Shown here: positions 1-64,000 of the stretch, one piece after another | How positions within the stretch are numbered: position 1 is the stretch's first letter | Layout: every line of letters starts with the position of its first letter | DNA from: an uncultured Candidatus Saccharibacteria bacterium | GTDB lineage: Bacteria; Patescibacteriota; Minisyncoccia; Phycocordibacterales; 2-02-FULL-43-11 | Assembly (NCBI GenBank): GCA_964348785.1 | Contig: CAYGDO010000003.1 | Coordinates: 57,631 to 121,630, forward strand | Direction of reading: 5' to 3' | DNA length: 64,000 nucleotides | Program-made: the position numbers and the translations under genes | The notes under the pieces: generated by a model | Told to the model about the DNA's origin: nothing | The model's database searches: none | What the model saw: the letters and a program-made list of their open reading frames with translations, nothing else

Positions 1-132
1 ATTGAAAATTCTATCCCCCATACCCAAAGATTCAATTCTTTGTTTCAAATTTCTAGCAACGGCATTTTCATACCCCGCGTATGTGTGTATGGCATACCAA
101 TGTCTTTCTCCATCTGTTTTTTGTTTGCTCAT
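1..132 (-). CDS. nusG: Transcription termination/antitermination factor NusG, N-terminal part; the gene runs off the window start
   Basis: Reverse-complement translation from ATG at 132: MSKQKTDGERHWYAIHTYAGYENAVARNLKQRIESLGMG..., an NGN-domain N-terminus. It sits directly downstream of secE in the conserved secE-nusG order. Confidence 0.75.
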   Translation of the reverse strand, partial: MSKQKTDGERHWYAIHTYAGYENAVARNLKQRIESLGMGDRIFN

Positions 133-136
133 AGAA

Positions 137-331
137 TTAACCAATTAAATTCTTAATGCCTGAAGAAAACAAATAATCAAAAAACCCAAGATAAAAAGAA
201 ACTGCCACAGAAAAAATAATCACCAAAAAAGTAAACACGGCCGTCTGTCTTTTATTTGGCCATGACACATGTGTTAATTCAGCCCTTGTTTCCCTAATGT
301 AATCAAATATTTTTGACATATTTTTTAACAA
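137..331 (-). CDS. secE: Preprotein translocase subunit SecE
   Basis: 64-aa ORF reading MSKIFDYIRETRAELTHVSWPNKRQTAVFTFLVII, a single C-terminal TM helix typical of SecE. It lies 4 nt upstream of nusG. The start may be the internal Met at 319. Confidence 0.7.
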   Translation of the reverse strand: MLKNMSKIFDYIRETRAELTHVSWPNKRQTAVFTFLVIIFSVAVSFYLGFFDYLFSSGIKNLIG

Positions 332-360
332 TTTTAAAACCCCCGAAGGGGCCTTAAAAT
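331..360 (-). terminator. Short GC hairpin (CCCC-GAA-GGGG) with a flanking T-run, downstream of the SIMPL-domain gene
   Basis: Hairpin seen in sequence at 341-351 followed by a T/A-rich run on the minus strand. Confidence 0.35.
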
Positions 361-390
361 AATACCCTTTATAAAACTAAAGTCAATGAC

Positions 391-1176
391 CTATTTAATC
401 TCATAGGTAATCGTGACGGTTGATTTAATTTTGCTTTCTCCTGGAGTGATTTCTGGAGCAACAGTAGATTTGGCGTCCATTGCCACAGCTCCTCCTCTAC
501 CATACAAGAACGTAGGGAAATCAGATTCGCTATAGCTCACTATTTTGCCTAATTTAACACCTAAATCTCTAGCTGTAATTTGGGCTTTCTCCTTGGCAGA
601 AGCAATAGCATCTTTTCTAGCTTTTACTTTCAAACTTTCTTCTTTATCAAAACCGAAATCCAAACCTGAGACATCAGTAGCACCGAGTTCACCCAATCCG
701 CCTAAAAGTTTCCCAGCATCGGATAATTTTCTAACCTTTACTTCAACTGATTGACTCACGACGTAAGCAACAAGATTTCTTTTACCTGTTTGATAATAAT
801 AACCACCCTCATATTCGTATCGTGGATAGATGTTATAACCTGATGTTTTTATATCTTTTTTATCAACTCCATTTTTTGTCAAAAAATCAATAATGGCATT
901 GGTAGATTTTGCTGACTCATCTTGAGCAGTACCAACAAGCGGAGATTCTTCAGTAACACTAAAATTAAAAGTGGCAACGTCTGGAACTCCAACCACTTCT
1001 CCCTCACCTGAAACTGTTATTGTGCTTGCAGGCAATTCTTGACTACCAGTATAAGAAATCTGATTAAATTCATTGATCGCCTTACCCAACAAAAAAATCG
1101 CTAAAAAAAGCAACGTGGCGCTGACCATTTTTCTAGTAAAAGAATCTGCTAGGATGTTCTTCTTTTCTGTATCCAT
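391..1176 (-). CDS. SIMPL/DUF541-domain periplasmic protein (YggE-like)
   Basis: N-terminal TM/signal segment and a repeated beta-rich body (…YEYEGGYYYQTGKRNLVAYVVSQSVEV…) typical of 26-kDa periplasmic immunogenic protein/SIMPL. Confidence 0.55.
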   Translation of the reverse strand: MDTEKKNILADSFTRKMVSATLLFLAIFLLGKAINEFNQISYTGSQELPASTITVSGEGEVVGVPDVATFNFSVTEESPLVGTAQDESAKSTNAIIDFLTKNGVDKKDIKTSGYNIYPRYEYEGGYYYQTGKRNLVAYVVSQSVEVKVRKLSDAGKLLGGLGELGATDVSGLDFGFDKEESLKVKARKDAIASAKEKAQITARDLGVKLGKIVSYSESDFPTFLYGRGGAVAMDAKSTVAPEITPGESKIKSTVTITYEIK

Positions 1177-1232
1177 TTTAAATTAGTTAATTAATAATCC
1201 AACCTATTGGCTGGGTTTTGAGTATACAATAT

Positions 1233-2117
1233 CTATTTTTTATTGAAAGTAGACAAATCTATAAGGTTTTCAAACAAAGCCAAAACTGTCATCTGACCCA
1301 CACCACCAGGAACAGGAGAAATAGCCTTAACTATATCTTTTACTTCAAAAAAATTAACGTCCCCTACTATTTTTGTGACCACCTCCTCATTCATCTTTTC
1401 CGTTATACCGCCACTTGTCCTATTAATACCGACATCAACTACAACCTGACTGCCATCATTTTTAAAAAACTTTGCATCAACAAAATTTGGCTTACCAATC
1501 GCCACAACGACAATGTCGCTACCTATAGTTATTTTTTCCTCATCAACTGTCTTACTGTGACAAACAGTCACAACCCCACCTTTCAATGCAAGATTTTCTG
1601 CAATTGGACCACCTGCCAAAACAGATCTTCCCAAAACAGCTATTTTTTTGTTTTTAATATCTATCTTATAAAAACTCAGCAATTCCTCTACACCTCTTGC
1701 GGTTGCAGGAATTGGCGCATATCTATCTGCCCCTCTTTCTATCCGACTGAAAGAGGACAGTCCGTCAACATCTTTTTTTGGATCAATCAAATCAAGCAAA
1801 TCTTGTTTTTGAAATCTATCTGGTACTGGCAACTGCAAGATTATTCCCCCGACTTCACTGTCTTTATTAAATTTTTCTACAACATCCCTTATCTCATCAA
1901 AAGTAACTTCTTCTTTGAATTTAATATAAAGAACTTTAATACCGATTAGTTCACCAAATTTTATTTTGGCATTTATATAAGCGTTAGATTCAGATTTATC
2001 ACCTATCTGCAAAATAACCAATTTAGGAACAACGCTTAAAGCCAAAACTTTTTCCTTAAGTTTCCCTATAAAAAATTCTTTGGCCTTTTTACCATCCAAA
2101 ATCAAAACTTCACTCAT
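1233..2117 (-). CDS. folD: Bifunctional methylenetetrahydrofolate dehydrogenase/cyclohydrolase
   Basis: 294 aa with the motifs GKPNFVDAKFFKNDGSQVVVDVGINR and PVPGGVGQMTVLALFENL (FolD C-terminal NAD(P)-binding signature). Confidence 0.85.
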   Translation of the reverse strand: MSEVLILDGKKAKEFFIGKLKEKVLALSVVPKLVILQIGDKSESNAYINAKIKFGELIGIKVLYIKFKEEVTFDEIRDVVEKFNKDSEVGGIILQLPVPDRFQKQDLLDLIDPKKDVDGLSSFSRIERGADRYAPIPATARGVEELLSFYKIDIKNKKIAVLGRSVLAGGPIAENLALKGGVVTVCHSKTVDEEKITIGSDIVVVAIGKPNFVDAKFFKNDGSQVVVDVGINRTSGGITEKMNEEVVTKIVGDVNFFEVKDIVKAISPVPGGVGQMTVLALFENLIDLSTFNKK

Positions 2118-2672
2118 TTAATTATTTTGAATCTTTGCTTTAGACAAGGAAGTCTTTCTAAAAACCGATATTAAATTCACAGATAATTCCCAAAGTAAAA
2201 TAGCTGATGAAACAAAAAGTAAATCGCCTAAAAATTGGTTCGTGAAAAACGGTAAGGCCATAAAATACGAAGAAACCAATCCGTAAAAATTATGAGGATA
2301 CATAGTTCCAAAAGCCCAAACCGCCATATTAGTAAATATAAAAAACAACAATGATGAAAAACTTGTGCCTAGCAAAATAAAACCGAATTTTTTACTTCTA
2401 GCCAAAAAGCCAAATAAAGAGTAAAGAATTGTACACAAATAAACACTGAGCATGATTGGCCACAAGTAAAAACCCAAAAACAGGTCAGAAACTAACAAAA
2501 CTACCAAAGGTAAAGCTAACCCCCAAGATAAACCAAGTTTCAAAGAGGCGACAATAGCTAAGGCTCCAACGGGTGTCATATTCCACATATGAGGTAAAAA
2601 ACGCCCCAAAATTGACATGGCCACAAACAAAACAAAAACCAATAATTTATGATTAATTTTCATAAGAATCAC
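2118..2672 (-). CDS. Polytopic membrane protein, possibly an ECF-transporter S-component-like vitamin uptake protein
   Basis: 184 aa with 5-6 predicted TM helices. It lies adjacent to and overlaps a DUF4430-like gene; the family assignment is tentative. Confidence 0.3.
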   Translation of the reverse strand: MILMKINHKLLVFVLFVAMSILGRFLPHMWNMTPVGALAIVASLKLGLSWGLALPLVVLLVSDLFLGFYLWPIMLSVYLCTILYSLFGFLARSKKFGFILLGTSFSSLLFFIFTNMAVWAFGTMYPHNFYGLVSSYFMALPFFTNQFLGDLLFVSSAILLWELSVNLISVFRKTSLSKAKIQNN

Positions 2673-3126
2673 TATATTCTACCAATTTAAAAACTATCCT
2701 GTCATCTTTTTTTGGATAATAATTACTAATACCAACCTTAGCATATTTATCATTGATCCAATATTGCCACCATTTATTTTTCTCATTACTATAGCCTTCA
2801 ATAGAAACAACAAATTCCCCCATCATCCCACCAAAATTTTTAGTTTCAAAAGGAATTTCGTTGGTTTTTAAACCTCGTTTTAAAATGTCTACCAATTTTT
2901 CACCTTGATTAAATTCGATATCAAACGCAGTTTTATCTTTGGCCAACCCAGAATTAATTGTTAAATTTAAAAAACTTTTTTCTACAGGAACATCATTTTG
3001 AATGACAGAATCAATTGGTAAATAAGGTTTTTTAACAAAATCAAAAGAAACGTAATTTAATAAAATTAAAATACTAACAAAAAACAGAATCAAAAATAAA
3101 ATTTTTATTTGTCTGCCTTTAAACAT
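2653..3126 (-). CDS. DUF4430-like secreted protein, of the kind associated with cobalamin/ECF uptake loci
   Basis: 157 aa with an N-terminal TM anchor and a C-terminal …GEFVVSIEGYSNEKNKWWQYWINDKYAKVGISNYYPKKDDRIVFKLVEY motif resembling DUF4430. Confidence 0.4.
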   Translation of the reverse strand: MFKGRQIKILFLILFFVSILILLNYVSFDFVKKPYLPIDSVIQNDVPVEKSFLNLTINSGLAKDKTAFDIEFNQGEKLVDILKRGLKTNEIPFETKNFGGMMGEFVVSIEGYSNEKNKWWQYWINDKYAKVGISNYYPKKDDRIVFKLVEYSDSYEN

Positions 3127-3727
3127 TTTTCAATTTTTTAATTTTATTAATATCAACCGCACCCTCTCTCAAAACTGATACTTTTCCATTTTCTATAACA
3201 ACCAAAGTTGAAACTTGCTCTTTACTTTTACCAGAAACATAAACATCGACTTTATTACCAAAATACTTTCTAGCCTCACGTATATTTTTTGCAACTGGTA
3301 ACCCCTGCAAATTGGCGGATGGCGCAAGAACAGGTCCGGTCTTTGCTAAAAAAGCACGGAGTTGGAGCGATTTTGGAATTCGAACGGCCAAAGTCCCCGA
3401 CCCACGATGAAGATAATCAAATTTCTTACTTGGGCAATTTAGTATAACACTTACAGAGTTAGGCCAAATTTTTTCTAAGATACCAGATTCTACTTCATTC
3501 AAAACAATACCCAAACTAGGCAAATCAGATAAACTAGAACATAAAATGATACAAGGCTTGTTTAAATTCCTTCCCCTAACCTCATAAAGCCTTTCGACTG
3601 AGTTTTTAGAAAAAGCAGAGGTAATAAAACCAAAAACCGTGTCAGTTGGCATCACAACTAATGCACCGGACTGTATCTTTTTTATTAAGTCTGAATTATT
3701 TTTGTAATTACTGATATTAATGACCAT
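3119..3727 (-). CDS. tsaC: L-threonylcarbamoyladenylate synthase (YrdC/Sua5 family)
   Basis: Motifs VVMPTDTVFGFITSAF, LAVRIP and PSANLQG are typical of YrdC/TsaC. Confidence 0.8.
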   Translation of the reverse strand: MVINISNYKNNSDLIKKIQSGALVVMPTDTVFGFITSAFSKNSVERLYEVRGRNLNKPCIILCSSLSDLPSLGIVLNEVESGILEKIWPNSVSVILNCPSKKFDYLHRGSGTLAVRIPKSLQLRAFLAKTGPVLAPSANLQGLPVAKNIREARKYFGNKVDVYVSGKSKEQVSTLVVIENGKVSVLREGAVDINKIKKLKNV

Positions 3728-3766
3728 ATATGTTATATTAATTCATAAATTAACTTTTATTTCAAA

Positions 3767-5347
3767 ATGAATCAAGACAATACATTAAAAAAAATACTCA
3801 GTAAAAAATACATAGCCGGAGCTATAGTTGTAATAATCCTAGTATCAATTTTCGGATTAAGAAGTAATAATAACAAAGAAATACCCCATTTCGTGGTAAG
3901 TAAAGGAGACGTAATTCAAGAAGTCTTAGTAAGCGGAAACATTAAGTCTGCAAACTTCGTAGACCTCGCTTTTGAAAAAACAGGCTCAATACAGTGGATA
4001 AGTAAAGAAATCGGAGAAACGGTCTATGCTGGAGAAACAATTGCTTACATTGAAAACGGCAGTGAAACAGCAAATTTAGAAGACGCCAAGGCCAAACTTA
4101 AATCTGAACAAGCACGTTATGAAGAACTAAAAAACGGTGGTCGCGTAGAGGAAGTTAGAGTAAAAGAAATTGAACTCAACCAGAATGAACAAAAATTATT
4201 GAATTATTACAATTCAATTCCCCAAACTATAAATGACGCTTATAACAAAGCTGATAGTGCCATAAATAAATATGCAGATCCTTTATTTTCAAATGATCAA
4301 GGCCAAAACCCTCAAATAAGTTTTAATATCAATGATCAAAGTAGCAAAAATGAAGCGGAGACATTTAGGTTCAAAGCCGGCACTTCCTTAAAAAATATTG
4401 GGGTTATAAATGACGACGTCCTATCAAATGCTAGCGCAATTACAAAATCAAAAGATGTGTCTGAAAATTATTTAAAACAAACAAAAGATGAATTGTTAAT
4501 AATTCAAACTTTTTTGATAAAAGCTTCTGCCACCCTTAATCAGACAACAAATTTAAGTGAAAGTGACTTGTCTACTTACAAAGATAACATGTCTACTGCA
4601 AGAGCTAATCTCAACACTTCAATTCAATCCTTAAGCGAACTTATAGACAATCTAGCTTCACAAAAAATATTGGTAGAAAAAAGCAAACAAGAACTTGAAC
4701 TAGAAAAAATTGGTGCCACCAAAGAAGTTTTGGAACAAGCGGAAGCATCAATTGAAAGAGCAAGAGCTAGTATAAAAAGCGCAGAATCTGCCCTATCAAA
4801 AACAATAATGCGCTCCCCTATCAATGGCATAATTACTAAACAAGATGGCAAAACTGGAGAAATCATACAGTCAGGGATAAAAATTGTTTCTGTTATGGGT
4901 AAAAATGAATTTGAGATAGAGACTAACATCCCCGAATCAGATCTATCAAAAATAAAAGTTGGAAATTTGGCAAAAGTCACACTTGACGCATTTGGACCAG
5001 AAAAAATAATAGTGGCTGAGGTTAGAGATATTGATCCTGCAGAAAAAATAGTTGATGGAGTTTCTACATATAAAACAACTTTAGTATTTAAGGAGCCAAC
5101 TGAAAACATCAGATCCGGAATGACAGCAGATATTAAGATAACCACAGCAGAGAAAAAGGATGTGCTTGCGATACCTCAAAAGGCCGTTTTCATGAAAGAA
5201 AACGCCCGCTTTGTAAACGTCATCAAAAACGACTCAGGTATCGAGCAAAGAGAAATCAGTATTGGATTAAAAGGCACAAATGGAAATTTTGAAGTAATTG
5301 AAGGGTTAGAAGAAGGAGAAAAAATTTCTTTAAATCAAAACAAGTAA
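3767..5347 (+). CDS. HlyD-family periplasmic adaptor (efflux/secretion membrane-fusion protein)
   Basis: N-terminal TM anchor, long coiled-coil and a C-terminal barrel with MRSPINGIITKQDGKTGEII. No cognate transporter gene lies nearby. Confidence 0.6.
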   Translation: MNQDNTLKKILSKKYIAGAIVVIILVSIFGLRSNNNKEIPHFVVSKGDVIQEVLVSGNIKSANFVDLAFEKTGSIQWISKEIGETVYAGETIAYIENGSETANLEDAKAKLKSEQARYEELKNGGRVEEVRVKEIELNQNEQKLLNYYNSIPQTINDAYNKADSAINKYADPLFSNDQGQNPQISFNINDQSSKNEAETFRFKAGTSLKNIGVINDDVLSNASAITKSKDVSENYLKQTKDELLIIQTFLIKASATLNQTTNLSESDLSTYKDNMSTARANLNTSIQSLSELIDNLASQKILVEKSKQELELEKIGATKEVLEQAEASIERARASIKSAESALSKTIMRSPINGIITKQDGKTGEIIQSGIKIVSVMGKNEFEIETNIPESDLSKIKVGNLAKVTLDAFGPEKIIVAEVRDIDPAEKIVDGVSTYKTTLVFKEPTENIRSGMTADIKITTAEKKDVLAIPQKAVFMKENARFVNVIKNDSGIEQREISIGLKGTNGNFEVIEGLEEGEKISLNQNK

Positions 5348-5391
5348 ACGCTGTTTAGTCGGATTTAATTATATAAATTCGGGCCTTAAGA

Positions 5392-5769
5392 TTACTTTTC
5401 CCAATAAGCCTTAAATTTTTCAATTTGCTCCACCAATTCTTCCGCCTTCTGTCCTTTATAACAGATCGCCCTGTCATCAACATAAACGAAGGCAATTGGT
5501 TTGCCTTCGTTTTGGCCATATTTATCAAATCTCTTGTTTATATAATCAAAAGGTATAGAAAAATCTTCACAATATTTTTTTAAAAATTCATCACCCCTTG
5601 TAGAATGAACAAGAATCTTAAACCCTTTATCTTTCAAAATTTTTATAGCACCAACAACATCATCAATCGGAGGTTTAACATCTTCGGAAGATATAAAGCC
5701 CTCATATTTTGATATAACGCCGTCAAAATCAAAAGCAACAGTCTTTTTTACACTTTCCTTTAATTCCAT
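5392..5769 (-). CDS. HAD-superfamily phosphatase-like protein
   Basis: VAFDFDGVI motif I (the DxDG nucleophile) and …ILVHSTRGD…VDDR motifs. Confidence 0.5.
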   Translation of the reverse strand: MELKESVKKTVAFDFDGVISKYEGFISSEDVKPPIDDVVGAIKILKDKGFKILVHSTRGDEFLKKYCEDFSIPFDYINKRFDKYGQNEGKPIAFVYVDDRAICYKGQKAEELVEQIEKFKAYWEK

Positions 5770-5802
5770 ATAAAAAGTTTATCACAAAATTTAATATAAA
5801 AA

Positions 5803-6189
5803 TTATTTTTGAAAATCTATATCAAAAGAATACATGCCCATACCACAAGTGCCATTAAAAATACCCGCTTCTGATACACCAATATCTATGTCATCTTTTT
5901 CCTTCCTATCTAAAATCTTTGAAATTTTCAAACTAGGTAAGTACAAAGAAGCTGAGCAATCAAAAGCTCCCTTTGAATCAAAACGCAACACTGTTGGCAC
6001 CCCAGCTTTTGCAACGCTATGTCTTGGGCTATAACCACCCTTGGCTTTTATCTCAATAATCTGCTTACCATTTTCCATAAAAACATTATTTATGCTTTCT
6101 TTTGAAATATCATTGTTATTTCCTCTATATACCAACGCTCCACCGATTAAAACAATAACAATTAAAATTGATACAACTGTATTTTTCAT
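5803..6189 (-). CDS. Small secreted cupredoxin-like / metal-binding protein, last gene of the copper operon
   Basis: Signal/TM anchor and candidate ligand residues H…C…CGMGM. It overlaps the upstream membrane-protein gene by 4 nt. Confidence 0.35.
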   Translation of the reverse strand: MKNTVVSILIVIVLIGGALVYRGNNNDISKESINNVFMENGKQIIEIKAKGGYSPRHSVAKAGVPTVLRFDSKGAFDCSASLYLPSLKISKILDRKEKDDIDIGVSEAGIFNGTCGMGMYSFDIDFQK

Positions 6190-6611
6190 AAATTATTTTT
6201 TTTAAATAATAATCCCGCAACCAAAAAAACAAACGGTGGAATAACGGTCATTTGCAAAACCGGCAACAAACCAACCCTTAAAACAGGAATAACGGGCATT
6301 AAACTATACTGCCACCTTAAAGTCTCGAGTGCCCACAATTCAACCAAAATGGCAATTACTACTCCAAAAAAAGATAACCAAAACAGGTGGCCAATTTTTG
6401 GATCGTGTACCCAAGAAAAATCCCGAAAAAATAAAGAAACTAATAAATACAGCACGCCCACAATTAATATATCACCAAAAGAAGCAATGAGGCACGGCTC
6501 AAAATGTTGCCAAAAATTTTCATAACCTTTATACAAAAAAGCCTGGCTATTTTCCCAAATTAAATTAATTACAAACGTTAAAGAAATTATGAATAATAAA
6601 AAAATTTTCAT
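6186..6611 (-). CDS. Small integral membrane protein in the copper operon
   Basis: 141 aa with four predicted TM helices, tightly packed between the HMA-membrane gene and the cupredoxin-like gene. Confidence 0.4.
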   Translation of the reverse strand: MKIFLLFIISLTFVINLIWENSQAFLYKGYENFWQHFEPCLIASFGDILIVGVLYLLVSLFFRDFSWVHDPKIGHLFWLSFFGVVIAILVELWALETLRWQYSLMPVIPVLRVGLLPVLQMTVIPPFVFLVAGLLFKKNNL

Positions 6612-6614
6612 AAC

Positions 6615-7646
6615 CTAAAAATTTAAAAATGGTTTAATAAGCCCAACAACAACCAAAGCGTTAAGAATATTAATTATTGCAAAAGCCACAACTATTAATC
6701 CTGCCGTCTTAAAGAATATACCGGATTGTGAAGTTTTACTTATCTTTGATGAACCGAAGCTTAAAATTGCTAAAACCGGAAACGTTCCCAAAGCAAAAAA
6801 CAACATCGTTAGACCTCCTTTTAAAAAACTTCCGGATGAAAGAGTGTAAACTTGCATTGATTGTGTAAAACCGCAAGGTAAAAAGAAAGTTGCCACACCC
6901 ACTAAAAGCGGTGTTAGACTATGGTTAATTTTATGAACATCAAGAGCGCGCTTTGCCAAAAATCTTGGCATACTAAACTGAAATTTCTTAGTGAAATGAA
7001 AAATATCAAGCAAATTTAAACCTAGAATCAGCATCACAATCCCTACCAATAAACCCAAAACAAAAGTTCCAGTGATATTTAAAGTGAAAGCTGAACCAAT
7101 CATTCCGATAACTCCACCAAGAATGAAAAAGGAAATAATTCTTCCAAAATGAAAAAGGAGTTGAGGTTTTACCCTATCGCCCTCCTTAGAAAAAGTAGCA
7201 GACATTGATAAAACCAGCCCGCCGACAACGGCCATACAACTTGAAAGTGATGCTATAACACCAATCAAAAATGCTGTCCCGAAAGAAACATCATTCACTT
7301 CAATAAAATTAACAATACCCATTTTTTGCAATAAAACAAAAAGAAATATAAACGCAATAGCGACAGGCACGGCAATTTTAAAATCAGCCCATTTTTTTTC
7401 TTTAGTTTGTTTATCTACAGAAACTGTATAACCGTGAGCTTCAAGAGGTATTGTTAATTCCCGAGCAATTTGCTCTTCGGTTTTCTCACCAAAATCTCCT
7501 TCTACCTCAACTGTGTGATTCACGAGACTGGTTTTAACACTGATAACATTTGGCAATTCACCAATTTCGCTTTCAGTTAAAAGAACGCAGGCCTCGCAAT
7601 GCATACCATGTACATGAAATGTATATTTTTGTTTTTTATTATTCAT
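6615..7646 (-). CDS. Heavy-metal-associated (HMA) domain fused to a polytopic membrane transporter-like domain (TauE/SafE- or DsbD_2-like)
   Basis: N-terminal MHCEACVLLTESEIGELPNV (MxCxxC HMA fold) followed by 7-8 TM helices. Confidence 0.5.
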   Translation of the reverse strand: MNNKKQKYTFHVHGMHCEACVLLTESEIGELPNVISVKTSLVNHTVEVEGDFGEKTEEQIARELTIPLEAHGYTVSVDKQTKEKKWADFKIAVPVAIAFIFLFVLLQKMGIVNFIEVNDVSFGTAFLIGVIASLSSCMAVVGGLVLSMSATFSKEGDRVKPQLLFHFGRIISFFILGGVIGMIGSAFTLNITGTFVLGLLVGIVMLILGLNLLDIFHFTKKFQFSMPRFLAKRALDVHKINHSLTPLLVGVATFFLPCGFTQSMQVYTLSSGSFLKGGLTMLFFALGTFPVLAILSFGSSKISKTSQSGIFFKTAGLIVVAFAIINILNALVVVGLIKPFLNF

Positions 7647-7647
7647 C

Positions 7648-9903
7648 TTACAATTTTTTAGTTTTTAAACGTAAAGAATTAAAGACCACTGAAACGCTTG
7701 AAAATGCCATAGCTAATCCGGCAAAAATCGGATTAAGAACAATCCCCCAAATCGGATAAAGTGCCCCAGCTGCAATAGGAATACCAACAACATTGTAAAT
7801 AAAAGCCCAAAAAAGATTTTGCTTAACAGTTCTTATTGTGACTTTAGAAAGTTCTATGGCCTTTGAAATTTTTAAAATGTCACCGGATAAAAGTGTTACA
7901 CCGGCAGATTCAATGGCCACATCAGTGCCTGTTGACATTGCAATACCAACGTCTGCCACCACAAGTGCCGGCGCATCATTAACGCCATCACCAGCCATAG
8001 CCACAATATTACCCGCCTCCTGTAATTCTTTTATTTTTAAAGATTTTTCATTAGGTAAAACCTCTGAAATTACGTTATCTATATTAACCTGTTTTGCAAT
8101 ATAAGATCCTGCCAAATGATTATCCCCAGTTATCATAACCACTTTTATGCCTTTTTTGTGTAGTTTTTCTATCGCCTCTTTAGCCCCATCTTTTATGGTA
8201 TCACTTAAAGCAATGAACCCTGCCTTTATACCATCAATTTCCACGAAAACTACAGTTTTGCCCTCTTCTTGAAGAGTTTTTAATTTCAAATTATTCTCAT
8301 TTTTTTCTGGCTTATGAACATATATTTCTTTTTTATCTACAACAGCCCGGACACCGACGCCCTCTAAAGCGACAAAATCTTTTGCTGGTACTAAAGAAAT
8401 ATTTTTCAAATTGGATCCTTCAACAATTGCCCTAGCAAGAGGATGCTCAGACATTTTTTCCACGCTACTGGCAAATTTTAAAATATCATTTTCACTAAAC
8501 CTATCATCCAAAACTACCAAATCTGTGACCTCTGGTTTTCCTTTCGTAATAGTTCCAGTCTTATCAAAAGCAACAACTGTTACCTTATTTAAAATCTCCA
8601 GACTTTCAGCATCTTTAATCAATATTCCGTACTCTGCCCCCTTCCCAACCCCAACAATAATAGCGGTCGGAGTGGCCAATCCAAGAGCGCAAGGACAGGC
8701 AATAACTAAAATTCCAACAAAAGACAAAATGGCATAAGAAATCGCCAAAGATTGTCCTAAATATAAAACACCTACACTAAGCCAAAGAACAAAAGATAAA
8801 GTTGCCACACCAAGTACCACTGGTACAAAGACACTTGATATCCTATCGGCCAAAGCCTGAATAGGAGCTTTTGATCCTTGAGCTTCCTCCACCATCTTTA
8901 TTATTTCCGCAAGCATGGTTTCTCCTCCAATCTTTGTTGCTTCAAATTTAAAACTTCCTTGTTTGTTTATCGTAGAACCTATGACAACATCTCCTTCTTT
9001 TTTATCTACAGGAACAGACTCGCCAGTTATCATTGATTCATCAATAGAAGTTTTTCCTTCAATTATTTTTCCATCTACTGGAATTTTAGCGCCCGGTTTT
9101 ACAATAACAATATCACCGACAACTACCTCCCCTACTGATATTTCAACCTCAACTCCATCACGCATAACTAATGCGGTCTTTGCCTGAAGCCCAAGTAATT
9201 TTTCTATAGCCTCTCCGGTTCTTTTTTTTGAATTTGCTTCCAAATATTTTCCAAAGGTCACAAAACCAATAACCACAATAACAACATCGAAATACGTATA
9301 CTCTGGGACCTGAATAAAATCTCTGATTTGAGGCAATAACGTGATAATAGTGCTATATAAATAGGCGCTCAGTGTTCCAATGCCTATAAGCGTATCCATA
9401 TTGGCCACTCTATATTTTAGAAATCGAGTTACGCCTAAAATAAAAGGTTTACCTACCCAAAACATCACGACAGATGCCAAAATCATTGAAACTATATTAA
9501 AAAAAGGCATCGGAATTGGAAAATTTGGAATAAAATAAAAAGTTCTAGCCAAAATATCCCAAATCATTACAATAAAAATGATAAGGGCTAGAGGCAAAAC
9601 AAAATATGTTTTAGCCTGTTGCTCCAATAATTCTTTTTCTTTTTGTTCTTTTTTTTGATTGAGGCCAAGATGTTCACTGTGATCCATACCTTTCATATCA
9701 CCAACAGGCTCAAGTTTGTAACCCAATTTATTTATTTCATTATTGGCCACATTTAAATCAAAATTGCCTTCTATTTCAGCTTTTTCAGTAGCAAAGTTAA
9801 CATCTACCATATTTACACCTGAAACTTTTTCAACTTTTTTCTTTATAATCGTGGCGCAACTAGCACAATGCATACCACTAACTGTAAATATTTTTTTTGA
9901 CAT
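7648..9903 (-). CDS. copA: Copper-translocating P1B-type ATPase
   Basis: N-terminal HMA GMHCASCA, CPC motif IACPCALGLATP, phosphorylation motif DKTGTIT, and GDGVNDAPAL. Confidence 0.9.
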   Translation of the reverse strand: MSKKIFTVSGMHCASCATIIKKKVEKVSGVNMVDVNFATEKAEIEGNFDLNVANNEINKLGYKLEPVGDMKGMDHSEHLGLNQKKEQKEKELLEQQAKTYFVLPLALIIFIVMIWDILARTFYFIPNFPIPMPFFNIVSMILASVVMFWVGKPFILGVTRFLKYRVANMDTLIGIGTLSAYLYSTIITLLPQIRDFIQVPEYTYFDVVIVVIGFVTFGKYLEANSKKRTGEAIEKLLGLQAKTALVMRDGVEVEISVGEVVVGDIVIVKPGAKIPVDGKIIEGKTSIDESMITGESVPVDKKEGDVVIGSTINKQGSFKFEATKIGGETMLAEIIKMVEEAQGSKAPIQALADRISSVFVPVVLGVATLSFVLWLSVGVLYLGQSLAISYAILSFVGILVIACPCALGLATPTAIIVGVGKGAEYGILIKDAESLEILNKVTVVAFDKTGTITKGKPEVTDLVVLDDRFSENDILKFASSVEKMSEHPLARAIVEGSNLKNISLVPAKDFVALEGVGVRAVVDKKEIYVHKPEKNENNLKLKTLQEEGKTVVFVEIDGIKAGFIALSDTIKDGAKEAIEKLHKKGIKVVMITGDNHLAGSYIAKQVNIDNVISEVLPNEKSLKIKELQEAGNIVAMAGDGVNDAPALVVADVGIAMSTGTDVAIESAGVTLLSGDILKISKAIELSKVTIRTVKQNLFWAFIYNVVGIPIAAGALYPIWGIVLNPIFAGLAMAFSSVSVVFNSLRLKTKKL

Positions 9904-9907
9904 TTTT

Positions 9908-10468
9908 TTAAATTGAATACCAAGAGCTTCTCCAACCTTTAAGCATATCTATTCCGCCTGACAAAAAAGCTTCTACCCCATCGGCATTATCTAAAACCTC
10001 AACTCTAGATGTTTTCGTTCTCGCTGATTTTGTCATAACAATCCCATTTTCATGATGAGAAATGAGTGCATTTAAAAATCTCAAATCAAAATTTTTATCA
10101 TAGTTACCCAAATTTGAGACTTTTGGGTCAATAACCTTTTTAGAATCTTTATACCAAGCTTTTTTCCATTGATATAATTCTTCAATAGCTCCCGGTTCAG
10201 CTTTTAAAATATCTTCAGCTAAATTTTTTATTTCTAATCTCTCACTTTTTGTGGCTTGTTCCGCTAAAAGCATCGCCCCTCTATGATGAGCAATCATTGA
10301 ATTTACATACCTTAAATCTAACCATTTATCTGCCCCACCCAAATCCATATCAACCTTGTCATACATAGAGAGTTGATATTGAGGAGTTAGATAATAACCA
10401 ACAGCCATACCCACAACAAGAGCAATAACCATCAAAGAACCTGCTAAATAAATTGAAATTTTTGTCAT
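9908..10468 (-). CDS. DUF305-family protein, common in copper-resistance clusters
   Basis: Duplicated motif MIAHHRGAM / ISHHENGIVM and an N-terminal TM anchor. Confidence 0.6.
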   Translation of the reverse strand: MTKISIYLAGSLMVIALVVGMAVGYYLTPQYQLSMYDKVDMDLGGADKWLDLRYVNSMIAHHRGAMLLAEQATKSERLEIKNLAEDILKAEPGAIEELYQWKKAWYKDSKKVIDPKVSNLGNYDKNFDLRFLNALISHHENGIVMTKSARTKTSRVEVLDNADGVEAFLSGGIDMLKGWRSSWYSI

Positions 10469-10471
10469 AAA

Positions 10472-10735
10472 TTATTTTCTTTTTAACCTATAAACTTTTA
10501 AAATCTCGCCAACAGCTTTCTTCTCTTGCCCCTTTTTTATTTGGTGAATAACACAACTACCAAGATGATCCTCCATAAGAGCATCCTCAATGCCAGAAAG
10601 CGCCTGTTTTACAGCAGAAGTCTGAGTAATAATATCAATACAATATTTTTCCTCTTCAAGCATCTTCTCTAACCCTCTAATTTGTCCCTCAATAATTTTT
10701 AATCTTTTTGCCAACTTGTGTTTTTGTTTATCCAT
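10472..10735 (-). CDS. csoR: CsoR/RcnR-family metal-sensing transcriptional repressor
   Basis: MDKQKHKLAKRLKIIEGQIRGLEKM…C…H…C is the CsoR W-X-Y-Z pattern. The ORF-track start at 10774 is probably an over-extension; the Met at 10735 fits the family length. Confidence 0.7.
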   Translation of the reverse strand: MDKQKHKLAKRLKIIEGQIRGLEKMLEEEKYCIDIITQTSAVKQALSGIEDALMEDHLGSCVIHQIKKGQEKKAVGEILKVYRLKRK

Positions 10736-10746
10736 ATATAAACATA

Positions 10747-10767
10747 GTATACCCCCTAGGGGTATAC
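10747..10767. promoter_or_regulatory. Candidate CsoR operator: perfect palindrome GTATACCCC-cta-GGGGTATAC, 12 nt upstream of csoR
   Basis: Seen directly in the sequence; CsoR operators are GC-tract pseudo-palindromes of the TACCC…GGGTA type. Confidence 0.55.
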
Positions 10768-10796
10768 TAGTCAAATACTCTAACTGTGAAAAACTA

Positions 10797-11906
10797 TTAC
10801 GCTAATCGTTTATACAAAAATGGATCTAATCTTTTTATTTCTAAAGCCCAAGCCCTAGCAAGATCAAACTCATCTTTAAAATGATCCTTAGAAAATCTGA
10901 AATTGGCAATCCTATAAGCAACTTTATCTTCTCTGGTATCTACAGACTGATCATTCAAATCACGGCATTTCTTTGCTGGCGAATTTTTAGATTCACCATA
11001 AGTGTCAGAAACATAAGCATCAATGGCAGTTTTAGGAAAACCAAAACGTATCCCTTCGACTCTAACAATTAAAGAATTAATGGCGGACACTTCTTCCTCT
11101 GAAAAACCAAGATTAGTGTTAATGATCGAACATTTATCAGGCAAAACCTCCCTTTCAGCTTCTTTATGCTTAGTGTCAAAAACATCACACAACAATGCAC
11201 CTCCAAGTCTAGGATCTTGAGAATAACTAACATCCAAACCAAATTTTCTCAAACTAGGCCTTAAATTTTCGATAAGATCTACATATTTATCTTCTACCGC
11301 CAAAGTTGCCTCACGCTTATACCCTTTTAAAAGAAGAAGGAGTTCTTTTAATTCATTGTCTTGCACAGGAAAACTATTAACAAGTTCCACAAAATCATTT
11401 TCTTCCTCCGTCAATGGTTCAAAATCTTCAGAATTTGCAACATCCTTGCCGTGGCCACCCAAAAAAGATCTTGCGTTAGCAATCTGTTCTTTTAACCGCA
11501 CTTTCATATTGTCTATTTTTCTTTTTAAAAAATAATTATGAAAAACAACATAATCGATTGTCTTGATTTTTTCAATTTGTTCTCTCTTTCTATTCAAAGC
11601 TGCCACCAATCGAGTTCTGACATTGGGGACATTATCAAAATCCGAACGGTCTACAGATTGAAGTGACTGAATCCCCTCTTTGCTCCTATCATTTTTTACT
11701 TCAATGTTCTTTGTTTCAAGCTCAACAGAATGGCCGATATTCAACTCCCTTCTTACGGCTTCAATGGATCGCTCATCTGATTGACCACCTGCAGGTTCAC
11801 GCAAAAGACAAAAGTCCTTCTTTTCAATTATTTCACCATCTATAGTTCCCCCTTCTAAACGATTTTCTCTATTTCCCTGGTTTGAATTATCTGATTTTTC
11901 TTTCAT
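10797..11906 (-). CDS. Hypothetical protein, 369 aa, no recognisable domain
   Basis: Long ORF with conserved codon bias and no TM segment; acidic/basic, mixed alpha content. Confidence 0.4.
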   Translation of the reverse strand: MKEKSDNSNQGNRENRLEGGTIDGEIIEKKDFCLLREPAGGQSDERSIEAVRRELNIGHSVELETKNIEVKNDRSKEGIQSLQSVDRSDFDNVPNVRTRLVAALNRKREQIEKIKTIDYVVFHNYFLKRKIDNMKVRLKEQIANARSFLGGHGKDVANSEDFEPLTEEENDFVELVNSFPVQDNELKELLLLLKGYKREATLAVEDKYVDLIENLRPSLRKFGLDVSYSQDPRLGGALLCDVFDTKHKEAEREVLPDKCSIINTNLGFSEEEVSAINSLIVRVEGIRFGFPKTAIDAYVSDTYGESKNSPAKKCRDLNDQSVDTREDKVAYRIANFRFSKDHFKDEFDLARAWALEIKRLDPFLYKRLA

Positions 11907-11926
11907 AGCCTTACTTATTAAAAAGC

Positions 11927-12853
11927 CTACAAACTATTCAACTTAGAAACATTTAACAATTTAAATGATTTCAATAAGAAATATCCGATAATCACAAAAG
12001 TTACAACCGGAGATAGCCAAACTGGGACATTAATGCCGAACGAGTCGCTAATCATAATCAAACCTAAAAATAAAATTGAGTACATGGCCGCATTTTTTAA
12101 AAATACAAACCTCTTCACCCTTTCAATATTACTAACTGTAAGCTGTCTTACAACAACTGCCCCAATACCATTCCCTATTAAAATAAGAGGGACAGAAAGA
12201 GTAAAAGCAAAAGCTCCTAAAACTCCATCGATTGAAAAGCAGGCGTCAATTGCTTCAAGATACAAAATCTTTGACCAATCTGATATGCCCGTTTTACCAG
12301 CCAACATGGCTCGTTCGGCTGATTCAGCGTTTTCTTTAAAACCATGGACCATAAAAAATCCTGTTGACCCAACTACAGCGCCGAGAGCCATTACTGGATC
12401 AACTTTTATACAAATCCAAACAACCAAAGTTAAAAATAGAGACGCAATGGTATAAAACCAAAGTCCGTGTCTATGAATAAATTTTTCTCCAACTAAACCA
12501 TAAGTTTTTTCTTCCAAAAATAACCAGTGTAAAAACAAAAACACCAAAAATATACCAGCACCAACAAGAAGGGGTGGGGCGGAAGTCTCTATCAAATGGG
12601 CTATCTCGGGGCTTGATCCTAATGTAGCAACCAAGGCTTGCCACATAGTTAAATCTTTACTTGTAAGCCAAATAATAGCCCAAGGAAGAAGGCCTCTTAC
12701 CAAAAATACAGCGAAAAGAATTCCCCAAAACAAAAACCACCTCCTCGCCTTTTCACCCATTTTAGAAAGAACTTCGGCGTTAATAACTGCGTTATCAACA
12801 CTGTTTATTACCTCAAAAACTACGAGCCCTAAAATTGTAAGAATTATCGCCAC
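11927..12853 (-). CDS. TerC/DUF475-family integral membrane protein
   Basis: N-terminal …VINSVDNAVINAEVL (the SVDNA motif of the TerC/Alx family) and 7-8 TM helices. Confidence 0.55.
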   Translation of the reverse strand: MAIILTILGLVVFEVINSVDNAVINAEVLSKMGEKARRWFLFWGILFAVFLVRGLLPWAIIWLTSKDLTMWQALVATLGSSPEIAHLIETSAPPLLVGAGIFLVFLFLHWLFLEEKTYGLVGEKFIHRHGLWFYTIASLFLTLVVWICIKVDPVMALGAVVGSTGFFMVHGFKENAESAERAMLAGKTGISDWSKILYLEAIDACFSIDGVLGAFAFTLSVPLILIGNGIGAVVVRQLTVSNIERVKRFVFLKNAAMYSILFLGLIMISDSFGINVPVWLSPVVTFVIIGYFLLKSFKLLNVSKLNSL

Positions 12854-12924
12854 GAATGTATTTTAAATCACTAAAGCCTTTTTAACCATATCTAAAAAAC
12901 CATTTTCAATAAAAAGCCGGCTCA

Positions 12925-13317
12925 TCACAGACAAACCGGCTTAACACTCAAATCATAAACCTCTAAAAAATCTCGAACTGGAGTTACAACAACCTGACCA
13001 AATAGACGAGAACAATGAACAAGTTCACTGTCTGAAAAAATTATTGCCACATGCGTCCAACTTCTAGGTAAAGCGCTTTTTCTTTTTTTGAAAAAAACAC
13101 TATGACCAATCGGCATTTCATAAAAATCTTCCAGTGTTAAATGAAAGTATTCTGGAGGAAATAATCTTTTATTTAATAAGGGAAAATCAATCAAAACATC
13201 TCGATAGACCCGCCTTACAAAATGAACACAGTTAAATACGTCAAAATCATAATGCCTACCTAAATAGGATGATGCGGAGGTAATTATATCCCCCGCCAGA
13301 GTTTTAGAGACAAACAT
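12925..13317 (-). CDS. NlpC/P60-like (C40) cysteine peptidase domain protein
   Basis: Putative catalytic Cys/His in FDVFNCVHFVRRVY, GHSVFF and THVAII, in the order C then H then H. No signal peptide. Confidence 0.4.
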   Translation of the reverse strand: MFVSKTLAGDIITSASSYLGRHYDFDVFNCVHFVRRVYRDVLIDFPLLNKRLFPPEYFHLTLEDFYEMPIGHSVFFKKRKSALPRSWTHVAIIFSDSELVHCSRLFGQVVVTPVRDFLEVYDLSVKPVCL

Positions 13318-13502
13318 AAAGAACTCCTTTCTTTTTAAAAAGTCTTTAAAATTTATACAAAACTAGACCAAGTTGAAATTTTTTTATTCAAAATCATTGG
13401 AGTGCCTTAGTAAAGGATAGTAAAACTATATTTAAGCAAATTAATGATGCAACTATACATATTCCTACATATTATTCTTTTGTTGAATATAACAAGCTTC
13501 CA

Positions 13503-13880
13503 CTAGCCACCACTAAGCGTTAATAGAATAATAAAAAGAATAAATATGAAAAAAAATGGAATATAACATAATACAAGTATTCGGCTCTTTCGAACCAAGC
13601 CGTCTTGAGGAAAAAACTTAAAATTATGTTTATTGATAAAACTAGATATTACAGCCAAAATAAAAGATAGAATAATAGAAAAATAAATAAATTGCATAAA
13701 AAATTCATTTATCCTTATATAATGCAGATCCTTCCTTAGGGCCTGAGCCTCCTCGGAACTTGTCACAGTAAATGATAAATTAAAATGCATTATGTACAAC
13801 CAAGCAGATATTACCGCCAAACTTACAATCATTAATAAAATTGACAAAAAATATCCTACGTAAATTTTTTTTGTATGCAT
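13503..13880 (-). CDS. Small membrane protein (hypothetical)
   Basis: 125 aa with 3-4 TM helices. Confidence 0.3.
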   Translation of the reverse strand: MHTKKIYVGYFLSILLMIVSLAVISAWLYIMHFNLSFTVTSSEEAQALRKDLHYIRINEFFMQFIYFSIILSFILAVISSFINKHNFKFFPQDGLVRKSRILVLCYIPFFFIFILFIILLTLSGG

Positions 13881-14025
13881 ATTATATAGATAGTTAATTT
13901 ACACCTCAAAAAATAAAGTTATGTAATATTATTTCTTCCTTATAAAGCAATTACTCCAACGGTTCTTGTTTCCATGGTCTAAATTTTATCATAATCGAGA
14001 AAAGAAATCGTTGAGTACGAGAAAT

Positions 14026-14101
14026 TGGGGTGCCTATCGAGATTCGAACTCGAACTAAGGGATCCACAGACCCTTGTGCTAACCGTTACACTATAGGCAC
14101 C
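14026..14101 (-). tRNA. tRNA-His (GTG) with encoded G-1 and CCA
   Basis: Hand-folded: G-1 pairs with C73; acceptor GTGCCTA/TAGGCAC; D-stem GTGT/GCAC; anticodon loop CTGTGGA; T-arm TCGAG-TTCGAAT-CTCGA; CCA encoded. Confidence 0.8.
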
Positions 14102-14107
14102 ATCACC

Positions 14108-14659
14108 CTACTTATAACTAGGGGCAGACTCTTTTATACCAGATTTATGACTCGTTAGTCTAGAGAGAGCATAAAGTAGAGATGACATTCGATTTAAAAA
14201 AGCCAGAGTGTTTGGGCTAATTTTTCTCAAACCTTCTTCATTCACATGGACAACCCTCCTTTCAGCTCGCCTTGTCGTAGTCCTTGCGACATCTAAAAAT
14301 GCTCCTAATTTGTTTTCTCCAGAAATAAAAAAAGTTTTTATTGGGGGCAACTCCTTTTCAACAGAATCGATAATGAGCTCCGCTTCTTTTACTCTCTCTT
14401 CAGTAACACTTTTTTCGGCACCAGCCACTTCAGCTTGAACAATAAAAAAACCTTCTTGCGACCAAAACAAAATATCTTCAAATTTTTTTCCGATAATTTC
14501 CAAATTTAATCCTTTAGCTTCAGCGCGCGCCAAACCAATAAAAGAATTGGCCTCATCAAGAGAGCCGAGCGCTTCAGCTATATTTGAACTTTTGCTAACA
14601 CGCTGATCGCAACCAAAAGTTTTTGTTGTTCCACTATCTCCTTTTCGTGTGTAGAGCAT
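14108..14659 (-). CDS. pduO: ATP:cob(I)alamin adenosyltransferase, PduO-type
   Basis: N-terminal MLYTRKGDSGTT, the Cob_adeno_trans signature (YTKTGDKGET-like). Confidence 0.65.
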   Translation of the reverse strand: MLYTRKGDSGTTKTFGCDQRVSKSSNIAEALGSLDEANSFIGLARAEAKGLNLEIIGKKFEDILFWSQEGFFIVQAEVAGAEKSVTEERVKEAELIIDSVEKELPPIKTFFISGENKLGAFLDVARTTTRRAERRVVHVNEEGLRKISPNTLAFLNRMSSLLYALSRLTSHKSGIKESAPSYK

Positions 14660-14687
14660 AACCAATATTTTAACATTTATTTTTTAC

Positions 14688-14712
14688 TGTGCGCGGGACA
14701 GGAATCTTGAAA
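14688..14712 (-). repeat. Direct repeat of the last ~15 nt of tRNA-Leu (CCTGTCCCGCGCAC), 260 bp downstream of the tRNA. Att-site-like, or a tRNA 3' fragment.
   Basis: gtgcgcgggacagga occurs at 14689-14705 and 14967-14983. The copy lacks a T-stem and CCA. Confidence 0.6.
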
Positions 14713-14964
14713 CTTACAGTTTCTGTACACCTTTTCTGTTTTATACTCGTGAAGACACTCCATAAAACTATCCAAGGTCTGCAAGTCCTCACTCGAAGAC
14801 TCGTGGCCCGTGCTCGTTCGATGACTCACTGTGGTCAGGAATAATGTTTGAGCCGTCGCTCAAACATTTTCACGACCCTGGCTCAGCTGTTTTTTTTGTT
14901 AAAAAAACATGCCTCCGCCTCGCATCAGTATCGAAAAATCTAAAGCAGTTTAAATTTTTCTATC

Positions 14965-15051
14965 TGGTGCGCGGGACAGGACTTGCACCTGCACGCCCGT
15001 AAGGGCGCTACCACCTCAAGGTAGTGGGTCTGCTAATTCCCCCACCCGCGC
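14965..15051 (-). tRNA. tRNA-Leu (GAG), type II with a long variable arm, CCA encoded
   Basis: Hand-folded: acceptor GCGCGGG/CCCGCGC; 3-bp D-stem with an 11-nt loop; anticodon arm CTACC-TTGAGGT-GGTAG; variable arm CGCCC-TTAC-GGGCG; T-arm GCAGG-TGCAAGT-CCTGT. Confidence 0.75.
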
Positions 15052-15052
15052 A

Positions 15053-15745
15053 TCATCTCACAAAAACCCTGCCTTTGTGCTTGCTTACTATATCTAAACT
15101 TTTCTTTATTTTCAAATATTTTCTTTTTAATCTGACACTACCCTTTTTTTTATACATTAAATGTGCAAGTTTAATTGCTTCATATTTTGAATACTTTAAC
15201 TGGAAACAAACACTTTTTCTTTTTGCATATGTCACATGGCCCTTAATACCTGATAATCTAAAAATTCTTGAGCGGTACCAATCCACATATTTTTTACTGG
15301 CAGAGGCAAAAGTTATATAAAACATAAAACTTGATTTCCAACGAGAATCCCAATATGAGTATGAACAGCCATCACCATCGAAACACCCTCTAACAAAATC
15401 AAAAAAATACTGTTGAGGAATGCCCAATTTGGCCATAGTTTTTGATTTTGCTTTATACAAACCGATACTATTTAAAAAATAGTAAAAAAACACATCACTA
15501 AATTGAACGACAAAATATTTCTTTTCCTCTTCACCCCCTCTCGCCTTTTTGCCTATCCAGCATTTTAACTTCAAAGCCTTCAGAAAATTTTTTATCTGAT
15601 CAAAATCTTTTGAAGTAAAATTTATATGTCTACCATCTGGCGACAAGTTACCATCAGTAGCGATAAGACCGATTGCATAGGCAAAATCCGCTGACCACTT
15701 TATTTTAACTTTTCCTTTTGGTTTTGGACCTCTCTTCCCCACCAT
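15053..15745 (-). CDS. LAGLIDADG-family homing endonuclease (double-motif, single-chain)
   Basis: Two LAGLIDADG motifs: AIGLIATDGNL and FVRGCFDGDGC. The ORF stops 1 nt before the tRNA-Leu 5' end. Confidence 0.8.
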   Translation of the reverse strand: MVGKRGPKPKGKVKIKWSADFAYAIGLIATDGNLSPDGRHINFTSKDFDQIKNFLKALKLKCWIGKKARGGEEEKKYFVVQFSDVFFYYFLNSIGLYKAKSKTMAKLGIPQQYFFDFVRGCFDGDGCSYSYWDSRWKSSFMFYITFASASKKYVDWYRSRIFRLSGIKGHVTYAKRKSVCFQLKYSKYEAIKLAHLMYKKKGSVRLKRKYLKIKKSLDIVSKHKGRVFVR

Positions 15746-15805
15746 TAAATATTAACAAATAATACAAAAAAGCTCAAATAAAAAGCGTATACCAATTAAA
15801 TATAA

Positions 15806-15838
15806 ATTAAAATCCCCTGAAAGACTTCAAGGGATTTT
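15806..15838 (-). terminator. Rho-independent terminator downstream of rplS
   Basis: Hairpin aaatcccctgaa-agac-ttcaagggatttt followed by a T-run on the minus strand. Confidence 0.45.
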
Positions 15839-16253
15839 AATTTGCGACTTCTTCTTTTATTTCTTGTGGGGTCTCTTCAACAACAACTTCCTTTACCGAT
15901 CTTAGATTTCTCATCTGCCTCTTAATTTCCTTGTTTGCTTTTTCTCTAATGTGGTAAAGCTTAGCTCTTCTGACCTTCGAACTTTTAACAATTTCAATCT
16001 TATCAATCATTGGGGAATAAAGAGGAAAGATTCTTTCAACACCAATTCCATCAACCACCTTTCTAACAGTAAAAGTAGCGCCCGGTTCTTTACCGTGCTT
16101 ACAAGCTAAAACCAAACCCTCAAAAGCCTGAAGTCTATATTTATCTTTTTCTTTGATTTTCTGCCAAACCTTAACAGTATCACCGGTTCTAACTCCGATT
16201 TTAGCTCTTTTCTCCAAAGAAATTGGTGAAATTGTTATACCTTTTAAATCCAT
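15837..16253 (-). CDS. rplS: 50S ribosomal protein L19
   Basis: Typical bL19 sequence: [29 protein letters not shown]…. Confidence 0.85.
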
Positions 16254-16282
16254 AGTTGGCAGTTAATCTAACATGACACCTT

Positions 16283-17059
16283 TCATTTAGCAAGCGCTTT
16301 TATTGCCTTTTCCATATCTTTAGGCATCACGGCTTCTACTTTAATAGTCTTATTAGATAAATTCTTAAACTCCACAGAAAACGAGTGTAAAGCCGTTCTT
16401 TCCAATCCAAAAAGACAAACTTTATTGGGGGCATATAATTTGTCGCACAAAACAGGATGATTCATAGATTTCATATGAACTCTGATTTGATGAGTTCTAC
16501 CCGTCTTAGGCATTGCTTCGATATACGAAACCCCATTACCCTCACTTAAAACCCAATAAAAAGTGATAGCCTCTCTTTCTTCCCCTCTTTTACCGCGTTG
16601 CGCAGTCCAACGTCTAAAATCACCCTGGCTTCTACCAATCGTCTTATTTATAATACCTTCTTTTTCGGTAAAAGTTCCCCAGACTAAGGCTCGATAAAAC
16701 TTCTTAACTGTTCTTTTTAAAAATTGCTTTTTCAAATATTCAAATCCCTCAGTTGTTTTTGCAATCAAAAGAACACCAGACGTTTCCCTATCCAATCTAT
16801 GGACAATGCCCGGCCTATCAATTGTCGCCGTCCCGAATTCGTCATTCTCAAGCTGAATGGGTTCACCGACGCCTTTTGTGTTCGGGTAATTCTTTAAAAT
16901 CCAATCCACCAATGTCGGCTCATTTGTGCGCCCATCAGAATGCACAATTAAACCTGCAGGTTTATCAATCGCCAAAATATCATTGTCCTCATAAAGTATT
17001 TTAATTTTTTTAAAAATTTCCATATTGATTTCATTTGCCAAATCTCCTATTCCTTTCAT
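16283..17059 (-). CDS. RluA-family pseudouridine synthase
   Basis: Catalytic motif HRLDRETSGVLLIAKT. Confidence 0.8.
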   Translation of the reverse strand: MKGIGDLANEINMEIFKKIKILYEDNDILAIDKPAGLIVHSDGRTNEPTLVDWILKNYPNTKGVGEPIQLENDEFGTATIDRPGIVHRLDRETSGVLLIAKTTEGFEYLKKQFLKRTVKKFYRALVWGTFTEKEGIINKTIGRSQGDFRRWTAQRGKRGEEREAITFYWVLSEGNGVSYIEAMPKTGRTHQIRVHMKSMNHPVLCDKLYAPNKVCLFGLERTALHSFSVEFKNLSNKTIKVEAVMPKDMEKAIKALAK

Positions 17060-17714
17060 TATACTCAGCTATTATCTTTTCAAACTCATCTTTTGAAAAA
17101 TCAGGCCAGTAGGTTTTTGGGAAAAAAAGTTCACTGTAAACACTTTGCCAAGTAAGAAAACCAGAAAGTCTTTGTTCGCCACCCGTTCTGATTATTAAAT
17201 CTGGATCAGGAACATTTTTAGTATCTAACAAAAGAGACATCTCTTTTTCAGCAACTTCCTTACCATTCTCTATCTTTATCTTTGCTATAGCCCTTAATAT
17301 CTCATCTCGTCCTCCATACGAAAGAGCCACTATTAAAGCACACTTTCCTTTAATTTCCGATTTTTGATTTGCTTCATCACAATAAGCCCTTAAATCCTCT
17401 GATAACATATCAAGGTTTCCTATAAACCTAACAGTTCTTTCCTTCCCTAATGCCTCAAAATAGGTTTGAGACGCTTCTCTAAAAATATTCATTAAATACG
17501 AGACTTCTTCTTTTTCTCTTTTCCAGTTTTCAGTAGAAAAGGCGTAAACTATCAAATGAGAAATGTTCAATTCACCCGACCAATTTAATACGTCTTTAAT
17601 TTTTTCATAGCCCGCTTTATGCCCTAGCATTGTGGGCAAATTCCTTTCTTTGGCCCAACGTCTGTTCCCGTCCATTATGATTCCAACAGATAATTTTTTA
17701 TTTTCAGTGTTCAT
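17031..17714 (-). CDS. uppS: Isoprenyl transferase (undecaprenyl diphosphate synthase)
   Basis: GIIMDGNRRWAKERNLP and ERLSGFLTWQSVYSELFF, the UPPS signatures. Confidence 0.85.
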   Translation of the reverse strand: MNTENKKLSVGIIMDGNRRWAKERNLPTMLGHKAGYEKIKDVLNWSGELNISHLIVYAFSTENWKREKEEVSYLMNIFREASQTYFEALGKERTVRFIGNLDMLSEDLRAYCDEANQKSEIKGKCALIVALSYGGRDEILRAIAKIKIENGKEVAEKEMSLLLDTKNVPDPDLIIRTGGEQRLSGFLTWQSVYSELFFPKTYWPDFSKDEFEKIIAEYNERNRRFGK

Positions 17715-17720
17715 TTTAAA

Positions 17721-18017
17721 TTAAATCCTATCCCAAAAACTAGAATACTTAATGTTAAAATTTTTAAACTCTTCATTATTAATATACGGTTCAAAGGTAA
17801 CATTTGTTACTTTTGAAAAAACACTGCCAATTTTTACCTTCTCTATCAATCGTTTCAGATCTTCTTCCTTGCCTCCAGCAACAATTTCAACTGAACCGTC
17901 ATCTTTATTCATTACAAAACCTACAATGCCTATCGCCCTTGCGTTTCGCCTGGTAAAATCTCGAAACAGTACCCCTTGAACTCTTCCGAAGACTTTAATT
18001 TTTATGAATTGAGGCAT
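17721..18017 (-). CDS. acyP: Acylphosphatase
   Basis: VFGRVQGVLFRDFTRRNARAIGIVGFVMNKDDGSVEIVAGG. Confidence 0.8.
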   Translation of the reverse strand: MPQFIKIKVFGRVQGVLFRDFTRRNARAIGIVGFVMNKDDGSVEIVAGGKEEDLKRLIEKVKIGSVFSKVTNVTFEPYINNEEFKNFNIKYSSFWDRI

Positions 18018-18026
18018 GGAAAAAAC

Positions 18027-18551
18027 TTAATTAGAATTTCTGCTTATATATTCTAGGACTTTACCCAAATTTACCTCAACACTAATGCCAGAATCGACAA
18101 CTAACCTCTCTTCATTCCACGGAAAATACTCTCTGCGACAATTTTCAACATCAACCCAAGTTACCTCCTGAATTCCATGAATGTTGCGAACACGTGATTC
18201 AATTCTTTTTTTATGTATTATGTGATTTAATACACACTCAATAATAATCAACTCAGCATTATTTTTTTTGGACAAATTACGCCACATCTCTCTCGGCTCT
18301 TTCACTGAATTGACTGCATCAATAATTACGGAAGTGCCAAGTTTTAGATGTTCGGTCGCAAGCATCTCTGAAACAAGATACGCCGCTAAACCAGTTTCAA
18401 AACTTTTCACAATGCCACTTCTTATGATTGATGATTCAATTGGATCGACTGAAAATATTGGCAAACTCATTTTTTTTGCCACAGCCTCAGAAAGGGTACT
18501 TTTACCAGACCCGGGAAGACCCGAAAATATAATTAGACTTAATTTATCCAT
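18027..18551 (-). CDS. P-loop NTPase/kinase (AAA-ATPase-like or zeta-toxin/gluconokinase-like fold)
   Basis: MDKLSLIIFSGLPGSGKSTL Walker A. The ORF-track 5' extension is a read-through across tRNA-Val, so the true start is the Met at 18551. Confidence 0.5.
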   Translation of the reverse strand: MDKLSLIIFSGLPGSGKSTLSEAVAKKMSLPIFSVDPIESSIIRSGIVKSFETGLAAYLVSEMLATEHLKLGTSVIIDAVNSVKEPREMWRNLSKKNNAELIIIECVLNHIIHKKRIESRVRNIHGIQEVTWVDVENCRREYFPWNEERLVVDSGISVEVNLGKVLEYISRNSN

Positions 18552-18559
18552 TTTTTTAA

Positions 18560-18635
18560 TGGTGCGCGATGCAGGACTCGAACCTGCGACCCTCTCAGTG
18601 TAAATGAGATGCTCTACCAACTGAGCTAATCGCGC
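18560..18635 (-). tRNA. tRNA-Val (TAC), CCA encoded
   Basis: Acceptor GCGCGAT/ATCGCGC; D-arm GCTCAGTTGGTAGAGC; anticodon arm TCTCA-TTTACAC-TGAGA; T-arm GCAGG-TTCGAGT-CCTGC. Confidence 0.8.
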
Positions 18636-18869
18636 ATTTTGTGATATTCGGAGGGAATCTCCTTCAGTGTTTCGAGGGAATCTCCCGCGACTAAATTTTT
18701 GCCGTCGCAAAAATTTGTCTGGGCACCATTACATTCGCACTTCTGTGCTCAGTACTTCCTCATTCCCATTCGGTCGCTCGCGAACTCGATAAGGAAAGTC
18801 CTTTCGATTCCCACACGGAGCCAAGCAGTTGGCTCCTCGAGGGAACACTCGTTCGTGTCCTCACTCGTG
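18636..18869. repeat. Structured spacer between tRNA-Val and tRNA-Arg carrying repeated tRNA T-arm-like segments (cgGAGGGAATCtcc twice), one partial copy, and an 8-bp hairpin GGAGCCAA-gcag-TTGGCTCC
   Basis: Seen in sequence. The repeats resemble the T-arm of the neighbouring tRNA-Arg (ctcggagggaatcgaaccc). Confidence 0.4.
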
Positions 18870-18941
18870 TGCCCTCGGAGGGAATCGAACCCCCATCAAG
18901 ACCTTAGAAGAGTCCTGCTTTATCCATTAAGCTACGAGGGC
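18870..18941 (-). tRNA. tRNA-Arg (TCT), CCA not encoded
   Basis: Acceptor GCCCTCG/CGAGGGC; D-stem GCTT/AAGC; anticodon loop CTTCTAA; T-arm GGGGG-TTCGATT-CCCTC. Confidence 0.7.
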
Positions 18942-19001
18942 ATATTTCATATGCCCAATATAAATTACAACAAAAAGACAAAAAACAAAAGGGATTACTT
19001 T

Positions 19002-19328
19002 TTAAGAAGGATCGTTTATAGAAGATATAGATTCTATATTTTTTTTGAAAAGTTCTTCTTCCTTCTTGTAATTCTCAAAAACCTCAGACAATGCTCCACG
19101 ATTTAAAGTGAGAGAATCAGAAATTGGGCCTGCGTCCTCTAAATTTAAATCGGTAGTTTTTCTCCAACTACTAAAAGAAAACACTGCGACCAAAATCAAA
19201 ACTAAACCCGTCATTAAAATAAGCTTCCAAAATAAAAATACCGACGATGATTCACGATTAAAACACCCCCTTACAGGTATCAACTTTCTTATGAAAAATT
19301 TCCAGCCTTTTATTTGTGAATTATTCAT
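19002..19328 (-). CDS. Small membrane-anchored protein downstream of pilO, possibly a pilus accessory protein
   Basis: 108 aa with a single TM helix, packed 10 nt after pilO. Confidence 0.3.
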   Translation of the reverse strand: MNNSQIKGWKFFIRKLIPVRGCFNRESSSVFLFWKLILMTGLVLILVAVFSFSSWRKTTDLNLEDAGPISDSLTLNRGALSEVFENYKKEEELFKKNIESISSINDPS

Positions 19329-19337
19329 ATTAAAGAA

Positions 19338-19874
19338 TTATTTATTTTTATTTGACTTTAAAATGACAGCATCGACGTCAGCTTGCCAAAAACCTTTTTT
19401 AAATTTTTCATCGCTTTCTTCCTCAGTCAATGAAACATTTCTCAAAAAAAACGTAGCGGGCATATGATCTAAAGCATATAAAGACTTAAAAACTTGGCCC
19501 CAGGAGCCTTTTACTTCTAATCTAATTCTGTTACCCCCAACAAAACCCACCTTTTCCTCGTCCGCAACAGAAATTACAGAAACCGTAGCGCCGGTTTGTT
19601 TTCCTATAGACTCTAAAAGATCCAAAAAATCTATTATGGAATCCTTATCAACAAATAACGATGATACGTAGTCTCTTTTGTCTTTAGTTTCATTCAACAT
19701 CAAACTCACATCTTTTAAGTTCGTAATTTTGCCGATCTCCGCCTTAAGAGCAAGACTTGAATCATCTAGTTTTTTATCAAACCAAACAGTGCCAAAAACC
19801 ACACCTGAAAACAACAAAACCGAAAGTAGGAAAAAGAAAATGCTAAATTTAAATATCCTTTTTGTTTTATTGCC
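19338..19874 (-). CDS. pilO: Type IV pilus assembly protein PilO-like
   Basis: N-terminal TM anchor, coiled-coil and a periplasmic domain. Third gene of the pilM-pilN-pilO order. The start is probably MGNKTKR at 19874, giving an 8-nt overlap with pilN. Confidence 0.45.
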   Translation of the reverse strand, partial: GNKTKRIFKFSIFFFLLSVLLFSGVVFGTVWFDKKLDDSSLALKAEIGKITNLKDVSLMLNETKDKRDYVSSLFVDKDSIIDFLDLLESIGKQTGATVSVISVADEEKVGFVGGNRIRLEVKGSWGQVFKSLYALDHMPATFFLRNVSLTEEESDEKFKKGFWQADVDAVILKSNKNK

Positions 19875-20418
19875 CATAAGTTGAAGATAATTTAAGTGTA
19901 ATAGAAAAATCATTCTCAGTAGATTTGGCAAAATTAGAAACAGGAACATCAACTCCAGAAAAAGTCATGTTTGATTTTAAAATGGCTGAAAATTGTCTCA
20001 AGTCTTCTCTGGAATCAGCAGTCCCACTAATATACAAAGTGTTTTCTTTCTCGCCTTTAGAAAAAGATATATTGGTAATTGAAATACCTCTCGGTTTACC
20101 GTTAAGCAACTCAGGTAAAATTTTAGACAAATAAGACCTCCCTTCCAGATTTTTCTTAGCTGAGTCAATCTGTTTTTTAGTCAAAGAAACAGAACTCTCA
20201 AGATTTTTATAATCAATTGAAGCTGGTTTATTTTTTAAATCATCCAATTGCTTACTGACACCTCGGTGTTCAATGAAAACCAAAAACATTCTAGGGGCTA
20301 AAGCTATGACGCAAGCACCGAAACTTAAAGAAAAAATGATAAGGGCAATATTAATAACACGAAACTTCCGTTCCTTTTTTAATCCAATCCTATCTTTTTC
20401 TGTTAAAAGATTAACCAT
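19867..20418 (-). CDS. pilN: Type IV pilus assembly protein PilN-like
   Basis: Cytoplasmic N-terminus, a single TM helix (RVINIALIIFSLSFGACVIAL) and a periplasmic domain. Located between pilM and pilO. Confidence 0.5.
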   Translation of the reverse strand: MVNLLTEKDRIGLKKERKFRVINIALIIFSLSFGACVIALAPRMFLVFIEHRGVSKQLDDLKNKPASIDYKNLESSVSLTKKQIDSAKKNLEGRSYLSKILPELLNGKPRGISITNISFSKGEKENTLYISGTADSREDLRQFSAILKSNMTFSGVDVPVSNFAKSTENDFSITLKLSSTYGQ

Positions 20419-20421
20419 AAA

Positions 20422-21501
20422 TTAATTTATTGTAAGGCCAACAGCCCCAGCATAATCCAAAGAATCTTTATAATTTATAGGCGGTATATAGTCCTCAAGA
20501 GAAAAAACGTTTCGCCAGACATTGGCCACCTCTGTTTTTATGCCCGAAACACCAGAGATATATTCATCGACAGCGGGTAAAATGGTATCCTTGCCACACA
20601 AAATTATTTTCTCTATAGGGCTAGATGTGCCCATCAAAGATGCACTGTGAGTTTTCCAATAAGTAATAAGTTTTACTATCTCCTCTTTTAAAGGATCGAG
20701 TTCATTCATAATTTCCATAAACAAAGACATATTTTGTTTACCGCTGCCCAATATATCATCTTTGATTTTATCAACTTTCGTAGAATCAACTTTAAACTTT
20801 TGAGCAATAATCATATTGGAAGTCGATGACCCGACAGAAACAGTTGATGAAAAAAACACATTACCTTTGTTAACAATGGAGAAACCAGTTTTTAACTCAC
20901 CAAAATTCATTATTAAAAATGTTCTTTTGTCACCAAAAGGAGTAACGGCTTTGGCGACCGCCTGACTAGAAATCTCAAAACGAAGCGGTTGAAAACCTGC
21001 ATTAATGGCAACTTCAGAATACGTGTCAGACAATTTAAAAGGCACTAGCGATACCACAACATCAATATGATCACTTCCCTCCTCAGAACCAATTATTGAA
21101 TAATCAAAAACTGCTTCTTTTAAAGGCACGGGAACATTTTCTTCTATTCTAAAACTAATTGCTTCCCTAATTTCTTCATCTCTTACTTTAGGAACCTGCA
21201 TTTTAAACAAATAAGCCCTCTCTTCTGGAAGAGATAAACTTATAAAATCAAAAGTGGTCTTTGCTTTGATTTTAGCAAGAACATCTGACACCGCTTTTTT
21301 ATCATTGATAATACCCCCAGAAATGGCACCGGGTGGAATAACTTCTGTTCCAAAGTCTTTGATTCTTAAACCTTTAACTTGATCTTCAAAAACAACAAAA
21401 CGAGCTGATGAATCAGAAATATCAACCCCAACAGACTTCATTTGAAGATATTTTGGAGGTGGAAAAAAACCATCTAAATATTGGCAAATATTTTTAGACA
21501 T
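20422..21501 (-). CDS. pilM: Type IV pilus assembly ATPase-fold protein PilM (actin/FtsA-like)
   Basis: VGVDISDSSARFVVFE… and LCGKDTILPAVDEY…GAVGLTI, the actin-like fold found in PilM/FtsA. Confidence 0.65.
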   Translation of the reverse strand: MSKNICQYLDGFFPPPKYLQMKSVGVDISDSSARFVVFEDQVKGLRIKDFGTEVIPPGAISGGIINDKKAVSDVLAKIKAKTTFDFISLSLPEERAYLFKMQVPKVRDEEIREAISFRIEENVPVPLKEAVFDYSIIGSEEGSDHIDVVVSLVPFKLSDTYSEVAINAGFQPLRFEISSQAVAKAVTPFGDKRTFLIMNFGELKTGFSIVNKGNVFFSSTVSVGSSTSNMIIAQKFKVDSTKVDKIKDDILGSGKQNMSLFMEIMNELDPLKEEIVKLITYWKTHSASLMGTSSPIEKIILCGKDTILPAVDEYISGVSGIKTEVANVWRNVFSLEDYIPPINYKDSLDYAGAVGLTIN

Positions 21502-21539
21502 TAATACGCCTTATCGGCAACATAATTATACTACAACGC

Positions 21540-22139
21540 TTAAAATATCTGCATTATCAAAAATATAATAACCGCCATCGCCACCAACCCAGTTATCCAA
21601 TTAAAATATTTAATAGCAATTTCTCCAAATTTTTTACCGAATATCTTACTTGCATACGAAACCATAAAAAATCTCCCTCCTCTTCCCAAAACTGACGCTA
21701 AAATAAAACTAAACAAGTTTATTTCAAATAATCCTCCAGCAATAGTGAAAACCTTGTATGGAATTGGAGTAAAGGCCGCAGTAAAAATGGCCAAAAAAGC
21801 ATTTTTTTGGAATAAATCTCCTACAATTTCAATTTGATTTTCTAGGTGGTAAAGAGCGACAAGTGGTTTACCAAGAAATTCAAAAAACACAAAGCCAATA
21901 AAATAACCAAAAAGCCCGCCCGCAACGGAAGACACTGTCACAATAATCGCTATCCTCAACCATCGTTCGGGCTTTCTCATTACTAATGGAAAAATAAAAA
22001 AATCTGGGGGTATAGGAAAAAACGATGACTCCGCAAAGGATAAAGCCCCCATCAAAAAATTGGATCTCTTTTCTGAATCTTCTTCTTTGTATAAAAGATT
22101 AAGAATTTTTTCTTTTATTTTTTTTATGTATTGAAACAT
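21540..22139 (-). CDS. DedA/YqaA-family membrane protein
   Basis: SFFPIPPDFFIFPLV motif followed by 4 TM helices. Confidence 0.6.
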   Translation of the reverse strand: MFQYIKKIKEKILNLLYKEEDSEKRSNFLMGALSFAESSFFPIPPDFFIFPLVMRKPERWLRIAIIVTVSSVAGGLFGYFIGFVFFEFLGKPLVALYHLENQIEIVGDLFQKNAFLAIFTAAFTPIPYKVFTIAGGLFEINLFSFILASVLGRGGRFFMVSYASKIFGKKFGEIAIKYFNWITGLVAMAVIIFLIMQIF

Positions 22140-22142
22140 TTA

Positions 22143-22871
22143 TTATCTAGCTTTCTGACCTGGCATTACATTTTTATCAGGCTTAAATAAAATTATGTTA
22201 TCTTTTTCACCCGTTGCCAAAATCATAGCCTGGCTTTCAAACCCCTTTATCATTCTTGGCTCTAAGTTGGTAACAAACAAAGCAAAAACCCCAATCAAAA
22301 CAGATGGATCTGTAAAAGTTTCAGCGATACCAGAAACAACCTGTCTTGTTTTTTCTTCACCAAAATCAACATTCAACTTAAGTAATTTATCTGCATTGGC
22401 CACTTTTTCAGCTAAAATAATTTTACCAACCTTAATTTCAACTTTAGTAAAATCATCATAGCTAATTTTAGGTAAATTATTGTTTAAACTATTATTCCTT
22501 TTGTCCAAAAAACTTTGAAGAATGATGGTGGCCGCCGAAGCATCTAACATTTTATTTTCTCCTTGAATTCGTGATGCTTGAATAGAAGTCATAAATTCAG
22601 GCTCAAGGTGAATGCTTCTTCCGGTTATTTTCTTCAATTCCTCAATAAACTTTTTAATATCCGCCATAATTACATTGTCCTCTCCATTTAATTTCTTTGA
22701 CTCGCCAACTACTATTTCCCCTATTCCTTTCTCATCACAAATCTTGCTTAAATTATCAAAAATATTCTTGTCATTATCCAAAACTGAATCAGGAAAGGCC
22801 ATTTTACCTTTATCGTCAGACACCGAAATGCCTATTCTTTTTAATCCATAATCAATACCTAAAAATTTCAT
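22143..22871 (-). CDS. ruvX: Fusion protein: RuvX/YqgF pre-16S rRNA nuclease (Holliday-junction-resolvase-like) at the N-terminus and a Trbp111/CsaA-type tRNA-binding (OB-fold) domain at the C-terminus
   Basis: N-terminal MKFLGIDYGLKRIGISVSD…IVVGES (YqgF). C-terminal KVEIKVGKIILAEKVANADKLLKLNVDFGEEKTRQVVSGIA…, the Myf/EMAP tRNA-binding domain. Confidence 0.65.
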   Translation of the reverse strand: MKFLGIDYGLKRIGISVSDDKGKMAFPDSVLDNDKNIFDNLSKICDEKGIGEIVVGESKKLNGEDNVIMADIKKFIEELKKITGRSIHLEPEFMTSIQASRIQGENKMLDASAATIILQSFLDKRNNSLNNNLPKISYDDFTKVEIKVGKIILAEKVANADKLLKLNVDFGEEKTRQVVSGIAETFTDPSVLIGVFALFVTNLEPRMIKGFESQAMILATGEKDNIILFKPDKNVMPGQKAR

Positions 22872-22890
22872 AAGACAATTATACATAAAT

Positions 22891-22988
22891 CCCGTTAGAA
22901 TCCCACAAACTTTACCTCATATTAACCAATTCTCTTTGAGTCTTCGTTTCTGCAACACTGCCAAAAAAATTGTTAAAATTCTAACGGG
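22891..22988. repeat. Inverted pair of the dispersed motif CCCGTTAGAA / TTCTAACGGG (22891-22900 and 22979-22988)
   Basis: Seen in sequence. Further copies lie at 37681-37692, 40618-40629 and 40787-40799. Confidence 0.6.
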
Positions 22989-23154
22989 ATAAAAGCTAAA
23001 TATTTGCCCCGTAAGCTTTTTTTGATATTATGGCACCTGAAGTTCTTTATACTACCTGATCAAATTAATCATGTATTAGTTTGAATTGACCGTCCCGTTT
23101 TTAAGCGGGATTAAGGACTCAATCACTCCGCCATGTGCGGACTGATCGTCCCAA

Positions 23155-23241
23155 GGAGAGGTGGCAGAGTGGTCTAATGCACTGGTCTTGAAAACCAGAA
23201 CGTCCGCAAGGGCGTCGCGAGTTCGAATCTCGCCCTCTCCG
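23155..23241 (+). tRNA. tRNA-Ser (TGA), type II, CCA not encoded
   Basis: Acceptor GGAGAGG/CCTCTCC; 3-bp D-stem with an 11-nt loop; anticodon arm CTGGT-CTTGAAA-ACCAG; long variable arm; T-arm GCGAG-TTCGAAT-CTCGC. Confidence 0.8.
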
Positions 23242-23285
23242 TATATAAAAAATCCCGCTTAAAAGACGGTGATTTTTTATATACG
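23242..23285 (+). terminator. Long A/T-rich hairpin TATATAAAAAATC…GATTTTTTATATA immediately after tRNA-Ser
   Basis: 13-bp inverted repeat with a 16-nt GC-containing loop. Confidence 0.4.
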
Positions 23286-23384
23286 GAGAGAGAAAAATTG
23301 AAAATTTTTCGGGTGAGATTCAAACGGATTGGCAGTCTACTGGTCGAGCACGACATGTCGACAATCCGACGCCTAGGATTTTTT

Positions 23385-23430
23385 CGAGCGACGGCGAAAA
23401 AAAATTGTAGGAGAAATTCTCGCCCTCCAT
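23385..23430 (+). repeat. Direct repeat R1 (core GAGCGACGGCGAA…TTGT…AGA…TTCTC), paired with R2 at 24519-24565
   Basis: 13-nt perfect core plus ~27 nt of imperfect match. Together R1 and R2 flank the SWIB gene, the membrane gene and tRNA-Arg(GCG). Confidence 0.5.
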
Positions 23431-23503
23431 AAAAATCAAAGTTTGCCTTTAAAAGTATATGTAATATAGTTATAGGGCTATTTAATAAGTAATAAAGAAA
23501 AAT

Positions 23504-23758
23504 ATGCCAAAAGCAAATTCCGCATTTATGAAGCCATTAAACATCAGCGCTGATTTAGCTGTTGTTGTTGGTGCAGGTCCTATGCCAAGATCAGAGGTCG
23601 TCAAAAAACTTTGGGAATATATAAAAGGAAAAAATCTCCAAGATCCAAAGAACAAGAGAAATATCAACGCCGACGAAGCATTAAAGAAAGTCTTTGGCGG
23701 GAAAGCTGTAGTTAATATGTTTGAAATGACCAAGTTGGTTTCAAAACATCTATCATAA
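23504..23758 (+). CDS. SWIB/MDM2-domain protein
   Basis: VVGAGPMPRSEVVKKLWEYIKGKNLQDPKNKRNINADEALKKVFG…MFEMTKLVSKHL matches the SWIB fold signature. Confidence 0.6.
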   Translation: MPKANSAFMKPLNISADLAVVVGAGPMPRSEVVKKLWEYIKGKNLQDPKNKRNINADEALKKVFGGKAVVNMFEMTKLVSKHLS

Positions 23759-23824
23759 AAACTACCAAATACACAAAACAAAAACCGCTTTTTAGCGGTT
23801 TTTGTTTTGTGTTAAAATTATCCT

Positions 23825-24286
23825 ATGATTAAAACTTTAATTTCTTGGCAAACTCCAGAATACATAATGGAGAAAAAAACTCCGGATTGGTATTGGGCTG
23901 TTGGAATAATATCAGTCGCCATAATGATTGCCTCAATTTTATTTAACAATATTTTGTTTGCCGTTTTTATTTTAATAGGTACGCTGACTATTTTTATGTA
24001 TGCCAAAAGAGATCCCGACATGATCGACATAGAAATAACAGAGGAAGGTGTAAGGGCAGGAAGAAATGTTTATCCCTATTCCCTACTAAATTCTTTTTTT
24101 GTTGATGAACAAAGAGATCCCCCACACCTGTTGTTAAAATCCTCCGGCATAACAAATCAACTTATATTGATACCAATAATCAAAGTAGATCCTCAAAAAG
24201 TTTATGATATTTTAAAACTGCAACTCGAGGAAGAAAAGTTGTCTGAACCACTTGCTATTCAAATTTTAGAAAGATTGGGATTTTAG
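23825..24286 (+). CDS. Membrane-anchored hypothetical protein
   Basis: 153 aa with two N-terminal TM helices and a soluble C-terminal domain. Confidence 0.35.
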   Translation: MIKTLISWQTPEYIMEKKTPDWYWAVGIISVAIMIASILFNNILFAVFILIGTLTIFMYAKRDPDMIDIEITEEGVRAGRNVYPYSLLNSFFVDEQRDPPHLLLKSSGITNQLILIPIIKVDPQKVYDILKLQLEEEKLSEPLAIQILERLGF

Positions 24287-24328
24287 AAAACTTTACTTTT
24301 CAGTCTATACAAATTAGATTCTTAATAC

Positions 24329-24400
24329 CCCCTCGTCGTTCAACGGATAGGACATGAGTTTGCGGAACTTAAAATAGAGGTTCGATTCCTCTCGAGGGGA
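24329..24400 (+). tRNA. tRNA-Arg-like (anticodon GCG) with an unusual C1-G72 acceptor; could be a pseudo-tRNA
   Basis: Acceptor CCCCTCG/CGAGGGG; D-stem GTTC/GGAC; anticodon arm TGAGT-TTGCGGA-ACTTA; T-arm AGAGG-TTCGATT-CCTCT. Confidence 0.5.
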
Positions 24401-24518
24401 TTATGTAACGAAGTGAAATAATCACCTCGAAGCGAATGGACTGCTTCATTCGCGTGAGGAATCGAAAGACGGAACTATGTTTTCTGTTTCAGAAAACAAG
24501 CGAGTCGGGGTCGCGACT

Positions 24519-24565
24519 TTTGTGAGCGACGGCGAACAAAAAGTTGTGACAGATTCTTCTCTGAA
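24519..24565 (+). repeat. Direct repeat R2, partner of R1
   Basis: See R1. Confidence 0.5.
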
Positions 24566-24745
24566 GAAATGAACAAAATGAAATAATCACCTCGAGAATA
24601 TCCCTATCCAAACACAACAAATCTCTCCAAAATAAACAAACCTTTTAAAACCCTTAATCAGGTTCTTTTAAAATTGTAAAAAATAATTAGTACCAATTTT
24701 GTAATAACTTTTTATCTCAATCGTCTTGTATTTGCAAAAGAAAAA

Positions 24746-24818
24746 GGGCGATTAGCTCATGTGGAAAGAGCGTGCCGTTGACGTCGGCAAGGTACAAGTT
24801 CAAATCTTGTATCGCCCT
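24746..24818 (+). tRNA. tRNA-Val (GAC)
   Basis: Acceptor GGGCGAT/ATCGCCC; D-arm GCTC-ATGTGGAAA-GAGC; anticodon arm TGCCG-TTGACGT-CGGCA; T-arm ACAAG-TTCAAAT-CTTGT. Confidence 0.75.
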
Positions 24819-24909
24819 CAAAGACTCTCAAACTGTAATATTTCAAATTTTCCAGCGTCTTCATAAGGTAAACATCTTTATACTTTATAAAAATCGTAAA
24901 AACAAAAAT

Positions 24910-25995
24910 ATGAACAAAACTACCACAATAACTGGAGTAATTATTACAATTATAATAATTGGGGGACTTATTTTTTATGCTAACCAAAAACCAATTCCAC
25001 CAATAGAACAGACCAAAACCCCTCAGACTACTTATACGAACTCTGATCAAACAAAACAGGCTGGTTTACCTACAGCAACAACAAATTCAAGTGTCTCCTC
25101 AACAGATACCACTGCCGTCTTAAATGGCACAGTCATTCCGCAAGGGTCTTTCACAAGCTATTGGTATGAATATGGCACTTCCTCCAACTTAGAAAACAAA
25201 TCATCAAGTCAAAAACAAATGATCGGCTCCGGTTTTACATCAATTACAGCACCTGGATATATCACGGGGCTAACAAAAAATACAATATACTTCTTCCGAA
25301 TAATAGCTGAGAACTCTTTTGGCCAAGTGACCGGTTCACAACATTCATTTCAAACAACTTTTGGTAATCCCCCACCAACAGGAAATGCTCCGGTCATGAA
25401 AACCTTAACGGCAACGGGGGTATCCAAAACCACAGCCAAGTTACACGGAGAAGTAAATCCTAACGGCGCACCAACTCAATTTTGGTTTGAATATGGACAA
25501 AACCCAAACTTGGGAAACACTACAGCTTTTGAAACTATAGGAAATGGAACAATAAAATTACCAGTATCCATCTCCTTATCAAATCTTAGTCCAGGAACTA
25601 TGTATTATTTTCGTCTTAATGCTCAAAATCAGTTTGGGACAATCACCGGTGAAATCCTAAATTTCAAAACCGACAATCCCCCATCAGCAACAGCTCCATC
25701 TGTCAGTACCAAAAACGCCACAAACATTAGCACTTCTACTGCCATGCTTAAAGGGACCGTCAATTCAAATGGGGCAGAAACATTATATTGGTTTGAATAT
25801 AGCGTCAGCCCCGCATTTACTTCATTGTTATCATACTCAACCGAAAAAAAATCTAGCGGAGCAGGCTTAGAAAACACATCAGTTGAAGGAAATATAATCA
25901 ACTTAAACTCAAAAACAAATTACTATTTTCGCCTAATCGCCCAAAACAATATGGGGCTTGTAAAAGGAGAACCCGTGACATTTAAAACGAAGTAA
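24910..25995 (+). CDS. Membrane-anchored surface protein with four tandem ~95-aa Fn3-like beta-sandwich repeats
   Basis: N-terminal TM helix, then a fourfold repeat L.G.VNPNG..T.YWFEYG…L…T.YYFRL.A.N.FG…G…F.T. The start is taken as the Met at 24910; the ORF-track 5' extension covers tRNA-Val. Confidence 0.55.
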   Translation: MNKTTTITGVIITIIIIGGLIFYANQKPIPPIEQTKTPQTTYTNSDQTKQAGLPTATTNSSVSSTDTTAVLNGTVIPQGSFTSYWYEYGTSSNLENKSSSQKQMIGSGFTSITAPGYITGLTKNTIYFFRIIAENSFGQVTGSQHSFQTTFGNPPPTGNAPVMKTLTATGVSKTTAKLHGEVNPNGAPTQFWFEYGQNPNLGNTTAFETIGNGTIKLPVSISLSNLSPGTMYYFRLNAQNQFGTITGEILNFKTDNPPSATAPSVSTKNATNISTSTAMLKGTVNSNGAETLYWFEYSVSPAFTSLLSYSTEKKSSGAGLENTSVEGNIINLNSKTNYYFRLIAQNNMGLVKGEPVTFKTK

Positions 25996-26019
25996 AAAAA
26001 TTATTAATAATAAAAAAAT

Positions 26020-26253
26020 ATGACAACCATCCTAAATACACCAGCGAATAATGGAAACGAAGAAAATTCAATCACCAGCATAGTAATCGGTGTCATTTTA
26101 ACGATAACAATTATCGCGCTCTTCCTTATCTACGGCTTACCCTCAATCCAATCTAATGACAAAAGTAAACTAGATGACACTATTAATATAAACCTAGAGT
26201 TACCAGCCGAAAAAGCGACAACACCCGATATAAAAACCAACCCCGCCTATTAA
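26020..26253 (+). CDS. Small single-TM protein (hypothetical)
   Basis: 77 aa with a central TM helix. Confidence 0.3.
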   Translation: MTTILNTPANNGNEENSITSIVIGVILTITIIALFLIYGLPSIQSNDKSKLDDTININLELPAEKATTPDIKTNPAY

Positions 26254-26284
26254 ATTAAAAATTAACAAAAAATCAATCAATATC

Positions 26285-26641
26285 ATGGACTCATTTAACT
26301 CTCCGAGCACACAACCCATCTATAGAGGAACGCAAATCGTCTGGTATGTTTTAGGTCTTATAGAAATTTTGCTTGCATTTAGAATAATTTTAAAACTCTT
26401 AGGCGCAAATCCAGATGCCGGATTTACCAGTTTTATTTACGGATCAACCTATATTTTTTCAGCCCCATTTCTAAATGTTTTTCGTGTCACACAACTTGAA
26501 GGCAACATTTTTGAATGGACAACGCTTCTAGGAATGTTTGTTTATTGGGTCATAGCTTTTGGCATTATAAAGTTATTTCTTATGGGCAAAACAGTATCAA
26601 CACCAGAAGCCGCCATAAAGCTTAATGACCAAGAAAAATAA
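26285..26641 (+). CDS. yggT: YggT-family membrane protein
   Basis: …YVLGLIEILLAFRIILKLLGANP…, two TM helices, ~100 aa, typical of YggT/Ycf19. Confidence 0.55.
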   Translation: MDSFNSPSTQPIYRGTQIVWYVLGLIEILLAFRIILKLLGANPDAGFTSFIYGSTYIFSAPFLNVFRVTQLEGNIFEWTTLLGMFVYWVIAFGIIKLFLMGKTVSTPEAAIKLNDQEK

Positions 26642-27202
26642 ATGAGAAAAAACAAATTAAATTTATCCCTCTTAGCAATAATCTTAATATCTATTGTATC
26701 GATTTCACCCATTTTTGCAGAAGAAAACGATGCCAAAAAAATAGAACTCGAAACACAATCTGTGAGTGAAAATGATAAAAATTTCAGTTCAGAGTCACAC
26801 AAAAACACCACTTCAAATCTTATCAAAAATTTAAAGAAGGTGTCCGACAAAGAAGGTGAGGCAGGAAATAAAATAAAAATTATTGCGAATGAGCAAGATA
26901 AATCAAATGAGATATCTTCAAACGCCATTAATGATGTTGAGGGTAGAGGAAATTTCAAAGCTTTCTTTCTTGGCAGTGATTACCAAAATATCGGTTTGAT
27001 TAGAAGTGAAATGGCAAAAACCAACAATCAAATTACCAAACTAAAAGAACTCATGAACGAGACAACAAATTCAGATGACAAGGTGACACTTGATACGCAA
27101 ATCAAACTTTTAGAAGAAGAGCAAACAAAAATTAGAATGTTTCTTAACCTCCACGAAGACAACTTCAGCTTGTTCGGCTGGCTTGTAAAAATTTTAAATT
27201 AA
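26642..27202 (+). CDS. Secreted coiled-coil protein (hypothetical)
   Basis: Signal peptide MRKNKLNLSLLAIILISIVSISPIFA followed by a K/E/N-rich helical body. Confidence 0.35.
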   Translation: MRKNKLNLSLLAIILISIVSISPIFAEENDAKKIELETQSVSENDKNFSSESHKNTTSNLIKNLKKVSDKEGEAGNKIKIIANEQDKSNEISSNAINDVEGRGNFKAFFLGSDYQNIGLIRSEMAKTNNQITKLKELMNETTNSDDKVTLDTQIKLLEEEQTKIRMFLNLHEDNFSLFGWLVKILN

Positions 27203-27203
27203 A

Positions 27204-27234
27204 ATAAAAAAAACCGCCTTGAGCGGTTTTTTTA
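27204..27234. terminator. Bidirectional rho-independent terminator between the coiled-coil gene and rpsT
   Basis: aaaaaaaCCGCcttgaGCGGttttttt. Confidence 0.6.
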
Positions 27235-27525
27235 TTTCTTAGTAGAAACCTTAGTTGTTGAAGTTTTTGCCTTATTTATAAGAGACATAAGTCGAGATTT
27301 CTTTCTTGAGGCGTTATTCTTCTTTATAGTCTTACTTTTTACTGCCTTATCAAAAGCCTGATAAGCATCAGGAACAAGTTTAACCGCTTCATCAATTTTC
27401 CCAGTAGATACCAATTTCTTTATTTGTCTAACAGGGTCTTGAATATTCTTTTTTCTGCGCAAATTAAAGACTCCTTTTCTAACGGATACTCTTAGGGCCT
27501 TTTTTGCTGATGATGTGATTGCCAT
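27232..27525 (-). CDS. rpsT: 30S ribosomal protein S20
   Basis: MAITSSAKKALRVSVRKGVFNLRRK…, the bS20 pattern. Confidence 0.8.
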   Translation of the reverse strand: MAITSSAKKALRVSVRKGVFNLRRKKNIQDPVRQIKKLVSTGKIDEAVKLVPDAYQAFDKAVKSKTIKKNNASRKKSRLMSLINKAKTSTTKVSTKK

Positions 27526-27572
27526 AATTTGTAGAGCGAATCCTAACAGAACAATTAAAAAATGGCAAGAAC

Positions 27573-28178
27573 TTGAGCTTATTATCTACGTGTTATTATT
27601 TATCTGTGATATACAAAATAACAGGTAAATTATTGGAACGAGAACTGGGTTACGCCGTCATAGAAGCTGGGGGCATCGGCTACAAAGTCTTTGCGACAGC
27701 CGAAACTCTAAACACAATTACCAAAAACAGTTCCAAAGAAGTCTCATTGTGGACGAGACTTTCAATCAAAGAGGACGCTTGGGATCTTTACGGTTTTCTA
27801 GAAAAAGAAGAAATGGAATTATTTGATCTCTTAATTTCTATCTCCGGAATTGGACCGAAAACTGGCATTTCTGTTTTAAACGCTTCTTCAATAGAAAACC
27901 TTAAAACCGCTATCGCTTCCGGTGATACTTCTTATCTAACAAAAATCTCTGGCATTGGCAGAAAAATTGCTGAAAAAATTATCTTTGAATTAAAAGAAAA
28001 AGTTGGGGGAAGTAAAGAAGCCGAAAAAGCTATGCAGGGCGATTCAGACGTTCTTCTGGCACTTCAATCACTTGGCTACAACGAAAGAGATGCTAGAGAG
28101 GCAGTCAAAAAATTGCCAAAAGAAGTTACCGGCACAAGTAACAGAATAAAAGAGACATTAAAATTGTTAGGTAAATAA
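27573..28178 (+). CDS. ruvA: Holliday junction DNA helicase RuvA
   Basis: …ITGKLLERELGYAVIEAGGIGYKVFA… (RuvA domain I) and a C-terminal domain III. The true start is probably GTG at 27606. Confidence 0.75.
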   Translation: MSLLSTCYYLSVIYKITGKLLERELGYAVIEAGGIGYKVFATAETLNTITKNSSKEVSLWTRLSIKEDAWDLYGFLEKEEMELFDLLISISGIGPKTGISVLNASSIENLKTAIASGDTSYLTKISGIGRKIAEKIIFELKEKVGGSKEAEKAMQGDSDVLLALQSLGYNERDAREAVKKLPKEVTGTSNRIKETLKLLGK

Positions 28179-28534
28179 TTCACAAAAAAGCACCGAGAGC
28201 GGTGCTCGAAGAAAAAAGGGAGGGCTAGCTGGCCTCAGCGGAGATTTGTTGCGCCTCATCAAGCTTAACCCATCCAACTTGGACCAGATACTGGAGGACA
28301 TCAATCCCCTTGCGACACGCCTCAGCGATCGTATCTTCGACCTGTTTACGCCAAGGGCGAACCGAAAGTGCAGGGCAAACTCTCCACAGAATAGTTGGAT
28401 TGAAACCATTCATACAGTCTTTCCGCACCCCAACAGAAGGAGTGCTTTACCAAATTAAATGTTACGCCTATTTTCACAAAATACAAATAAAAAGTGGCGG
28501 GATTTCTCCTGCCACCTAACCAGACACCGAAGCC

Positions 28535-28870
28535 TTACTTCTTCTTTTTGCCTTGCCCAGTCTTCCCCCGCCACGAACGATCCCGCCAGATGACGAGACT
28601 GTTCCAAGTGATCCTGACCGGAGAAATCCCGGCTCCGAGAGTAATTTTCAGAAAATCCGTGCGAATTGAGAAGCCCAATCCCGCATCCTCCAGGATCCCA
28701 ACGATCTCATTGAATTCCGGAGGATTAACTCCTTGGGCTTCATAATCCTCGAGGACGCCCATGATAACCCTGCGCAGAATTTCAGACCTGCTCGGCCTGC
28801 CTCCGTTTACTTTTCTAACTGATTTACCCATAAACTGTTGCCTGTCTGACGGGTTTTGAACGCTTCGCAC
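28535..28870 (-). CDS. Hypothetical basic protein inside GC island 1; weak resemblance to phage small-terminase/HTH-like proteins
   Basis: …GGRPSRSEILRRVIMGVLEDYEAQGVNPPEFNEIVGILEDAG… The coding frame is uncertain in GC-rich DNA. Confidence 0.25.
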   Translation of the reverse strand: MRSVQNPSDRQQFMGKSVRKVNGGRPSRSEILRRVIMGVLEDYEAQGVNPPEFNEIVGILEDAGLGFSIRTDFLKITLGAGISPVRITWNSLVIWRDRSWRGKTGQGKKKK

Positions 28871-28960
28871 CTGCGAATTAGTTCGTTACTTTAATATAAA
28901 AAATAGATTTTGTCAAATAAAAATACTCAATAAAAAATCCCCAGCCGAAACCGAGGAAAT

Positions 28961-29359
28961 CTAACTTCCGCACTCCCTATCAACCTGGAGTGGTAAATAA
29001 GGCTGGATAGAACAACGCGTGGGCCTACGGTTAAGGACGAAACTTGAAGACATAAGGCGGTTAAGGGCTAGACGAGCGACCCGAAGTCCGGCCCAGCCGG
29101 CCCACGAAGCCAGCAACACCAATGTCACCATCTCTGGCGACACGCTAATCGCCAGCGATTCCCTGGCGAAATACCCCGCCCCACTCCCAAGCATCCAAGA
29201 TGGAATGTGCCCCCACCCCACCAAATCCGAAAAGTGAACCAATGAGGGTTCAAAAAACACCAAACCCAAAAACCGATTCTGTTCCTCCCAACCGTAAAAG
29301 TCATTGGAAGTGAGAAACACGAAGTACAACACCGATAGAACTACGAGCGTTCTTTTCAT
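28961..29359 (-). CDS. Hypothetical secreted/membrane protein at the edge of GC island 1
   Basis: Signal peptide MKRTLVVLSVLYFVFLTS encoded in AT-rich DNA, followed by a GC-rich body. The N-terminus resembles that of the 37849-38823 protein. Confidence 0.3.
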   Translation of the reverse strand: MKRTLVVLSVLYFVFLTSNDFYGWEEQNRFLGLVFFEPSLVHFSDLVGWGHIPSWMLGSGAGYFARESLAISVSPEMVTLVLLASWAGWAGLRVARLALNRLMSSSFVLNRRPTRCSIQPYLPLQVDRECGS

Positions 29360-29446
29360 GGTGATTATTTCCTGACCAACTTATACCACTAAAATTAATA
29401 AACTGTCAATATCGAAAAACCAGCCTAAATAAGCGATATTAAGCAA

Positions 29447-30709
29447 ATGGACAATTTGCTAAAAATCACAAAAAATATAATTCCCAAAAAACTCTTTAAA
29501 ACCCTCCAACCTATATACCATTACAAACTAGCCCTTTTAGGCGCACTTCTCTATCGATTTCCTTCTAAAAAAATAAAAGTCATTGGTGTCACTGGAACCA
29601 AAGGAAAAAGTTCAACAACTGAAATGATTGCTCATATCCTACGAAATGCTGGATTTAAGACGGCATCCGCCAGCACTGTTCGTTTCCAAATTGGTGAAAA
29701 TGCCAAAAGAAATATGTTTAAAATGACAATGCCAGGCAGATTTTTTATTCAAAAATTTTTGAGAGACGCTGTAAATCAAAAATGTCATTTTGCGGTAATT
29801 GAAATTAGTTCGGAAGGCGCAAAACAATATAGACACAGATTCATTGATTTAGACGCTCTAGTGTTCACAAATTTAGCAAAAGAACATATTGAATCTCACG
29901 GCTCTTATGAAAAATATGTTGAAGCCAAATTATCTATTGCTAGTTCTCTAAGCAAATCTCCAAAAAAACAAAAATTCATGATTGGAAACATAGATGACAC
30001 CGAAACCTCCAAATTTTTTGAAAAAGCCCTACCAGCAAAACCTGTTACATACTCCTTAAAAGAAGCCGATAAAATCAAAGAAAAAGAAAATGGAATTGAT
30101 TTTGAAATTGAAGGAAAAAAAATTCATTCCAACCTAGTTGGCAAATTCAACATTTATAACTGGCTGGCCACTTGGAAAACAGTTTCAAATTTTGGAATTT
30201 CAATAGAACAATTTAAAAAAGCAGTTGAAGAATTAAAAGAAATTCCTGGCAGAGCTCAAATTATAAAAAAAGGCGACATTGAATGTGTAATTGATTATGC
30301 TCACACACCCGAATCTTTAGAGGCAATTTACAAAGCTTTTCCAAACAAGAAAAAAATCTGTATTTTGGGAAATACAGGCGGAGGCAGAGATACTTGGAAA
30401 AGACCTGAAATGGCTAAAATTGCTGACAAACATTGTGAGACTATTATCCTGACAAACGAAGACCCTTACGATGAAGATCCTATGAAAATAATCAATGATA
30501 TGGCCGTTGTTATCCCAAAAGATAAATTGTTTGTAGAAATAGATAGAAGAAAAGCCATAAATACAGCCATAAAAATGGCCGACAAGGATTCAATTGTCAT
30601 AATTACTGGCAAAGGAACTGATCCTTATATCATGGGCAAAAATGAAGAAAAAACTCCATGGGACGATAAAACCGTAGTCGAGGAAGAATTGGGGAAAATA
30701 AAAAATTAA
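29447..30709 (+). CDS. murE: Mur ligase, MurE-like (UDP-MurNAc-tripeptide synthetase)
   Basis: VIGVTGTKGKSSTTEMIAHIL (ATP-binding) and DYAHTPESLEA (MurE DYAHTP motif). Confidence 0.75.
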   Translation: MDNLLKITKNIIPKKLFKTLQPIYHYKLALLGALLYRFPSKKIKVIGVTGTKGKSSTTEMIAHILRNAGFKTASASTVRFQIGENAKRNMFKMTMPGRFFIQKFLRDAVNQKCHFAVIEISSEGAKQYRHRFIDLDALVFTNLAKEHIESHGSYEKYVEAKLSIASSLSKSPKKQKFMIGNIDDTETSKFFEKALPAKPVTYSLKEADKIKEKENGIDFEIEGKKIHSNLVGKFNIYNWLATWKTVSNFGISIEQFKKAVEELKEIPGRAQIIKKGDIECVIDYAHTPESLEAIYKAFPNKKKICILGNTGGGRDTWKRPEMAKIADKHCETIILTNEDPYDEDPMKIINDMAVVIPKDKLFVEIDRRKAINTAIKMADKDSIVIITGKGTDPYIMGKNEEKTPWDDKTVVEEELGKIKN

Positions 30710-30762
30710 ATATCAAAAATGTCTTTATCTTCTATTTTTAATATTTAATTTTTGATTTAATT

Positions 30763-31671
30763 ATGCCTGAACTACCCGAAGTTGAAACAACTGTCAGATC
30801 ATTAAACAAACTGTCGGGCCTTTCGATAAAAGACTTTTGGACTAGTTATAATTCCCCATTTTATAAAGGTAAAGAAAACATCAAAGACAAAAAATATCTT
30901 GAACTTTTTAAAAAAAATATAATTAACAAACAAATTCTTAGTGCTGAAAGAAGAGCAAAAAACATTTTAATCCATCTAAGTGGTGATATAACCATTCTTG
31001 TTCATATGAAAATGACTGGCCATTTTTTACACGGCGAATACAAATTTAAAAAAAACAACTGGAAACCAAAAGATGAAAAAGGTCCTCTCAATGATATGCA
31101 CAACAAATTCATTAGAGCTGTTTTTATTCTTTCAGATGGAAAACACCTTGCATTTTCTGACATGAGAAAATTCGCCAAAATAAATTTCTTTAACACAGAC
31201 ACGATTAACAAGCACAAAGAGCTAAGCAAACTAGGACCAGAACCCTTAGATAAAAAATTTTCTTTTGAAAATTTCAAAAAAGTTTTATTAAAAAAGCCTA
31301 ACGGAAAAATTAAACAGGTTCTGATGATGCCAGAAATTATTTCGGGTATTGGCAATATTTATTCGGATGAAATTCTATGGGCATCAGATATCCATCCTTT
31401 TTCCTCCCCTATTAAAATCCCAGACTCTAATCTCAAAAAAGCCTTTGAGGCTATGAGAGAGATTCTTGAATCTTCTATAAAAACAGGCGGTGATTCTATG
31501 TCAGATTTTAGAAGAATAGACGGCACAAAAGGTGGTTTCCAAAATTTTCATAAAGCTTACAGAAAGACAAATGATAGGTGTTCAAAAAGAAATTGTCTGG
31601 GTGTAATAAAGAAAATGAAAATTGGCGGACGGAGTGCTCATTTTTGCAATTTACACCAAAAAACATTTTAA
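30763..31671 (+). CDS. mutM: Formamidopyrimidine-DNA glycosylase (Fpg/MutM)
   Basis: N-terminal MPELPEVETTVRSL (catalytic Pro2/Glu3), H2TH region and a C-terminal zinc finger C…C…C…C. Confidence 0.85.
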   Translation: MPELPEVETTVRSLNKLSGLSIKDFWTSYNSPFYKGKENIKDKKYLELFKKNIINKQILSAERRAKNILIHLSGDITILVHMKMTGHFLHGEYKFKKNNWKPKDEKGPLNDMHNKFIRAVFILSDGKHLAFSDMRKFAKINFFNTDTINKHKELSKLGPEPLDKKFSFENFKKVLLKKPNGKIKQVLMMPEIISGIGNIYSDEILWASDIHPFSSPIKIPDSNLKKAFEAMREILESSIKTGGDSMSDFRRIDGTKGGFQNFHKAYRKTNDRCSKRNCLGVIKKMKIGGRSAHFCNLHQKTF

Positions 31672-31707
31672 ACTGGATTAGAAAAAATTAAGATATATAA
31701 TTGTCTT

Positions 31708-32763
31708 ATGTCAGAAGGTGGCGGAGTTTCATCAGCAGTTAAAGAACTTATACTCATAATACTTATATTTCTAGGTATTGGTTTTTTGTGGATGGCAACC
31801 GGCGGAATAAAACTGTCTCAAAATAACAACGAGCCAGTAAAAGAAAACGCTCAAACAGCAACAACCACCAAAACCGGTGGGGGTTTTTGGAATTTTTTTA
31901 AACCGTTTGACTTTGATTCTGGGACTTCAACTTTTGATTCAGATTACGGCATAGACTCTTGGTACGATGACAGTGGCAACACCACCGAACCCAATACCCC
32001 TCCCAAAAAACCTGATGATGTGACTTACAATTCTTACCAAAGAGACATAATCTACTATGGTTCTGAGCAAGTGAAAAATCCAGTAATTGAGGAACCAGAC
32101 AAAATTTTTATTGATGGCGTAAGCGGAAGTTATTATTCATCAGACGAAGAAACCAGCGAGTATATATCCATATCTGCTCCAGAAACAAATAAAAAGAAAT
32201 TCTTAATAACCGGTCTAACATTAAAAAGTAGAATGTCCGGGAGCCAAATACAAATCGGAGAAGGTGTAACAACTTATTATTCAAATTCTATAAATGCCAA
32301 AACCGCCGTCTTTTTAGCGCCCGGTGAAAAAGCTTTAGTCATAACCAGAAAGTCCCCTCTGGGTTATTCTTTCAAAACAAACAAATGTATGGGTTATTTA
32401 ACCCAATATCAAGATTTCTATCCAGGAATTTACTCGCAGTGCCCCCTAGTTAGCGACTACCCTTACCCAGAGAGACCTAACGCTTTCACTGATCAATGTT
32501 TAGACTTTTTAGACGGCATTGGATCCTGCCAATCAGTTTCTTTGGACTATGTGCCAGAAGGACTTCCTCAAAATTGTTTGAATTTTGCAACCGAAAGAGC
32601 AAATTACAATCGTTGCGTAGCCGATTTTTCCAACGATAAAGATTTCCTAAGTAATGAATGGAGAATTTATCTTGGAAGAACACAGAGTATTTGGAAAGAC
32701 AGGCGAGAAATAATTGATGTAATCGACGCCAAAGGAAATATTATCCAAACTTATACCTATTAA
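31708..32763 (+). CDS. Membrane-anchored extracellular Cys-containing protein (hypothetical)
   Basis: N-terminal TM helix. The C-terminal domain has 8 Cys (…QCPLV…QCLDFLDGIGSCQSV…NCLNF…NRCVADF). Confidence 0.4.
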   Translation: MSEGGGVSSAVKELILIILIFLGIGFLWMATGGIKLSQNNNEPVKENAQTATTTKTGGGFWNFFKPFDFDSGTSTFDSDYGIDSWYDDSGNTTEPNTPPKKPDDVTYNSYQRDIIYYGSEQVKNPVIEEPDKIFIDGVSGSYYSSDEETSEYISISAPETNKKKFLITGLTLKSRMSGSQIQIGEGVTTYYSNSINAKTAVFLAPGEKALVITRKSPLGYSFKTNKCMGYLTQYQDFYPGIYSQCPLVSDYPYPERPNAFTDQCLDFLDGIGSCQSVSLDYVPEGLPQNCLNFATERANYNRCVADFSNDKDFLSNEWRIYLGRTQSIWKDRREIIDVIDAKGNIIQTYTY

Positions 32764-32764
32764 G

Positions 32765-33250
32765 TTAAAACGAGGAAAAAAGAAAGACCGCAAGAGCAAT
32801 ATTTACATTTAAGGACTCCTTGTTGCCCCTCATTGGAATCTCTACTATTTCATCACACACATCCAAATCTTCCTTAGAAAAACCCTCTCGTTCCCTACCC
32901 ACCACTACTGCCATCTTTGAAGTTGCCTTAAAATCTTTAAAATTTGTAGACCTCTTATCTTGTTCAAGAGCTACAATTTTAATATTCTGTTTCTTTAAAT
33001 TTTCAACCGCATCAACAAAACTTTTAAAATATTCGTAAGAAACTGTTTTTTCAGCACCTAAGGAAACTTTAGAAAAATCTTTCCTTGTTCTTCCAAACCT
33101 GTCTATTGGCTCTGGTGTAACACCACACAAAATTATTTTCTTAACACCAACACAATCAGCAATACGAAAAATAGAAGCGGTGTTAAAGACACTTCTTATG
33201 TTGTTCAAAACCACAATAGGCTCAAGATTTTTATTAACGCCATCTTTCAT
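32765..33250 (-). CDS. SpoU/TrmH-family RNA 2'-O-methyltransferase
   Basis: VVLNNIRSVFNTASIFRIADCVGV…EIPMRGNKESLNVNIALAVFLF, SPOUT motifs I-III. Confidence 0.75.
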   Translation of the reverse strand: MKDGVNKNLEPIVVLNNIRSVFNTASIFRIADCVGVKKIILCGVTPEPIDRFGRTRKDFSKVSLGAEKTVSYEYFKSFVDAVENLKKQNIKIVALEQDKRSTNFKDFKATSKMAVVVGREREGFSKEDLDVCDEIVEIPMRGNKESLNVNIALAVFLFSSF

Positions 33251-33269
33251 AAAACAACTTTATAAGCGA

Positions 33270-33305
33270 CGTAGAGCGAGGGAAATGAAAACTGTTTGAA
33301 GTTTT
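33270..33305. promoter_or_regulatory. Perfect 12-bp palindrome GGAAATGAAAAC-n8-GTTTTCATTTCC in the divergent promoter region, plus a second inverted repeat TATATAGTCC…GGACTATATA at 33330-33420
   Basis: Seen in sequence. It lies between the divergent SpoU-family and doxX genes. Confidence 0.35.
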
Positions 33306-33449
33306 CATTTCCGAGCCGAGGAGTTTATATAGTCCCTCTAAAAATGCACGTTTCTGCCACGCAAGCAGAACGAATCTTTGAGTTCCAATTACCTCAAGGT
33401 TTGCCCCGATGGACTATATAATTAAACATTATTCTGTTAAAATTGCCAC

Positions 33450-33854
33450 ATGTTAAATACATTTCCAACATTGTTAGCTTTTGGCTTATTAGCCCCTTTT
33501 ATTCTTAGAATTTGTATTGGTTTAATAATGCTTGATTTTGGTTATTCAAAAATATCCAAATTGAAGTCCGATAAAACAGTGATGTTTGAATCACTGGGCA
33601 TGAAACCGGGTATCTATTACGTTTATATTTTTGGATTAGTAGAAATAGTTGCAGGACTAGCATTAATCGCTGGATTCTTTACTCAGATTGCCAGTTTAAT
33701 AACATTTATAATTTGTCTTTTGGCCATACTCGTCAAAAGACGAAACTCTGAAAACGTTAAGAGTTCATACACGACCCTTATCCTATCCATGATGATAGCT
33801 CTATCATTAATATTCTCTGGTGCAGGTTTCTTGGCTTTTGATTTACCGTTGTAA
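33450..33854 (+). CDS. DoxX-family membrane protein
   Basis: 134 aa with 4 TM helices and the DoxX-like N-terminus LLAFGLLAPFILRICIGLIMLDFGYSKI. Confidence 0.55.
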   Translation: MLNTFPTLLAFGLLAPFILRICIGLIMLDFGYSKISKLKSDKTVMFESLGMKPGIYYVYIFGLVEIVAGLALIAGFFTQIASLITFIICLLAILVKRRNSENVKSSYTTLILSMMIALSLIFSGAGFLAFDLPL

Positions 33855-33904
33855 AAATCACAAAGCTGTATTGCAAAACTTATATAAAACAAAGTTGTTT
33901 TCTG

Positions 33905-33977
33905 TCCGCCCGGGGGGAATCGAACCCTCGACCATCTCCTTAAAAGGGAGCTGCTCTACCAACTGAGCTACGGGCGG
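33905..33977 (-). tRNA. tRNA-Lys (TTT), unusual C1-G72 acceptor, CCA not encoded
   Basis: D-arm GCTCAGTTGGTAGAGC; anticodon loop CTTTTAA; T-arm GAGGG-TTCGATT-CCCCC; acceptor CCGCCCG/CGGGCGG. Confidence 0.7.
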
Positions 33978-34035
33978 AATAGAGAATAATTTAAGCTTTT
34001 ATTGACAAAAAGTAAAGCTGGTTTTTTAAGGATCG

Positions 34036-34737
34036 TTACACCCCCAACAAAAAAATCTCTAAAGCATTTTCCAAAGTATATTCCCCCCTATGACCTCTAT
34101 GATAAATTTCAACTAATTTTGAAAGCCACTTTTGTATCTCCCCTTCTTTGAAATTTTTTAAAAAACCTTTTGCCTTAGAGAAAACAAAAGGTTTCATTTT
34201 TGCCTCAACGGCATCCTTTGAAACCTCAGCAATCGCCAAAGATTTAATTTGCCAAAAAATCGTACCGTGAATTTCTTCTGGCTGGAATCCTTCTTCTATA
34301 AGTTTTCTATAGATAAGCCATGAGTGTTTCTTATCTCTCCTTCCAATCGAATCTGCCAAAGCAAAGATATTGGTAGGCTCTTTTTTGAAATTTTTTGATT
34401 TAATATCATGTAAAATAATATTTTTTCTTTTAACTTCTTCTTTCCAAACTCCAACGCTTAAAGAAACCACAAAAGTATTTTGAGAATTTTCAAACTTATC
34501 TAAATTTTCCAAAAAATTACTAACTGTCGCTTTATCAGCTCCCGTAATATCAAACAAAATTAAAGTGCCTCCGCCAAAAAGGCTTTTAGACAAAACCAGC
34601 TCATCCCAATTCAAAGGCAAACTAGAATCCAATTCATTGAAAAAATAATCCCGATTGGTAGCCAAAAAATCTTTAGCAAATTTTTTTGCCTCAATTCGGA
34701 CATCACTCTCATTTTCTCCAATAAAAACGTGCAACAC
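34036..34737 (-). CDS. holA: DNA polymerase III delta subunit-like (HolA)
   Basis: N-terminal MLHVFIGEN…, with an AAA+-lid-like alpha/beta region then a helical one. Immediately downstream of polA, a short CPR-style version. Confidence 0.45.
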   Translation of the reverse strand: MLHVFIGENESDVRIEAKKFAKDFLATNRDYFFNELDSSLPLNWDELVLSKSLFGGGTLILFDITGADKATVSNFLENLDKFENSQNTFVVSLSVGVWKEEVKRKNIILHDIKSKNFKKEPTNIFALADSIGRRDKKHSWLIYRKLIEEGFQPEEIHGTIFWQIKSLAIAEVSKDAVEAKMKPFVFSKAKGFLKNFKEGEIQKWLSKLVEIYHRGHRGEYTLENALEIFLLGV

Positions 34738-34747
34738 TTTTTTATTT

Positions 34748-37153
34748 TTAATATTTAATTTTCTCTAATTCAGCCCAATTTTTGCCAGCTGAAGCATCAA
34801 CGACAATCGAAACCCCTTCGCTTTTTTCTGCTGGTAAACAAGTCTCCATAATATTTTTTATTTCCTTCGAAACAGAATCGACTAGAGAATTCTCCACCTC
34901 ATAAACCAATTCGTCGTGAACTTGAAGCAATAAATTTACCTTCCCTGTTAAACCTTTTTTAATCAAAAAATCATCAGTCCGGACCATTGCTAACTTTATA
35001 ATGTCAGCCTCAGTGCCTTGAATCGGCGCATTGATAGCCATTCTTTCAGCCCCAGCTCTTACAAAAGGCAACTTAGAATTTATACCCTCAAAATATCTGC
35101 GTCTTCCAAAGAGTGTTTCAGTAAAACCTTTTTCACCTGCACTCTTTTTCGTATCCTCTAAATATTTTGCCAAACCCGAAAATTTCTCAAAATAATCATT
35201 ATAAAATTTCTGAGCGTCTTCTCTCTTAAACTCTATGGGCATACCATTGCTATCAATCGCCAACTGAGCCCGTAAAGCATTTACCCCCATCCCATACATC
35301 ACTCCAAAATTTATAGCTTTAGCTCTTCTTCTCATTTCTTTATCAATCTTATCTATCGGCACCCCAAAAACGGATGAAGCTACTGCCGAATGAATATCTT
35401 TGCCTTGCTTGAAAATTTCTATAAGATTTTCATCTTTAGAAATAATCGCCGCTATACGAAGTTCTATTTGAGAATAATCCAAAGACAACAAACTAAAACC
35501 ATCTTTGGCCGTAAAAGCCTTTCTAATCTCCTTACCCATTTCTGTATGATTTGGAATATTTTGCAAATTAGGATTTTCTGAGGACATTCTTCCTGTCGTC
35601 GTGCCCGCCTGAATAAAGCGCGCATATAATCTGCCATCAATACCAATAACTGGTATCAAATTTTCTATATAAGTCGAAAGGACTTTCGCCAGCTCTCTAT
35701 ATTTTACGATATAAGGGATAACTTCATGTTCTTCGTACAACTTTAAAAGTTCCGATTCTTTTGTGGACAATGCTCCTCCCGGGGTTTTCTTTTGTCCTTT
35801 TGCTTTTAATCCCAATTTAACAAAAAGTACTTCGCCAAGTTGTTTTGGTGAAGCAATATTAAATTCTGTACCAGTCATTTTCCAAATTTTCTTTTCAATT
35901 TGAGCAAGTTCTAAAGAGTATTTTTTTCTTAATTGTTTCAAATGTCCTATATCAACAGAAACTCCCGCCCTGTTCATCTTTTCAACTACGGGTAAAAGTG
36001 GTTTTTCTATTTCCTGAAACACTTCAGTCAAATTCATTTCTTTTATTTTCTTCTCCAAGAAAACCTTGGCATCTTTTAGAGAATTGGTATTGGAAAAATT
36101 TAAGACATCTTCAATTGAAGGGTCCGTAACAGACGAATTTACAAGCCACAACATCAATTTTATTTCTTCTTTTTCTTTTTCAGTTAAAACATCCTCTACT
36201 TTTTCAACATTCTCCTTTTTCAAATCACCCTTAATTCCTTTAATCTCCCTCAATCTTTCAGACATAGTTCTAAATTCAAATTTGGAAAAAATAGTTTGGG
36301 CTTGTTCCAAATCTAATTCATCAATCCATTTTTTCTCTGGCAATTTAAAATTAATAGGTGCATCAACCCTAATAGAAGCCAAGATTTTACTAAACTCAGC
36401 TTCTTCCTTGCCCGCTTTCAACAACTCTATGATTCTTGGTTTAAAACCCAAATCTAAAAACCTTTTTTCATCTTTCTGTAATGCCTTATAAATATTTTCA
36501 ACAGAACCAAAATTGGTAATTAAAGAGGTAGCAGTCTTTTCGCCAATACCTTTTATACCAATAATATTGTCCGACTGATCACCGGACAATCCTTTGTAAT
36601 CTGGAATAAGTTTTGGTGAAAATCCAAAACGTTTAAATACCGCGTCTTCGTTATATAAAATTGTATCGTTGATACCTTTTTTGAGAGTATAAACTAAAAC
36701 CTTATCGTCACTGACCAATTGCAAAGTATCCATATCGCCAGAGGCAATAACGATTTGCAAATCATGGTTATCTTTTGTTTTATCAACTATTGTTCCTAGA
36801 ATATCGTCAGCTTCAAAACCTTCTTTATCATAAATTGGAATTGAGAATGCCTTTAAAACATCTCTCGAACTTTGAAGTTGAGATACGAGTTCATCATCAG
36901 CTTTTTTTCTGCCAGCTTTATATTCTTTATAAACCTCATGACGGTGCGTTGGTTTTGGTAAATCATAAGCTGCAATAATATAATCGGGCTTTAAATCTTT
37001 AGCTATTTTAATCACCATTGAACACAAACCGTACAAAGCGCCCGTGGGCTCCCCTTTAGATGACGCAAACTGAGGTAGAGCGTGATAAGCCCGATGAATT
37101 ATGGCGTGAGCATCAAGCAAAACTATTTTTTTTCTATTTGAGTTTTCCTTCAC
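34748..37153 (-). CDS. polA: DNA polymerase I (5'-3' exonuclease plus polymerase domains)
   Basis: N-terminal 5'-nuclease (…LLDAHAIIHRAYHAL…) and C-terminal polymerase motifs A (DYSQIELR), B (RRRAKAINFGVMYG) and C (VHDELV). Confidence 0.9.
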   Translation of the reverse strand: MKENSNRKKIVLLDAHAIIHRAYHALPQFASSKGEPTGALYGLCSMVIKIAKDLKPDYIIAAYDLPKPTHRHEVYKEYKAGRKKADDELVSQLQSSRDVLKAFSIPIYDKEGFEADDILGTIVDKTKDNHDLQIVIASGDMDTLQLVSDDKVLVYTLKKGINDTILYNEDAVFKRFGFSPKLIPDYKGLSGDQSDNIIGIKGIGEKTATSLITNFGSVENIYKALQKDEKRFLDLGFKPRIIELLKAGKEEAEFSKILASIRVDAPINFKLPEKKWIDELDLEQAQTIFSKFEFRTMSERLREIKGIKGDLKKENVEKVEDVLTEKEKEEIKLMLWLVNSSVTDPSIEDVLNFSNTNSLKDAKVFLEKKIKEMNLTEVFQEIEKPLLPVVEKMNRAGVSVDIGHLKQLRKKYSLELAQIEKKIWKMTGTEFNIASPKQLGEVLFVKLGLKAKGQKKTPGGALSTKESELLKLYEEHEVIPYIVKYRELAKVLSTYIENLIPVIGIDGRLYARFIQAGTTTGRMSSENPNLQNIPNHTEMGKEIRKAFTAKDGFSLLSLDYSQIELRIAAIISKDENLIEIFKQGKDIHSAVASSVFGVPIDKIDKEMRRRAKAINFGVMYGMGVNALRAQLAIDSNGMPIEFKREDAQKFYNDYFEKFSGLAKYLEDTKKSAGEKGFTETLFGRRRYFEGINSKLPFVRAGAERMAINAPIQGTEADIIKLAMVRTDDFLIKKGLTGKVNLLLQVHDELVYEVENSLVDSVSKEIKNIMETCLPAEKSEGVSIVVDASAGKNWAELEKIKY

Positions 37154-37203
37154 AACTTAATTCTACATTAAAGCAAGTAAAAGAAAATTGACTGAACCTA
37201 AAT

Positions 37204-37638
37204 TTAAAATGTTAATTTTCTTGTAGTTTCGTCTATAAATTCAAAATTTATTTTGTAAGCATTATTTGGAATAGACTCCTTCACTATTTCTGGCCATTCC
37301 ACAAAAATTAAATTGTCGCTGTCCTTGAGTAATTCCGCAAACCCCAGAACCCCTAATTCTGAACTGTTATTTAAACGATAAACATCCATATGAATTAAGT
37401 TTTTAAACTTAAATCTTAAATCTTTAATTTTAAATCTTTTTTGAATGACAAAAGTGGGACTGGTGATATCTTCTTGTATGCCGAGTGTGCTCGCTACGCA
37501 TTTAACAAACGCTGTTTTGCCAGAACCAAGTTCACCAAACAAAACCACAACTGTGGCATTGTCCCCTTTTTCAATCTTGGATAAAAAATCAGAAGCCAAC
37601 TTTTGCGTATCTTCTAAACTTTTACTTAAAAATTCCAT
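37204..37638 (-). CDS. tsaE: tRNA threonylcarbamoyladenosine biosynthesis ATPase TsaE
   Basis: VVLFGELGSGKTAFVKCV and SPTFVI motifs. Confidence 0.75.
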   Translation of the reverse strand: MEFLSKSLEDTQKLASDFLSKIEKGDNATVVVLFGELGSGKTAFVKCVASTLGIQEDITSPTFVIQKRFKIKDLRFKFKNLIHMDVYRLNNSSELGVLGFAELLKDSDNLIFVEWPEIVKESIPNNAYKINFEFIDETTRKLTF

Positions 37639-37680
37639 ATCCGCATTTTATATTAAAAGAGAGTCGTTAGACAAATCAAT

Positions 37681-37692
37681 CCCGTTAGAAGC
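37681..37692 (+). repeat. Dispersed motif copy CCCGTTAGAAGC, with a degenerate copy GTCGTTAGACAA 15 nt upstream
   Basis: Seen in sequence. Confidence 0.5.
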
Positions 37693-37787
37693 CACGGACA
37701 CTGACTCTGGATTAAAAAACATTGTTAAAAAATAATTAAAATCTAAAAATATAGGGACGTAGATAATCTGTCCGTGTCCTGCTTTTA

Positions 37788-37828
37788 ACGGGATAAAAAA
37801 AGCCCCCCGCGATGCAAGCATCGCGAGG
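37788..37828 (-). terminator. Rho-independent terminator of the Gly/Tyr-rich protein gene
   Basis: CGCGATGC-ttg-CATCGCG followed by GGGGC and a T7 run on the minus strand. Confidence 0.55.
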
Positions 37829-37848
37829 GATTGAAATTCGCTTGGCGA

Positions 37849-38823
37849 CTAATGTCGCCTTCCTCCTCCACTTGGAGTGGACCCAGAGGACACCTGTCCT
37901 CCGTGATTCAAACCAGAAGAAACACTTCCCCCGATCGTCGCGCCACCACCCCAGGAGTAGGTGTTTTCACGGGTATACCCGACGTTGCTCGGATAAACGT
38001 TGAGGATGGCACCGCCACCCACGGAAAACCCTGAGGACGAGTACGACTGACTGCCATACCCGAAACCAGACCCTCTATGGCTGGACCGAGATTGTCCGCC
38101 ATAAACACCGCCCCCGGAATAGGCCTGACCTCCATAGGTCTGCCCGCCGTAAACACCACCACCAGAGTAAGCCTGACCTCCGTACACTCCGCCAGAGTAG
38201 GCTTGTCCACCATAAGTTCCTCCGGAGAAGGCCTGCCCTCCATAGGTACCGCCCGAAAAGACTTGGCCTCCGTAGGACTGGTAGCTTCCGTAGCCACCAT
38301 CACAGCAGGGTTGTGGATCACAACATTGCTGGACCACAACCACCTGCGGAGGTGGAGATGGGTCGGCGAGGTGACGAACAGCGCGGTAAGACTTTTGCCC
38401 TGTGGCATAATCCACCACTTCCGTAATGTAATTCGTCCCAATCACTTCATCCCGCGAGTTACGGACAAGCACCACTCGGTGCGTTTCCACTCGCGAGTCC
38501 CGATAATGAGGCGATCGAGGATCGGTCGGAAGAATTTCCTCATCCGGGACACCAACACCGCTGGCAAAAAGACCTTCCGCCATCCCCTCCTTACTAACTG
38601 GAATCATTCCCGTGGAAGTGGACACCTCATTAGTAGTTACAGAGGGAGAATTGGTTTCGACCATGATGACCACATTGGTCACGATCACGGTCACCGTATT
38701 GGTTACGACTGGAGGAGGGACCGACATTTCCACCTTCGCGACGACACCTGTCGTCCACAGCGTGGCCGGCATCGAGGAGACAGCGAAACCGAAAACCGAC
38801 AACAAAACGATTAGAGTTTTCAT
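37849..38823 (-). CDS. Secreted Gly/Tyr/Gln-rich low-complexity repeat protein with a Cys cluster (QQCCDPQPCCDGG), encoded in high-GC island 2
   Basis: Signal peptide MKTLIVLLSVFGFAVSS, then ~9 tandem YGGQ(A/V)(Y/F)SGG(T/V) repeats. GC is roughly 58%. The frame is supported by the in-frame signal peptide and by the repeat periodicity. Confidence 0.5.
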   Translation of the reverse strand: MKTLIVLLSVFGFAVSSMPATLWTTGVVAKVEMSVPPPVVTNTVTVIVTNVVIMVETNSPSVTTNEVSTSTGMIPVSKEGMAEGLFASGVGVPDEEILPTDPRSPHYRDSRVETHRVVLVRNSRDEVIGTNYITEVVDYATGQKSYRAVRHLADPSPPPQVVVVQQCCDPQPCCDGGYGSYQSYGGQVFSGGTYGGQAFSGGTYGGQAYSGGVYGGQAYSGGGVYGGQTYGGQAYSGGGVYGGQSRSSHRGSGFGYGSQSYSSSGFSVGGGAILNVYPSNVGYTRENTYSWGGGATIGGSVSSGLNHGGQVSSGSTPSGGGRRH

Positions 38824-38941
38824 TGAGTAGATGGGTTGAATTGTTTGAGAACAGCTACATTTAATTATATCATAAAAATAGATAAAGTCAAACAAGATAA
38901 ACGCCCTTTTTACAAAGCCAGATAAAGGTTAAAATAGTCCC

Positions 38942-40615
38942 ATGGTAACTTTTGATGAAGACAAATCGCGTTTAAAAATAGCTGAAATAAAGGAACAAGA
39001 AGAGGAAGGACTGCTCCGAGAAATGGCTGATAATTTAGGTTTGCCATTTACTACAGTTTTATCAAACGCCATAGAAATTGATGCCTTAAATTTTGTAAAA
39101 GAAGAAGAAGCCAGAAAAATCCAATGTATCCCCTTCAAACTAGATGGCAAGGTAATATCAATCGCAGCAAGATGGCCAGAAAATGAAGAATTTTTGAAAA
39201 TTGTAGAACGCATAAAAGCTATGGGCTACAGTGTTGAAATTAGCGTGACGTCAGAAAAAATTCTAGAACGTGCATTTGAAGCATACAAAAATCTGTCTTT
39301 GAGTATAGCCTCAAAAGCTGGAACAGTTGATATAACAGCAGAAGCTCTAAATGAATACGTAACAAAAGTAACTTCGGTTGCTGACATACAAAAAATCCTA
39401 GCTGAAAATAAAGAAAAAAAGTTTATAAACACTTCTCATACTTTAGAAATAATCTTAGCTGGTGCAATTTCCACCAAAGCTTCTGACATACATTTAGAAG
39501 CAGGAGAACAAGATGCGAGACTAAGATATAGATTGGACGGTATGCTCTATGACATTTTTTCTTTTGACCATAAAACATTCCATTCCATCTTGTCTCGTAT
39601 TAAATTGCTTTCCGGTCTGAAACTCAACATAAAAAGCGAGGCTCAAGACGGACGTTTTGCGATAGCAATCGGCGATGGAGCAATTGAAATCAGAACCTCT
39701 ATTGTGCCTGGCGGTTTTGGAGAATCTTCCGTTCTAAGAATATTGAATCCAAAATCAATATCCGTTCCTCTTGAAGATTTAGGTTTTAACAAAAAACTTC
39801 TTGGGATTATTTCTGACTTAATTTCACGCCCACAAGGTATGATTTTAACGACCGGTCCAACAGGAAGCGGAAAAACAACAACACTTTATGCTTGTCTAAA
39901 AAAAGTTTACGAACCATCACTTAAAATTTTAACTATTGAAGATCCTATAGAATACCGTTTGGGAGGTATCGTCCAAACGCAAGTTGATGAGAAAAAAGGT
40001 TACGGTTTTATGCTTGGTTTACGCTCAGCTCTTAGACAAGACCCAGACATAATAATGGTCGGAGAAATAAGAGATGAAGAAACTGCACGAACAGCAATTG
40101 ATGCCGCCTTAACCGGCCACTTAGTCTTTTCCACTCTTCATACAAATAACGCCGCTGGTGCCTTCACTCGTCTTATTGATTTAAAAGTAAATCCAAAAGT
40201 CATAACCTCTGCCCTATCAGCATCTCTGGCCCAAAGACTTATAAGAAAACTTTGTCCAAACTGTAGAAAAGAAGTCACGTTAGAAGGTAAAGATAAAGAG
40301 TCTATAGAAAAAATTGTTGCAGGAATGCCATACAAAGATGAAATCACAAATACTACTAAAATGTGGGTGCCTGCTGGTTGCGAAAAATGTTCTGGCATTG
40401 GTTACAAAGGCAGAATCGGAGTTTATGAAGCAATTCTTTCAAGCGGTGAAATTGAAAAAGTGGTTGAAGCCAATCCAAGTGAAAGAGAAATCCAAAAAGT
40501 GGCCCGCGCGCAAGGCATATACAACATGGCAGAAGATGGGGTAGCAAAAGTCTTACAAGGAATTACATCTTTAGACGAACTAAAACGCGTTGTCGATATT
40601 GAAAACACAAATTAA
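38942..40615 (+). CDS. pilB: Type IV pilus/type II secretion assembly ATPase (PilB/GspE family)
   Basis: N-terminal GSPII_E_N-like domain; Walker A GPTGSGKTTTLYA; Asp box; Walker B IMVGEIRD; His box; a C-terminal tetracysteine. Confidence 0.85.
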   Translation: MVTFDEDKSRLKIAEIKEQEEEGLLREMADNLGLPFTTVLSNAIEIDALNFVKEEEARKIQCIPFKLDGKVISIAARWPENEEFLKIVERIKAMGYSVEISVTSEKILERAFEAYKNLSLSIASKAGTVDITAEALNEYVTKVTSVADIQKILAENKEKKFINTSHTLEIILAGAISTKASDIHLEAGEQDARLRYRLDGMLYDIFSFDHKTFHSILSRIKLLSGLKLNIKSEAQDGRFAIAIGDGAIEIRTSIVPGGFGESSVLRILNPKSISVPLEDLGFNKKLLGIISDLISRPQGMILTTGPTGSGKTTTLYACLKKVYEPSLKILTIEDPIEYRLGGIVQTQVDEKKGYGFMLGLRSALRQDPDIIMVGEIRDEETARTAIDAALTGHLVFSTLHTNNAAGAFTRLIDLKVNPKVITSALSASLAQRLIRKLCPNCRKEVTLEGKDKESIEKIVAGMPYKDEITNTTKMWVPAGCEKCSGIGYKGRIGVYEAILSSGEIEKVVEANPSEREIQKVARAQGIYNMAEDGVAKVLQGITSLDELKRVVDIENTN

Positions 40616-40906
40616 ACCTCGTTAGAAGCTAACAGAGCACAAAATATTAAAACAATCAGAACCATAGTGTGTTTATGGTATTGATTGACTAGCAAAATAC
40701 TAATTTTAGTTAAAAAATTCACTAAGTTTCCTCCAAACCACATCAAACATCAGATAAAACGCACACTCAATAATATGTTGCAACTTGCTTCTAACGGGGT
40801 AAAGCTGTTGTAGTTTATCTCTTTCTTTCCAAATCAAAAAAAGGGGCTTGTAAATATTGCCTCTTTCGTAAAAAAGTTAAAATGGTCATAGAGATCATAT
40901 AAATCA

Positions 40907-41066
40907 AAAGCACGAACCTCTAAGCAACACTTTTAATTATGGGAATCAAAAGTATGACTGCAACACTAAGGAGAAACTCAGCAGAGTCACGTAAAGTGCA
41001 AAACCAAGTTTTCCTCGCAGAAGCATCAATTGGCGTAAGCCTTCATTGCTTAGAGGTTCGTGCTTT
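40907..41066. mobile_element. MITE-like element: perfect 21-bp terminal inverted repeats AAAGCACGAACCTCTAAGCAA (40907-40927) and TTGCTTAGAGGTTCGTGCTTT (41046-41066) flanking a 118-bp core
   Basis: Seen in sequence. No transposase lies within it. Overlapping ORF 40946..41227 is probably spurious. Confidence 0.5.
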
Positions 41067-41258
41067 CGGATAAACCTACAAACACATAAAAATGTGAAGA
41101 TCGCTACATTAGGCAGGTATGATAACACCAAATGCCTTACAACAAGTAGCATATCACAAATCAATTGTAATGTCAATAAGACACCTTTAAACCCCTTGAT
41201 TTTGAAAGTGTATTTAAACTGCACCAAAAAAAATAATCTGTAGTGATATAATCTAAAT

Positions 41259-42284
41259 ATGTCGATAAAAAAAGAAAAAACTGAAGAGAAAAAACCTCAA
41301 GAAGAGACTTTTTTAGACCAAACCCTACGACCTTCAGAGTGGGACGAGTATATTGGTCAACAAAACATTAAAGAAAATCTAAAAATCTTGCTTCAAGCTG
41401 CCAAAGAAAGAAAACACCCTCCAGAACATATCCTTTTCTATGGCCCACCAGGCCTTGGCAAGACAACCTTGGCTCATTTAATAGCCAGAGAGACTGGTTC
41501 GCAAATGAAAATTACATCAGGGCCAGCAATTGAGAAAGTTGGAGACCTTGCTTCTATACTAACCAACCTTTCACCTGGAGATATTTTGTTTGTAGATGAA
41601 ATCCATCGACTAAATAAATCCGTTGAGGAAATTCTATACCCGGCCATGGAATCCGGGGTTCTTGATATCATTATTGGCAAAGGTCCGTCGGCCCGAACTA
41701 TTCAGCTTGATTTGCCTCCGTTTACACTTCTCGCCGCAACAACCAAAATTGCCATGCTCTCCTCCCCTCTTCGCTCAAGATTTTCCGGTGGAGTCTTCCG
41801 ACTAGAATTTTATAAAGAAGAAGAGATTGGAAAAATTATTGATCGATCATCAAAAATTCTTGGTGTAGAAATGAAAGCCGACGCTATAAAAGAAATTGCT
41901 AAAAGAAGTCGCTTTACGCCAAGAACTGCCAACTACCTACTAAAAAGATGTAGAGATTTTGTCCAAATTAAAAAAGAAAAAATGAGTAAAGAGATGGTAG
42001 AAAGTGCTTTATCATTACTTGGTATAGATGAAGAAGGACTAAACAGCGCAGACCGCAATCTTCTCGAAGTAATGATTGAAAAATTCGGCGGTGGACCTGT
42101 TGGTTTAAATACTCTTTCGGCGGCACTCTCCGAAGATCAATCCACAATTGAAGATGTTCATGAACCATATCTCTTGCAACTTGGTTTTATTGAAAGAACT
42201 CCTAAAGGAAGATCCGCCACCACAAAAGCGTACGAACACATTAAAGTGAAAGGAAAAAACAAAAACCAAGAAAAATTACTGTAA
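41259..42284 (+). CDS. ruvB: Holliday junction DNA helicase RuvB
   Basis: Walker A GPPGLGKTTLA, Walker B ILFVDEIHRL, sensor motifs and the RuvB C-terminal winged helix. Confidence 0.9.
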   Translation: MSIKKEKTEEKKPQEETFLDQTLRPSEWDEYIGQQNIKENLKILLQAAKERKHPPEHILFYGPPGLGKTTLAHLIARETGSQMKITSGPAIEKVGDLASILTNLSPGDILFVDEIHRLNKSVEEILYPAMESGVLDIIIGKGPSARTIQLDLPPFTLLAATTKIAMLSSPLRSRFSGGVFRLEFYKEEEIGKIIDRSSKILGVEMKADAIKEIAKRSRFTPRTANYLLKRCRDFVQIKKEKMSKEMVESALSLLGIDEEGLNSADRNLLEVMIEKFGGGPVGLNTLSAALSEDQSTIEDVHEPYLLQLGFIERTPKGRSATTKAYEHIKVKGKNKNQEKLL

Positions 42285-42367
42285 AATTTAATCTTTATTT
42301 TAGAGATAAAAAATTGCCTTTTTCATCCTTTCTCCTATACTAACAACTATTAACTAACAACTAATTT

Positions 42368-42898
42368 ATGTCAGGACATAATAAATGGAGTCAGATAAAA
42401 GAAAAAAAGGGCAAAACTGATGCCTATAAAAGTAAAATTTTTGGCAGGTTAGCGAGACTAATAACCGTTGAAACCAAAAAAGCGGCGGGCAACAAAGAAG
42501 CCCCAGGACTTAAATCGGCCGTTGAAAAAGCTCGTGCCGAAAATATGCCAAACGACAACATTGAAAGAGCTATTAAAAAAGCCAGCGATGCCTCAAGTTC
42601 AAGTTTAGAAAATATTACTTACGAAGCTTATGGTCCAGGTGGTGTAGCTATTATCATTGAGGCCCTTACTGACAATAAAAACAAAGCTGTCCAAGAAATT
42701 AAAACTGTTCTGGCTAAAAATGGCACATCTCTCTCTTCCCCAGGAAGTGCTATGTGGGCTTTCAAAAAAACTGGAAATGTTTTTGAACCAGTAACAACCA
42801 CTAAAGTTGAAGAAAATGATGCACCAGCTTTAGAAAAATTAATTGATGAGCTTGATAACTGCGATGAGGTGCAAGAGGTGTTCACAAATGCGGAATAA
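42368..42898 (+). CDS. yebC: YebC/PmpR-family transcriptional regulator (short form)
   Basis: MSGHNKWSQIKEKKGKTDAYKSKIFGRLAR…, the YebC N-terminus, and a C-terminal …CDEVQEVFTN. Confidence 0.7.
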   Translation: MSGHNKWSQIKEKKGKTDAYKSKIFGRLARLITVETKKAAGNKEAPGLKSAVEKARAENMPNDNIERAIKKASDASSSSLENITYEAYGPGGVAIIIEALTDNKNKAVQEIKTVLAKNGTSLSSPGSAMWAFKKTGNVFEPVTTTKVEENDAPALEKLIDELDNCDEVQEVFTNAE

Positions 42899-43000
42899 AG
42901 TTCGTAAAAATCTTAATATCTAATTCCTAATTTCTAATAAAATTCCAAATGCTTGAATTTAGAAATTAAATATTAGAACTTAGAAATTACTTCCATTCAT

Positions 43001-43495
43001 ATGAAAATTCTCGGAATCGATCCTGGATATGAACGTGTGGGGCTCGCCATAGTTGAAAAAGGCCTTAAAAAAGACAAAGTGCTTTTTTCTATGTGTTTTA
43101 TTACCAAAAGAGAGGATGACCACGAAGTAAGGTTATTAAACATAAAAAAATGTGTCACAAAAGTAATTAAAAAATGGCAACCAGAAAAAATGGCCATAGA
43201 AAAATTATTTTTTAATGAAAATCAAAAAACGGCCCTAAAAGTGGCGGAAGCAAGAGGTGTCATTATCACAGAAGCTGCAGAAAACAACTTAGACGTTTTA
43301 GAAATTGGTCCATTAGAGGTAAAAATGGCCATTACTGGATATGGAAGAAGTGATAAAAGACAAATAAAGTTGATGTTGGACAAGATTGCTGATATAAGTA
43401 CTAAAATAAAATACGATGATGAATATGACGCCATAGGCATAGGGATAGCGGGACTCGCCATAGGAAATAATTTAAAAAAGTTATTCACAGCCTAG
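43001..43495 (+). CDS. ruvC: Crossover junction endodeoxyribonuclease RuvC
   Basis: MKILGIDPGYERVGLAIVE (catalytic Asp) and …YDAIGIGIAGL. Confidence 0.85.
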   Translation: MKILGIDPGYERVGLAIVEKGLKKDKVLFSMCFITKREDDHEVRLLNIKKCVTKVIKKWQPEKMAIEKLFFNENQKTALKVAEARGVIITEAAENNLDVLEIGPLEVKMAITGYGRSDKRQIKLMLDKIADISTKIKYDDEYDAIGIGIAGLAIGNNLKKLFTA

Positions 43496-43568
43496 GGTTA
43501 TTTTCAAAAAGTTTTTTATTTGGTAGAAATAGACTAGCCAAACGGCTCATTATAAATATATTTCAAAT

Positions 43569-43691
43569 ATGAACGTTTACGATGACGAAGAATTAGAAAA
43601 AAAAGAAGATGAAGCGGTAAACATAGAAGAAAGTGAGGAAGACGATGGAGAGATAGTGGAAGAAAGCTTTGACGATACGTACTCAATATAG
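43569..43691 (+). CDS. Small highly acidic protein (40 aa, hypothetical)
   Basis: MNVYDDEELEKKEDEAVNIEESEEDDGEIVEESFDDTYSI, followed by a strong terminator. Not in the ORF track because it is under 60 aa. Confidence 0.25.
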   Translation: MNVYDDEELEKKEDEAVNIEESEEDDGEIVEESFDDTYSI

Positions 43692-43692
43692 A

Positions 43693-43716
43693 AAAACCCC
43701 GCTATGCGGGGTTTTT
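43693..43716. terminator. Bidirectional terminator between the small acidic ORF and tyrS
   Basis: aaaaaCCCCGCtatGCGGGGttttt. Confidence 0.65.
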
Positions 43717-43718
43717 CT

Positions 43719-44906
43719 TTAAGAAACTTTTATATTCATAAACTTATGTTTACCTACCTTAACCACCAGGTTTTTTTCAATTTTAAAATGAAAATCTTCC
43801 ACTTTCTCCCCGTCCGGCAAAACACTTACAGCCCCTTCATCAATCAATCTTTTAAACTCAGCTTTTGAAGATAAAATCTTATTATTTAAAACCAACTCCA
43901 TAAGTTCCTCGCCTTTCTTTACAAACACCTCAGGTAAATCTTCAGGTATTTCTTTCTTGGAAAAAGTGTTTTCAAAATTTTCTAAAGCTTTCTTAGCGAG
44001 CTCTTCTCCGTGATAAAGAGAAACAATATTTTTAGCAAGTTCTAGTTTTAAATTTTTTGGGTTTGCACCATTATCCATTTCTTTTTTTATTGATTCTATA
44101 TACCCAACCGTAGCATCAGTACACAAAAGAAAATATTTTGCTATGAGCTCATCTTTAATAGACATAATCTTTCCGAACATATCGTTTGGTTCATCAGTAA
44201 TATTCACCACATTCCCCCAACTTGTACTCATCTTTCTGCCGTCTGTCCCTTCAAGCATTGAACAAGTAAGGACATCTTGCACTTCCATACCATAATATTT
44301 CTGAATAACCCTACCTGCCTTCACATTAAAAAGCTGATCGAATCCTCCAATTTCAACATCAGCTTTAATGGCCACAGAATCGTAACCTTGCATAATTGGA
44401 TATAAAAACTCCCTAATAGAAATGTCCTGACCTTTTTCATATCTTTCTGAAAAATTCCTACGAGCCAACATTTGCTGAACAGAAAAAGATTCCGCAAGTT
44501 TTCCTATTTCCTTAAAATTTAGCTTGGAAAGCCAAGAGCTGTTAAATACCACCTCAGCTTTTTCCGTATCTATAATTTTTCCTATAATTTTTATATAATT
44601 TTTAAGATTTTTCTCAACAGTGCTCTCATCAAGCATTGGTCGTTTTTCTGACTTATCAGATGAGTCACCAATTAAAGCAGTAAAATCCCCTACCACGAGC
44701 ACAATTTGATGTCCTAATTCCTGAAATCTTTTTAATTTTCTTAGCACGCTCGCTCTACCAAGGTGAATAGTGTCCCCGGTTGGATCAATGCCCAATTTTA
44801 TCCTCAATGTTTTTTCTGACTTCAATTTTGTCTCCAGATTTTCTTTAACAAAAACATCCTCCACCCCCCTGGTGAGAACATCATAAATTAATTCTTTTTT
44901 TTCCAT
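43719..44906 (-). CDS. tyrS: Tyrosine--tRNA ligase
   Basis: Class I HIGH region (GIDPTGDTIHLGRAS), a KMSTS-like KMSTSWG, and a C-terminal S4-like domain. Confidence 0.85.
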   Translation of the reverse strand: MEKKELIYDVLTRGVEDVFVKENLETKLKSEKTLRIKLGIDPTGDTIHLGRASVLRKLKRFQELGHQIVLVVGDFTALIGDSSDKSEKRPMLDESTVEKNLKNYIKIIGKIIDTEKAEVVFNSSWLSKLNFKEIGKLAESFSVQQMLARRNFSERYEKGQDISIREFLYPIMQGYDSVAIKADVEIGGFDQLFNVKAGRVIQKYYGMEVQDVLTCSMLEGTDGRKMSTSWGNVVNITDEPNDMFGKIMSIKDELIAKYFLLCTDATVGYIESIKKEMDNGANPKNLKLELAKNIVSLYHGEELAKKALENFENTFSKKEIPEDLPEVFVKKGEELMELVLNNKILSSKAEFKRLIDEGAVSVLPDGEKVEDFHFKIEKNLVVKVGKHKFMNIKVS

Positions 44907-44973
44907 TAATAAAATTTAACACAACCTCTCCATTTTGTCCCTAAACATTTAGGTTTTGTGATAATATTTCATA

Positions 44974-47514
44974 ATGTTAAAAAGAGTAAAACATCATATT
45001 CACCATATTAAAAAACACAAGAAACATTGGTTTATATACTCAATTTCAATTGTTCTTCTTAGTATATCTTTTTTTATGTTGTGGATTGCTTCTTTCAAAT
45101 TACCCGATTTAAGCTCATTTGAGGGAAGGGTTGTCTCTCAATCCACAAAAATTTTTGATAGAACAGGTCAAATATTGCTTTATGATGTACACAAAAATAC
45201 AAAAAGGACACTTGTTACCAGTAAGGAAATATCAAGATACCTAAAAGACGCCACCGTCGCCATAGAAGATGCTGATTTTTATGAACATAAAGGAGTAAAG
45301 CCGTCTTCTTTCATAAGGGCGGTGTTCGCCAACTTAATGTCAGTAAGCTACAGCCAAGGCGGATCAACAATAACTCAACAAGTAATAAAAAACACAATTT
45401 TAACTACAGAAAAAAGTATTGCCAGAAAACTAAAAGAATGGATACTGGCCATAAAACTTGAAAAAGTAAAAACAAAAGATGAAATATTAACAATTTATTT
45501 AAATGAATCGCCTTACGGAGGGAGTATTTATGGCATTGAAGAAGCTTCAAAAATTTTTTTTGGTAAAAAAGCCTCTGATCTAACCCTCGCTGAATCAGCT
45601 TATTTGGCCGCCCTCCCAAATGCTCCGACCAGATTTTCACCTTATGGAAATAACCGCGAAGCGCTAGAAAATAGAAAAAATTTGGTTTTAGAAAAAATGT
45701 ATGAAAAAAATTTCATAACCATTAAACAAAAACTTGATGCTGAAAAAGATGAGGTGACATTTTTACCAAATAACAACTTAAACATTAAAGCCCCCCACTT
45801 TGTGATGTATGTAAAAGAGTGGCTTGAGGAAAAATATGGAACTGAAGCTGTAGAATCTAAAGGTTTAAGAATTATTACCAGCTTAGATTATGACTTGCAA
45901 GAAAAAGCAGAAAACATTGTTGCCAAATTCTCAAAAGAGAACTTAGAAAAATATAACGCCTCCAACGGCGCCATGGTAGCAACGGACGCGCATAACGGAG
46001 AAATATTGGTAATGGTTGGTTCAAAAGATTACTTCGCAAAAGATATAGATGGAAATTTCAATATCGCCACGGCTTTCAGACAACCAGGTTCATCTTTTAA
46101 ACCTTTTGTGTATGCAGCTTCATTTGAAAAAGGTTACACACCCGAAACAGTTTTGTTTGATTTAAAAACTGAATTTTCCAGCTCATGCAAACCTGATGGT
46201 AAACCAATCATAGAAGGTGAAGAAGATAAATGTTATTCACCGGAAAATTATGATGATAAATTTAGAGGACCAATAAGCTTAAGAGACGCCTTGGCACAAT
46301 CAATAAACATACCGGCTATAAAAATTTTGTACCTAACAGGTATAAAAAATGCCATTGCTCTAGCTAATAACATGGGCATAGCAAGCATAGACGACCCAGA
46401 TAGATATGGACTCACTTTAGTTTTAGGTGGTGGAGAAGTAAGTTTATTAGAACTTACAAATGCCTACAGCGTATTTGCTAACAATGGTGTAAAAAACGAA
46501 CCTAGGCCGGTTTTGAAAGTTGAGGATAGCGATGGAAATGTTATTGAATCATTTACAGAAAATAACAGAAAGAGGGTTTTAAGCGAAGAATCTTCATTGG
46601 CCATTACAAGCATTTTGAGTGACAATAACGCGCGATCACCGTCTTATGGCTACAACTCCCCTCTTCACTTCCCAGGACACGATGTAGTGGCAAAAACGGG
46701 CACTACAAACGATTATAGAGATGCATGGATTATGGGTTACACACCAAGCGTGTCGCTTGGCGCATGGGTTGGCAACAATGACAACTCCCCTATGGAAAAA
46801 AAGGTGGCCGGTTTTATCGTGGCACCAATGTGGAATGCTTTTATGCAAGAGATTTTAAAAAAATATCCTGACGAAAAATTTAAAACCTATTATCCAACAT
46901 ATGGCAGTAACATAAAACCAGTTTTAAGGGGCATTTGGCAAGGTGGAGAAAATTATTTTATAGATTCTAGAAACGGGACTCTGGCCAGTGACTCAACTCC
47001 GGAACAATTTAGAGAAGAAAGGGTTTACCCCGCAGTACACAGCATTTTGTATTGGTTAAATAAAGATGACCCAAATGGAATCAAGCCAATTAACCCCCAA
47101 AATGATTCTCAATTTGAACTTTGGGAAGAGCCTATCAAAAAATGGTTAGAAAGTAACCCCATTAAAATGGAGGTAGCTCCCCCCGTTACCACCCCAAACA
47201 ACCCACCAGTTATAAATACACAAACAGTGAATGAAAAACCGACGATGCAAATAATTTCCCCGAGTCAAACAATAAAACACTCCACGACATCACCAATAAA
47301 AGTTAGTGTGCTCTTAAAAAACTTTAATGCATCAAGAATGGTTTTTTATCTAAATGGCCAACTAATAGGTTCAACAAACACAAAACCTTTTGATTTCTCT
47401 TTTGTGATGAAAGACTACGGGGATCCGCTTCTTTATAACAACATAAGAATCGTTGCTTATGGATTTTTAGGCGAAAAAGTAGAAGCCAGCACATCATTTT
47501 TGGTCTCAAAATAG
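44974..47514 (+). CDS. Class A penicillin-binding protein (glycosyltransferase plus transpeptidase) with a C-terminal extension
   Basis: GT51 motifs (EDADFYEHKGV, GGSTITQQ), TP motifs (SSFKPF, SxN, KTGT) and an ~130-aa C-terminal Ig-like extension. Confidence 0.85.
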   Translation: MLKRVKHHIHHIKKHKKHWFIYSISIVLLSISFFMLWIASFKLPDLSSFEGRVVSQSTKIFDRTGQILLYDVHKNTKRTLVTSKEISRYLKDATVAIEDADFYEHKGVKPSSFIRAVFANLMSVSYSQGGSTITQQVIKNTILTTEKSIARKLKEWILAIKLEKVKTKDEILTIYLNESPYGGSIYGIEEASKIFFGKKASDLTLAESAYLAALPNAPTRFSPYGNNREALENRKNLVLEKMYEKNFITIKQKLDAEKDEVTFLPNNNLNIKAPHFVMYVKEWLEEKYGTEAVESKGLRIITSLDYDLQEKAENIVAKFSKENLEKYNASNGAMVATDAHNGEILVMVGSKDYFAKDIDGNFNIATAFRQPGSSFKPFVYAASFEKGYTPETVLFDLKTEFSSSCKPDGKPIIEGEEDKCYSPENYDDKFRGPISLRDALAQSINIPAIKILYLTGIKNAIALANNMGIASIDDPDRYGLTLVLGGGEVSLLELTNAYSVFANNGVKNEPRPVLKVEDSDGNVIESFTENNRKRVLSEESSLAITSILSDNNARSPSYGYNSPLHFPGHDVVAKTGTTNDYRDAWIMGYTPSVSLGAWVGNNDNSPMEKKVAGFIVAPMWNAFMQEILKKYPDEKFKTYYPTYGSNIKPVLRGIWQGGENYFIDSRNGTLASDSTPEQFREERVYPAVHSILYWLNKDDPNGIKPINPQNDSQFELWEEPIKKWLESNPIKMEVAPPVTTPNNPPVINTQTVNEKPTMQIISPSQTIKHSTTSPIKVSVLLKNFNASRMVFYLNGQLIGSTNTKPFDFSFVMKDYGDPLLYNNIRIVAYGFLGEKVEASTSFLVSK

Positions 47515-47519
47515 CCAAT

Positions 47520-47780
47520 CTATCTTATATCTTTTATCTTCTCTTTCTCTGGTAATGTTTCATTAACACAAGAAATGAACTCGTTTTTCCTGACAAAAAT
47601 TTCTGTTTTATACAAACCCCCTACCTTTAAAACCACCTTATCTCCCGAAAAAGAAATGTCTTTATCGTCTAATTTTAGAGAAAAAATTTTATCTAAACAA
47701 ACTTTTACTAATTGTTTTTTTTGTTTACGATTATTATCTAAAAAAGTGAACTTGGATAATAAATCAGAAATATTATTCAT
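47520..47780 (-). CDS. DUF721/DciA-like small protein downstream of dnaN
   Basis: 86 aa, basic. Positional equivalent of DciA/DUF721 in the dnaA-dnaN-(recF/dciA) neighbourhood. Confidence 0.35.
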   Translation of the reverse strand: MNNISDLLSKFTFLDNNRKQKKQLVKVCLDKIFSLKLDDKDISFSGDKVVLKVGGLYKTEIFVRKNEFISCVNETLPEKEKIKDIR

Positions 47781-47783
47781 ATT

Positions 47784-48887
47784 TTAACGATTCATAGGCA
47801 TAACAACATACCTAAATGAATGATCGGACACCCCCCTTAAAAGGGCCGGCTTTGCATCACCTGAAAAAGATAAAGAGATGCTGTCTGATTTTATAAAATT
47901 TAGACAATCAATAACATATTTATGATTGAAACTAATCTCCATTTCATCACCAGAAATAGCTGCGTCTAAATTTACACAGCCTTCACCAATTTCATTACTT
48001 TTGGATTTTATAGAAACTACTTTTCCTTGGGGCAAAATGGAAAAAACAGTTTGATTAAACTTATCAGAAAAAGCAACAGAGGCTTTTAATGCTCTCAAAA
48101 GATCTTCCTTTAAAATTATCACCTCTGTTTTAAATTCTTTAGGAATAATTTGTTTATAATCTGGGAAACTTCCATCAACGGTCCTAGAAATTAATACCAC
48201 GCCTCCGACCTCTATCATTATCTGGCCCTTAGAAAATGATGTCTTAATTTCATCATTTTTAAATTCATCAGCAATTTTAGCTATTTCTATTGCATTTTTT
48301 ACTGGTACGATTGTTTGAGAAATTTGTTCTCCCAAATTTAAACGCACACTCTTTTCAGCCAATCTAAAAGAATCCGTAGAGACAAAAAATAAATTCTTTT
48401 CCTGAGAAAATAAAACTACACTGGAAAGTTCTGGTTTTATCTGAGATAGAGAAGCACTGTAACAAACAGACTTTATACCGTCCGATAAAGATGATGCTTC
48501 TATTTTAAAATGTGTCTCACCAATCGGTTTTGACATTTTAGGAAAATCATCAGTATTGAAACCCTTAACAGTGGCCTTACCAGACTTACTTTTTACCACA
48601 AGATTACCCTCTATAAATTCCAAATTAACAGTGCTCTCTTTACCTACCGAACTTAAAAAACCTAAAAGAGCTTCAGCGCTTACGGCCACAATTCCATTTT
48701 TATCCGTTTTGCAATTCAAAGTTACCTCTATAAAAACATCAAGATTAGTAGCTCTAATTAAAAGTTTTCCAGAATCAGCTTCTAAAACAACATTAGACAA
48801 AACAGGTAAAGTTAAATTTTTACTACAAGCTCTATTAGCTAGTGCCACTCCCCAACTTAATTTTTCTTTTGAACATTCAATCTTCAT
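47784..48887 (-). CDS. dnaN: DNA polymerase III beta sliding clamp
   Basis: Three-domain ~367-aa protein with the DnaN N-terminus MKIECSKEKLSWGVALANRA…, immediately downstream of dnaA. Confidence 0.85.
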   Translation of the reverse strand: MKIECSKEKLSWGVALANRACSKNLTLPVLSNVVLEADSGKLLIRATNLDVFIEVTLNCKTDKNGIVAVSAEALLGFLSSVGKESTVNLEFIEGNLVVKSKSGKATVKGFNTDDFPKMSKPIGETHFKIEASSLSDGIKSVCYSASLSQIKPELSSVVLFSQEKNLFFVSTDSFRLAEKSVRLNLGEQISQTIVPVKNAIEIAKIADEFKNDEIKTSFSKGQIMIEVGGVVLISRTVDGSFPDYKQIIPKEFKTEVIILKEDLLRALKASVAFSDKFNQTVFSILPQGKVVSIKSKSNEIGEGCVNLDAAISGDEMEISFNHKYVIDCLNFIKSDSISLSFSGDAKPALLRGVSDHSFRYVVMPMNR

Positions 48888-49097
48888 ATGTATTTATTAT
48901 TTTAATTAAATTTATGATTATGATAATAGTCCTGTGTATATGTTGATAAGTTTTTTAACCTTTATTTATTAACGCTATTTTTTGGAAAATTAAGTTTTTG
49001 CTTTGGGGATTAAATTTTTTATTTGTTAATGATTTTTGTTTTGTGTAAAAGTTATCCCGTTTTTATTATTTTTTTCCACAAGCAATCAACAGGTTTT
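48888..49097. promoter_or_regulatory. AT-rich dnaA-dnaN intergenic region, a candidate oriC/DUE with DnaA-box-like 9-mers (TTTTCCACA at 49072-49080; TTATCCCGT at 49052-49060)
   Basis: Seen in sequence; the boxes differ by 1-2 mismatches from TTATCCACA. A second candidate lies upstream of dnaA at 50457-50556 (TGTTGATAA). Confidence 0.35.
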
Positions 49098-50456
49098 TTA
49101 CAGCATAGCTCTTATTTGGGCGATATCTTGTTCCATTACCTGGTTGTTTTTTACCTGTTCTTTTATTTTTTCATAAGAGTGGATTACTGTGGTGTGATCT
49201 CGTCCTCCCAACTTCTCGCCTATTAGAGGAAACGATACTCCACAGTCTTCTCTTAAAATATACATAGCAATTTGTCTTGGTAACACAACCTCTTTCCTTC
49301 TAGTTTTTTCATAGACCGAAGATTCTTCTATGTTGTAATAGGTGGCTATAGCTTTTACTACTTCTTTTGCTGAAGCGGATTTTTTAGGTTTTATGTTTAG
49401 TTTTAGAAGGTTTTTTATTTCTGATAAATTCAAATCTCTTCCTTTTATTTGCATTTGGCACAAAATTGAATTCAACACCCCTTCTATTTCTCTTATATTG
49501 CCCTCTATTGTGCTCGCCAAGAAGTTTACGTTGTCTTCTGATAGATTACCCCCCAATCGGCCTACTTTAGCCCTTATAATGGCCAAACGAGACTCGTGGT
49601 CTGGTGGTGGAATATCCACAATCATACCAGCGGCGAATCTTGATTTTAGTCTGTCTTCTAGACCGGGGATAAAATTGGGATGCTTGTCAGAGGAAAAAAC
49701 TATTTGTCTCCCTGCGTCGTACAAGGTGTTGAAAAGATGAAACAGCTCTTCCTGGGTTTTTTCTTTACTAGAGAGAAATTGGATGTCATCCATTATGATG
49801 ACATCATATTTTCTGTATTTTTCTTTAAAAGATGAAATTTTATTTGCTTGCACTGCGTTCATGTAGTCTAAATAGAATCTTTCTGATGTAAGGTAGAAAA
49901 CTTTTTTGCCATCTTTCCTGTCTTTGATGCTATTACCTACCGCTTGAATCAGGTGAGTTTTTCCATGACCAGTATTTCCGTATACGAAAAGTGGATTATA
50001 GACCGATCCTAAATTTTTAATTACTGCTTGGGCGGCAGTGTGGGCAAGTTCATTAAATGGACCAACAACAAATGTGTCAAAGATATATCTTGGATTTAAA
50101 TTGCTTTCCTGATCAACATAATGTTCTCCAAGTGGTAAAGATTGATTTATGTTTGCTGATAGAGGTTTTTTTTGCTCAAGAACTTTCTTCTGGTCAATTT
50201 TAGCAATGGTGTAATCTAAACCTCTAATGTGTTCTGAAGCGTTTCTTAGTATTTTTAATATATTTTTATGATATTTATTTGCTATCCAATCCCTCACGAA
50301 CGCGTTTTGAACAGAGATATAAACAATACCGTCGTCAACCTTTGATATCTCGGTGTCTTTAAACCAAGTACTAAAGTTTGCTTTAGAAATTTCTATTTCT
50401 ATTTCAGCGAGAACTTTTTGCCACAAGGATTTATTATCTATTTCTAAAGTTATCAT
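49098..50456 (-). CDS. dnaA: Chromosomal replication initiator DnaA
   Basis: AAA+ Walker A GNTGHGKTHL, Walker B IIMDDIQFL, sensor II, and C-terminal DNA-binding domain IV (…GGRDHTTVIHSYEKI…). Confidence 0.9.
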   Translation of the reverse strand: MITLEIDNKSLWQKVLAEIEIEISKANFSTWFKDTEISKVDDGIVYISVQNAFVRDWIANKYHKNILKILRNASEHIRGLDYTIAKIDQKKVLEQKKPLSANINQSLPLGEHYVDQESNLNPRYIFDTFVVGPFNELAHTAAQAVIKNLGSVYNPLFVYGNTGHGKTHLIQAVGNSIKDRKDGKKVFYLTSERFYLDYMNAVQANKISSFKEKYRKYDVIIMDDIQFLSSKEKTQEELFHLFNTLYDAGRQIVFSSDKHPNFIPGLEDRLKSRFAAGMIVDIPPPDHESRLAIIRAKVGRLGGNLSEDNVNFLASTIEGNIREIEGVLNSILCQMQIKGRDLNLSEIKNLLKLNIKPKKSASAKEVVKAIATYYNIEESSVYEKTRRKEVVLPRQIAMYILREDCGVSFPLIGEKLGGRDHTTVIHSYEKIKEQVKNNQVMEQDIAQIRAML

Positions 50457-50556
50457 TGGGGCTATTATATCTTGAAGAAGACTTTGTGAAACTTGAGTAA
50501 AAGCATATAATATGTTAGTAATTTGTTATTAAGTTGTTGATAACTTTTAAAATAAT

Positions 50557-50691
50557 ATGTCATTTACTTACAAACCAAAAAAAAGAAAGAGAGCAAAGTC
50601 CCATGGTTTTTTAGTCAGAAAGAGAACCGCTGGTGGCAAACGCATTGTAAAGAGAAGAAGAAATAAGGGCAGAAAACGTTTAACTGTTTAA
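50557..50691 (+). CDS. rpmH: 50S ribosomal protein L34
   Basis: [44 protein letters not shown], 44 aa. Not in the ORF track because it is under 60 aa. Confidence 0.85.
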
Positions 50692-50696
50692 GTTTA

Positions 50697-51044
50697 ATGT
50701 TACCTAAAAAGAACAGATTGTCTTCAATAGACTTCCCTGTTTTGTTGAAGTCTGGAAAAAAGGTCTCTAATAAAGACTTTTTTGCTCGTTATGCTTTTGA
50801 TAAAGGGGCGATTAAAAGTTACAAGGTTTCTTTTGTCACCAGCGCTAAATTATCTAAAAAGGCGGTAGTAAGAAATAGAATAAGAAGGAGGTTGTATACC
50901 TCATTGAGACGTATTGCCCCGTTTTTTTTAAAAGGGCTTAATGGTGTTTATATGTCTATTACTCCCAAAGCTGATTGTTCCTTATATAACTCGGACTATA
51001 TAGACAATTCTTTAAAAAATCTATTTTCTCTTGTAAAGTTTTGA
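50697..51044 (+). CDS. rnpA: RNase P protein component
   Basis: Basic 115-aa protein …KKNRLSS…FVTSAKLSKKAVVRNRIRRRL… (RNR motif), following rpmH. Confidence 0.8.
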   Translation: MLPKKNRLSSIDFPVLLKSGKKVSNKDFFARYAFDKGAIKSYKVSFVTSAKLSKKAVVRNRIRRRLYTSLRRIAPFFLKGLNGVYMSITPKADCSLYNSDYIDNSLKNLFSLVKF

Positions 51045-51074
51045 AAAAGTCAGTTTTTAATCTAGAATAGACCA

Positions 51075-51824
51075 ATGATAGGTTTTTTCCACGATACTTT
51101 ATATCAACCGCTTTATAATGCTTTGGTATTTTTGATAGACGTTTTGCCTGGCGCTGATGTCGGTTTGGCAGTTTTAGTGCTTACGATTGTGGTTAAATTA
51201 ATCCTTTTACCTCTTTCTGAAAAGGCCACAGCCACCCAATTAGCAGTGAAAAGATATGAAAAAGACATAGAAGACATAAAGTTAAAATTTAAAAATGATA
51301 AAGAAGGCCAAGCGCAGGCTATCCTAAAATTTTACAGGGAACACAACATAAATCCATTTTCTGGTTTTTTGGTTTTATTTATACAACTACCGATAGTCAT
51401 TTCTCTTTATTACGTTTTTTATAAAGGTGGTTTGCCAATTATTAACACTGATTTATTGTATTCGTTCGTTGAAGCCCCTAAGGTGGTGGACATGCATTTT
51501 TTGGGTATTTGGGATATGGCTTCTAAGAGTATCTTATTGGCTTTTATTGTTGGTATTACTCAATTTTGGCAGATGAAACTATCTTTCCCCCCTCTTCCCC
51601 CAAGGGACAAGAATCAAAAGGAGGTTTCAATGAAGGAGGAGTTGTCTAGATCAATGAATTTGCAGATGAGATATGTTATGCCGGTCATTACTGGTGTAAT
51701 TGCTTACAGTATATCTGGGGCAGTTGCACTTTATTGGACTACGAGTAATATCTTTGCCATAGCTCAGGAGCTTTACTTAAGAAGAAAGTTTAAACCTATA
51801 AGAGAGGCAGATAGTAAAAAATAA
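51075..51824 (+). CDS. yidC: Membrane protein insertase YidC (short form)
   Basis: 5-TM core with the conserved motifs …GCLPILIQLPIVISLY… and …NLQMRYVMPV…; third gene of rpmH-rnpA-yidC. Confidence 0.75.
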   Translation: MIGFFHDTLYQPLYNALVFLIDVLPGADVGLAVLVLTIVVKLILLPLSEKATATQLAVKRYEKDIEDIKLKFKNDKEGQAQAILKFYREHNINPFSGFLVLFIQLPIVISLYYVFYKGGLPIINTDLLYSFVEAPKVVDMHFLGIWDMASKSILLAFIVGITQFWQMKLSFPPLPPRDKNQKEVSMKEELSRSMNLQMRYVMPVITGVIAYSISGAVALYWTTSNIFAIAQELYLRRKFKPIREADSKK

Positions 51825-51828
51825 AATT

Positions 51829-52317
51829 ATGTCTGAAGTTGATCTACAAAGAATCAAAGAAATAATAGAAAACACATTGAAGGCAATGGGTGTAAGTTTT
51901 GATTCAGTTGACGTTAGTGAAAATGCTACCACTTCTTCTCCTAAATTTACTATAAAAACTAAAGAATCAGCCATGCTTATTGGTATTAAGGGAGCAAATT
52001 TGTTTGCTTTTAATCACTTGGTAAAAAAAATTGTCTCTAAAGGTAAGGAGGAGGACGAAGATCAAACAAAGTTTTTTATAGATGTTAACGATTATCATGA
52101 GAGGGTGGAATATGAACTTAGAAATAAGGCTAGAATTATGGCTGATAGGGCCAGATCTTTTAAAACAAATATAGAGCTAGAGCCGATGTCTTCTTATGAA
52201 AGAATGGTGGTGCACTCATTTTTGCAAGAAATGCCTGATATAAAAACAGAGTCCATTGGTTTTGGAAAAGATCGAAGGGTTGTAATTAAGTTTGTTGAGA
52301 ATCTTGAGAATAAATAG
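51829..52317 (+). CDS. jag: Jag/KhpB-like RNA-binding protein (KH and R3H domains)
   Basis: C-terminal R3H (…LEPMSSYERMVVHSFLQEMPDIKTESIGFGKDRRVVIK). Confidence 0.7.
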   Translation: MSEVDLQRIKEIIENTLKAMGVSFDSVDVSENATTSSPKFTIKTKESAMLIGIKGANLFAFNHLVKKIVSKGKEEDEDQTKFFIDVNDYHERVEYELRNKARIMADRARSFKTNIELEPMSSYERMVVHSFLQEMPDIKTESIGFGKDRRVVIKFVENLENK

Positions 52318-52323
52318 AAGTTT

Positions 52324-52366
52324 AAAAATCCCCTCCGACGTAACCCGTCGGAGGGGATTTTTATTG
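52324..52366. terminator. Strong bidirectional terminator between jag and the T4SS-like block
   Basis: aaaaaTCCCCTCCGACGtaacCCGTCGGAGGGGAttttt. Confidence 0.65.
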
Positions 52367-52401
52367 CTTTTAAGAGTTTATTTGATCTCTAGCTGATATA
52401 T

Positions 52402-53652
52402 TTATTCAACAATTTGGAGTGTGTAAAGTTTTAAGTTATTTTTATTCAAAAAAGTTAAAAATTTCTCATTTGAGCTCAAAGACATTTTATAGGCATCAAC
52501 ATCTTCTCCGGCATCGTTACTTAAATTGGTTAAAAATACAGTTTCTCCAGTTGATATATTTGTCTTCCACATCTCATCCTTAAATGATTTAGTTCCTAAA
52601 TACCAATCTTCTGGGTAATCCCCCGTTGGTATGGTTTCTGGTACAGCGCAAAATAGTGTAGTTTTTTCAATTTGAGACCATACACATTTTTCTGGTAAGG
52701 TATTAAATCTAAATGGAAAAGATTGGTTTGTTTCTATGTTTAATATATAGCTATCAAAACTATTTTTATTAGATTCAGAATGCAATACTCGTTTTAGATC
52801 AGAGCTATAAAGAGTGGTTAATCCTTTTTTATCAGATAGGACTAATTTTTCTTCCCCAGTTTTTAAGTTTACAGTTTGTGATAGACCATCAATGTCTTTA
52901 GCCGGTTTAGAAGAAATTATTAAGTAATTTTGTTCTGGCCAATCTATTAACCAATCATTTAGAGGTGAGCTGAAAATTTCTAATTTTTGTTGCAGAGAAA
53001 GATTGCTGGTAATTATAGAGCTTCCAATTTCGCTTTGGTTTATATATGCAATTTGAGAATTGTTTGGAGAAAATATTACGTCCCCTACCGTTGCGTTGAG
53101 AAACTGAGTTTGTAATTCACCATTACCTCCTGTTTTGTCTTTTACACTACCCAAAAAGGTTTGCACTTTTTCTTGGTCTCTTAGGTATTGTCCTACTAGC
53201 TGATCGCCGTTTTTTGTCCAGTAAGCATTATATATTTGAGGTATTGTATTGGTCGTTAACCTTTGAGGCCTTATGTTTTTAGCTTCTGTTTCGTAAGCAT
53301 TACCCTTTGCTCTTTCAATAAATCTAGTGTAATCCTTACCTTCTTTGTTAAATGTGACTCCTCCTGATGTTGGTGTTTCCGAGACTAAACGAAGTTGCGG
53401 TTTAAATGCTCCCCCAGTATTGTTGCCATTATTATTACCATTGTCACCCGCTGTCCCGCCGGTTGTGCCGTTATTGTTGTTATTGTTGCCTTGGTTACCA
53501 TTGTTATTATCAATATCTCCAGAAATTGGCAGATTTGGATCTGTATTTATATTTGTTCCTCTAAAAAACAAAAAATAAGCAAGTACACCAAGTCCGATTA
53601 AGACAAAAATGATGATTATGGGAATTATTTTTTTTAGTTTATCGTTTTGCAT
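52402..53652 (-). CDS. Membrane-anchored extracellular protein with an N/G-rich low-complexity linker and a beta-propeller-like (TolB/WD40-like) body; last gene of the T4SS-like block
   Basis: N-terminal TM helix, then …NNNGNQGNNNNNNGTTGGTAGDNGNNNGNNTGG, then repetitive beta-strand-rich segments. Confidence 0.35.
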   Translation of the reverse strand: MQNDKLKKIIPIIIIFVLIGLGVLAYFLFFRGTNINTDPNLPISGDIDNNNGNQGNNNNNNGTTGGTAGDNGNNNGNNTGGAFKPQLRLVSETPTSGGVTFNKEGKDYTRFIERAKGNAYETEAKNIRPQRLTTNTIPQIYNAYWTKNGDQLVGQYLRDQEKVQTFLGSVKDKTGGNGELQTQFLNATVGDVIFSPNNSQIAYINQSEIGSSIITSNLSLQQKLEIFSSPLNDWLIDWPEQNYLIISSKPAKDIDGLSQTVNLKTGEEKLVLSDKKGLTTLYSSDLKRVLHSESNKNSFDSYILNIETNQSFPFRFNTLPEKCVWSQIEKTTLFCAVPETIPTGDYPEDWYLGTKSFKDEMWKTNISTGETVFLTNLSNDAGEDVDAYKMSLSSNEKFLTFLNKNNLKLYTLQIVE

Positions 53653-53655
53653 TTT

Positions 53656-54840
53656 TTATGGACTACAATGAACTCTGGCTGGGTTAGGTATGTAAGTTAT
53701 TATTGGAGCTTGATACATGCCAGTACCTGGACTGGTCTGATAAGTTGTTGCGGGCACTTGGACACATATGGCCGTTTTTGCTGCATCAGCGGCCGCCCTC
53801 ATTTCCGCCTCTCTATTTCTCACTTGTTCTGCTGGTAAATTTAATCTGTTTATTGTTGCCATTCTGTCTCTATATTCATTTTCTACAGCATCAAGAGCGT
53901 TTTTCACATCGTTGGGGTTTGTTGGGCGTATTCTTCCGTCAGCTACTTGAATTTTAAAATTTTCTGGTTTTTGGGCCATATCTATTTTAAATCCTTCTTT
54001 GCTTGATTCGGCTTGGGCAAGATTTCTTATTTCTGTAGCTTGTCGGTCTAGACTGGCTAAAGCATTTTCAATATTATTTTCTCCTGTTTTGGCTAGTATT
54101 TCTTGCTCTACAGCAGGGAGTCTTTCAAGTGCCGCTCGGATTTCTTCATCAGTCTTTCCGGCGAAGTATGTATCTCTTAGGGTTTGTAGTCTGGTAACTT
54201 CTTCTTCGGTCATTCCGGTTGTACCTTGAGCATTTATTATTCTTTGAATTTCACGCATATCTCTATAACTGTTTGCTTTTTGCTGGAGAGCGTTAGCTTC
54301 GGCGCGCATTTCTCCAGTTGTTTGTCTTAATCTGTCTAAAGCAGCGAGGCTTCTATTTACAGCCCGGTCAAAATCTCTTTGAGCGGTCCTAGACATCATC
54401 ATTAATTCAGTAAGATCGGTACTTTTGAGGGATTCATTGACCACTTTTAAATCAACTAGTTGCGGGTTTATGGTATTTAAAATTATATATGAAGCAAAAA
54501 TAATCAATAATCCGCCAAGCGCCATTTTGATGGTGTGTTTTCCTTCTTCTTTATTTGATATGGCGTCAGTTGAAACATAACTGAATCCACCCATTACAAT
54601 TTGAAGAACAGCTAAAACGGCCGCTGAGGCCACTATTAATTTATAGAGATTATTTATATAAACAGCCAAGTTGTTGCTTCCTGTTTTGGTGATGCATTGC
54701 CCAGTTGCTCCTACTGTGCATGTCCCCGGTAATGGTGCCAACTCTACGTAGTCTAAAGCTAATGTTGTGGTCATAATGCCAAAAAATAAACAAATAGGTA
54801 TTAGTATCAAAATTATTTTTTTGGCTAATGCTTTTTTCAT
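53656..54840 (-). CDS. Secreted/membrane protein whose N-terminus has a VirB2/TrbC-pilin-like hydrophobic hairpin, followed by a long coiled-coil
   Basis: Signal peptide, two hydrophobic helices (LIVASAAVLAVLQIVMGGF and MALGGLLIIFASYIILN), then an ~250-aa heptad-rich region. Confidence 0.3.
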   Translation of the reverse strand: MKKALAKKIILILIPICLFFGIMTTTLALDYVELAPLPGTCTVGATGQCITKTGSNNLAVYINNLYKLIVASAAVLAVLQIVMGGFSYVSTDAISNKEEGKHTIKMALGGLLIIFASYIILNTINPQLVDLKVVNESLKSTDLTELMMMSRTAQRDFDRAVNRSLAALDRLRQTTGEMRAEANALQQKANSYRDMREIQRIINAQGTTGMTEEEVTRLQTLRDTYFAGKTDEEIRAALERLPAVEQEILAKTGENNIENALASLDRQATEIRNLAQAESSKEGFKIDMAQKPENFKIQVADGRIRPTNPNDVKNALDAVENEYRDRMATINRLNLPAEQVRNREAEMRAAADAAKTAICVQVPATTYQTSPGTGMYQAPIITYIPNPARVHCSP

Positions 54841-55847
54841 TATCTTGAAAGGGTGTTAAGTTTTATAAAAATAATTTTTAATGAATTATTTGCTGACTGA
54901 AAATAGTCAAGGTCATTTGAAAGTTGTAACGATAAATTTGCTTGGCCATTTTTACCACTAGTGTTTCTTAAAATTATAGCACTATCAGAATTTTCAATAC
55001 TTTTATCGGATAAGACCCATTTATACTTTAGAGTAGATAAATTTTTGTTATTTACACCAAAAAATACTGGCATAGCTGATATCACGGCCTCTTCTTTATC
55101 AAATGTAAAACTTCCTTCAAGGGCTTTGTTTGTTAATAGACCATATTCTGGATCTTCTTCATAAAACACAACTTTTGATTCTATTGGCTCTATTGAGACC
55201 GTTTTACTAGCGAACGCCCCATTATCCGGGTAGCTAGCTTCTACAGTGATTTCTATAGTTTTTGGAAGGTCGTTGTCTGATTTGTAAGCAATATTGTTTT
55301 TTCCATAACCTGATAAATTATTTAAATATTGATTACCATCTTTCCATTTAAATATTATTTTACTATCCGGCACCTTTTTTCCAGAAGCATCAAGAATGTT
55401 TGGTATCGCAACTAGTTTTAAAGATCCTTGAAAAGGCAATCTTGGTTTACCTTTGTAAAATGGTGGTGTATAGGAATTAGCCTCATAGAGTATGTCCACT
55501 TTTGCTGGAGAAAATATAATTCTTTTTGAAAAAATTTGACCATTTTTTTGTCCAATGACCTCTAAGGTATTTTTTGACCCCAACTTGCCAGATTTGAAAG
55601 AGTATATTCTTAACCCTTTACCACTTTGGACATTTTCTCCGTTTAAAATCCAAGATAATTCAAGTGTATTTATGTCTACTCCGTAAGCGTTTAAAGTGGC
55701 CACGACTTGTTCTTCTGGTCCTGGATTATCAGGTGTTATGGTAAGTTCGACGCCATCTAAGCCAGTAAATTGAGCATTAACTGTATGAGTCAAGAAAAAC
55801 AACAGAAAAAAAATAACATAGGAGATATTGAAAAACTTTCTAAACAT
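54840..55847 (-). CDS. Secreted beta-rich protein (hypothetical)
   Basis: Signal peptide MFRKFFNISYVIFFLLFFLTHTVNA. Confidence 0.35.
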   Translation of the reverse strand: MFRKFFNISYVIFFLLFFLTHTVNAQFTGLDGVELTITPDNPGPEEQVVATLNAYGVDINTLELSWILNGENVQSGKGLRIYSFKSGKLGSKNTLEVIGQKNGQIFSKRIIFSPAKVDILYEANSYTPPFYKGKPRLPFQGSLKLVAIPNILDASGKKVPDSKIIFKWKDGNQYLNNLSGYGKNNIAYKSDNDLPKTIEITVEASYPDNGAFASKTVSIEPIESKVVFYEEDPEYGLLTNKALEGSFTFDKEEAVISAMPVFFGVNNKNLSTLKYKWVLSDKSIENSDSAIILRNTSGKNGQANLSLQLSNDLDYFQSANNSLKIIFIKLNTLSR

Positions 55848-55888
55848 AGATAAATTTTAACATATTTTTTAAAAGTCACTTAGCATAC

Positions 55889-57145
55889 TTATGCTTTTTT
55901 GCTTGCTATTTTTTGTATAGCTTCATTTGCCTTTTCTCCTGCTCCTGGAATTTTAGAGATTACTTTTGATCCATCGGTTATAAGCCATGCATAGGCAATA
56001 TCAAAAGACCAAGCAGGCATTATGCCTAAGGATACGAAATCTACTAAAAATCCAAGAGCTAAGCTAATGGCTAGTTTTCTGTTCATCATCTTATTAAACC
56101 AAAAGAAACTAAATAGTATTAGACCGATTAAGACATCAGCAAGCATATTAACCGCTAGGGCTATTACAGTGACACCAAGAGCATCTTGTACAAAATCAAT
56201 TATTACAGCTCCGGCGCCTAGTAATATCCAGGTCGTAACATTTAATTTTTTCGGTGTTTTATTTTGGGATAAAACCTTTTGAATATTTTTTAGGTTTTGG
56301 CCCAAACTGTTTTTTTGAGTATTTACAGGTGGTTCCCCGTTGGTGTCACCCGATTCATTTTTTTGGTCGCCTGTGGGTTTACCCTCTTCCCCTTTTAGTT
56401 TCGGAGGTAAATTTGAATTTTTAGTATTAGGAGTTTCAGCGGTATCGTAAGATTCACCGTTTTTCCCTTGAACAGTATCGTTTAGTTTCGGAGGCTGATT
56501 GGCCTCGCTGAAACTATTATTTGGTTTTTGTTCGCGATCTCCTTTGCTTTGTGGAGATTCTTCTGTGTCAAACGATTCACCGTTTGGTCCTTGTACGGAA
56601 TCATCTAATTTTGGAGGCTGATTGATTGTGCCGAAACTACTATTTTGTTTTTGTTCTTCATCGAAAGTTTGCTGTGTGTTATTTCGATTTTCTTCTTTAT
56701 TTTCTTTTTGTGTTGAGATACCACCCCCTCCTTTATTTTCATCATTTCCTGTTTCCTCTCTATAAGGATCTTTTTTTTTGTTATTGTTACCATTCGGAGT
56801 TATATATTTTGGAGCTTCTTTTTTTTCGTTACCATTATTCAAATTGTTTTTTTCTTGAGGTTGAAGATTGGAGTCTTGTCCTTTTTTGTCTTGATTTAAT
56901 CCTTTTAGTCTTGTGTTTACTATCTGTTCTGCCAATTGATCGGCTGATAAATTTATGTTTAAACCAGAATAAAAATTCATAGTTTCATCTATGATTCTTG
57001 ACATGTCAGCGTCCCATTTTTTACTGATTTGCTCTAGTTTCGGATTAATTAACTCTGCCCTTTTGGTTACTGATTTTAGTATTTTCTCTTTCATGGCCTG
57101 TTGATTTTTTGCCGGAGAAAGATTTGTTTTTTCTGCCATTTTCAA
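55889..57145 (-). CDS. Protein with a long N/Q/K-rich low-complexity region containing internal ~35-aa repeats and a C-terminal 3-TM membrane anchor (possibly VirB2/VirB3-like)
   Basis: Repeats …NSSFGTINQPPKLDDSVQGPNGESFDTEESP… occur twice. C-terminal TM helices LLGAGAVIIDFV…, VIALAVNMLADVLIGLILF, LAISLALGFLVDFVSLGI. Confidence 0.35.
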   Translation of the reverse strand: MKMAEKTNLSPAKNQQAMKEKILKSVTKRAELINPKLEQISKKWDADMSRIIDETMNFYSGLNINLSADQLAEQIVNTRLKGLNQDKKGQDSNLQPQEKNNLNNGNEKKEAPKYITPNGNNNKKKDPYREETGNDENKGGGGISTQKENKEENRNNTQQTFDEEQKQNSSFGTINQPPKLDDSVQGPNGESFDTEESPQSKGDREQKPNNSFSEANQPPKLNDTVQGKNGESYDTAETPNTKNSNLPPKLKGEEGKPTGDQKNESGDTNGEPPVNTQKNSLGQNLKNIQKVLSQNKTPKKLNVTTWILLGAGAVIIDFVQDALGVTVIALAVNMLADVLIGLILFSFFWFNKMMNRKLAISLALGFLVDFVSLGIMPAWSFDIAYAWLITDGSKVISKIPGAGEKANEAIQKIASKKA

Positions 57146-57431
57146 ATTATAACTCTTATTTGGATAAAATAAGAGTTATAAGATTTTTATTACGACGAGT
57201 GAGCCCGCCTGCCGGCGAGGCAGGGAGCGGGTGGAAAATTCTTACCTGTCTGCGTGTTACGCACGAGCAGATTTTACACAGCGTTCAAGCGAAGTTGTAT
57301 AAAAAGGTTTAATGCCTCCCCTCTTTGGAGCGGGAAAGTGCTAGCTTGTGAGTTTAATATGGGTGTGGCGCTTGCCCTTCGGTCAATGCCCTTTATTTAG
57401 ATAAATTAAGAGTTGAAAAGGCTTCAAAAAT

Positions 57432-59252
57432 TTATAATCCAGAAGATCTAAATTCTTCTTTGGCTTTCTTAATGTTTAATAGTTGTGATGGATCTGAGGT
57501 TATTATTTGATCTTCAGTATAAGAAGCAATAATTTTAATGGCTACGTGTTTTAATCCTACAAAGAATATCCCCTCTCCTACCGATGACTCTAACAAAAGA
57601 TATTTTTCTTCATCTGTTAGATGAAAGATTTCTTGAATTCTATCCATTACTGACGGTGATTGTTTTAGAAGGATTTGCATTGAAGAGTTGGTGATTATGG
57701 GTGTGCCGTAAGGTGATTTCAAGAAATCATCAACGTCCTGAGTAATAGTTGATACCCCTAGATAATATTTTCTCCCTCTTTTAACCATTCTCGTTAAAAA
57801 AGAAGCCGTATCGTCTGATTTCATCATCCACCACGCCTCATCAATGACAAGCAGTCTCTTTTTAAGATTTTTTCTAATGGCAGACCAGATATGGTGGGTA
57901 ATTAAAAAGGTAGCAACAGATTTTAATTCATCCTCCATATCTCTAATAGAAAAGACTATGAATTTACTGTTGATATCAACGTTGGACGGGTTGTTTAGGA
58001 ACCCGCTCCATGTGCCTTTTGTGTATTTACTCAATCTTTCTACCAGAGATTTTGAACCCTCCATACCGCTTAATACTGACTCAAAATCAGATAGTAATGG
58101 TGGCGGAATATTAGTGAAATCATTTTCTGGCGTTATGTCTTTTGAGGAATAGGTTTCGCTTATGGCCTGATCAATTATGGCATCTTCTTCTGGGGTAAGT
58201 CCTCCCAACATTATCCTAAATAGACCAACTAAATTTATAATATGCGATCTTAAAATATCAGAAGGAAGCTCGTCTTCTTTAGGAGGTGGTAAATCAAACG
58301 GATTTATATGGTGTTCTGAATTAAGAGAAATGTTAAAGTATTTTCCTCCTACTGATTCAGCCAATTGAGAGTACTCGTTTTCTGGGTCTATGACCATCAC
58401 ATCAACGTCAAACATCAAAGATCGAAGAATTTCTAATTTGCATGTATATGACTTTCCCGAACCTGATTGGGCGAAAGTTACGGAATTGTAGTTTGGTAGT
58501 GAAAATCTATCAAAGATAACCAAGCTGGCGTTATGTCTATTTATTCCGTATAAAATTCCCTTATTGTCAGTTAAATCGAAAGATACAAAAGGAAAAATAC
58601 TTGAAAGAGGTGCAGAATTTAATTTATTATGAACTAAAAGTTTGTCTTCGCATAAAGGCATAACACTTAAAAACCCTTGTTCTTGTTGGAAAAGAGCCGG
58701 TTTAATAAAAATCATTTTTGCTTCAAGAATGGATTTGACTTCAGACTCAACTTTGTTTATTTCTTCTTCGGTGTCGCCGTAAATTGTTAAATAGAGACCA
58801 ACGTCAAACATTTTTTCTTGAGCTTGCATTAGATTATCTCTAAGGCTTTCTAAATCTTGGTAAGCGGTATCTAACATGGGATCTCTAACGAACCCTTTTT
58901 TCTCTCTTTCGGCAATTTGGCTTTGAACCTGAGCCACTTTTTGTTGAAAGGCCTTTAGGACCTTTGCTGTATCGGTTGGATGGACAAAGATGGCGATATC
59001 AAAGACTTTATCCAAATTTATTATAGGAGAAAACCAGCCCTCGTTTAAAAATCTTGGATATGAGATTACAAAATATGTTCTAGCAATTTTGTCTCCCAAG
59101 TTTAGACTTTTAGGACTTATTTTAAGTGCTGCAGGAGCGATAATATCACTTGTTTTAACAGAATCTGATTGATAAAACTGGCCAGGTATTGTTGCCCCGT
59201 TTTCGTTTGTTTTATCTGTTTTTTTTGATTTTAAAAAGTCAAAAATTCCCAT
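57432..59252 (-). CDS. virB4: VirB4/TrbE/CagE-family conjugal-transfer ATPase, C-terminal ATPase portion
   Basis: Walker A FAQSGSGKSYTCK; Walker B RLLVIDEAWWMM; …GVSTITQDVDDF…QS…, the VirB4 C-terminal signature. Confidence 0.65.
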   Translation of the reverse strand: MGIFDFLKSKKTDKTNENGATIPGQFYQSDSVKTSDIIAPAALKISPKSLNLGDKIARTYFVISYPRFLNEGWFSPIINLDKVFDIAIFVHPTDTAKVLKAFQQKVAQVQSQIAEREKKGFVRDPMLDTAYQDLESLRDNLMQAQEKMFDVGLYLTIYGDTEEEINKVESEVKSILEAKMIFIKPALFQQEQGFLSVMPLCEDKLLVHNKLNSAPLSSIFPFVSFDLTDNKGILYGINRHNASLVIFDRFSLPNYNSVTFAQSGSGKSYTCKLEILRSLMFDVDVMVIDPENEYSQLAESVGGKYFNISLNSEHHINPFDLPPPKEDELPSDILRSHIINLVGLFRIMLGGLTPEEDAIIDQAISETYSSKDITPENDFTNIPPPLLSDFESVLSGMEGSKSLVERLSKYTKGTWSGFLNNPSNVDINSKFIVFSIRDMEDELKSVATFLITHHIWSAIRKNLKKRLLVIDEAWWMMKSDDTASFLTRMVKRGRKYYLGVSTITQDVDDFLKSPYGTPIITNSSMQILLKQSPSVMDRIQEIFHLTDEEKYLLLESSVGEGIFFVGLKHVAIKIIASYTEDQIITSDPSQLLNIKKAKEEFRSSGL

Positions 59253-59253
59253 T

Positions 59254-59916
59254 TTATTTTTGTTCTATTATAGGGCTATGATTTTCCCCAGGGTTAAACA
59301 ATTTATAATAAAATTCCACTAACTCTTCTGTTCCCAGCCTTACTGATCTGATACCACAACGTAATAGTGCTTGTTCGGCTATGGCCACTCTCTGTTCGAG
59401 TTGCACTTTATTTTCTTCAAAAGTCATTTTTTCCTGTTCTTCTTTATTGTTACTTGTTGCTTTTTTTGATCCGCCCTGGATTATATCTGTAAATGACGTT
59501 GAAACACCGTGACTGCCCCCTGAAATTAAAGTTGAGGCGTAAGGTATAACTACAAAAAATCTTTTACTCATTATATTGGAGTTTTGTGTGAACTGTTGTA
59601 TGAAATTAATATATTCTTTTGTTTGGATTTTTAGAAGGTCGTTTAACTGTTCTTTGTACCTTTGTTCAAGTTGGGCTATATATGGCTTTATATCCATTCT
59701 TCTTGATTCAATAAATATTTCTACTGAAAAATCTAAAACATTCAAAAAATTTTGAAACTGGAGTATGGTGGCTTGTTGTATATCTGCTGATTGTAAATCA
59801 AAATTGATAGATGAAGCCATCAAAATTACTCTAAGTGAATTATCTTTGAGAATTAATGTCCCATCTCTTATTTCTTTTATTGGTAAAAAATCTTGTGTTG
59901 CTTTTCCTGAAGACAT
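59254..59916 (-). CDS. VirB4 N-terminal domain encoded as a separate ORF (split gene or frameshift)
   Basis: …FLPIKEIRDGTLILKDNSLRVILMASSINFDLQSADIQQATILQFQNFLNVLDFSVEIFIESRRMD…, the pattern of the TrbE/VirB4 N-terminal domain. It ends 1 nt before the ATPase ORF start. Confidence 0.5.
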   Translation of the reverse strand: MSSGKATQDFLPIKEIRDGTLILKDNSLRVILMASSINFDLQSADIQQATILQFQNFLNVLDFSVEIFIESRRMDIKPYIAQLEQRYKEQLNDLLKIQTKEYINFIQQFTQNSNIMSKRFFVVIPYASTLISGGSHGVSTSFTDIIQGGSKKATSNNKEEQEKMTFEENKVQLEQRVAIAEQALLRCGIRSVRLGTEELVEFYYKLFNPGENHSPIIEQK

Positions 59917-60024
59917 ATTTAAAAGGTGTTTATGTCTTATATTATAACCTAAAACAGTTTTAATAGATTATTTAATTGGTAATTTTGTGGAAAATTAGCA
60001 ATTAAATAAAAACAAGGATTTTTC

Positions 60025-60432
60025 TTATTTTTTACTTTGTCCAGTTAAGTCTAATAGATTGTCTAAATTGTTTACCTTACCCTCTTTTATATTTTTAGGG
60101 GAAACCATTTTTGGTATGTTTGAAGGGATGTTTATGTTTACGTTTTGTGGTTGATCAACTTTTTTCCAAAGATAAATTTTTGAGGAAATAATATATTTTA
60201 ATCCAGCTTCTAGTGTGAAGATAAAAGGTTTGCCATTTATTTTAACGAAGGCTAATGAGACAGATAAAAGCACCATTGGAGCAATTACAATGATAGCAAA
60301 AACTAAAGGTAAAAATTTGTAGGCAATATATGATAAAGCAACTCCTCCGGTTACATATACAAATTGTTTGGCCGTGAAAGGACCAAAGATTGTATCTTCT
60401 ACGCCAATAAATTGTGGTACTTGGAATCTCAT
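60025..60432 (-). CDS. VirB3-like small membrane protein (Gram-positive PrgI/TcpE type)
   Basis: 135 aa with two TM helices (YVTGGVALSYIAYKFLPLVF and AIIVIAPMVLLSVSLAFV), positioned just upstream of the VirB4-like ORFs. Confidence 0.4.
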   Translation of the reverse strand: MRFQVPQFIGVEDTIFGPFTAKQFVYVTGGVALSYIAYKFLPLVFAIIVIAPMVLLSVSLAFVKINGKPFIFTLEAGLKYIISSKIYLWKKVDQPQNVNINIPSNIPKMVSPKNIKEGKVNNLDNLLDLTGQSKK

Positions 60433-60433
60433 T

Positions 60434-61396
60434 TTATTCTTCTAGGGCTTCGCGATAAGGGTCTACATTGTAATTTTTTCTTTCCATAGGTATATGAACT
60501 CTTTTTGTCATTTTGTCCTCGGTAGGGTTTGATAGATTATCCGCTTTCGGTATTTCTATTTTTGGTTTAGGCACATTTTCAATTTTTACTTCTGGTTTTG
60601 GTGGCGTAGGAACTGTGGTTTTATTATTTTCAATAGGGGTCGGAACTGAATTTATCGATTCCCCAACTTTTATTTGTCTTATTTGTGGAATATTACCACT
60701 GCCAAATTTTCCCCTTGTTCCTGATAAAAATGGAAATTCTTCTTTTATGGCAGGCGCTTTAACTGCTGGTAATTCCTCACCTGATTTTTTGGCTATATCT
60801 CTTTGCATTGTTCTTACTATAGGCACTTCTCTTTGCACTTCTTCAGTGGGTAAGTTTTCTGGGATTTTGGGTTCAATTTTTTCTGGGACTGGCGGACTGT
60901 TTTTTTGAGTACTGGTTGAAAATTTTGCTGGAGGCGGGTTTTCTAGGTCTCTTAATACTTGTTCTCTTGAGATTTTTTCGTATATGGTATCGCTTATATT
61001 ACTAGGCGAGTTTGTTTGAATCGGTGAAGTGGGAGTTGCCGGTACTACTGGTTCGTGTAGATTTGGTAGTAAATCAGATTTTCTACCATACAAATCACCT
61101 TTTATTCTGTCTATGATTTCTGTTGTTATAAAAGCCGAAATTGCCCCCATATTTTTCTGATTATCTTCATCTAAAATTTCTAATAGAGCCGTTTCCGTTG
61201 ATCCAAGAGTTTGATCTCCATTTAGAATTTTATAAACAAGTTCACAAATATTACTAATCTCATCTATTGTTAATTCAAGTTTGTCTCCCAAGTCGTATAT
61301 AAATAAAACATAATCTTTCGTTAGATTAACATTTTTTTCTTTATACATTTTCTGCAATAAAGAAGTTAGTTGTTGTTGTTTATCGTAATTATCCAT
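60434..61396 (-). CDS. Pro-rich hypothetical protein of the T4SS-like block
   Basis: 320 aa, with a structured N-terminal ~110 aa and then a P/T/K/E-rich extended region. Confidence 0.35.
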   Translation of the reverse strand: MDNYDKQQQLTSLLQKMYKEKNVNLTKDYVLFIYDLGDKLELTIDEISNICELVYKILNGDQTLGSTETALLEILDEDNQKNMGAISAFITTEIIDRIKGDLYGRKSDLLPNLHEPVVPATPTSPIQTNSPSNISDTIYEKISREQVLRDLENPPPAKFSTSTQKNSPPVPEKIEPKIPENLPTEEVQREVPIVRTMQRDIAKKSGEELPAVKAPAIKEEFPFLSGTRGKFGSGNIPQIRQIKVGESINSVPTPIENNKTTVPTPPKPEVKIENVPKPKIEIPKADNLSNPTEDKMTKRVHIPMERKNYNVDPYREALEE

Positions 61397-61405
61397 TGTT
61401 TTATT

Positions 61406-63997
61406 TTATTCATCACTATACCTTTTTCTTTTTGCTCCTGATGCTGTAGGTGTGTTCATTCGAGTCACTAGATCTTGTAATGCAGTATCAAGTTCCGCTG
61501 GATCATTGAAAGCGGAAGATTTCACCCCTACTAATTTTGATTCCAAATCTTCAAAAATTTTTCTTAATTCTGGTGCTATCGCTCCTTCTTGTTTGAACAT
61601 TTTTCCTTCTTTTTCATTCATAATCCAAATTAAAGTATCAAAGTTTTCTTTGCTCATTTGCCTTCCTTCTTTTCCGCTCGTCGCCATAAATTTTACTTGA
61701 TCTTCCATAGCTCCCAAGAAATGATTCATTAATATTTTTATTTCTCCAATGTCTTTATCGCCGAATTTTCTTGTTATACCTCTATCAAAGAACCTTGAGG
61801 CATCAGAATTTTGCCACATATAGCCTCTCATTTTGGCAACCTCTTCTTGTGTTTTTCCGGAAATACCTTCTTGAATGTAACCCAATCCAATTTTTCTTAG
61901 AGCTTTTTGTTCGGCGTTCATATTTTGGATATATTCAGCGTAAGACCCGTCTTCCATTTTTTCTCCTACCGCACTTCTTATGGTGGTCGATTTTTCTTTT
62001 TCCCATTCTTCCTCTGTCATGTTTTGAAGGAAATCTTTAAATTCTTTTGTAGATGCTTTTGCCGAATCAACCAATCCTAAATCAACATAAATTTTTTTCA
62101 TTGTTTCGATGCTTGGTTTGTTGACTCCCAATCCTGCAGCAAGAACCTCACCATCTCCGACTATTTGGCTTTTTCTTTCTCTCATTTTGTCTCTATCCAC
62201 TGAAGCTATGTTTTCACTGTTTCTTGCATAGTCTATGGCCCCTTGTCTAACAGTGCTACAAAATTCTGGGTCTTGAGCTAGCTCTTCTGGATGAACTTTG
62301 TATATCCAGTCCATTTCTTTTGGACTCATTGCTCTTAGCCAGTTTCTTACTGTTGGGTCTACATCTCTAATACTTGGTTTTTTTGGCTCTTCAGGTATTG
62401 CTATGCCCGCCTTTTTTGCCGTATCAATTGCTAATTTAACATCAACTTCATCATCTATATTTATTTTCCTTCCCAATACTTTTTCGGCCTCTTCGAATAC
62501 TTTTGCCATACCTTCAATGTATTCACCCTGTTTTTTTTCAAATTCTTCCATCGGTCCTTTTAGTCTGCCAAAAGCGTCTTTGACGTGAGCGTATCTGGCT
62601 TGTAACGATTTGTCTTTTTCTTCGTCTGTTAATCTATCACCTCCTTGGACCGCGCTTATTTGAGCCTGTGATGCATTTCTCATTATTACTTCATTAAACA
62701 AAGTTTTTTTGGCCATATGAGAAAAAGCTTTTGGTGACAATTTAACCAAAATTCTCTGTATGTCGCCATCTGCTTTTTCGAGAGCCTTACTTTTATTTGA
62801 TTGGGCTTTTTTAACTTCTTTTTGAGCTTTTTTGAGTTCTTCTTTTGCTTTATCAATATCAACTGTTGAGGCACCAGTATTTTGAAGTCTTTTAACCTCA
62901 TCTTTAGCTGAAAGAGCTTTGTCTTTAGCCTTCTGAACTTCTGCGTTTTGAGTTTGCTCAACTGTTGTTCTGGTTTGTGCTAAATGCTCAGCCTCTTCCT
63001 CATGATGAATTTCTTCTCTTCTTGCTCTTTCTTCAAGGGCCTCTTTGTGGACTTCTTCTGCTGTATGGTGTCCGCCGAAAGTGGCCTTTTCTGCCAAGTA
63101 TCCAGTTGTCATTAATCTGACTTTTTTGCCCAAACCTGTATTTCCAAATTTAGACTCAGAAAACTTTTCATTGAGAGCTCTTATTCCGCCATATCTTACA
63201 GCATTTCTACCAATAAAGCCGGTCGCCATACCTCTCGCATGCTCTGCCCAATGCATAGCTGTCGTTGCCCCTTCTCCAGCGGAATGCTCAGCAATGTGAA
63301 GACAGGCAATCATAAGACCTATGATTATTACGAAATTAAAGAAAACACCTACTGCTCCCAAGAGCGTCCCTGTATCAGTTCCTGCTCCGGAGCTTATAAT
63401 TTCAAGAGATTGTGACACAGTCTTATTAACTGTGATTCCTACTAAGCTATTTTCACTTTGAATAATTTTTCCGACAATATAAGCCATGCCCATAAAGATG
63501 GGAGCAAAAAATGCTTGATGGAAAAGTTTGTGCCACCAATCGTGAGTATAATTGCCCATATGAGGTACGACCCAAGCAATGAAAGCAAAAGGAGAAGTAA
63601 TCATTAATATTACTAAAGATAGAGTCCTGTATACCATTAATATAGATCCTGCAATAAAAACCCAGCAAGCCACTAAAATCATTACTGATCCAAATGCTCC
63701 TATCATAATGATTTTTGTTAGACCTAAAGTTCTAAATCCTTCAGGATCGTAAATTCCTTGCATTCTTAGGCCTTGCATAAAAACGCCGGACAGAGTCCCG
63801 TCTCCTCCATCGGTAATCAAGTCATAGAAATGGAGAGCTATGACGTTGGCTACGTCAATAACAGCTTTTGTAATAAACAAACTGAAGTTTATAAGAAGAG
63901 CCGCCACAACAATTTTCATTATAGAGCCCATGGTTGAGCCGTGGTGTAGCCCTAAAATTGTAGACAAACCCACCCATAGGACTAAAAAAATGAACAC
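61406..63997 (-). CDS. VirB6/TrbL-like polytopic membrane protein with a large C-terminal hydrophilic coiled-coil domain. The N-terminus probably runs off the window end.
   Basis: At least 6 TM helices within the first ~250 aa (…IMIGAFGSVMILVACWVFIAGSILMVY…SPFAFIAWVVPHMG…), then ~600 aa that are hydrophilic and coiled-coil-rich. Confidence 0.45.
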   Translation of the reverse strand: MFIFLVLWVGLSTILGLHHGSTMGSIMKIVVAALLINFSLFITKAVIDVANVIALHFYDLITDGGDGTLSGVFMQGLRMQGIYDPEGFRTLGLTKIIMIGAFGSVMILVACWVFIAGSILMVYRTLSLVILMITSPFAFIAWVVPHMGNYTHDWWHKLFHQAFFAPIFMGMAYIVGKIIQSENSLVGITVNKTVSQSLEIISSGAGTDTGTLLGAVGVFFNFVIIIGLMIACLHIAEHSAGEGATTAMHWAEHARGMATGFIGRNAVRYGGIRALNEKFSESKFGNTGLGKKVRLMTTGYLAEKATFGGHHTAEEVHKEALEERARREEIHHEEEAEHLAQTRTTVEQTQNAEVQKAKDKALSAKDEVKRLQNTGASTVDIDKAKEELKKAQKEVKKAQSNKSKALEKADGDIQRILVKLSPKAFSHMAKKTLFNEVIMRNASQAQISAVQGGDRLTDEEKDKSLQARYAHVKDAFGRLKGPMEEFEKKQGEYIEGMAKVFEEAEKVLGRKINIDDEVDVKLAIDTAKKAGIAIPEEPKKPSIRDVDPTVRNWLRAMSPKEMDWIYKVHPEELAQDPEFCSTVRQGAIDYARNSENIASVDRDKMRERKSQIVGDGEVLAAGLGVNKPSIETMKKIYVDLGLVDSAKASTKEFKDFLQNMTEEEWEKEKSTTIRSAVGEKMEDGSYAEYIQNMNAEQKALRKIGLGYIQEGISGKTQEEVAKMRGYMWQNSDASRFFDRGITRKFGDKDIGEIKILMNHFLGAMEDQVKFMATSGKEGRQMSKENFDTLIWIMNEKEGKMFKQEGAIAPELRKIFEDLESKLVGVKSSAFNDPAELDTALQDLVTRMNTPTASGAKRKRYSDE

Positions 63998-64000
63998 TAT

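Follow-up and report, generated by a model that had tools for sequence, protein, structure and literature searches.

The 64-kb window analysed here (64,000 nucleotides, numbered from its first letter) carries one strongly GC-rich gene among AT-rich neighbours. If every compositional outlier were a horizontal transfer, as the rule has it, this gene would be read as foreign. The question is whether that reading holds for this locus, and, if not, what keeps the gene GC-rich.

The GC-rich gene and its base composition

The minus-strand ORF at positions 37849–38823, stop codon included, encodes a secreted Gly/Tyr/Ser/Val-rich protein of 324 residues. The GC content is 55.6%, with GC1, GC2 and GC3 of 0.585, 0.542 and 0.542. 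Sixty other ORFs of the window show a mean GC of 34.4% (SD 2.5) and a mean GC3 of 0.279 (SD 0.031), and the CDS lies about 8 SD above this background in both values. According to the sliding-window analysis (100-nt windows), GC rises from 0.29 to 0.50–0.61 exactly from the terminator to the start codon, and it is 0.27 in the promoter region. With these sharp boundaries, the GC-rich island described in the original prediction is real. The prediction had left the strand unstated; it is the minus strand. An antisense ORF of 245 residues also lies within the GC-rich DNA of the gene.

When the same protein is recoded with the codon usage of the genome, a GC content of 46.5% and a GC3 of 0.30 are expected, against the observed GC3 of 0.54. 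Amino-acid composition accounts for only about half of the GC excess, and synonymous codon choice is the other half. A3 is 0.15 in this gene and 0.38 in the background genes, because A-ending codons are avoided. The sharp boundaries, and a Gly content of 18% of the residues, would suit a chimeric assembly, which the original prediction had raised, or a GC excess caused by Gly/Pro/Ala-rich composition alone. However, the GC3 value contradicts composition alone, and across both junctions, over 5,086 bp, 100% identity is shown by the independent Logan assembly of run ERR3094302. The same gene arrangement is found in four other metagenomes. We regard both explanations as practically negligible.

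The island is a genuine gene encoding a secreted Gly/Tyr/Ser/Gln-rich repeat protein with a Cys motif. In the conserved blocks, pN is 0.25–0.33 and pS is 0.65–0.81 for the window gene against its orthologues. The ENA, NCBI and Logan assemblies, which may sample one population, all give the identical protein.

Promoter, terminator and intergenic DNA

A promoter consisting of TTGACT, a spacer of 16 nt and a TG-extended TATAAT is located at 38864–38891 on the minus strand. It matches the consensus at 11 of 12 positions in addition to the TG, is the best match within window positions 29000–48900, and is kept at all five orthologous loci. The leader of about 35–45 nt has no Shine-Dalgarno sequence, an element found in just 7 of 52 genes and therefore rarely used in this genome. 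The divergent intergenic region (38824–38941), common to the gene and pilB, contains the promoter, the leader and a conserved block adjoining the pilB start. The alignment of this region from the five loci has a mean column identity of 76% with long invariant runs. A replication origin at this point of divergence was considered and rejected, as the cumulative GC skew is flat and not V-shaped.

At the other end, an intrinsic terminator with a 12-bp stem (8 G-C pairs) and a T-run is located at 37803–37830 on the minus strand. It is the strongest terminator match in 20 kb, in agreement with the strong terminator predicted originally; it is found at five of five loci, and the changes in its stem preserve pairing. 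A small hairpin, GGCGAC-AUUA-GUCGCC, was read from the sequence across the stop codon (37844–37859, minus strand), and a comparable block is present at four of the five loci. Within 20 kb, no promoter or terminator matches better than those of this gene, which may be highly expressed and have a long-lived mRNA.

Architecture of the protein

The N-terminus MKTLIVLLSVFGFAVSSMPA shows the n/h/c layout typical of a Sec signal peptide, with neither a lipobox nor a pilin motif; the signal region contains no Cys in any of the five family members. The signal peptide, called by eye and by conservation in five orthologues, is of the SPase I type and comprises about 17–21 residues (38764–38823, minus strand; cleavage site approximate), with MK, a hydrophobic core and a small-residue c-region. 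A type IV pilin or pseudopilin was rejected, since the signal is not of class III (G/FTLIE-type) and only the adjacency of pilB fits.

The remaining segments, all on the minus strand, are as follows. The Thr/Val/Ser/Pro-rich linker (38512–38763) cannot be aligned between orthologues and has an AF2 pLDDT below 50. The conserved core, residues 105–152 approximately (38368–38511), contains most of the invariant columns, with the consensus YRDSRxETHRVVLVxNSRxEVIGTNYITEVxDYxTGxxSYRxV. It is the only segment with a pLDDT near 70, and is predicted to form a three-stranded beta-meander (strands 111–121, 127–138 and 143–151). A Pro-rich Cys hinge follows, in which the motif CCDPQPCC, read from the sequence at 38302–38325, stands just after PPPQVVVVQQ. 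The orthologues have CPPAPC, CQPC or CCQPC at the hinge, and C168, P172 and C173 are conserved. Both the signal peptide and the Cys motif were thus correctly recognized in the original prediction. The low-complexity Gly/Tyr/Gln/Ser region (38092–38298), predicted to be disordered, is composed of about six [AV][FY]SGG[TV]YGGQ units. The C-terminal block NVYPxNVGYxxExxYSWGxGxxVGGxVSSGL, followed by a basic tail (GGRRH), is located at 37909–38001, and V276, Y277, P278, Y289, S290, G292, G294, G298, S303, G304 and L305 are invariant.

The AF2 model, built on an alignment of only five sequences, is of low confidence (mean pLDDT 37.6), and Foldseek with this model against the PDB gave nothing below E = 0.5. 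No match to the window protein was found in Pfam (E ≤ 1) or NCBIfam, nor in the PDB by sequence search below E = 0.78. A kinship with cuticle or keratin-associated proteins had been suggested; because of these negative results, the likeness is only compositional. A functional amyloid of the curli CsgA/FapC type was rejected on the same absence of Pfam and NCBIfam matches, on the unstructured repeat region in the AF2 model (low confidence, five sequences), and on the gene neighbourhood, the gene being monocistronic between pilB and tsaE with no adjoining secretion or nucleator genes.

The product may be described as a Sec-secreted protein of about 30 kDa, mostly disordered according to the model. 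The signal peptide would be followed by the Thr/Val-rich linker, the small beta domain, the Pro/Cys hinge, the Gly/Tyr/Gln/Ser tail and the C-terminal motif. The hinge would probably form inter-chain disulfides, and multimerisation may follow. An adhesive or matrix role, which the original prediction had offered as one option, would be the most plausible function.

The tandem repeats

Seven YGGQ and five [FY]SGG motifs give about six decapeptide units (30 nt each); tandem repeats are present as predicted, but not in the predicted number of about nine. In the gene, TRF detects a period of 30 with 2.4–2.5 copies and 73–74% matches, and the best BLAST match within the gene is 76.8% over 56 nt. 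Scrambled synonymous codons, which differ from unit to unit, bring the identity of the DNA repeat units down to only about 75%. The repeat region is about four units longer than in the orthologues, so the repeat number changes over evolutionary time, as a phase-variable contingency locus switched by slipped-strand changes in the 30-nt repeats would require. However, the low identity of the DNA units argues against slippage, a change by a 30-nt unit stays in frame and gives no on/off switching, and the independent assemblies, which may come from one population, have the same protein with the same repeat number. The contingency locus of the original prediction is very unlikely.

Orthologues and inheritance

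Searches of 5.8 and 1.84 billion proteins recovered four orthologues, which together with the window gene make a family of five. All five are in the arrangement pilB, gene, tsaE and polA, and the orthologues come from four other metagenomes. No homologue was found in the two protein sets outside this slot between pilB and tsaE, and the host origin that had been proposed loses its ground. A word-indexed search with the core alignment gave no candidates, and no relatives were detected when GTDB genomes and JGI metagenomes were scanned for the pattern of the family alignment. Two matches of an exhaustive profile search (P0006 and P0007) were repetitive junk and were rejected as homologues.

The orthologues have a GC of 0.52–0.56 and a GC3 of 0.49–0.55, against 0.30–0.36 for their flanks. 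The original prediction had raised horizontal acquisition as a possibility and had held that homologues of equal GC in related genomes would argue against a recent transfer; four AT-rich relatives have exactly such orthologues in the same slot. Its other suggestion, an unusual compositional constraint on the gene, is supported by the same orthologues. The high GC does not point to a foreign origin, because the related genomes keep the gene GC-rich too, and the gene is vertically inherited. With respect to the usual features of transferred islands, deviant composition is present and patchiness is absent (the gene is in the same slot at all four related loci recovered). Signatures of mobility were not found at the borders; the neighbours are pilB, tsaE, polA and ruvB, with the nearest tRNA at a distance of 3.9 kb. 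The sole mobility candidate is an inverted-repeat element of 115 nt, which lies downstream and outside the GC island.

The synonymous sites have been rewritten. The codons for identical amino acids differ at 58–67% among the orthologues, and more than one codon is used in 50 of the 56 columns with an invariant residue. An ancient acquisition from a very GC-rich donor, such as a host, with the GC excess as a decaying relic, would explain a strong compositional outlier with no family assignment. As 38–47% of the synonymous codons in the flanks differ, a rough decay calculation leaves GC3 near 0.5 from an ancestor of about 0.9, and the five orthologues alone would be compatible with such a slow amelioration. 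However, the billions of proteins searched hold no homologue outside the syntenic slot, and the gene has a promoter, leader, signal peptide and terminator of native type, all of them conserved. In addition, the unalignable linker still has a GC of 0.52–0.58 and a GC3 of 0.48–0.61 in all five orthologues. We consider this relic explanation improbable, and further evidence against it is given by the slot in other genomes and by the mRNA folding.

The slot between pilB and tsaE across the clade

The slot lies between the divergently transcribed pilB (type IV pilus ATPase, T2SSE family) and tsaE. At 24 further loci from more distant relatives (TsaE 40–55% identical), the slot contains non-homologous ORFs with a signal peptide or a lipobox; many of these positional analogues carry a lipobox and are lipoproteins. 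GC3 is above that of the adjacent tsaE in 23 of these 24 loci, which argues against a decaying relic. Over all loci, GC3 of the slot ORF exceeds that of tsaE in 28 of 29 (mean difference 0.21) with an ORF set picked partly by eye for signal peptides, and the slot-level comparison free of this bias shows a GC above that of the own locus in 25 of 27 occupied slots. A general GC-richness of secreted proteins was rejected, since no GC3 excess is found in ORFs with a signal peptide that lie outside the slot.

The alignment of the family with three positional analogues by hhalign was not significant (probability ≤ 7%), and thus a wider family cannot be claimed. Pfam gave no match for ten positional analogues. 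The slot holds fast-evolving signal-peptide or lipoprotein genes across the whole clade of small-celled groundwater-type bacteria, which is probably CPR/Patescibacteria.

Divergence of the coding body

The coding body is a divergence hotspot. In the comparison of two of the loci, L002 and L007, the gene shows dS 0.85 and dN 0.15 and the adjacent tsaE shows dS 0.10 and dN 0.014, and the DNA upstream of the gene is 96.5% identical. The CDS body diverges about 9-fold faster than the flanks, synonymous sites included. The protein identity between orthologues is star-like, 41–44% whatever the relatedness of the genomes, and the TsaE of locus L008 is anomalously divergent (56% vs 83%).

These features would agree with a recombination hotspot with GC-biased gene conversion, in which allele exchange raises GC and the mRNA structure is a by-product. 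However, GC returns to the background within tens of bases at both ends of the CDS, and GC3 does not rise in the adjacent pilB and tsaE. The structure of the mRNA also argues against this (see below), and we give gene conversion little credence. A target of a diversity-generating retroelement was rejected, as no template repeat is present in the 64-kb window and the divergence covers the whole CDS body instead of a C-terminal variable region. A sensitive blastn and tblastn search of the window detected no further copy of the gene, whole or in part, and no G4 motifs were found.

Folding of the mRNA

The native window mRNA has a predicted folding energy of -411.4 kcal/mol, against -377.5 ± 7.5 kcal/mol for 120 dinucleotide-preserving synonymous shuffles (z = -4.5). 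None of the 120 shuffles is as stable as the native mRNA, and 71% of the bases are paired in the fold predicted in silico. The five orthologue mRNAs show z values from -3.3 to -5.7. In the slot genes, z is negative in 29 of 29 with a mean of -3.6, whereas the tsaE controls have a mean of -0.15 (p = 6e-9), and the background genes of the window have a mean of 0.08 (SD 1.1). Plain codon shuffles agree with the dinucleotide-preserving shuffles. The excess is larger on the sense strand (mean z -4.19 vs -2.59, p = 1e-5), and the folding z is correlated with the GC3 excess (rho = -0.45, p = 0.014). An excess that survives the control for composition and dinucleotides, and that is larger on the sense strand, argues against structure as a by-product of gene conversion; ancient transfer predicts neither feature.

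The first 540 nt of the window gene reach only z = -2.3, and the ORF at 24772–25995 reaches -3.96 at equal length, so the window gene is not a unique structural outlier within the window. The ORFs of another GC-rich island in the window, island 1, are GC-rich without excess folding, and thus more than one cause may underlie the GC-richness in this genome.

No consensus RNA structure is shared among the slot genes (SCI 0.12–0.37), and a conserved RNA structure was rejected. The selected property would therefore have to be generic foldedness. Rfam at E ≤ 1 gave nothing relevant on either GC island. A structured non-coding RNA as the functional product, with the ORF as a by-product of high GC, would account for the strong sense-strand folding excess in every slot occupant, and GC-rich DNA yields long ORFs easily, the antisense ORF being an example. 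The lack of a consensus structure and of Rfam matches argues against it, as does the purifying selection in the conserved blocks (pN << pS). In addition, the frame and the signal peptide or lipobox are conserved at 29 loci, while the antisense ORF is not conserved in locus L001. Such an RNA is a highly improbable product of the locus.

Proposed explanation

We propose that the gene encodes a fast-evolving, probably abundant surface or adhesive protein, and that its GC-richness reflects selection for a structured, stable mRNA. We put the chance of this explanation at about even. The island is a single monocistronic gene, inherited vertically, in which GC3 is held at about 0.5 despite complete synonymous turnover, which would not be the signal of a decaying transfer. 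The cause of the GC excess would be selection for dense local pairing of bases within the sense transcript. Such pairing may protect the mRNA from nucleases and prolong its life, in support of strong expression of an envelope, adhesive or matrix protein, as in the case of E. coli lpp. The hotspot may arise by allele exchange or local hypermutation, as would be expected of an exposed surface protein.

A different role for the structure can be considered, in which the slot is a dedicated diversification cassette. Its strongly transcribed, GC-rich, hairpin-dense coding body would be flanked by conserved anchors, with the promoter and the signal-peptide region at one end and the terminator at the opposite end. 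The hairpins or R-loops of this body would set off localised hypermutation or templated mutation, or would steer allele replacement, and a surface protein facing the host or phages would be continually renewed in these ultra-small bacteria. GC-richness and RNA/DNA structure would then be part of the mechanism, beyond an adaptation for mRNA stability. We judge this cassette unlikely.

Comparison with known systems

For the proposed selection on mRNA stability, E. coli lpp is the closest model. Its mRNA was reportedly described as hairpin-rich by Nakamura and Inouye in 1980. Lpp ranks with the most abundant proteins of E. coli, and the half-life of lpp mRNA is about 10–11.5 min (PMC5924895, PMC10260701). 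The window gene resembles lpp, and likewise ompA, whose abundant envelope protein is also made from an unusually stable mRNA, in being short and monocistronic and in having a strong promoter and terminator for an exported envelope protein. The window mRNA is highly structured in silico, and many slot analogues are lipoproteins. Unlike Lpp, the window protein has an SPase I-type signal without a lipobox, is four times longer, largely disordered and hypervariable, and shows no sequence homology to it.

In Borrelia, the vlsE/vls surface-protein locus has a GC far above that of the AT-rich genome; this high GC is kept across species despite sequence divergence, and the coding body diversifies rapidly. 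The window gene resembles it as a GC-rich surface-protein gene in an AT-rich genome, with the GC kept despite divergence of a fast-diversifying body. However, no silent cassettes of the window gene were found in the 64-kb window, and the Vls proteins are folded lipoproteins, unlike the window protein.

Mussel and sandcastle-worm adhesives and the [G/S]Y[G/S]Q domains of the FUS type are Gly/Tyr-rich low-complexity proteins. The window protein shares with Gly/Tyr-rich adhesives the composition, short GY-containing repeats, predicted disorder and secretion. The resemblance is compositional only, as no family matches are found and common ancestry is unsupported; nothing in these proteins corresponds to the beta core, the Cys hinge or the C-terminal block. 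The glycine-rich proteins of tick cement (PMC2901319) provide a further Gly/Tyr-rich adhesive comparison. The source organism probably lives attached to a host cell.

Katz and Burge are said to have found in 2003 that native CDSs fold more stably than synonymous dinucleotide-controlled shuffles, a weak and genome-wide effect. The excess of the slot genes is of the same kind, but it is strong and locus-specific; it goes with a GC3 shift of about 0.2–0.25 and is tied to one syntenic slot clade-wide. Selection for mRNA secondary structure in coding regions has been reviewed (PMC3575835).

Implications

The gene is a clear counter-example to the rule stated at the outset. Its GC remains about 20 points higher than that of its genome although the synonymous sites have turned over completely, and methods for calling islands would therefore mislabel the gene. 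The GC-richness is linked to a measurable property, the excess folding of the sense-strand mRNA, and non-homologous genes that share one syntenic position show this signature throughout the clade. This suggests that sequence alone could mark out mRNAs of strong expression and long life in uncultivated bacteria. Existing metagenomic reads allow a direct examination of the 9-fold divergence hotspot, which is confined to the coding body. The slot adjoining the pilus ATPase gene is the home of a hypervariable secreted protein or lipoprotein, which is probably surface-exposed. Attachment and surface-coat proteins of such probable episymbionts are poorly understood, and the slot protein is a concrete candidate for one.

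GC content and origin of the target gene

The flagged interval contains a single long ORF on the minus strand, from 38823 to 37849, encoding 324 residues. The predicted jump in GC content is confirmed: the gene has 55.6% GC (GC1/2/3 = 0.585/0.542/0.542), against 34.4% (SD 2.5) and a GC3 of 0.279 (SD 0.031) for the 60 other ORFs of the window (mean GC 35.4%), and is located about 8 SD from this background in both GC and GC3. In the sliding profile of 100-nt windows, the GC content steps up and down at the terminator and the start codon, and the promoter region shows 27–29% GC. Recoding of the protein with the genome's own codon usage was computed to give only 46.5% GC and a GC3 of 0.30. Thus, about half of the GC excess comes from the amino-acid composition (Gly 18%, Val 13%, Ser 13%, Lys only 1.2%), and the other half from the choice among synonymous codons. 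Here, A-ending codons are mainly avoided (A3 of 0.15 versus 0.38); C3 and G3 are doubled, and GC3 is raised in all segments.

An assembly chimera was rejected, because the independent Logan assembly of the single run ERR3094302 is 100% identical to the window over 5,086 bp, from pilB through the target gene and tsaE into the beginning of polA. Only two relatives were found among 5.8 billion proteins, and two more came from 1.84 billion cluster representatives, searched exhaustively by HMMER with a profile of the conserved core. All four (L001, L002, L007 and L008) are from other metagenomes and show the identical arrangement, divergent pilB followed by the gene, tsaE and polA, with the promoter, leader and terminator conserved. 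In every case the orthologue is GC-rich (GC 0.52–0.56, GC3 0.49–0.55) between AT-rich flanks (0.30–0.36). As equal GC content in related loci was named in the original prediction as an argument against recent horizontal transfer, this origin is not supported. A contingency locus is also unlikely. The DNA repeat units have an identity of only 73–77%, owing to different synonymous codons from one unit to the next, and the protein is identical in independent assemblies. The window copy has about four more repeat units than the orthologues.

The pilB–tsaE slot

A metagenome scan with the TsaE alignment as the query gave 80 loci (TsaE 40–55% identical), none of which encodes a detectable homologue of the target family. 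Many are derived from the 0.1/0.2-um fractions of Hainich groundwater, a source that fits CPR-type organisms. Where a divergent pilB is present upstream, the slot between pilB and tsaE is either occupied (~460–1950 nt) or empty (5–179 nt; the eight loci L020, L023, L028, L047, L060, L074, L078 and L088). The empty slots indicate that the slot gene is dispensable or relocated in some lineages. Occupied slots are GC-richer than their own locus in 25 of 27 cases, AT-rich intergenic DNA included. The ORFs in occupied slots encode a signal peptide or lipobox and lie nearly always on the tsaE strand; Pfam domains were not found in the ten that were searched. Several are styled like the window protein, with Tyr/Gly/Pro-rich tails and a basic His/Arg C-terminus; the slot protein of L080 includes the stretch PIVVVQQPYGYGYPSGYGGGYGYGYP, reminiscent of this style.

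The GC3 of the slot ORF exceeds that of the adjacent tsaE in 28 of 29 loci (mean difference 0.21), and in 23 of 24 outside the target family; slot ORFs were chosen partly by signal peptides, a selection bias from which the slot-level comparison (25/27) is free. No excess of this kind is seen for signal-peptide ORFs located elsewhere in these loci or in the window. Therefore, secretion in general was rejected as the source, and the GC effect belongs to the slot. In L014, an extra secreted Gly/Tyr/Asp-rich ORF of ordinary GC (280–846; …AGGGYYYGQPYGDYYDYGYDYG…) adjoins the slot gene, and in L017 a second GC-rich lipoprotein (3163–3687, GC 0.58) does so. Thus, some lineages carry two such genes.

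The GC excess of the target is maintained and is not decaying. Codons for identical residues differ in 58–67% between orthologues, 50 of the 56 invariant-residue columns have more than one codon, and the GC3 at these columns is 0.48–0.62. The Thr/Val-rich linker, unalignable among the orthologues, still has a GC of 0.52–0.58 and a GC3 of 0.48–0.61 in all five. By a crude decay estimate, very slow amelioration could have brought a GC3 near 0.9 in the ancestor down to about 0.5 today, and the five orthologues alone are compatible with such a decay. However, it is unlikely because the GC3 excess recurs clade-wide in slot genes.

Structure of the mRNA

Each native CDS was tested against shuffles that encode the same protein with the codon counts of the gene unchanged; a stricter set also preserved all dinucleotide counts. 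The mRNA of the target has a fold of -411.4 kcal/mol, against -377.5 ± 7.5 for the dinucleotide-preserving shuffles (z = -4.5), and 0 of 120 shuffles were as stable as the native one; the plain codon shuffle gave z = -4.4. The z values of the other four orthologues range from -3.3 to -5.2. All 29 slot genes are negative (mean z -3.6; 23 below -2), whereas the adjacent tsaE genes, GC-rich ones included, have a mean z of -0.15 (Mann–Whitney p = 6e-9). The 56 background window genes have a mean z of 0.08 (SD 1.1). At equal length, only the ORF 24772–25995 is comparable among the window genes (z = -3.96), so the target is a strong but not unique outlier within this genome. The weight of the structure evidence lies in its recurrence in 29 loci. 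The product of the ORF 24772–25995 (plus strand) is membrane-anchored and contains three tandem repeats, each ~100 aa long and FN3-like by eye. The ORF has normal GC (0.38), and its true start is probably the internal MNKTTTITG....

The sense strand has a greater fold excess than its complement (mean z -4.19 versus -2.59, Wilcoxon p = 1.4e-5). This bias suggests G–U pairing, and thus an effect at the level of RNA instead of DNA. The predicted structure consists of many local hairpins (median pair span 20–33 nt, helices up to 8–13 bp, 66–71% of bases paired). As no consensus RNA structure was found among the orthologues (SCI only 0.37 and 0.12), the selected property looks like generic foldedness, not one specific shape. 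Among slot genes, a greater GC3 excess accompanies a greater structure excess (rho = -0.45, p = 0.014). We propose that selection for excess mRNA structure may have caused the GC-richness of the target; our confidence in such an mRNA-stability mechanism is moderate.

Divergence of the coding sequence

The target is protein-coding and fast-evolving; against the orthologues, its conserved blocks have a pN of 0.25–0.33 and a pS of 0.65–0.81 (saturated). The flanking proteins are 77–92% identical among the window, L001 and L008. Apart from the close pair L002/L007, all comparisons of the target protein give 41–44% identity, in a star-like pattern. In this pair, identity is 93–100% for the upstream DNA, the terminator, tsaE and roughly the first 70 nt of the CDS, and only 56–88% for the CDS body. 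The dS and dN are 0.85 and 0.15 for the target, and 0.10 and 0.014 for tsaE. Both rates are thus raised ~9–11-fold with similar dN/dS, which relaxed protein constraint alone does not account for. Either the alleles of the CDS body coalesce much further back (allele exchange), or the input of mutations is increased locally.

The TsaE of L008 (5194–5622) shares only 56% identity with its window and L001 counterparts, which share 83% with each other, whereas PilB, RuvB, YebC and PolA of L008 are 77–92% identical to theirs. The L008 locus is therefore mosaic, and a recombination or replacement breakpoint adjoins the slot.

The target protein and its likely function

The promoter (TTGACT, 16 nt, TG-TATAAT) and the strong terminator (12-bp stem, 8 G–C pairs), the latter expected from the original prediction, are the best consensus matches in the surrounding 20 kb. 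The Sec-type signal peptide and the Cys cluster (CCDPQPCC, 38302–38325) are likewise present. Gly/Tyr repeats also exist, as about six 10-aa units (7 YGGQ, 5 [FY]SGG) instead of the predicted nine or so. The order from the N-terminus is the signal peptide, a Thr/Val/Pro linker, a small beta domain, PPPxVVVV, the Pro-rich Cys motif, a Gly/Tyr/Gln/Ser low-complexity tail, the conserved NVYP...YSWG...VSSGL block and a basic end. The Cys motif, CPPAPC in L002, resembles an antibody hinge, and the protein is possibly disulfide-linked.

The AF2 model, built from five sequences only, has a mean pLDDT of 37.6; only residues ~105–152 are folded (three long antiparallel strands, pLDDT near 70), and the remainder is predicted to be disordered. 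Foldseek with this model gave no significant match. Protein searches did not provide a family assignment, with zero matches in Pfam, NCBIfam and PDB, and the gene belongs to no named family. A hairpin (GGCGAC-AUUA-GUCGCC, 37844–37859, minus strand) spans the stop codon shortly before the terminator, and a similar block is kept in four of the five orthologous loci. The conserved ...GRRH C-terminus may be partly due to RNA constraint.

In composition the protein parallels tick cement glycine-rich proteins and other Tyr/Gly adhesives, by analogy and not by homology. It may be a secreted or surface-retained, self-associating protein with a matrix, coat or glue role. The promoter region shared with divergent pilB, the hypervariability and the many lipoprotein positional analogues suggest a possible role at the cell surface, facing host or phage. 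Our confidence is high for the descriptive findings, and low for the specific function.

Other features of the window and related loci

Island 1 (28200–29300) consists of three GC-rich patches (0.49–0.60) with AT-rich gaps between them. The ORF 28961–29359 (minus strand) encodes a small membrane protein of 132 aa (MKRTLVVLSVLYFVFL..., GC3 0.59), which is 71% identical and also GC-rich in the sister metagenome locus L009, where a GGDEF-domain remnant comes next; the ORFs 28535–28870 and 28167–28409 are also GC-rich. An Rfam search of island 1 gave zero matches. Unlike the target, its ORFs show no mRNA structure excess (z = -0.4, -1.95 and -0.4), so the cause of their GC-richness may differ.

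Between the target terminator and tsaE, a ~115-nt element (37680–37795, minus strand) has terminal inverted repeats (ATCCCGTTAAAAGCAGGACACGGAC...GTCCGTGGCTTCTAACGGGAT) and an RNA fold of -34.8 kcal/mol (z = -3.4). It is near-identical in L002, partial in L008 and missing from L001 and L007, a distribution independent of relatedness; no further copy in the window and no Rfam match were found. It could be MITE-like or recurrently lost.

In the 25 nt upstream of the 52 ORF starts of the whole window, a Shine–Dalgarno-like motif is present for only seven genes. For many of the 52, a -10 box of the form TGnTAnAAT lies a few nucleotides ahead of the start codon, which suggests that mRNAs of this organism typically have a short leader or none. 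In L008, a patch of ~0.47–0.50 GC (8800–9400) lies downstream of a DNA polymerase III delta-like gene in a contig otherwise of 36% GC.

Comparison with known systems

The lpp mRNA of Escherichia coli is hairpin-rich. The lpp gene is small and monocistronic, encodes an envelope protein at a high level of expression, and has an mRNA of unusually long life (PMC5924895, PMC10260701). It is the closest functional parallel to the target, for which strong expression and mRNA longevity are predicted from the sequence. In evolutionary terms, the nearest parallel is a surface-antigen locus of the type of Borrelia vls, GC-rich within an AT-rich genome. The target differs from vls in that silent cassettes and G4 motifs were looked for with it in the 64-kb window and were not found. 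To our knowledge, no other system has been described in which a locus-specific decoupling of composition, a densely structured sense-strand mRNA and a divergence hotspot limited to the CDS body are combined in one clade-wide syntenic slot. We rate the target as a variation on two known kinds, structured stable mRNAs and hypervariable surface-protein loci.

Follow-up and report, generated by a model that had tools for sequence, protein, structure and literature searches.

An origin-proximal type IV secretion locus of Paceibacteria with a Gram-positive-type minimal core

The window analysed here, a continuous stretch of 64,000 nucleotides, ends in a run of minus-strand genes that probably forms part of a core type IV secretion system (T4SS) of Paceibacteria (Parcubacteria, CPR/Patescibacteria), inherited vertically and serving host contact or exchange and not plasmid conjugation. 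A Gram-positive-type minimal core, consisting of a CD1110-type VirB4, TrsD and PrgI, was confirmed. Taking the best-matching family (CD1110) and sequence identities as a proxy for placement, the locus appears to belong to the Patescibacteria VirB4 clade, derived from monoderm MPF-FATA conjugation machinery. Such systems were described between 2023 and 2025 (Wang 2023, PMC10633639; Quinonero-Coronel 2025, PMC12102498). Since the locus agrees with the published Patescibacteria T4SS clade, it adds a well-preserved member to a known type of machine.

Extent, boundaries and conservation

All nine co-directional genes of the original prediction were present, with every ORF intact (Table 1). Their tight packing holds for most of the genes but is broken by two gaps, of 292 and 108 nt, and the proposed length of ~11.6 kb describes the nine genes but not the locus, which is cut by the window end. 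On the 198-kb source contig the VirB6-like gene extends a further 375 nt and is preceded, outside the window, by another two genes of the same orientation, encoding 813 and 319 aa, which are part of the conserved cluster. The whole comprises 11 genes over ~15.4 kb.

Table 1. Features of the locus and its borders (window coordinates)
Feature	Position	Strand	Size	Basis or remark
Bidirectional intrinsic-terminator hairpin	52323..52363	both		between convergent jag and last T4SS gene
Nine co-directional ORFs	52402-64000	-		ORF coordinates checked
TolB-like propeller surface protein	52402..53652	-	416 aa	N-terminal membrane anchor, N/G-rich linker, beta-propeller
VirB2-type pilin-module protein	53656..54840	-	394 aa	PF18895, E 4.3e-5
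Secreted protein, three Ig-like domains in tandem	54840..55847	-	335 aa	repeat spacing, ortholog matches
Low-complexity 3-TM membrane protein	55889..57139	-	416 aa (418 from TTG at 57145)	jackhmmer
Structured intergenic spacer within operon	57146..57431	-	286 nt	G+C richer than surroundings
VirB4 ATPase, C-terminal two-thirds	57432..59252	-	606 aa	NCBIfam/Pfam profiles, Walker motifs
TrsD-like protein, free-standing homolog of VirB4 N-terminal domain	59254..59916	-	220 aa	profile matches
PrgI/VirB3-like two-TM protein	60025..60432	-	135 aa	PF12666, E 7.3e-9
Pro/Lys/Glu-rich protein	60434..61396	-	320 aa	conserved N-terminal helical domain and rich tail
Extended VirB6-like polytopic protein (marginal but consistent)	61406..64000	-	989 aa (863 in window)	ortholog profile

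The strong terminator proposed on the low-coordinate side was recovered on both strands: nine of the 18 bp of its stem are GC pairs, the loop has 5 nt, and T-runs follow in either direction. Beyond it, downstream of the locus, lie jag, yidC, rnpA, dnaA and dnaN; ksgA lies upstream. The gene block of the proposed neighbouring oriC is thus in place, but DnaA boxes are not enriched, and oriC is pointed to only by the block itself and a shift in GC skew at about 50 kb in the window. Within the operon, the spacer listed in Table 1 (GC 0.43), which had no match in Rfam and is not conserved in other loci, folds with an MFE of -76.5 kcal/mol (z -3.77) and carries a perfect 15-bp hairpin immediately 5' of the next start.

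At least 554 relatives were found, and the best 80 of these, all from Paceibacteria-type MAGs, were used for comparison; VirB4 identity across them was 71-78%. Nearly all of these 80 loci show this arrangement of genes beside dnaA. Nearly every full-length locus reads 319-aa protein, 813-aa protein, VirB6, Pro-rich protein, PrgI, TrsD, VirB4, an optional 3-TM protein, 335-aa protein, pilin and propeller, and the conserved order then continues into yidC-rnpA / dnaA-dnaN. Within the same loci VirB4 had a median identity of 73%, higher than that of DnaA (59%) or DnaN (43%).

The secretion core and its membrane proteins

The 606-aa protein matched the NCBIfam family conju_CD1110 above its curated cutoff (E 6.3e-107; 358.7 bits against 325) over profile positions 183-733 of 752, and also Pfam P-loop_TraG (E 1.5e-28), TraC-F, VirB4_CagE and other families. 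Walker A (GSGKS at 264) and Walker B (LLVIDEAW at 467) are intact. The match to DUF87/HerA was far weaker (E 4.7e-8 against 6e-107), so that a HerA/FtsK-type identity, raised as the counter-case to the original prediction, gives way to VirB4. The adjoining 220-aa ORF, which had gone undescribed, matched positions 2-119 of the CD1110 VirB4 and 101-233 of the Mycoplasma VirB4, as well as TrsD/TraD (E 3e-4), the VirB4 N-terminal region (E 5e-9) and the TraC-like PF26593, and its gene occurred in 79 of the 80 related loci. Judged from these profile positions, VirB4 is split over two proteins, a TrsD-like protein and the ATPase.

The VirB3-like assignment of the two-TM protein was borne out by a PF12666 score above the gathering threshold (36.5 bits; cutoff 27); its gene lies two genes upstream of VirB4 and was found in 77/80 loci. 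For the VirB6-like protein, single-sequence profile searches gave no match. A profile of the membrane domain built from 55 orthologs, when searched against all PDB sequences, had R388 TrwI/VirB6 as its sole significant match (E 0.0012 over 212 residues), and six of the 55 orthologs matched Pfam TrbL/VirB6 (best 1.6e-4). The assignment to VirB6 through the ortholog profile is therefore marginal but consistent, and the VirB6/TrbL identity proposed for the 863-aa portion stands. The protein has 8 consensus hydrophobic spans and a large hydrophilic domain that is C-terminal. This domain had been thought extracellular; since the C-terminal flank contains 12 K/R in 86 aa, it is probably cytoplasmic and less likely extracellular.

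Between these two genes lies that of the 320-aa protein, whose tail, with 15% Pro, justifies the description as Pro-rich. No hydrophobic segment was seen when the translation was inspected by eye, and the protein is probably cytoplasmic. Its N-terminal ~110-200 aa have positional orthologs in ~60 loci by jackhmmer, duplicated in some; searches of curated families gave no match.

We also looked for the components expected of a conjugation system. ORFs of at least 340 aa in the window were inspected, and those unrecognisable by sequence were scanned against Pfam. Together with gene calls, this screen covered 18 kb on the upstream side of the locus and 52 kb on the downstream side; T4CP, relaxase and VirB11 were all absent from it, in line with the original prediction. 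A distant T4CP elsewhere in the genome, beyond these limits, is possible, as the literature places a T4CP in most Patescibacteria genomes. Profile searches of the locus proteins gave no outer-membrane core VirB7/9/10, with no match to VirB9, VirB10 or TrbG families for any of them at E up to 1; nor was a VirB8-like fold or, in this genome's locus, a dedicated VirB1 found. Beyond position 64000, where a VirB8-like protein or VirD4 was to be looked for, no T4CP occurs within 18 kb upstream and the 319-aa protein was rejected as VirB8-like: in place of the extracytoplasmic NTF2-like alpha+beta domain that should follow an N-terminal TM, its predicted model (pLDDT 88.8) has a helical bundle.

Pilin-module and surface proteins

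About half of the components had been described as lacking a recognisable family. This is true of single-sequence searches only; the partners resolve into a TolB-like propeller, an Ig-like protein, a four-helix bundle and a DUF4141-plus-lectin protein. The pilin-like call likewise stood: the 394-aa protein comprises a signal peptide, a two-TM T4SS_pilin domain (~30-126) and a 264-aa coiled-coil-like C-terminal extension, and its positional orthologs matched PF18895 in 58 of 59 cases and TrbC/VirB2 in 10. With such an extension the pilin may be unable to polymerise.

The translated extracellular-module proteins begin with a signal peptide or an N-terminal anchor. The secreted beta protein has invariant tryptophans (W66, W168, W277) spaced ~105 aa apart; its orthologs contain BiPBP_C (10/58), Ig_3 and PKD_3, there were further matches to Hoc and decoration proteins, and a homolog was present in 76/80 related loci. 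For the propeller-like surface protein, the top 12 PDB matches of the ortholog profile were all TolB (E 0.001), with PD40 in 4/60 orthologs and PG_binding_1 in 2/60; C323 and C335 are invariant, and 64 of the 80 loci have a homolog. The 3-TM protein consists, as described, of ~290 aa of N/K/E/Q-rich low-complexity sequence followed by a conserved 3-TM module. It had no match in curated-family searches; of 38 related loci with a sizeable ORF in this place, 34 encode a small 3-TM protein that jackhmmer linked to its last 125 aa, and the gene is missing (gap <70 bp) in ~30/76 loci. Outside the window, the 813-aa protein directly upstream of VirB6 combines DUF4141 with a lectin domain, and F5/8-type-C, Ig and fn3 domains occur in members of its family. 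In the model of the 319-aa protein, a TM helix is combined with TSP3 calcium sites and a four-helix bundle, which suggests a calcium-binding anchor.

These components suggest a model whereby VirB4 and TrsD, docked on a platform of PrgI and VirB6, would extract the pilin module from the membrane, and a surface filament or stalk would be assembled through the cell wall. The DUF4141-plus-lectin protein may sit at the tip or in the stalk, in the manner of VirB5, and the Ig-like, TolB-like and calcium-binding four-helix-bundle proteins would make up the wall-spanning, host-binding part. Such a machine would serve contact and macromolecule exchange across the host-cell envelope, and not plasmid conjugation.

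Known systems and alternative functions

The locus shares with the Patescibacteria clade (PMC12102498) a VirB4 nearest MPF-FATA, TrsD, PrgI/VirB3 and VirB6, with a PF18895/PF04956 pilin encoded close to virB4. In both, a relaxase is lacking and the T4CP is unlinked, and the genes lie, as reported for Paceibacteria, next to dnaA, dnaN, rnpA and ksgA. There is no difference in kind, and most neighbouring genes are left unassigned there; we found no mention in the accessible text of the DUF4141 protein, the TolB-like, Ig-like and four-helix-bundle partners or the long variable pilin extensions. The T4SS of Southlakia epibionticum ML1 (SEML1_0006-0019; PMC10633639) is likewise origin-proximal, lacks a relaxase and a coupling protein, encodes PF18895 pilins and has the same core order of extended VirB6, PrgI, one gene and VirB4. 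It differs in its array of six short pilins, its NTF2-like (VirB8-like) protein and its peptidase/lysozyme genes, whereas here the pilin module is encoded by one long gene, an NTF2-like protein was not found, and the surface proteins are of another set. The Saccharibacteria counterpart, with this core order, is essential for epibiotic growth (PMC10633639). Extrapolating from that one species, we infer that the Paceibacteria locus serves host contact or uptake and not conjugation, as originally proposed. The core, the absence of a nearby relaxase or T4CP and the position by dnaA agree with the published descriptions of Patescibacteria (PMC12102498, PMC10633639).

Monoderm MPF-FATA systems (pGO1/pSK41 Trs, C. 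difficile CTn2 CD1110, pCF10 Prg) share the CD1110-family VirB4, PrgI, a VirB6-like protein, the lack of VirB7/9/10 and, in the case of pGO1, a TrsD that stands on its own. They differ in having a relaxase, T4CP, VirB1-type hydrolase, VirB8-like proteins, adhesins and a mobile-element location, and in lacking VirB2 pilins. With the diderm VirB/Trw MPF-T module VirB2-VirB5-VirB6-VirB3-VirB4 (R388, PDB 7o3v) the locus shares the VirB2-type pilin fold family and a VirB6 domain alignable to TrwI. Unlike that module, it lacks VirB7-11 and carries a 600-aa C-terminal extension on VirB6 and the long extension on the pilin. The secreted helical protein just upstream of VirB6 presumably occupies the slot of virB5/trwJ in the VirB/Trw operon.

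A rather unlikely alternative to host contact and exchange is that the system displays or releases polymorphic surface enzymes, the VirB2-like module acting as a membrane or filament carrier and the variable C-terminal domain being presented to, or cleaved against, the host envelope. Indeed, the extension is hypervariable among positional orthologs (0 to ~340 aa) and is a peptidoglycan enzyme in ~8/59 (Peptidase_M15_4, YkuD, VanY, NlpC/P60, SLT_2, CHAP or Amidase_5); the pilin domain was checked to be N-terminal to the M15 peptidase in one ORF. Related cluster representatives number 13,095; most of the closest 150 are 290-410 aa long with the pilin domain at the N-terminus, and SLT, VanY, YkuD or NlpC/P60 occur in 7/144 of the closest. 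A nearly invariant L-x-T-I-N-P motif falls exactly at the module boundary, and TrbC/VirB2 propilins are known to be processed C-terminally in the RP4 and Ti systems. However, cleavage and surface exposure of the extension are assumptions of this reading, no domain can be recognised in most extensions, that of the present protein among them, and the hydrolase fusions might simply provide a membrane-tethered VirB1 function for remodelling the cell's own wall.

Less probable still is a DNA-import machine like H. pylori ComB or archaeal (Sulfolobales) Ced, with VirB4 powering the import of DNA from the host or the environment to supply nucleotides and genes. Both are VirB4-driven and, like this locus, have no relaxase or coupling protein nearby; CPR bacteria lack nucleotide synthesis (PMC10633639), and a ComM-like gene and uvrD lie 4-7 kb upstream. 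Weak matches of VirB4 to CedB and CedD (E 1.6e-9 and 1.5e-5) also point this way, but they are partial, covering 45-75 residues around the P-loop, and far under the cutoffs (37 bits against 700 for CedB). Moreover, the locus proteins gave no ComB-type VirB7-10 homologs in profile searches, and no CedA-type homolog (CedA/A1/A2) was seen among the matches of these general profile searches. The type IV pilus genes, which mediate competence in Saccharibacteria, are encoded separately within the window, and in S. epibionticum the T4SS is essential whereas comEC-dependent transformation is dispensable (PMC12857230), a result still compatible with ComEC-independent import. That the locus is an integrative conjugative element, self-transmissible or in decay, which inserted beside the origin is highly improbable, even though the curated families that it resembles most are those of conjugation proteins (CD1110-type VirB4, TrsD, PrgI, TrbL). 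No integrase, relaxase or T4CP occurs within 70 kb, all ORFs are undamaged, and composition is identical to the flanks, with a G+C content matching the rest of the window. Dozens of species-level genomes share its position and order, VirB4 is better conserved than DnaA, and the published VirB4 tree indicates vertical inheritance within the class (PMC12102498).

Extent and core machine of the locus

Nine co-directional minus-strand ORFs occupy 52402-64000, exactly as predicted. Their tight packing holds for most junctions, with successive gaps of -1 to 41 nt, but not for two: the PrgI-like gene is followed by 108 nt before the TrsD-like one, and VirB4 by 292 nt before its downstream neighbour. 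The terminator predicted at the low-coordinate end is present as a hairpin between the last locus gene and the convergent jag (see the table). At the other end the window cuts the locus, as is evident from the source, a 198-kb ENA metagenome contig (ERZ27247837, k141_857056) identified through an exact match of the 606-aa protein. The last visible ORF encodes 989 aa in full and extends 375 nt past position 64000; before it, at 9-13 nt spacing, come two more co-directional genes of the locus, for proteins of 813 and 319 aa. Thus, the unit comprises 11 genes over ~15.4 kb. Upstream of the 319- and 813-aa genes are a divergent gene for a 434-aa protein, then ksgA, uvrD, a gene with LysM and Peptidase_M23 domains, a ComM-like gene split in two, and PNPase; downstream are jag, yidC and rnpA, then dnaA and dnaN. 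DnaA boxes, considered as support for oriC, were not significantly enriched (24 vs 18 expected). GC skew switches sign near 50 kb of the window, and the entire T4SS operon would run head-on against a fork that leaves the dnaA/rnpA region, an orientation relative to yidC-rnpA/dnaA that is equal in the related loci listed (L002-L081).

The 606-aa protein matches the NCBIfam VirB4 model conju_CD1110 at E 6.3e-107 (358.7 bits; cutoff 325) and Pfam P-loop_TraG at E 1.5e-28, compared with only 4.7e-8 for the HerA-type DUF87, and has intact Walker A (GSGKS at 264) and Walker B (LLVIDEAW at 467) motifs. The alignment covers only positions 183-733 of the VirB4 model's 752. The adjacent 220-aa protein, an ORF that the original prediction left undescribed, matches positions 2-119 of the same model, as well as the Mycoplasma VirB4 N-terminal region, TrsD/TraD and Pfam TraC-like. 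Judged from this complementary coverage, the missing VirB4 N-terminal domain is the 220-aa protein, so that VirB4 here consists of two proteins, the arrangement of pGO1-type systems. PrgI/VirB3 is represented by the 135-aa protein, which scores above threshold (E 7.3e-9).

As a single sequence the 989-aa protein gave no family match. A profile of the full-length alignment was swamped by coiled-coil matches when searched against the PDB, and the search was rerun with only the membrane domain of 55 orthologs (177,635 distinct PDB sequences). The sole significant match was then R388 TrwI/VirB6 (E 0.0012; 212 aligned residues), and six of the 55 orthologs reached Pfam TrbL/VirB6 (best 1.6e-4), consistent with a VirB6-like protein at marginal statistical strength. 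The predicted VirB4 rather than HerA/FtsK-type ATPase, and the VirB6/TrbL-like protein, thus both withstand these comparisons. Consensus hydropathy and charge over the 55 orthologs gave eight membrane spans, with a K/R density of 0.116 in predicted inner loops against 0.05 in outer loops; 12 K/R occur among the 86 residues following the last span. The ~600-aa K/E-rich C-terminal domain is therefore more likely to be cytoplasmic than extracellular, contrary to the large extracellular domain first proposed.

Surface proteins and a pilin with a variable extension

About half of the components had been regarded as unannotatable. Orthologs drawn from related loci gave fold-level assignments for most of these partners. 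Overall, proteins that usually stay hypothetical resolve here as a propeller of TolB type, a triple Ig-like protein, a 3-TM accessory, an anchor with a calcium-binding four-helix bundle, and an 813-aa protein combining DUF4141 with a lectin part. The secreted 335-aa protein consists of three repeats of Ig-like type, in which W66, W168 and W277 are invariant, and weakly matches BiPBP_C, Ig_3, PKD_3 and phage Hoc/decoration proteins. In the 416-aa protein a membrane anchor and low-complexity linker precede the propeller; its twelve best PDB matches are all TolB (E ~0.001), and its orthologs match PD40 (4) or PG_binding_1 (2). The 418-aa protein has a ~290-aa N/K/E/Q-rich region followed by a C-terminal 3-TM module, which has small 3-TM proteins as homologs in 34 of those 38 loci that encode a sizeable ORF at this position. 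Since ~30 of 76 loci have a gap of <70 bp at this position, leaving no room for a gene, it is an accessory. The 320-aa Pro-rich protein has no hydrophobic segment visible in its sequence, and positional orthologs in ~60 loci share its N-terminal domain. A VirB8-like protein was among those to be looked for beyond 64000; the 319-aa protein, examined as a candidate, proved to be a four-helix bundle instead. The 434-aa protein has a Gly/Cys-rich C-terminus and a homolog in equal position in at least 12 related loci, and may assist the T4SS at the cell wall. The LysM-LysM-Peptidase_M23 protein is possibly a wall hydrolase of VirB1 type, such as PMC12102498 notes.

The 394-aa protein comprises a signal peptide, a two-TM T4SS_pilin module (PF18895, E 4.3e-5 from the single sequence) and a 264-aa extension. 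Among 59 positional orthologs, 58 match PF18895 and 10 TrbC/VirB2, and 68 of 72 loci have just one pilin-module gene. Across orthologs the C-terminal extension ranges from 0 to ~340 aa, and in ~8 of the 59 it contains a peptidoglycan enzyme (Peptidase_M15_4, YkuD, VanY, NlpC/P60, SLT_2, CHAP or Amidase_5), the order pilin then enzyme being verified in two cases. Searching for homologs of the 135-aa pilin module by indexed words recovered only four proteins; an exhaustive phmmer search in its place gave 13,095 cluster representatives related to it. The closest 150 are mostly 290-410 aa long with the module N-terminal, and several have two to four tandem modules; SLT, VanY, YkuD or NlpC/P60 occurs in 7 of 144. 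At the module boundary stands an L-x-T-I-N-P motif that is nearly invariant. Four relatives (P0254, P0264, P0327 and P0368) have three or four tandem pilin domains in single polypeptides of 600-900 aa, and look as if the pilin gene arrays reported for Saccharimonadia and Microgenomatia had been fused.

The termini of VirB2/TraA face outward, and TrbC/VirB2 propilins undergo C-terminal processing. Since the extension lies C-terminal to the pilin module, it is probably extracytoplasmic, and might be displayed or released. We tentatively suggest, as a speculative reading, that the single VirB2-type pilin gene, at its fixed place in the Paceibacteria T4SS operon, encodes a modular precursor, whose conserved pilin module, closed by the near-invariant L-x-T-I-N-P boundary, carries a polymorphic extracellular domain on its C-terminal side that the T4SS displays on a filament or releases against the host envelope; together with a VirB5-like DUF4141-plus-lectin tip, this would form a host-wall-breaching device. 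The polymorphic domain may then be a cell-wall hydrolase in some species and a coiled coil here. If true, this would explain in concrete and testable terms how CPR cells outside the Saccharibacteria gain a conduit into their hosts. The variable extension, which finds no mention in the part of Quinonero-Coronel et al. (2025; PMC12102498) available to us, is possibly new in detail.

Conservation, known systems and competing readings

Scanned with VirB4, species-representative genomes yielded at least 554 relatives. The best 80, with 71-78% identity, all come from MAGs of Paceibacteria/Parcubacteria type (Nomura-, Taylor-, Kaiser- and Campbellbacteria, Paceibacterota). Nearly all of the 40 full-length loci listed have equal gene order: (ksgA, divergent gene), 319, 813, VirB6, Pro-rich, PrgI, TrsD, VirB4, optional 3-TM, 335, pilin, propeller, then jag-yidC-rnpA and dnaA-dnaN. 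Median identities in related loci are 73% for VirB4 (somewhat inflated, as loci were picked by VirB4 similarity), 59% for DnaA, 54% for TrsD, 44% for YidC and 43% for DnaN.

According to PMC12102498, Patescibacteria VirB4 forms a monophyletic clade nested in MPF-FATA; its partner most often is TrsD, and PrgI, VirB6 and pilins of PF18895/PF04956 also accompany it; VirB8 and VirB1 are seldom present, relaxases hardly ever, and the T4CP is unlinked; and in Paceibacteria and Microgenomatia the locus adjoins dnaA, dnaN, rnpA and ksgA. The locus here matches that description, its putative placement in the clade being by VirB4 family match and sequence identity. It also has a core gene order in common with SEML1_0006-0019, the Saccharibacteria counterpart essential for epibiotic growth (PMC10633639); a possible pilus of the Saccharibacteria T4SS is discussed in a 2025 review (PMC12857230). 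The T4SS interpretation is thus supported but already published for Patescibacteria, and the locus adds no new kind of system. It is a clean, complete 11-gene Paceibacteria example of one of the few machines shown to be essential for epibiotic growth (in one Saccharibacteria species), and the assignments narrow the protein targets for cryo-ET, AlphaFold-multimer and genetics of the CPR-host connection.

In the favoured scheme, VirB4/TrsD hexamers would dock on a PrgI and VirB6 platform and drive extraction of the pilin module and its assembly to give a stalk or filament that crosses the wall. The outer part, which binds the host, would be made up of the DUF4141-lectin, Ig-like, TolB-like and calcium-binding proteins. 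The machine would serve host contact and macromolecule exchange, be it inward or outward. That it is instead a ComB/Ced-like DNA importer seems to us rather unlikely. A conjugative element is highly improbable: as predicted, no coupling protein, relaxase or VirB11 was found among the large ORFs in the rest of the window, where a single ATPase of the T2SSE family occurs and its MshEN domain identifies it as PilB. Related loci have an ORF of ~650 aa upstream of ksgA, which was considered as a T4CP but is a UvrD helicase in this contig. An ICE was rejected on conserved synteny and a G+C uniform with the flanks; this evidence marks the locus as part of the vertically transmitted core rather than as mobile.

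Other features of the window and its surroundings

Type IV pilus genes are present in the window, and T4P and T4SS therefore coexist, as in Saccharibacteria.

Features in the window and on sequence pieces around the locus (L001 and L082, own coordinates)
Feature	Position	Strand	Remarks
434-aa protein	L001 91-1395	-	divergent from first T4SS gene; weak PG_binding_1 and TIG matches
LysM-LysM-Peptidase_M23 protein	L082 4530-5543	-	~4.5 kb upstream of locus
ComM-like Mg-chelatase gene	L082 2993-4527	+	split into 93- and 398-aa ORFs
230-aa ORF	15053-15745	-	weak LAGLIDADG_3 match, E 4.8e-4, below cutoff
Two small membrane ORFs	19338-20418	-	PilN/PilO position
PilM	20422-21501	-	E 6e-23; 18 kb from PilB
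High-G+C region	28200-29400		~1.2 kb; G+C 0.38-0.59 in 0.35-GC genome; only short dubious ORFs
PilB-type T2SSE ATPase with MshEN domain	38942-40615	+	E 2.9e-113
Bidirectional terminator hairpin	52323-52363	both	18-bp stem, 9 GC
Structured spacer inside T4SS operon	57146-57431	-	286 nt, G+C 0.43

The intra-operon spacer folds far better than shuffled sequences (z -3.77), and its perfect 15-bp hairpin abuts the next start codon. It has no Rfam family and no conservation in related loci, and a known riboswitch or sRNA was therefore dropped; the spacer could separate the ATPase and channel genes of the operon, as one unit, from those for the surface proteins. The high-G+C region, which matched nothing in Rfam at E of 0.1 or lower, may hold one or more undescribed structured RNAs, and the 230-aa ORF could be a homing-endonuclease remnant.
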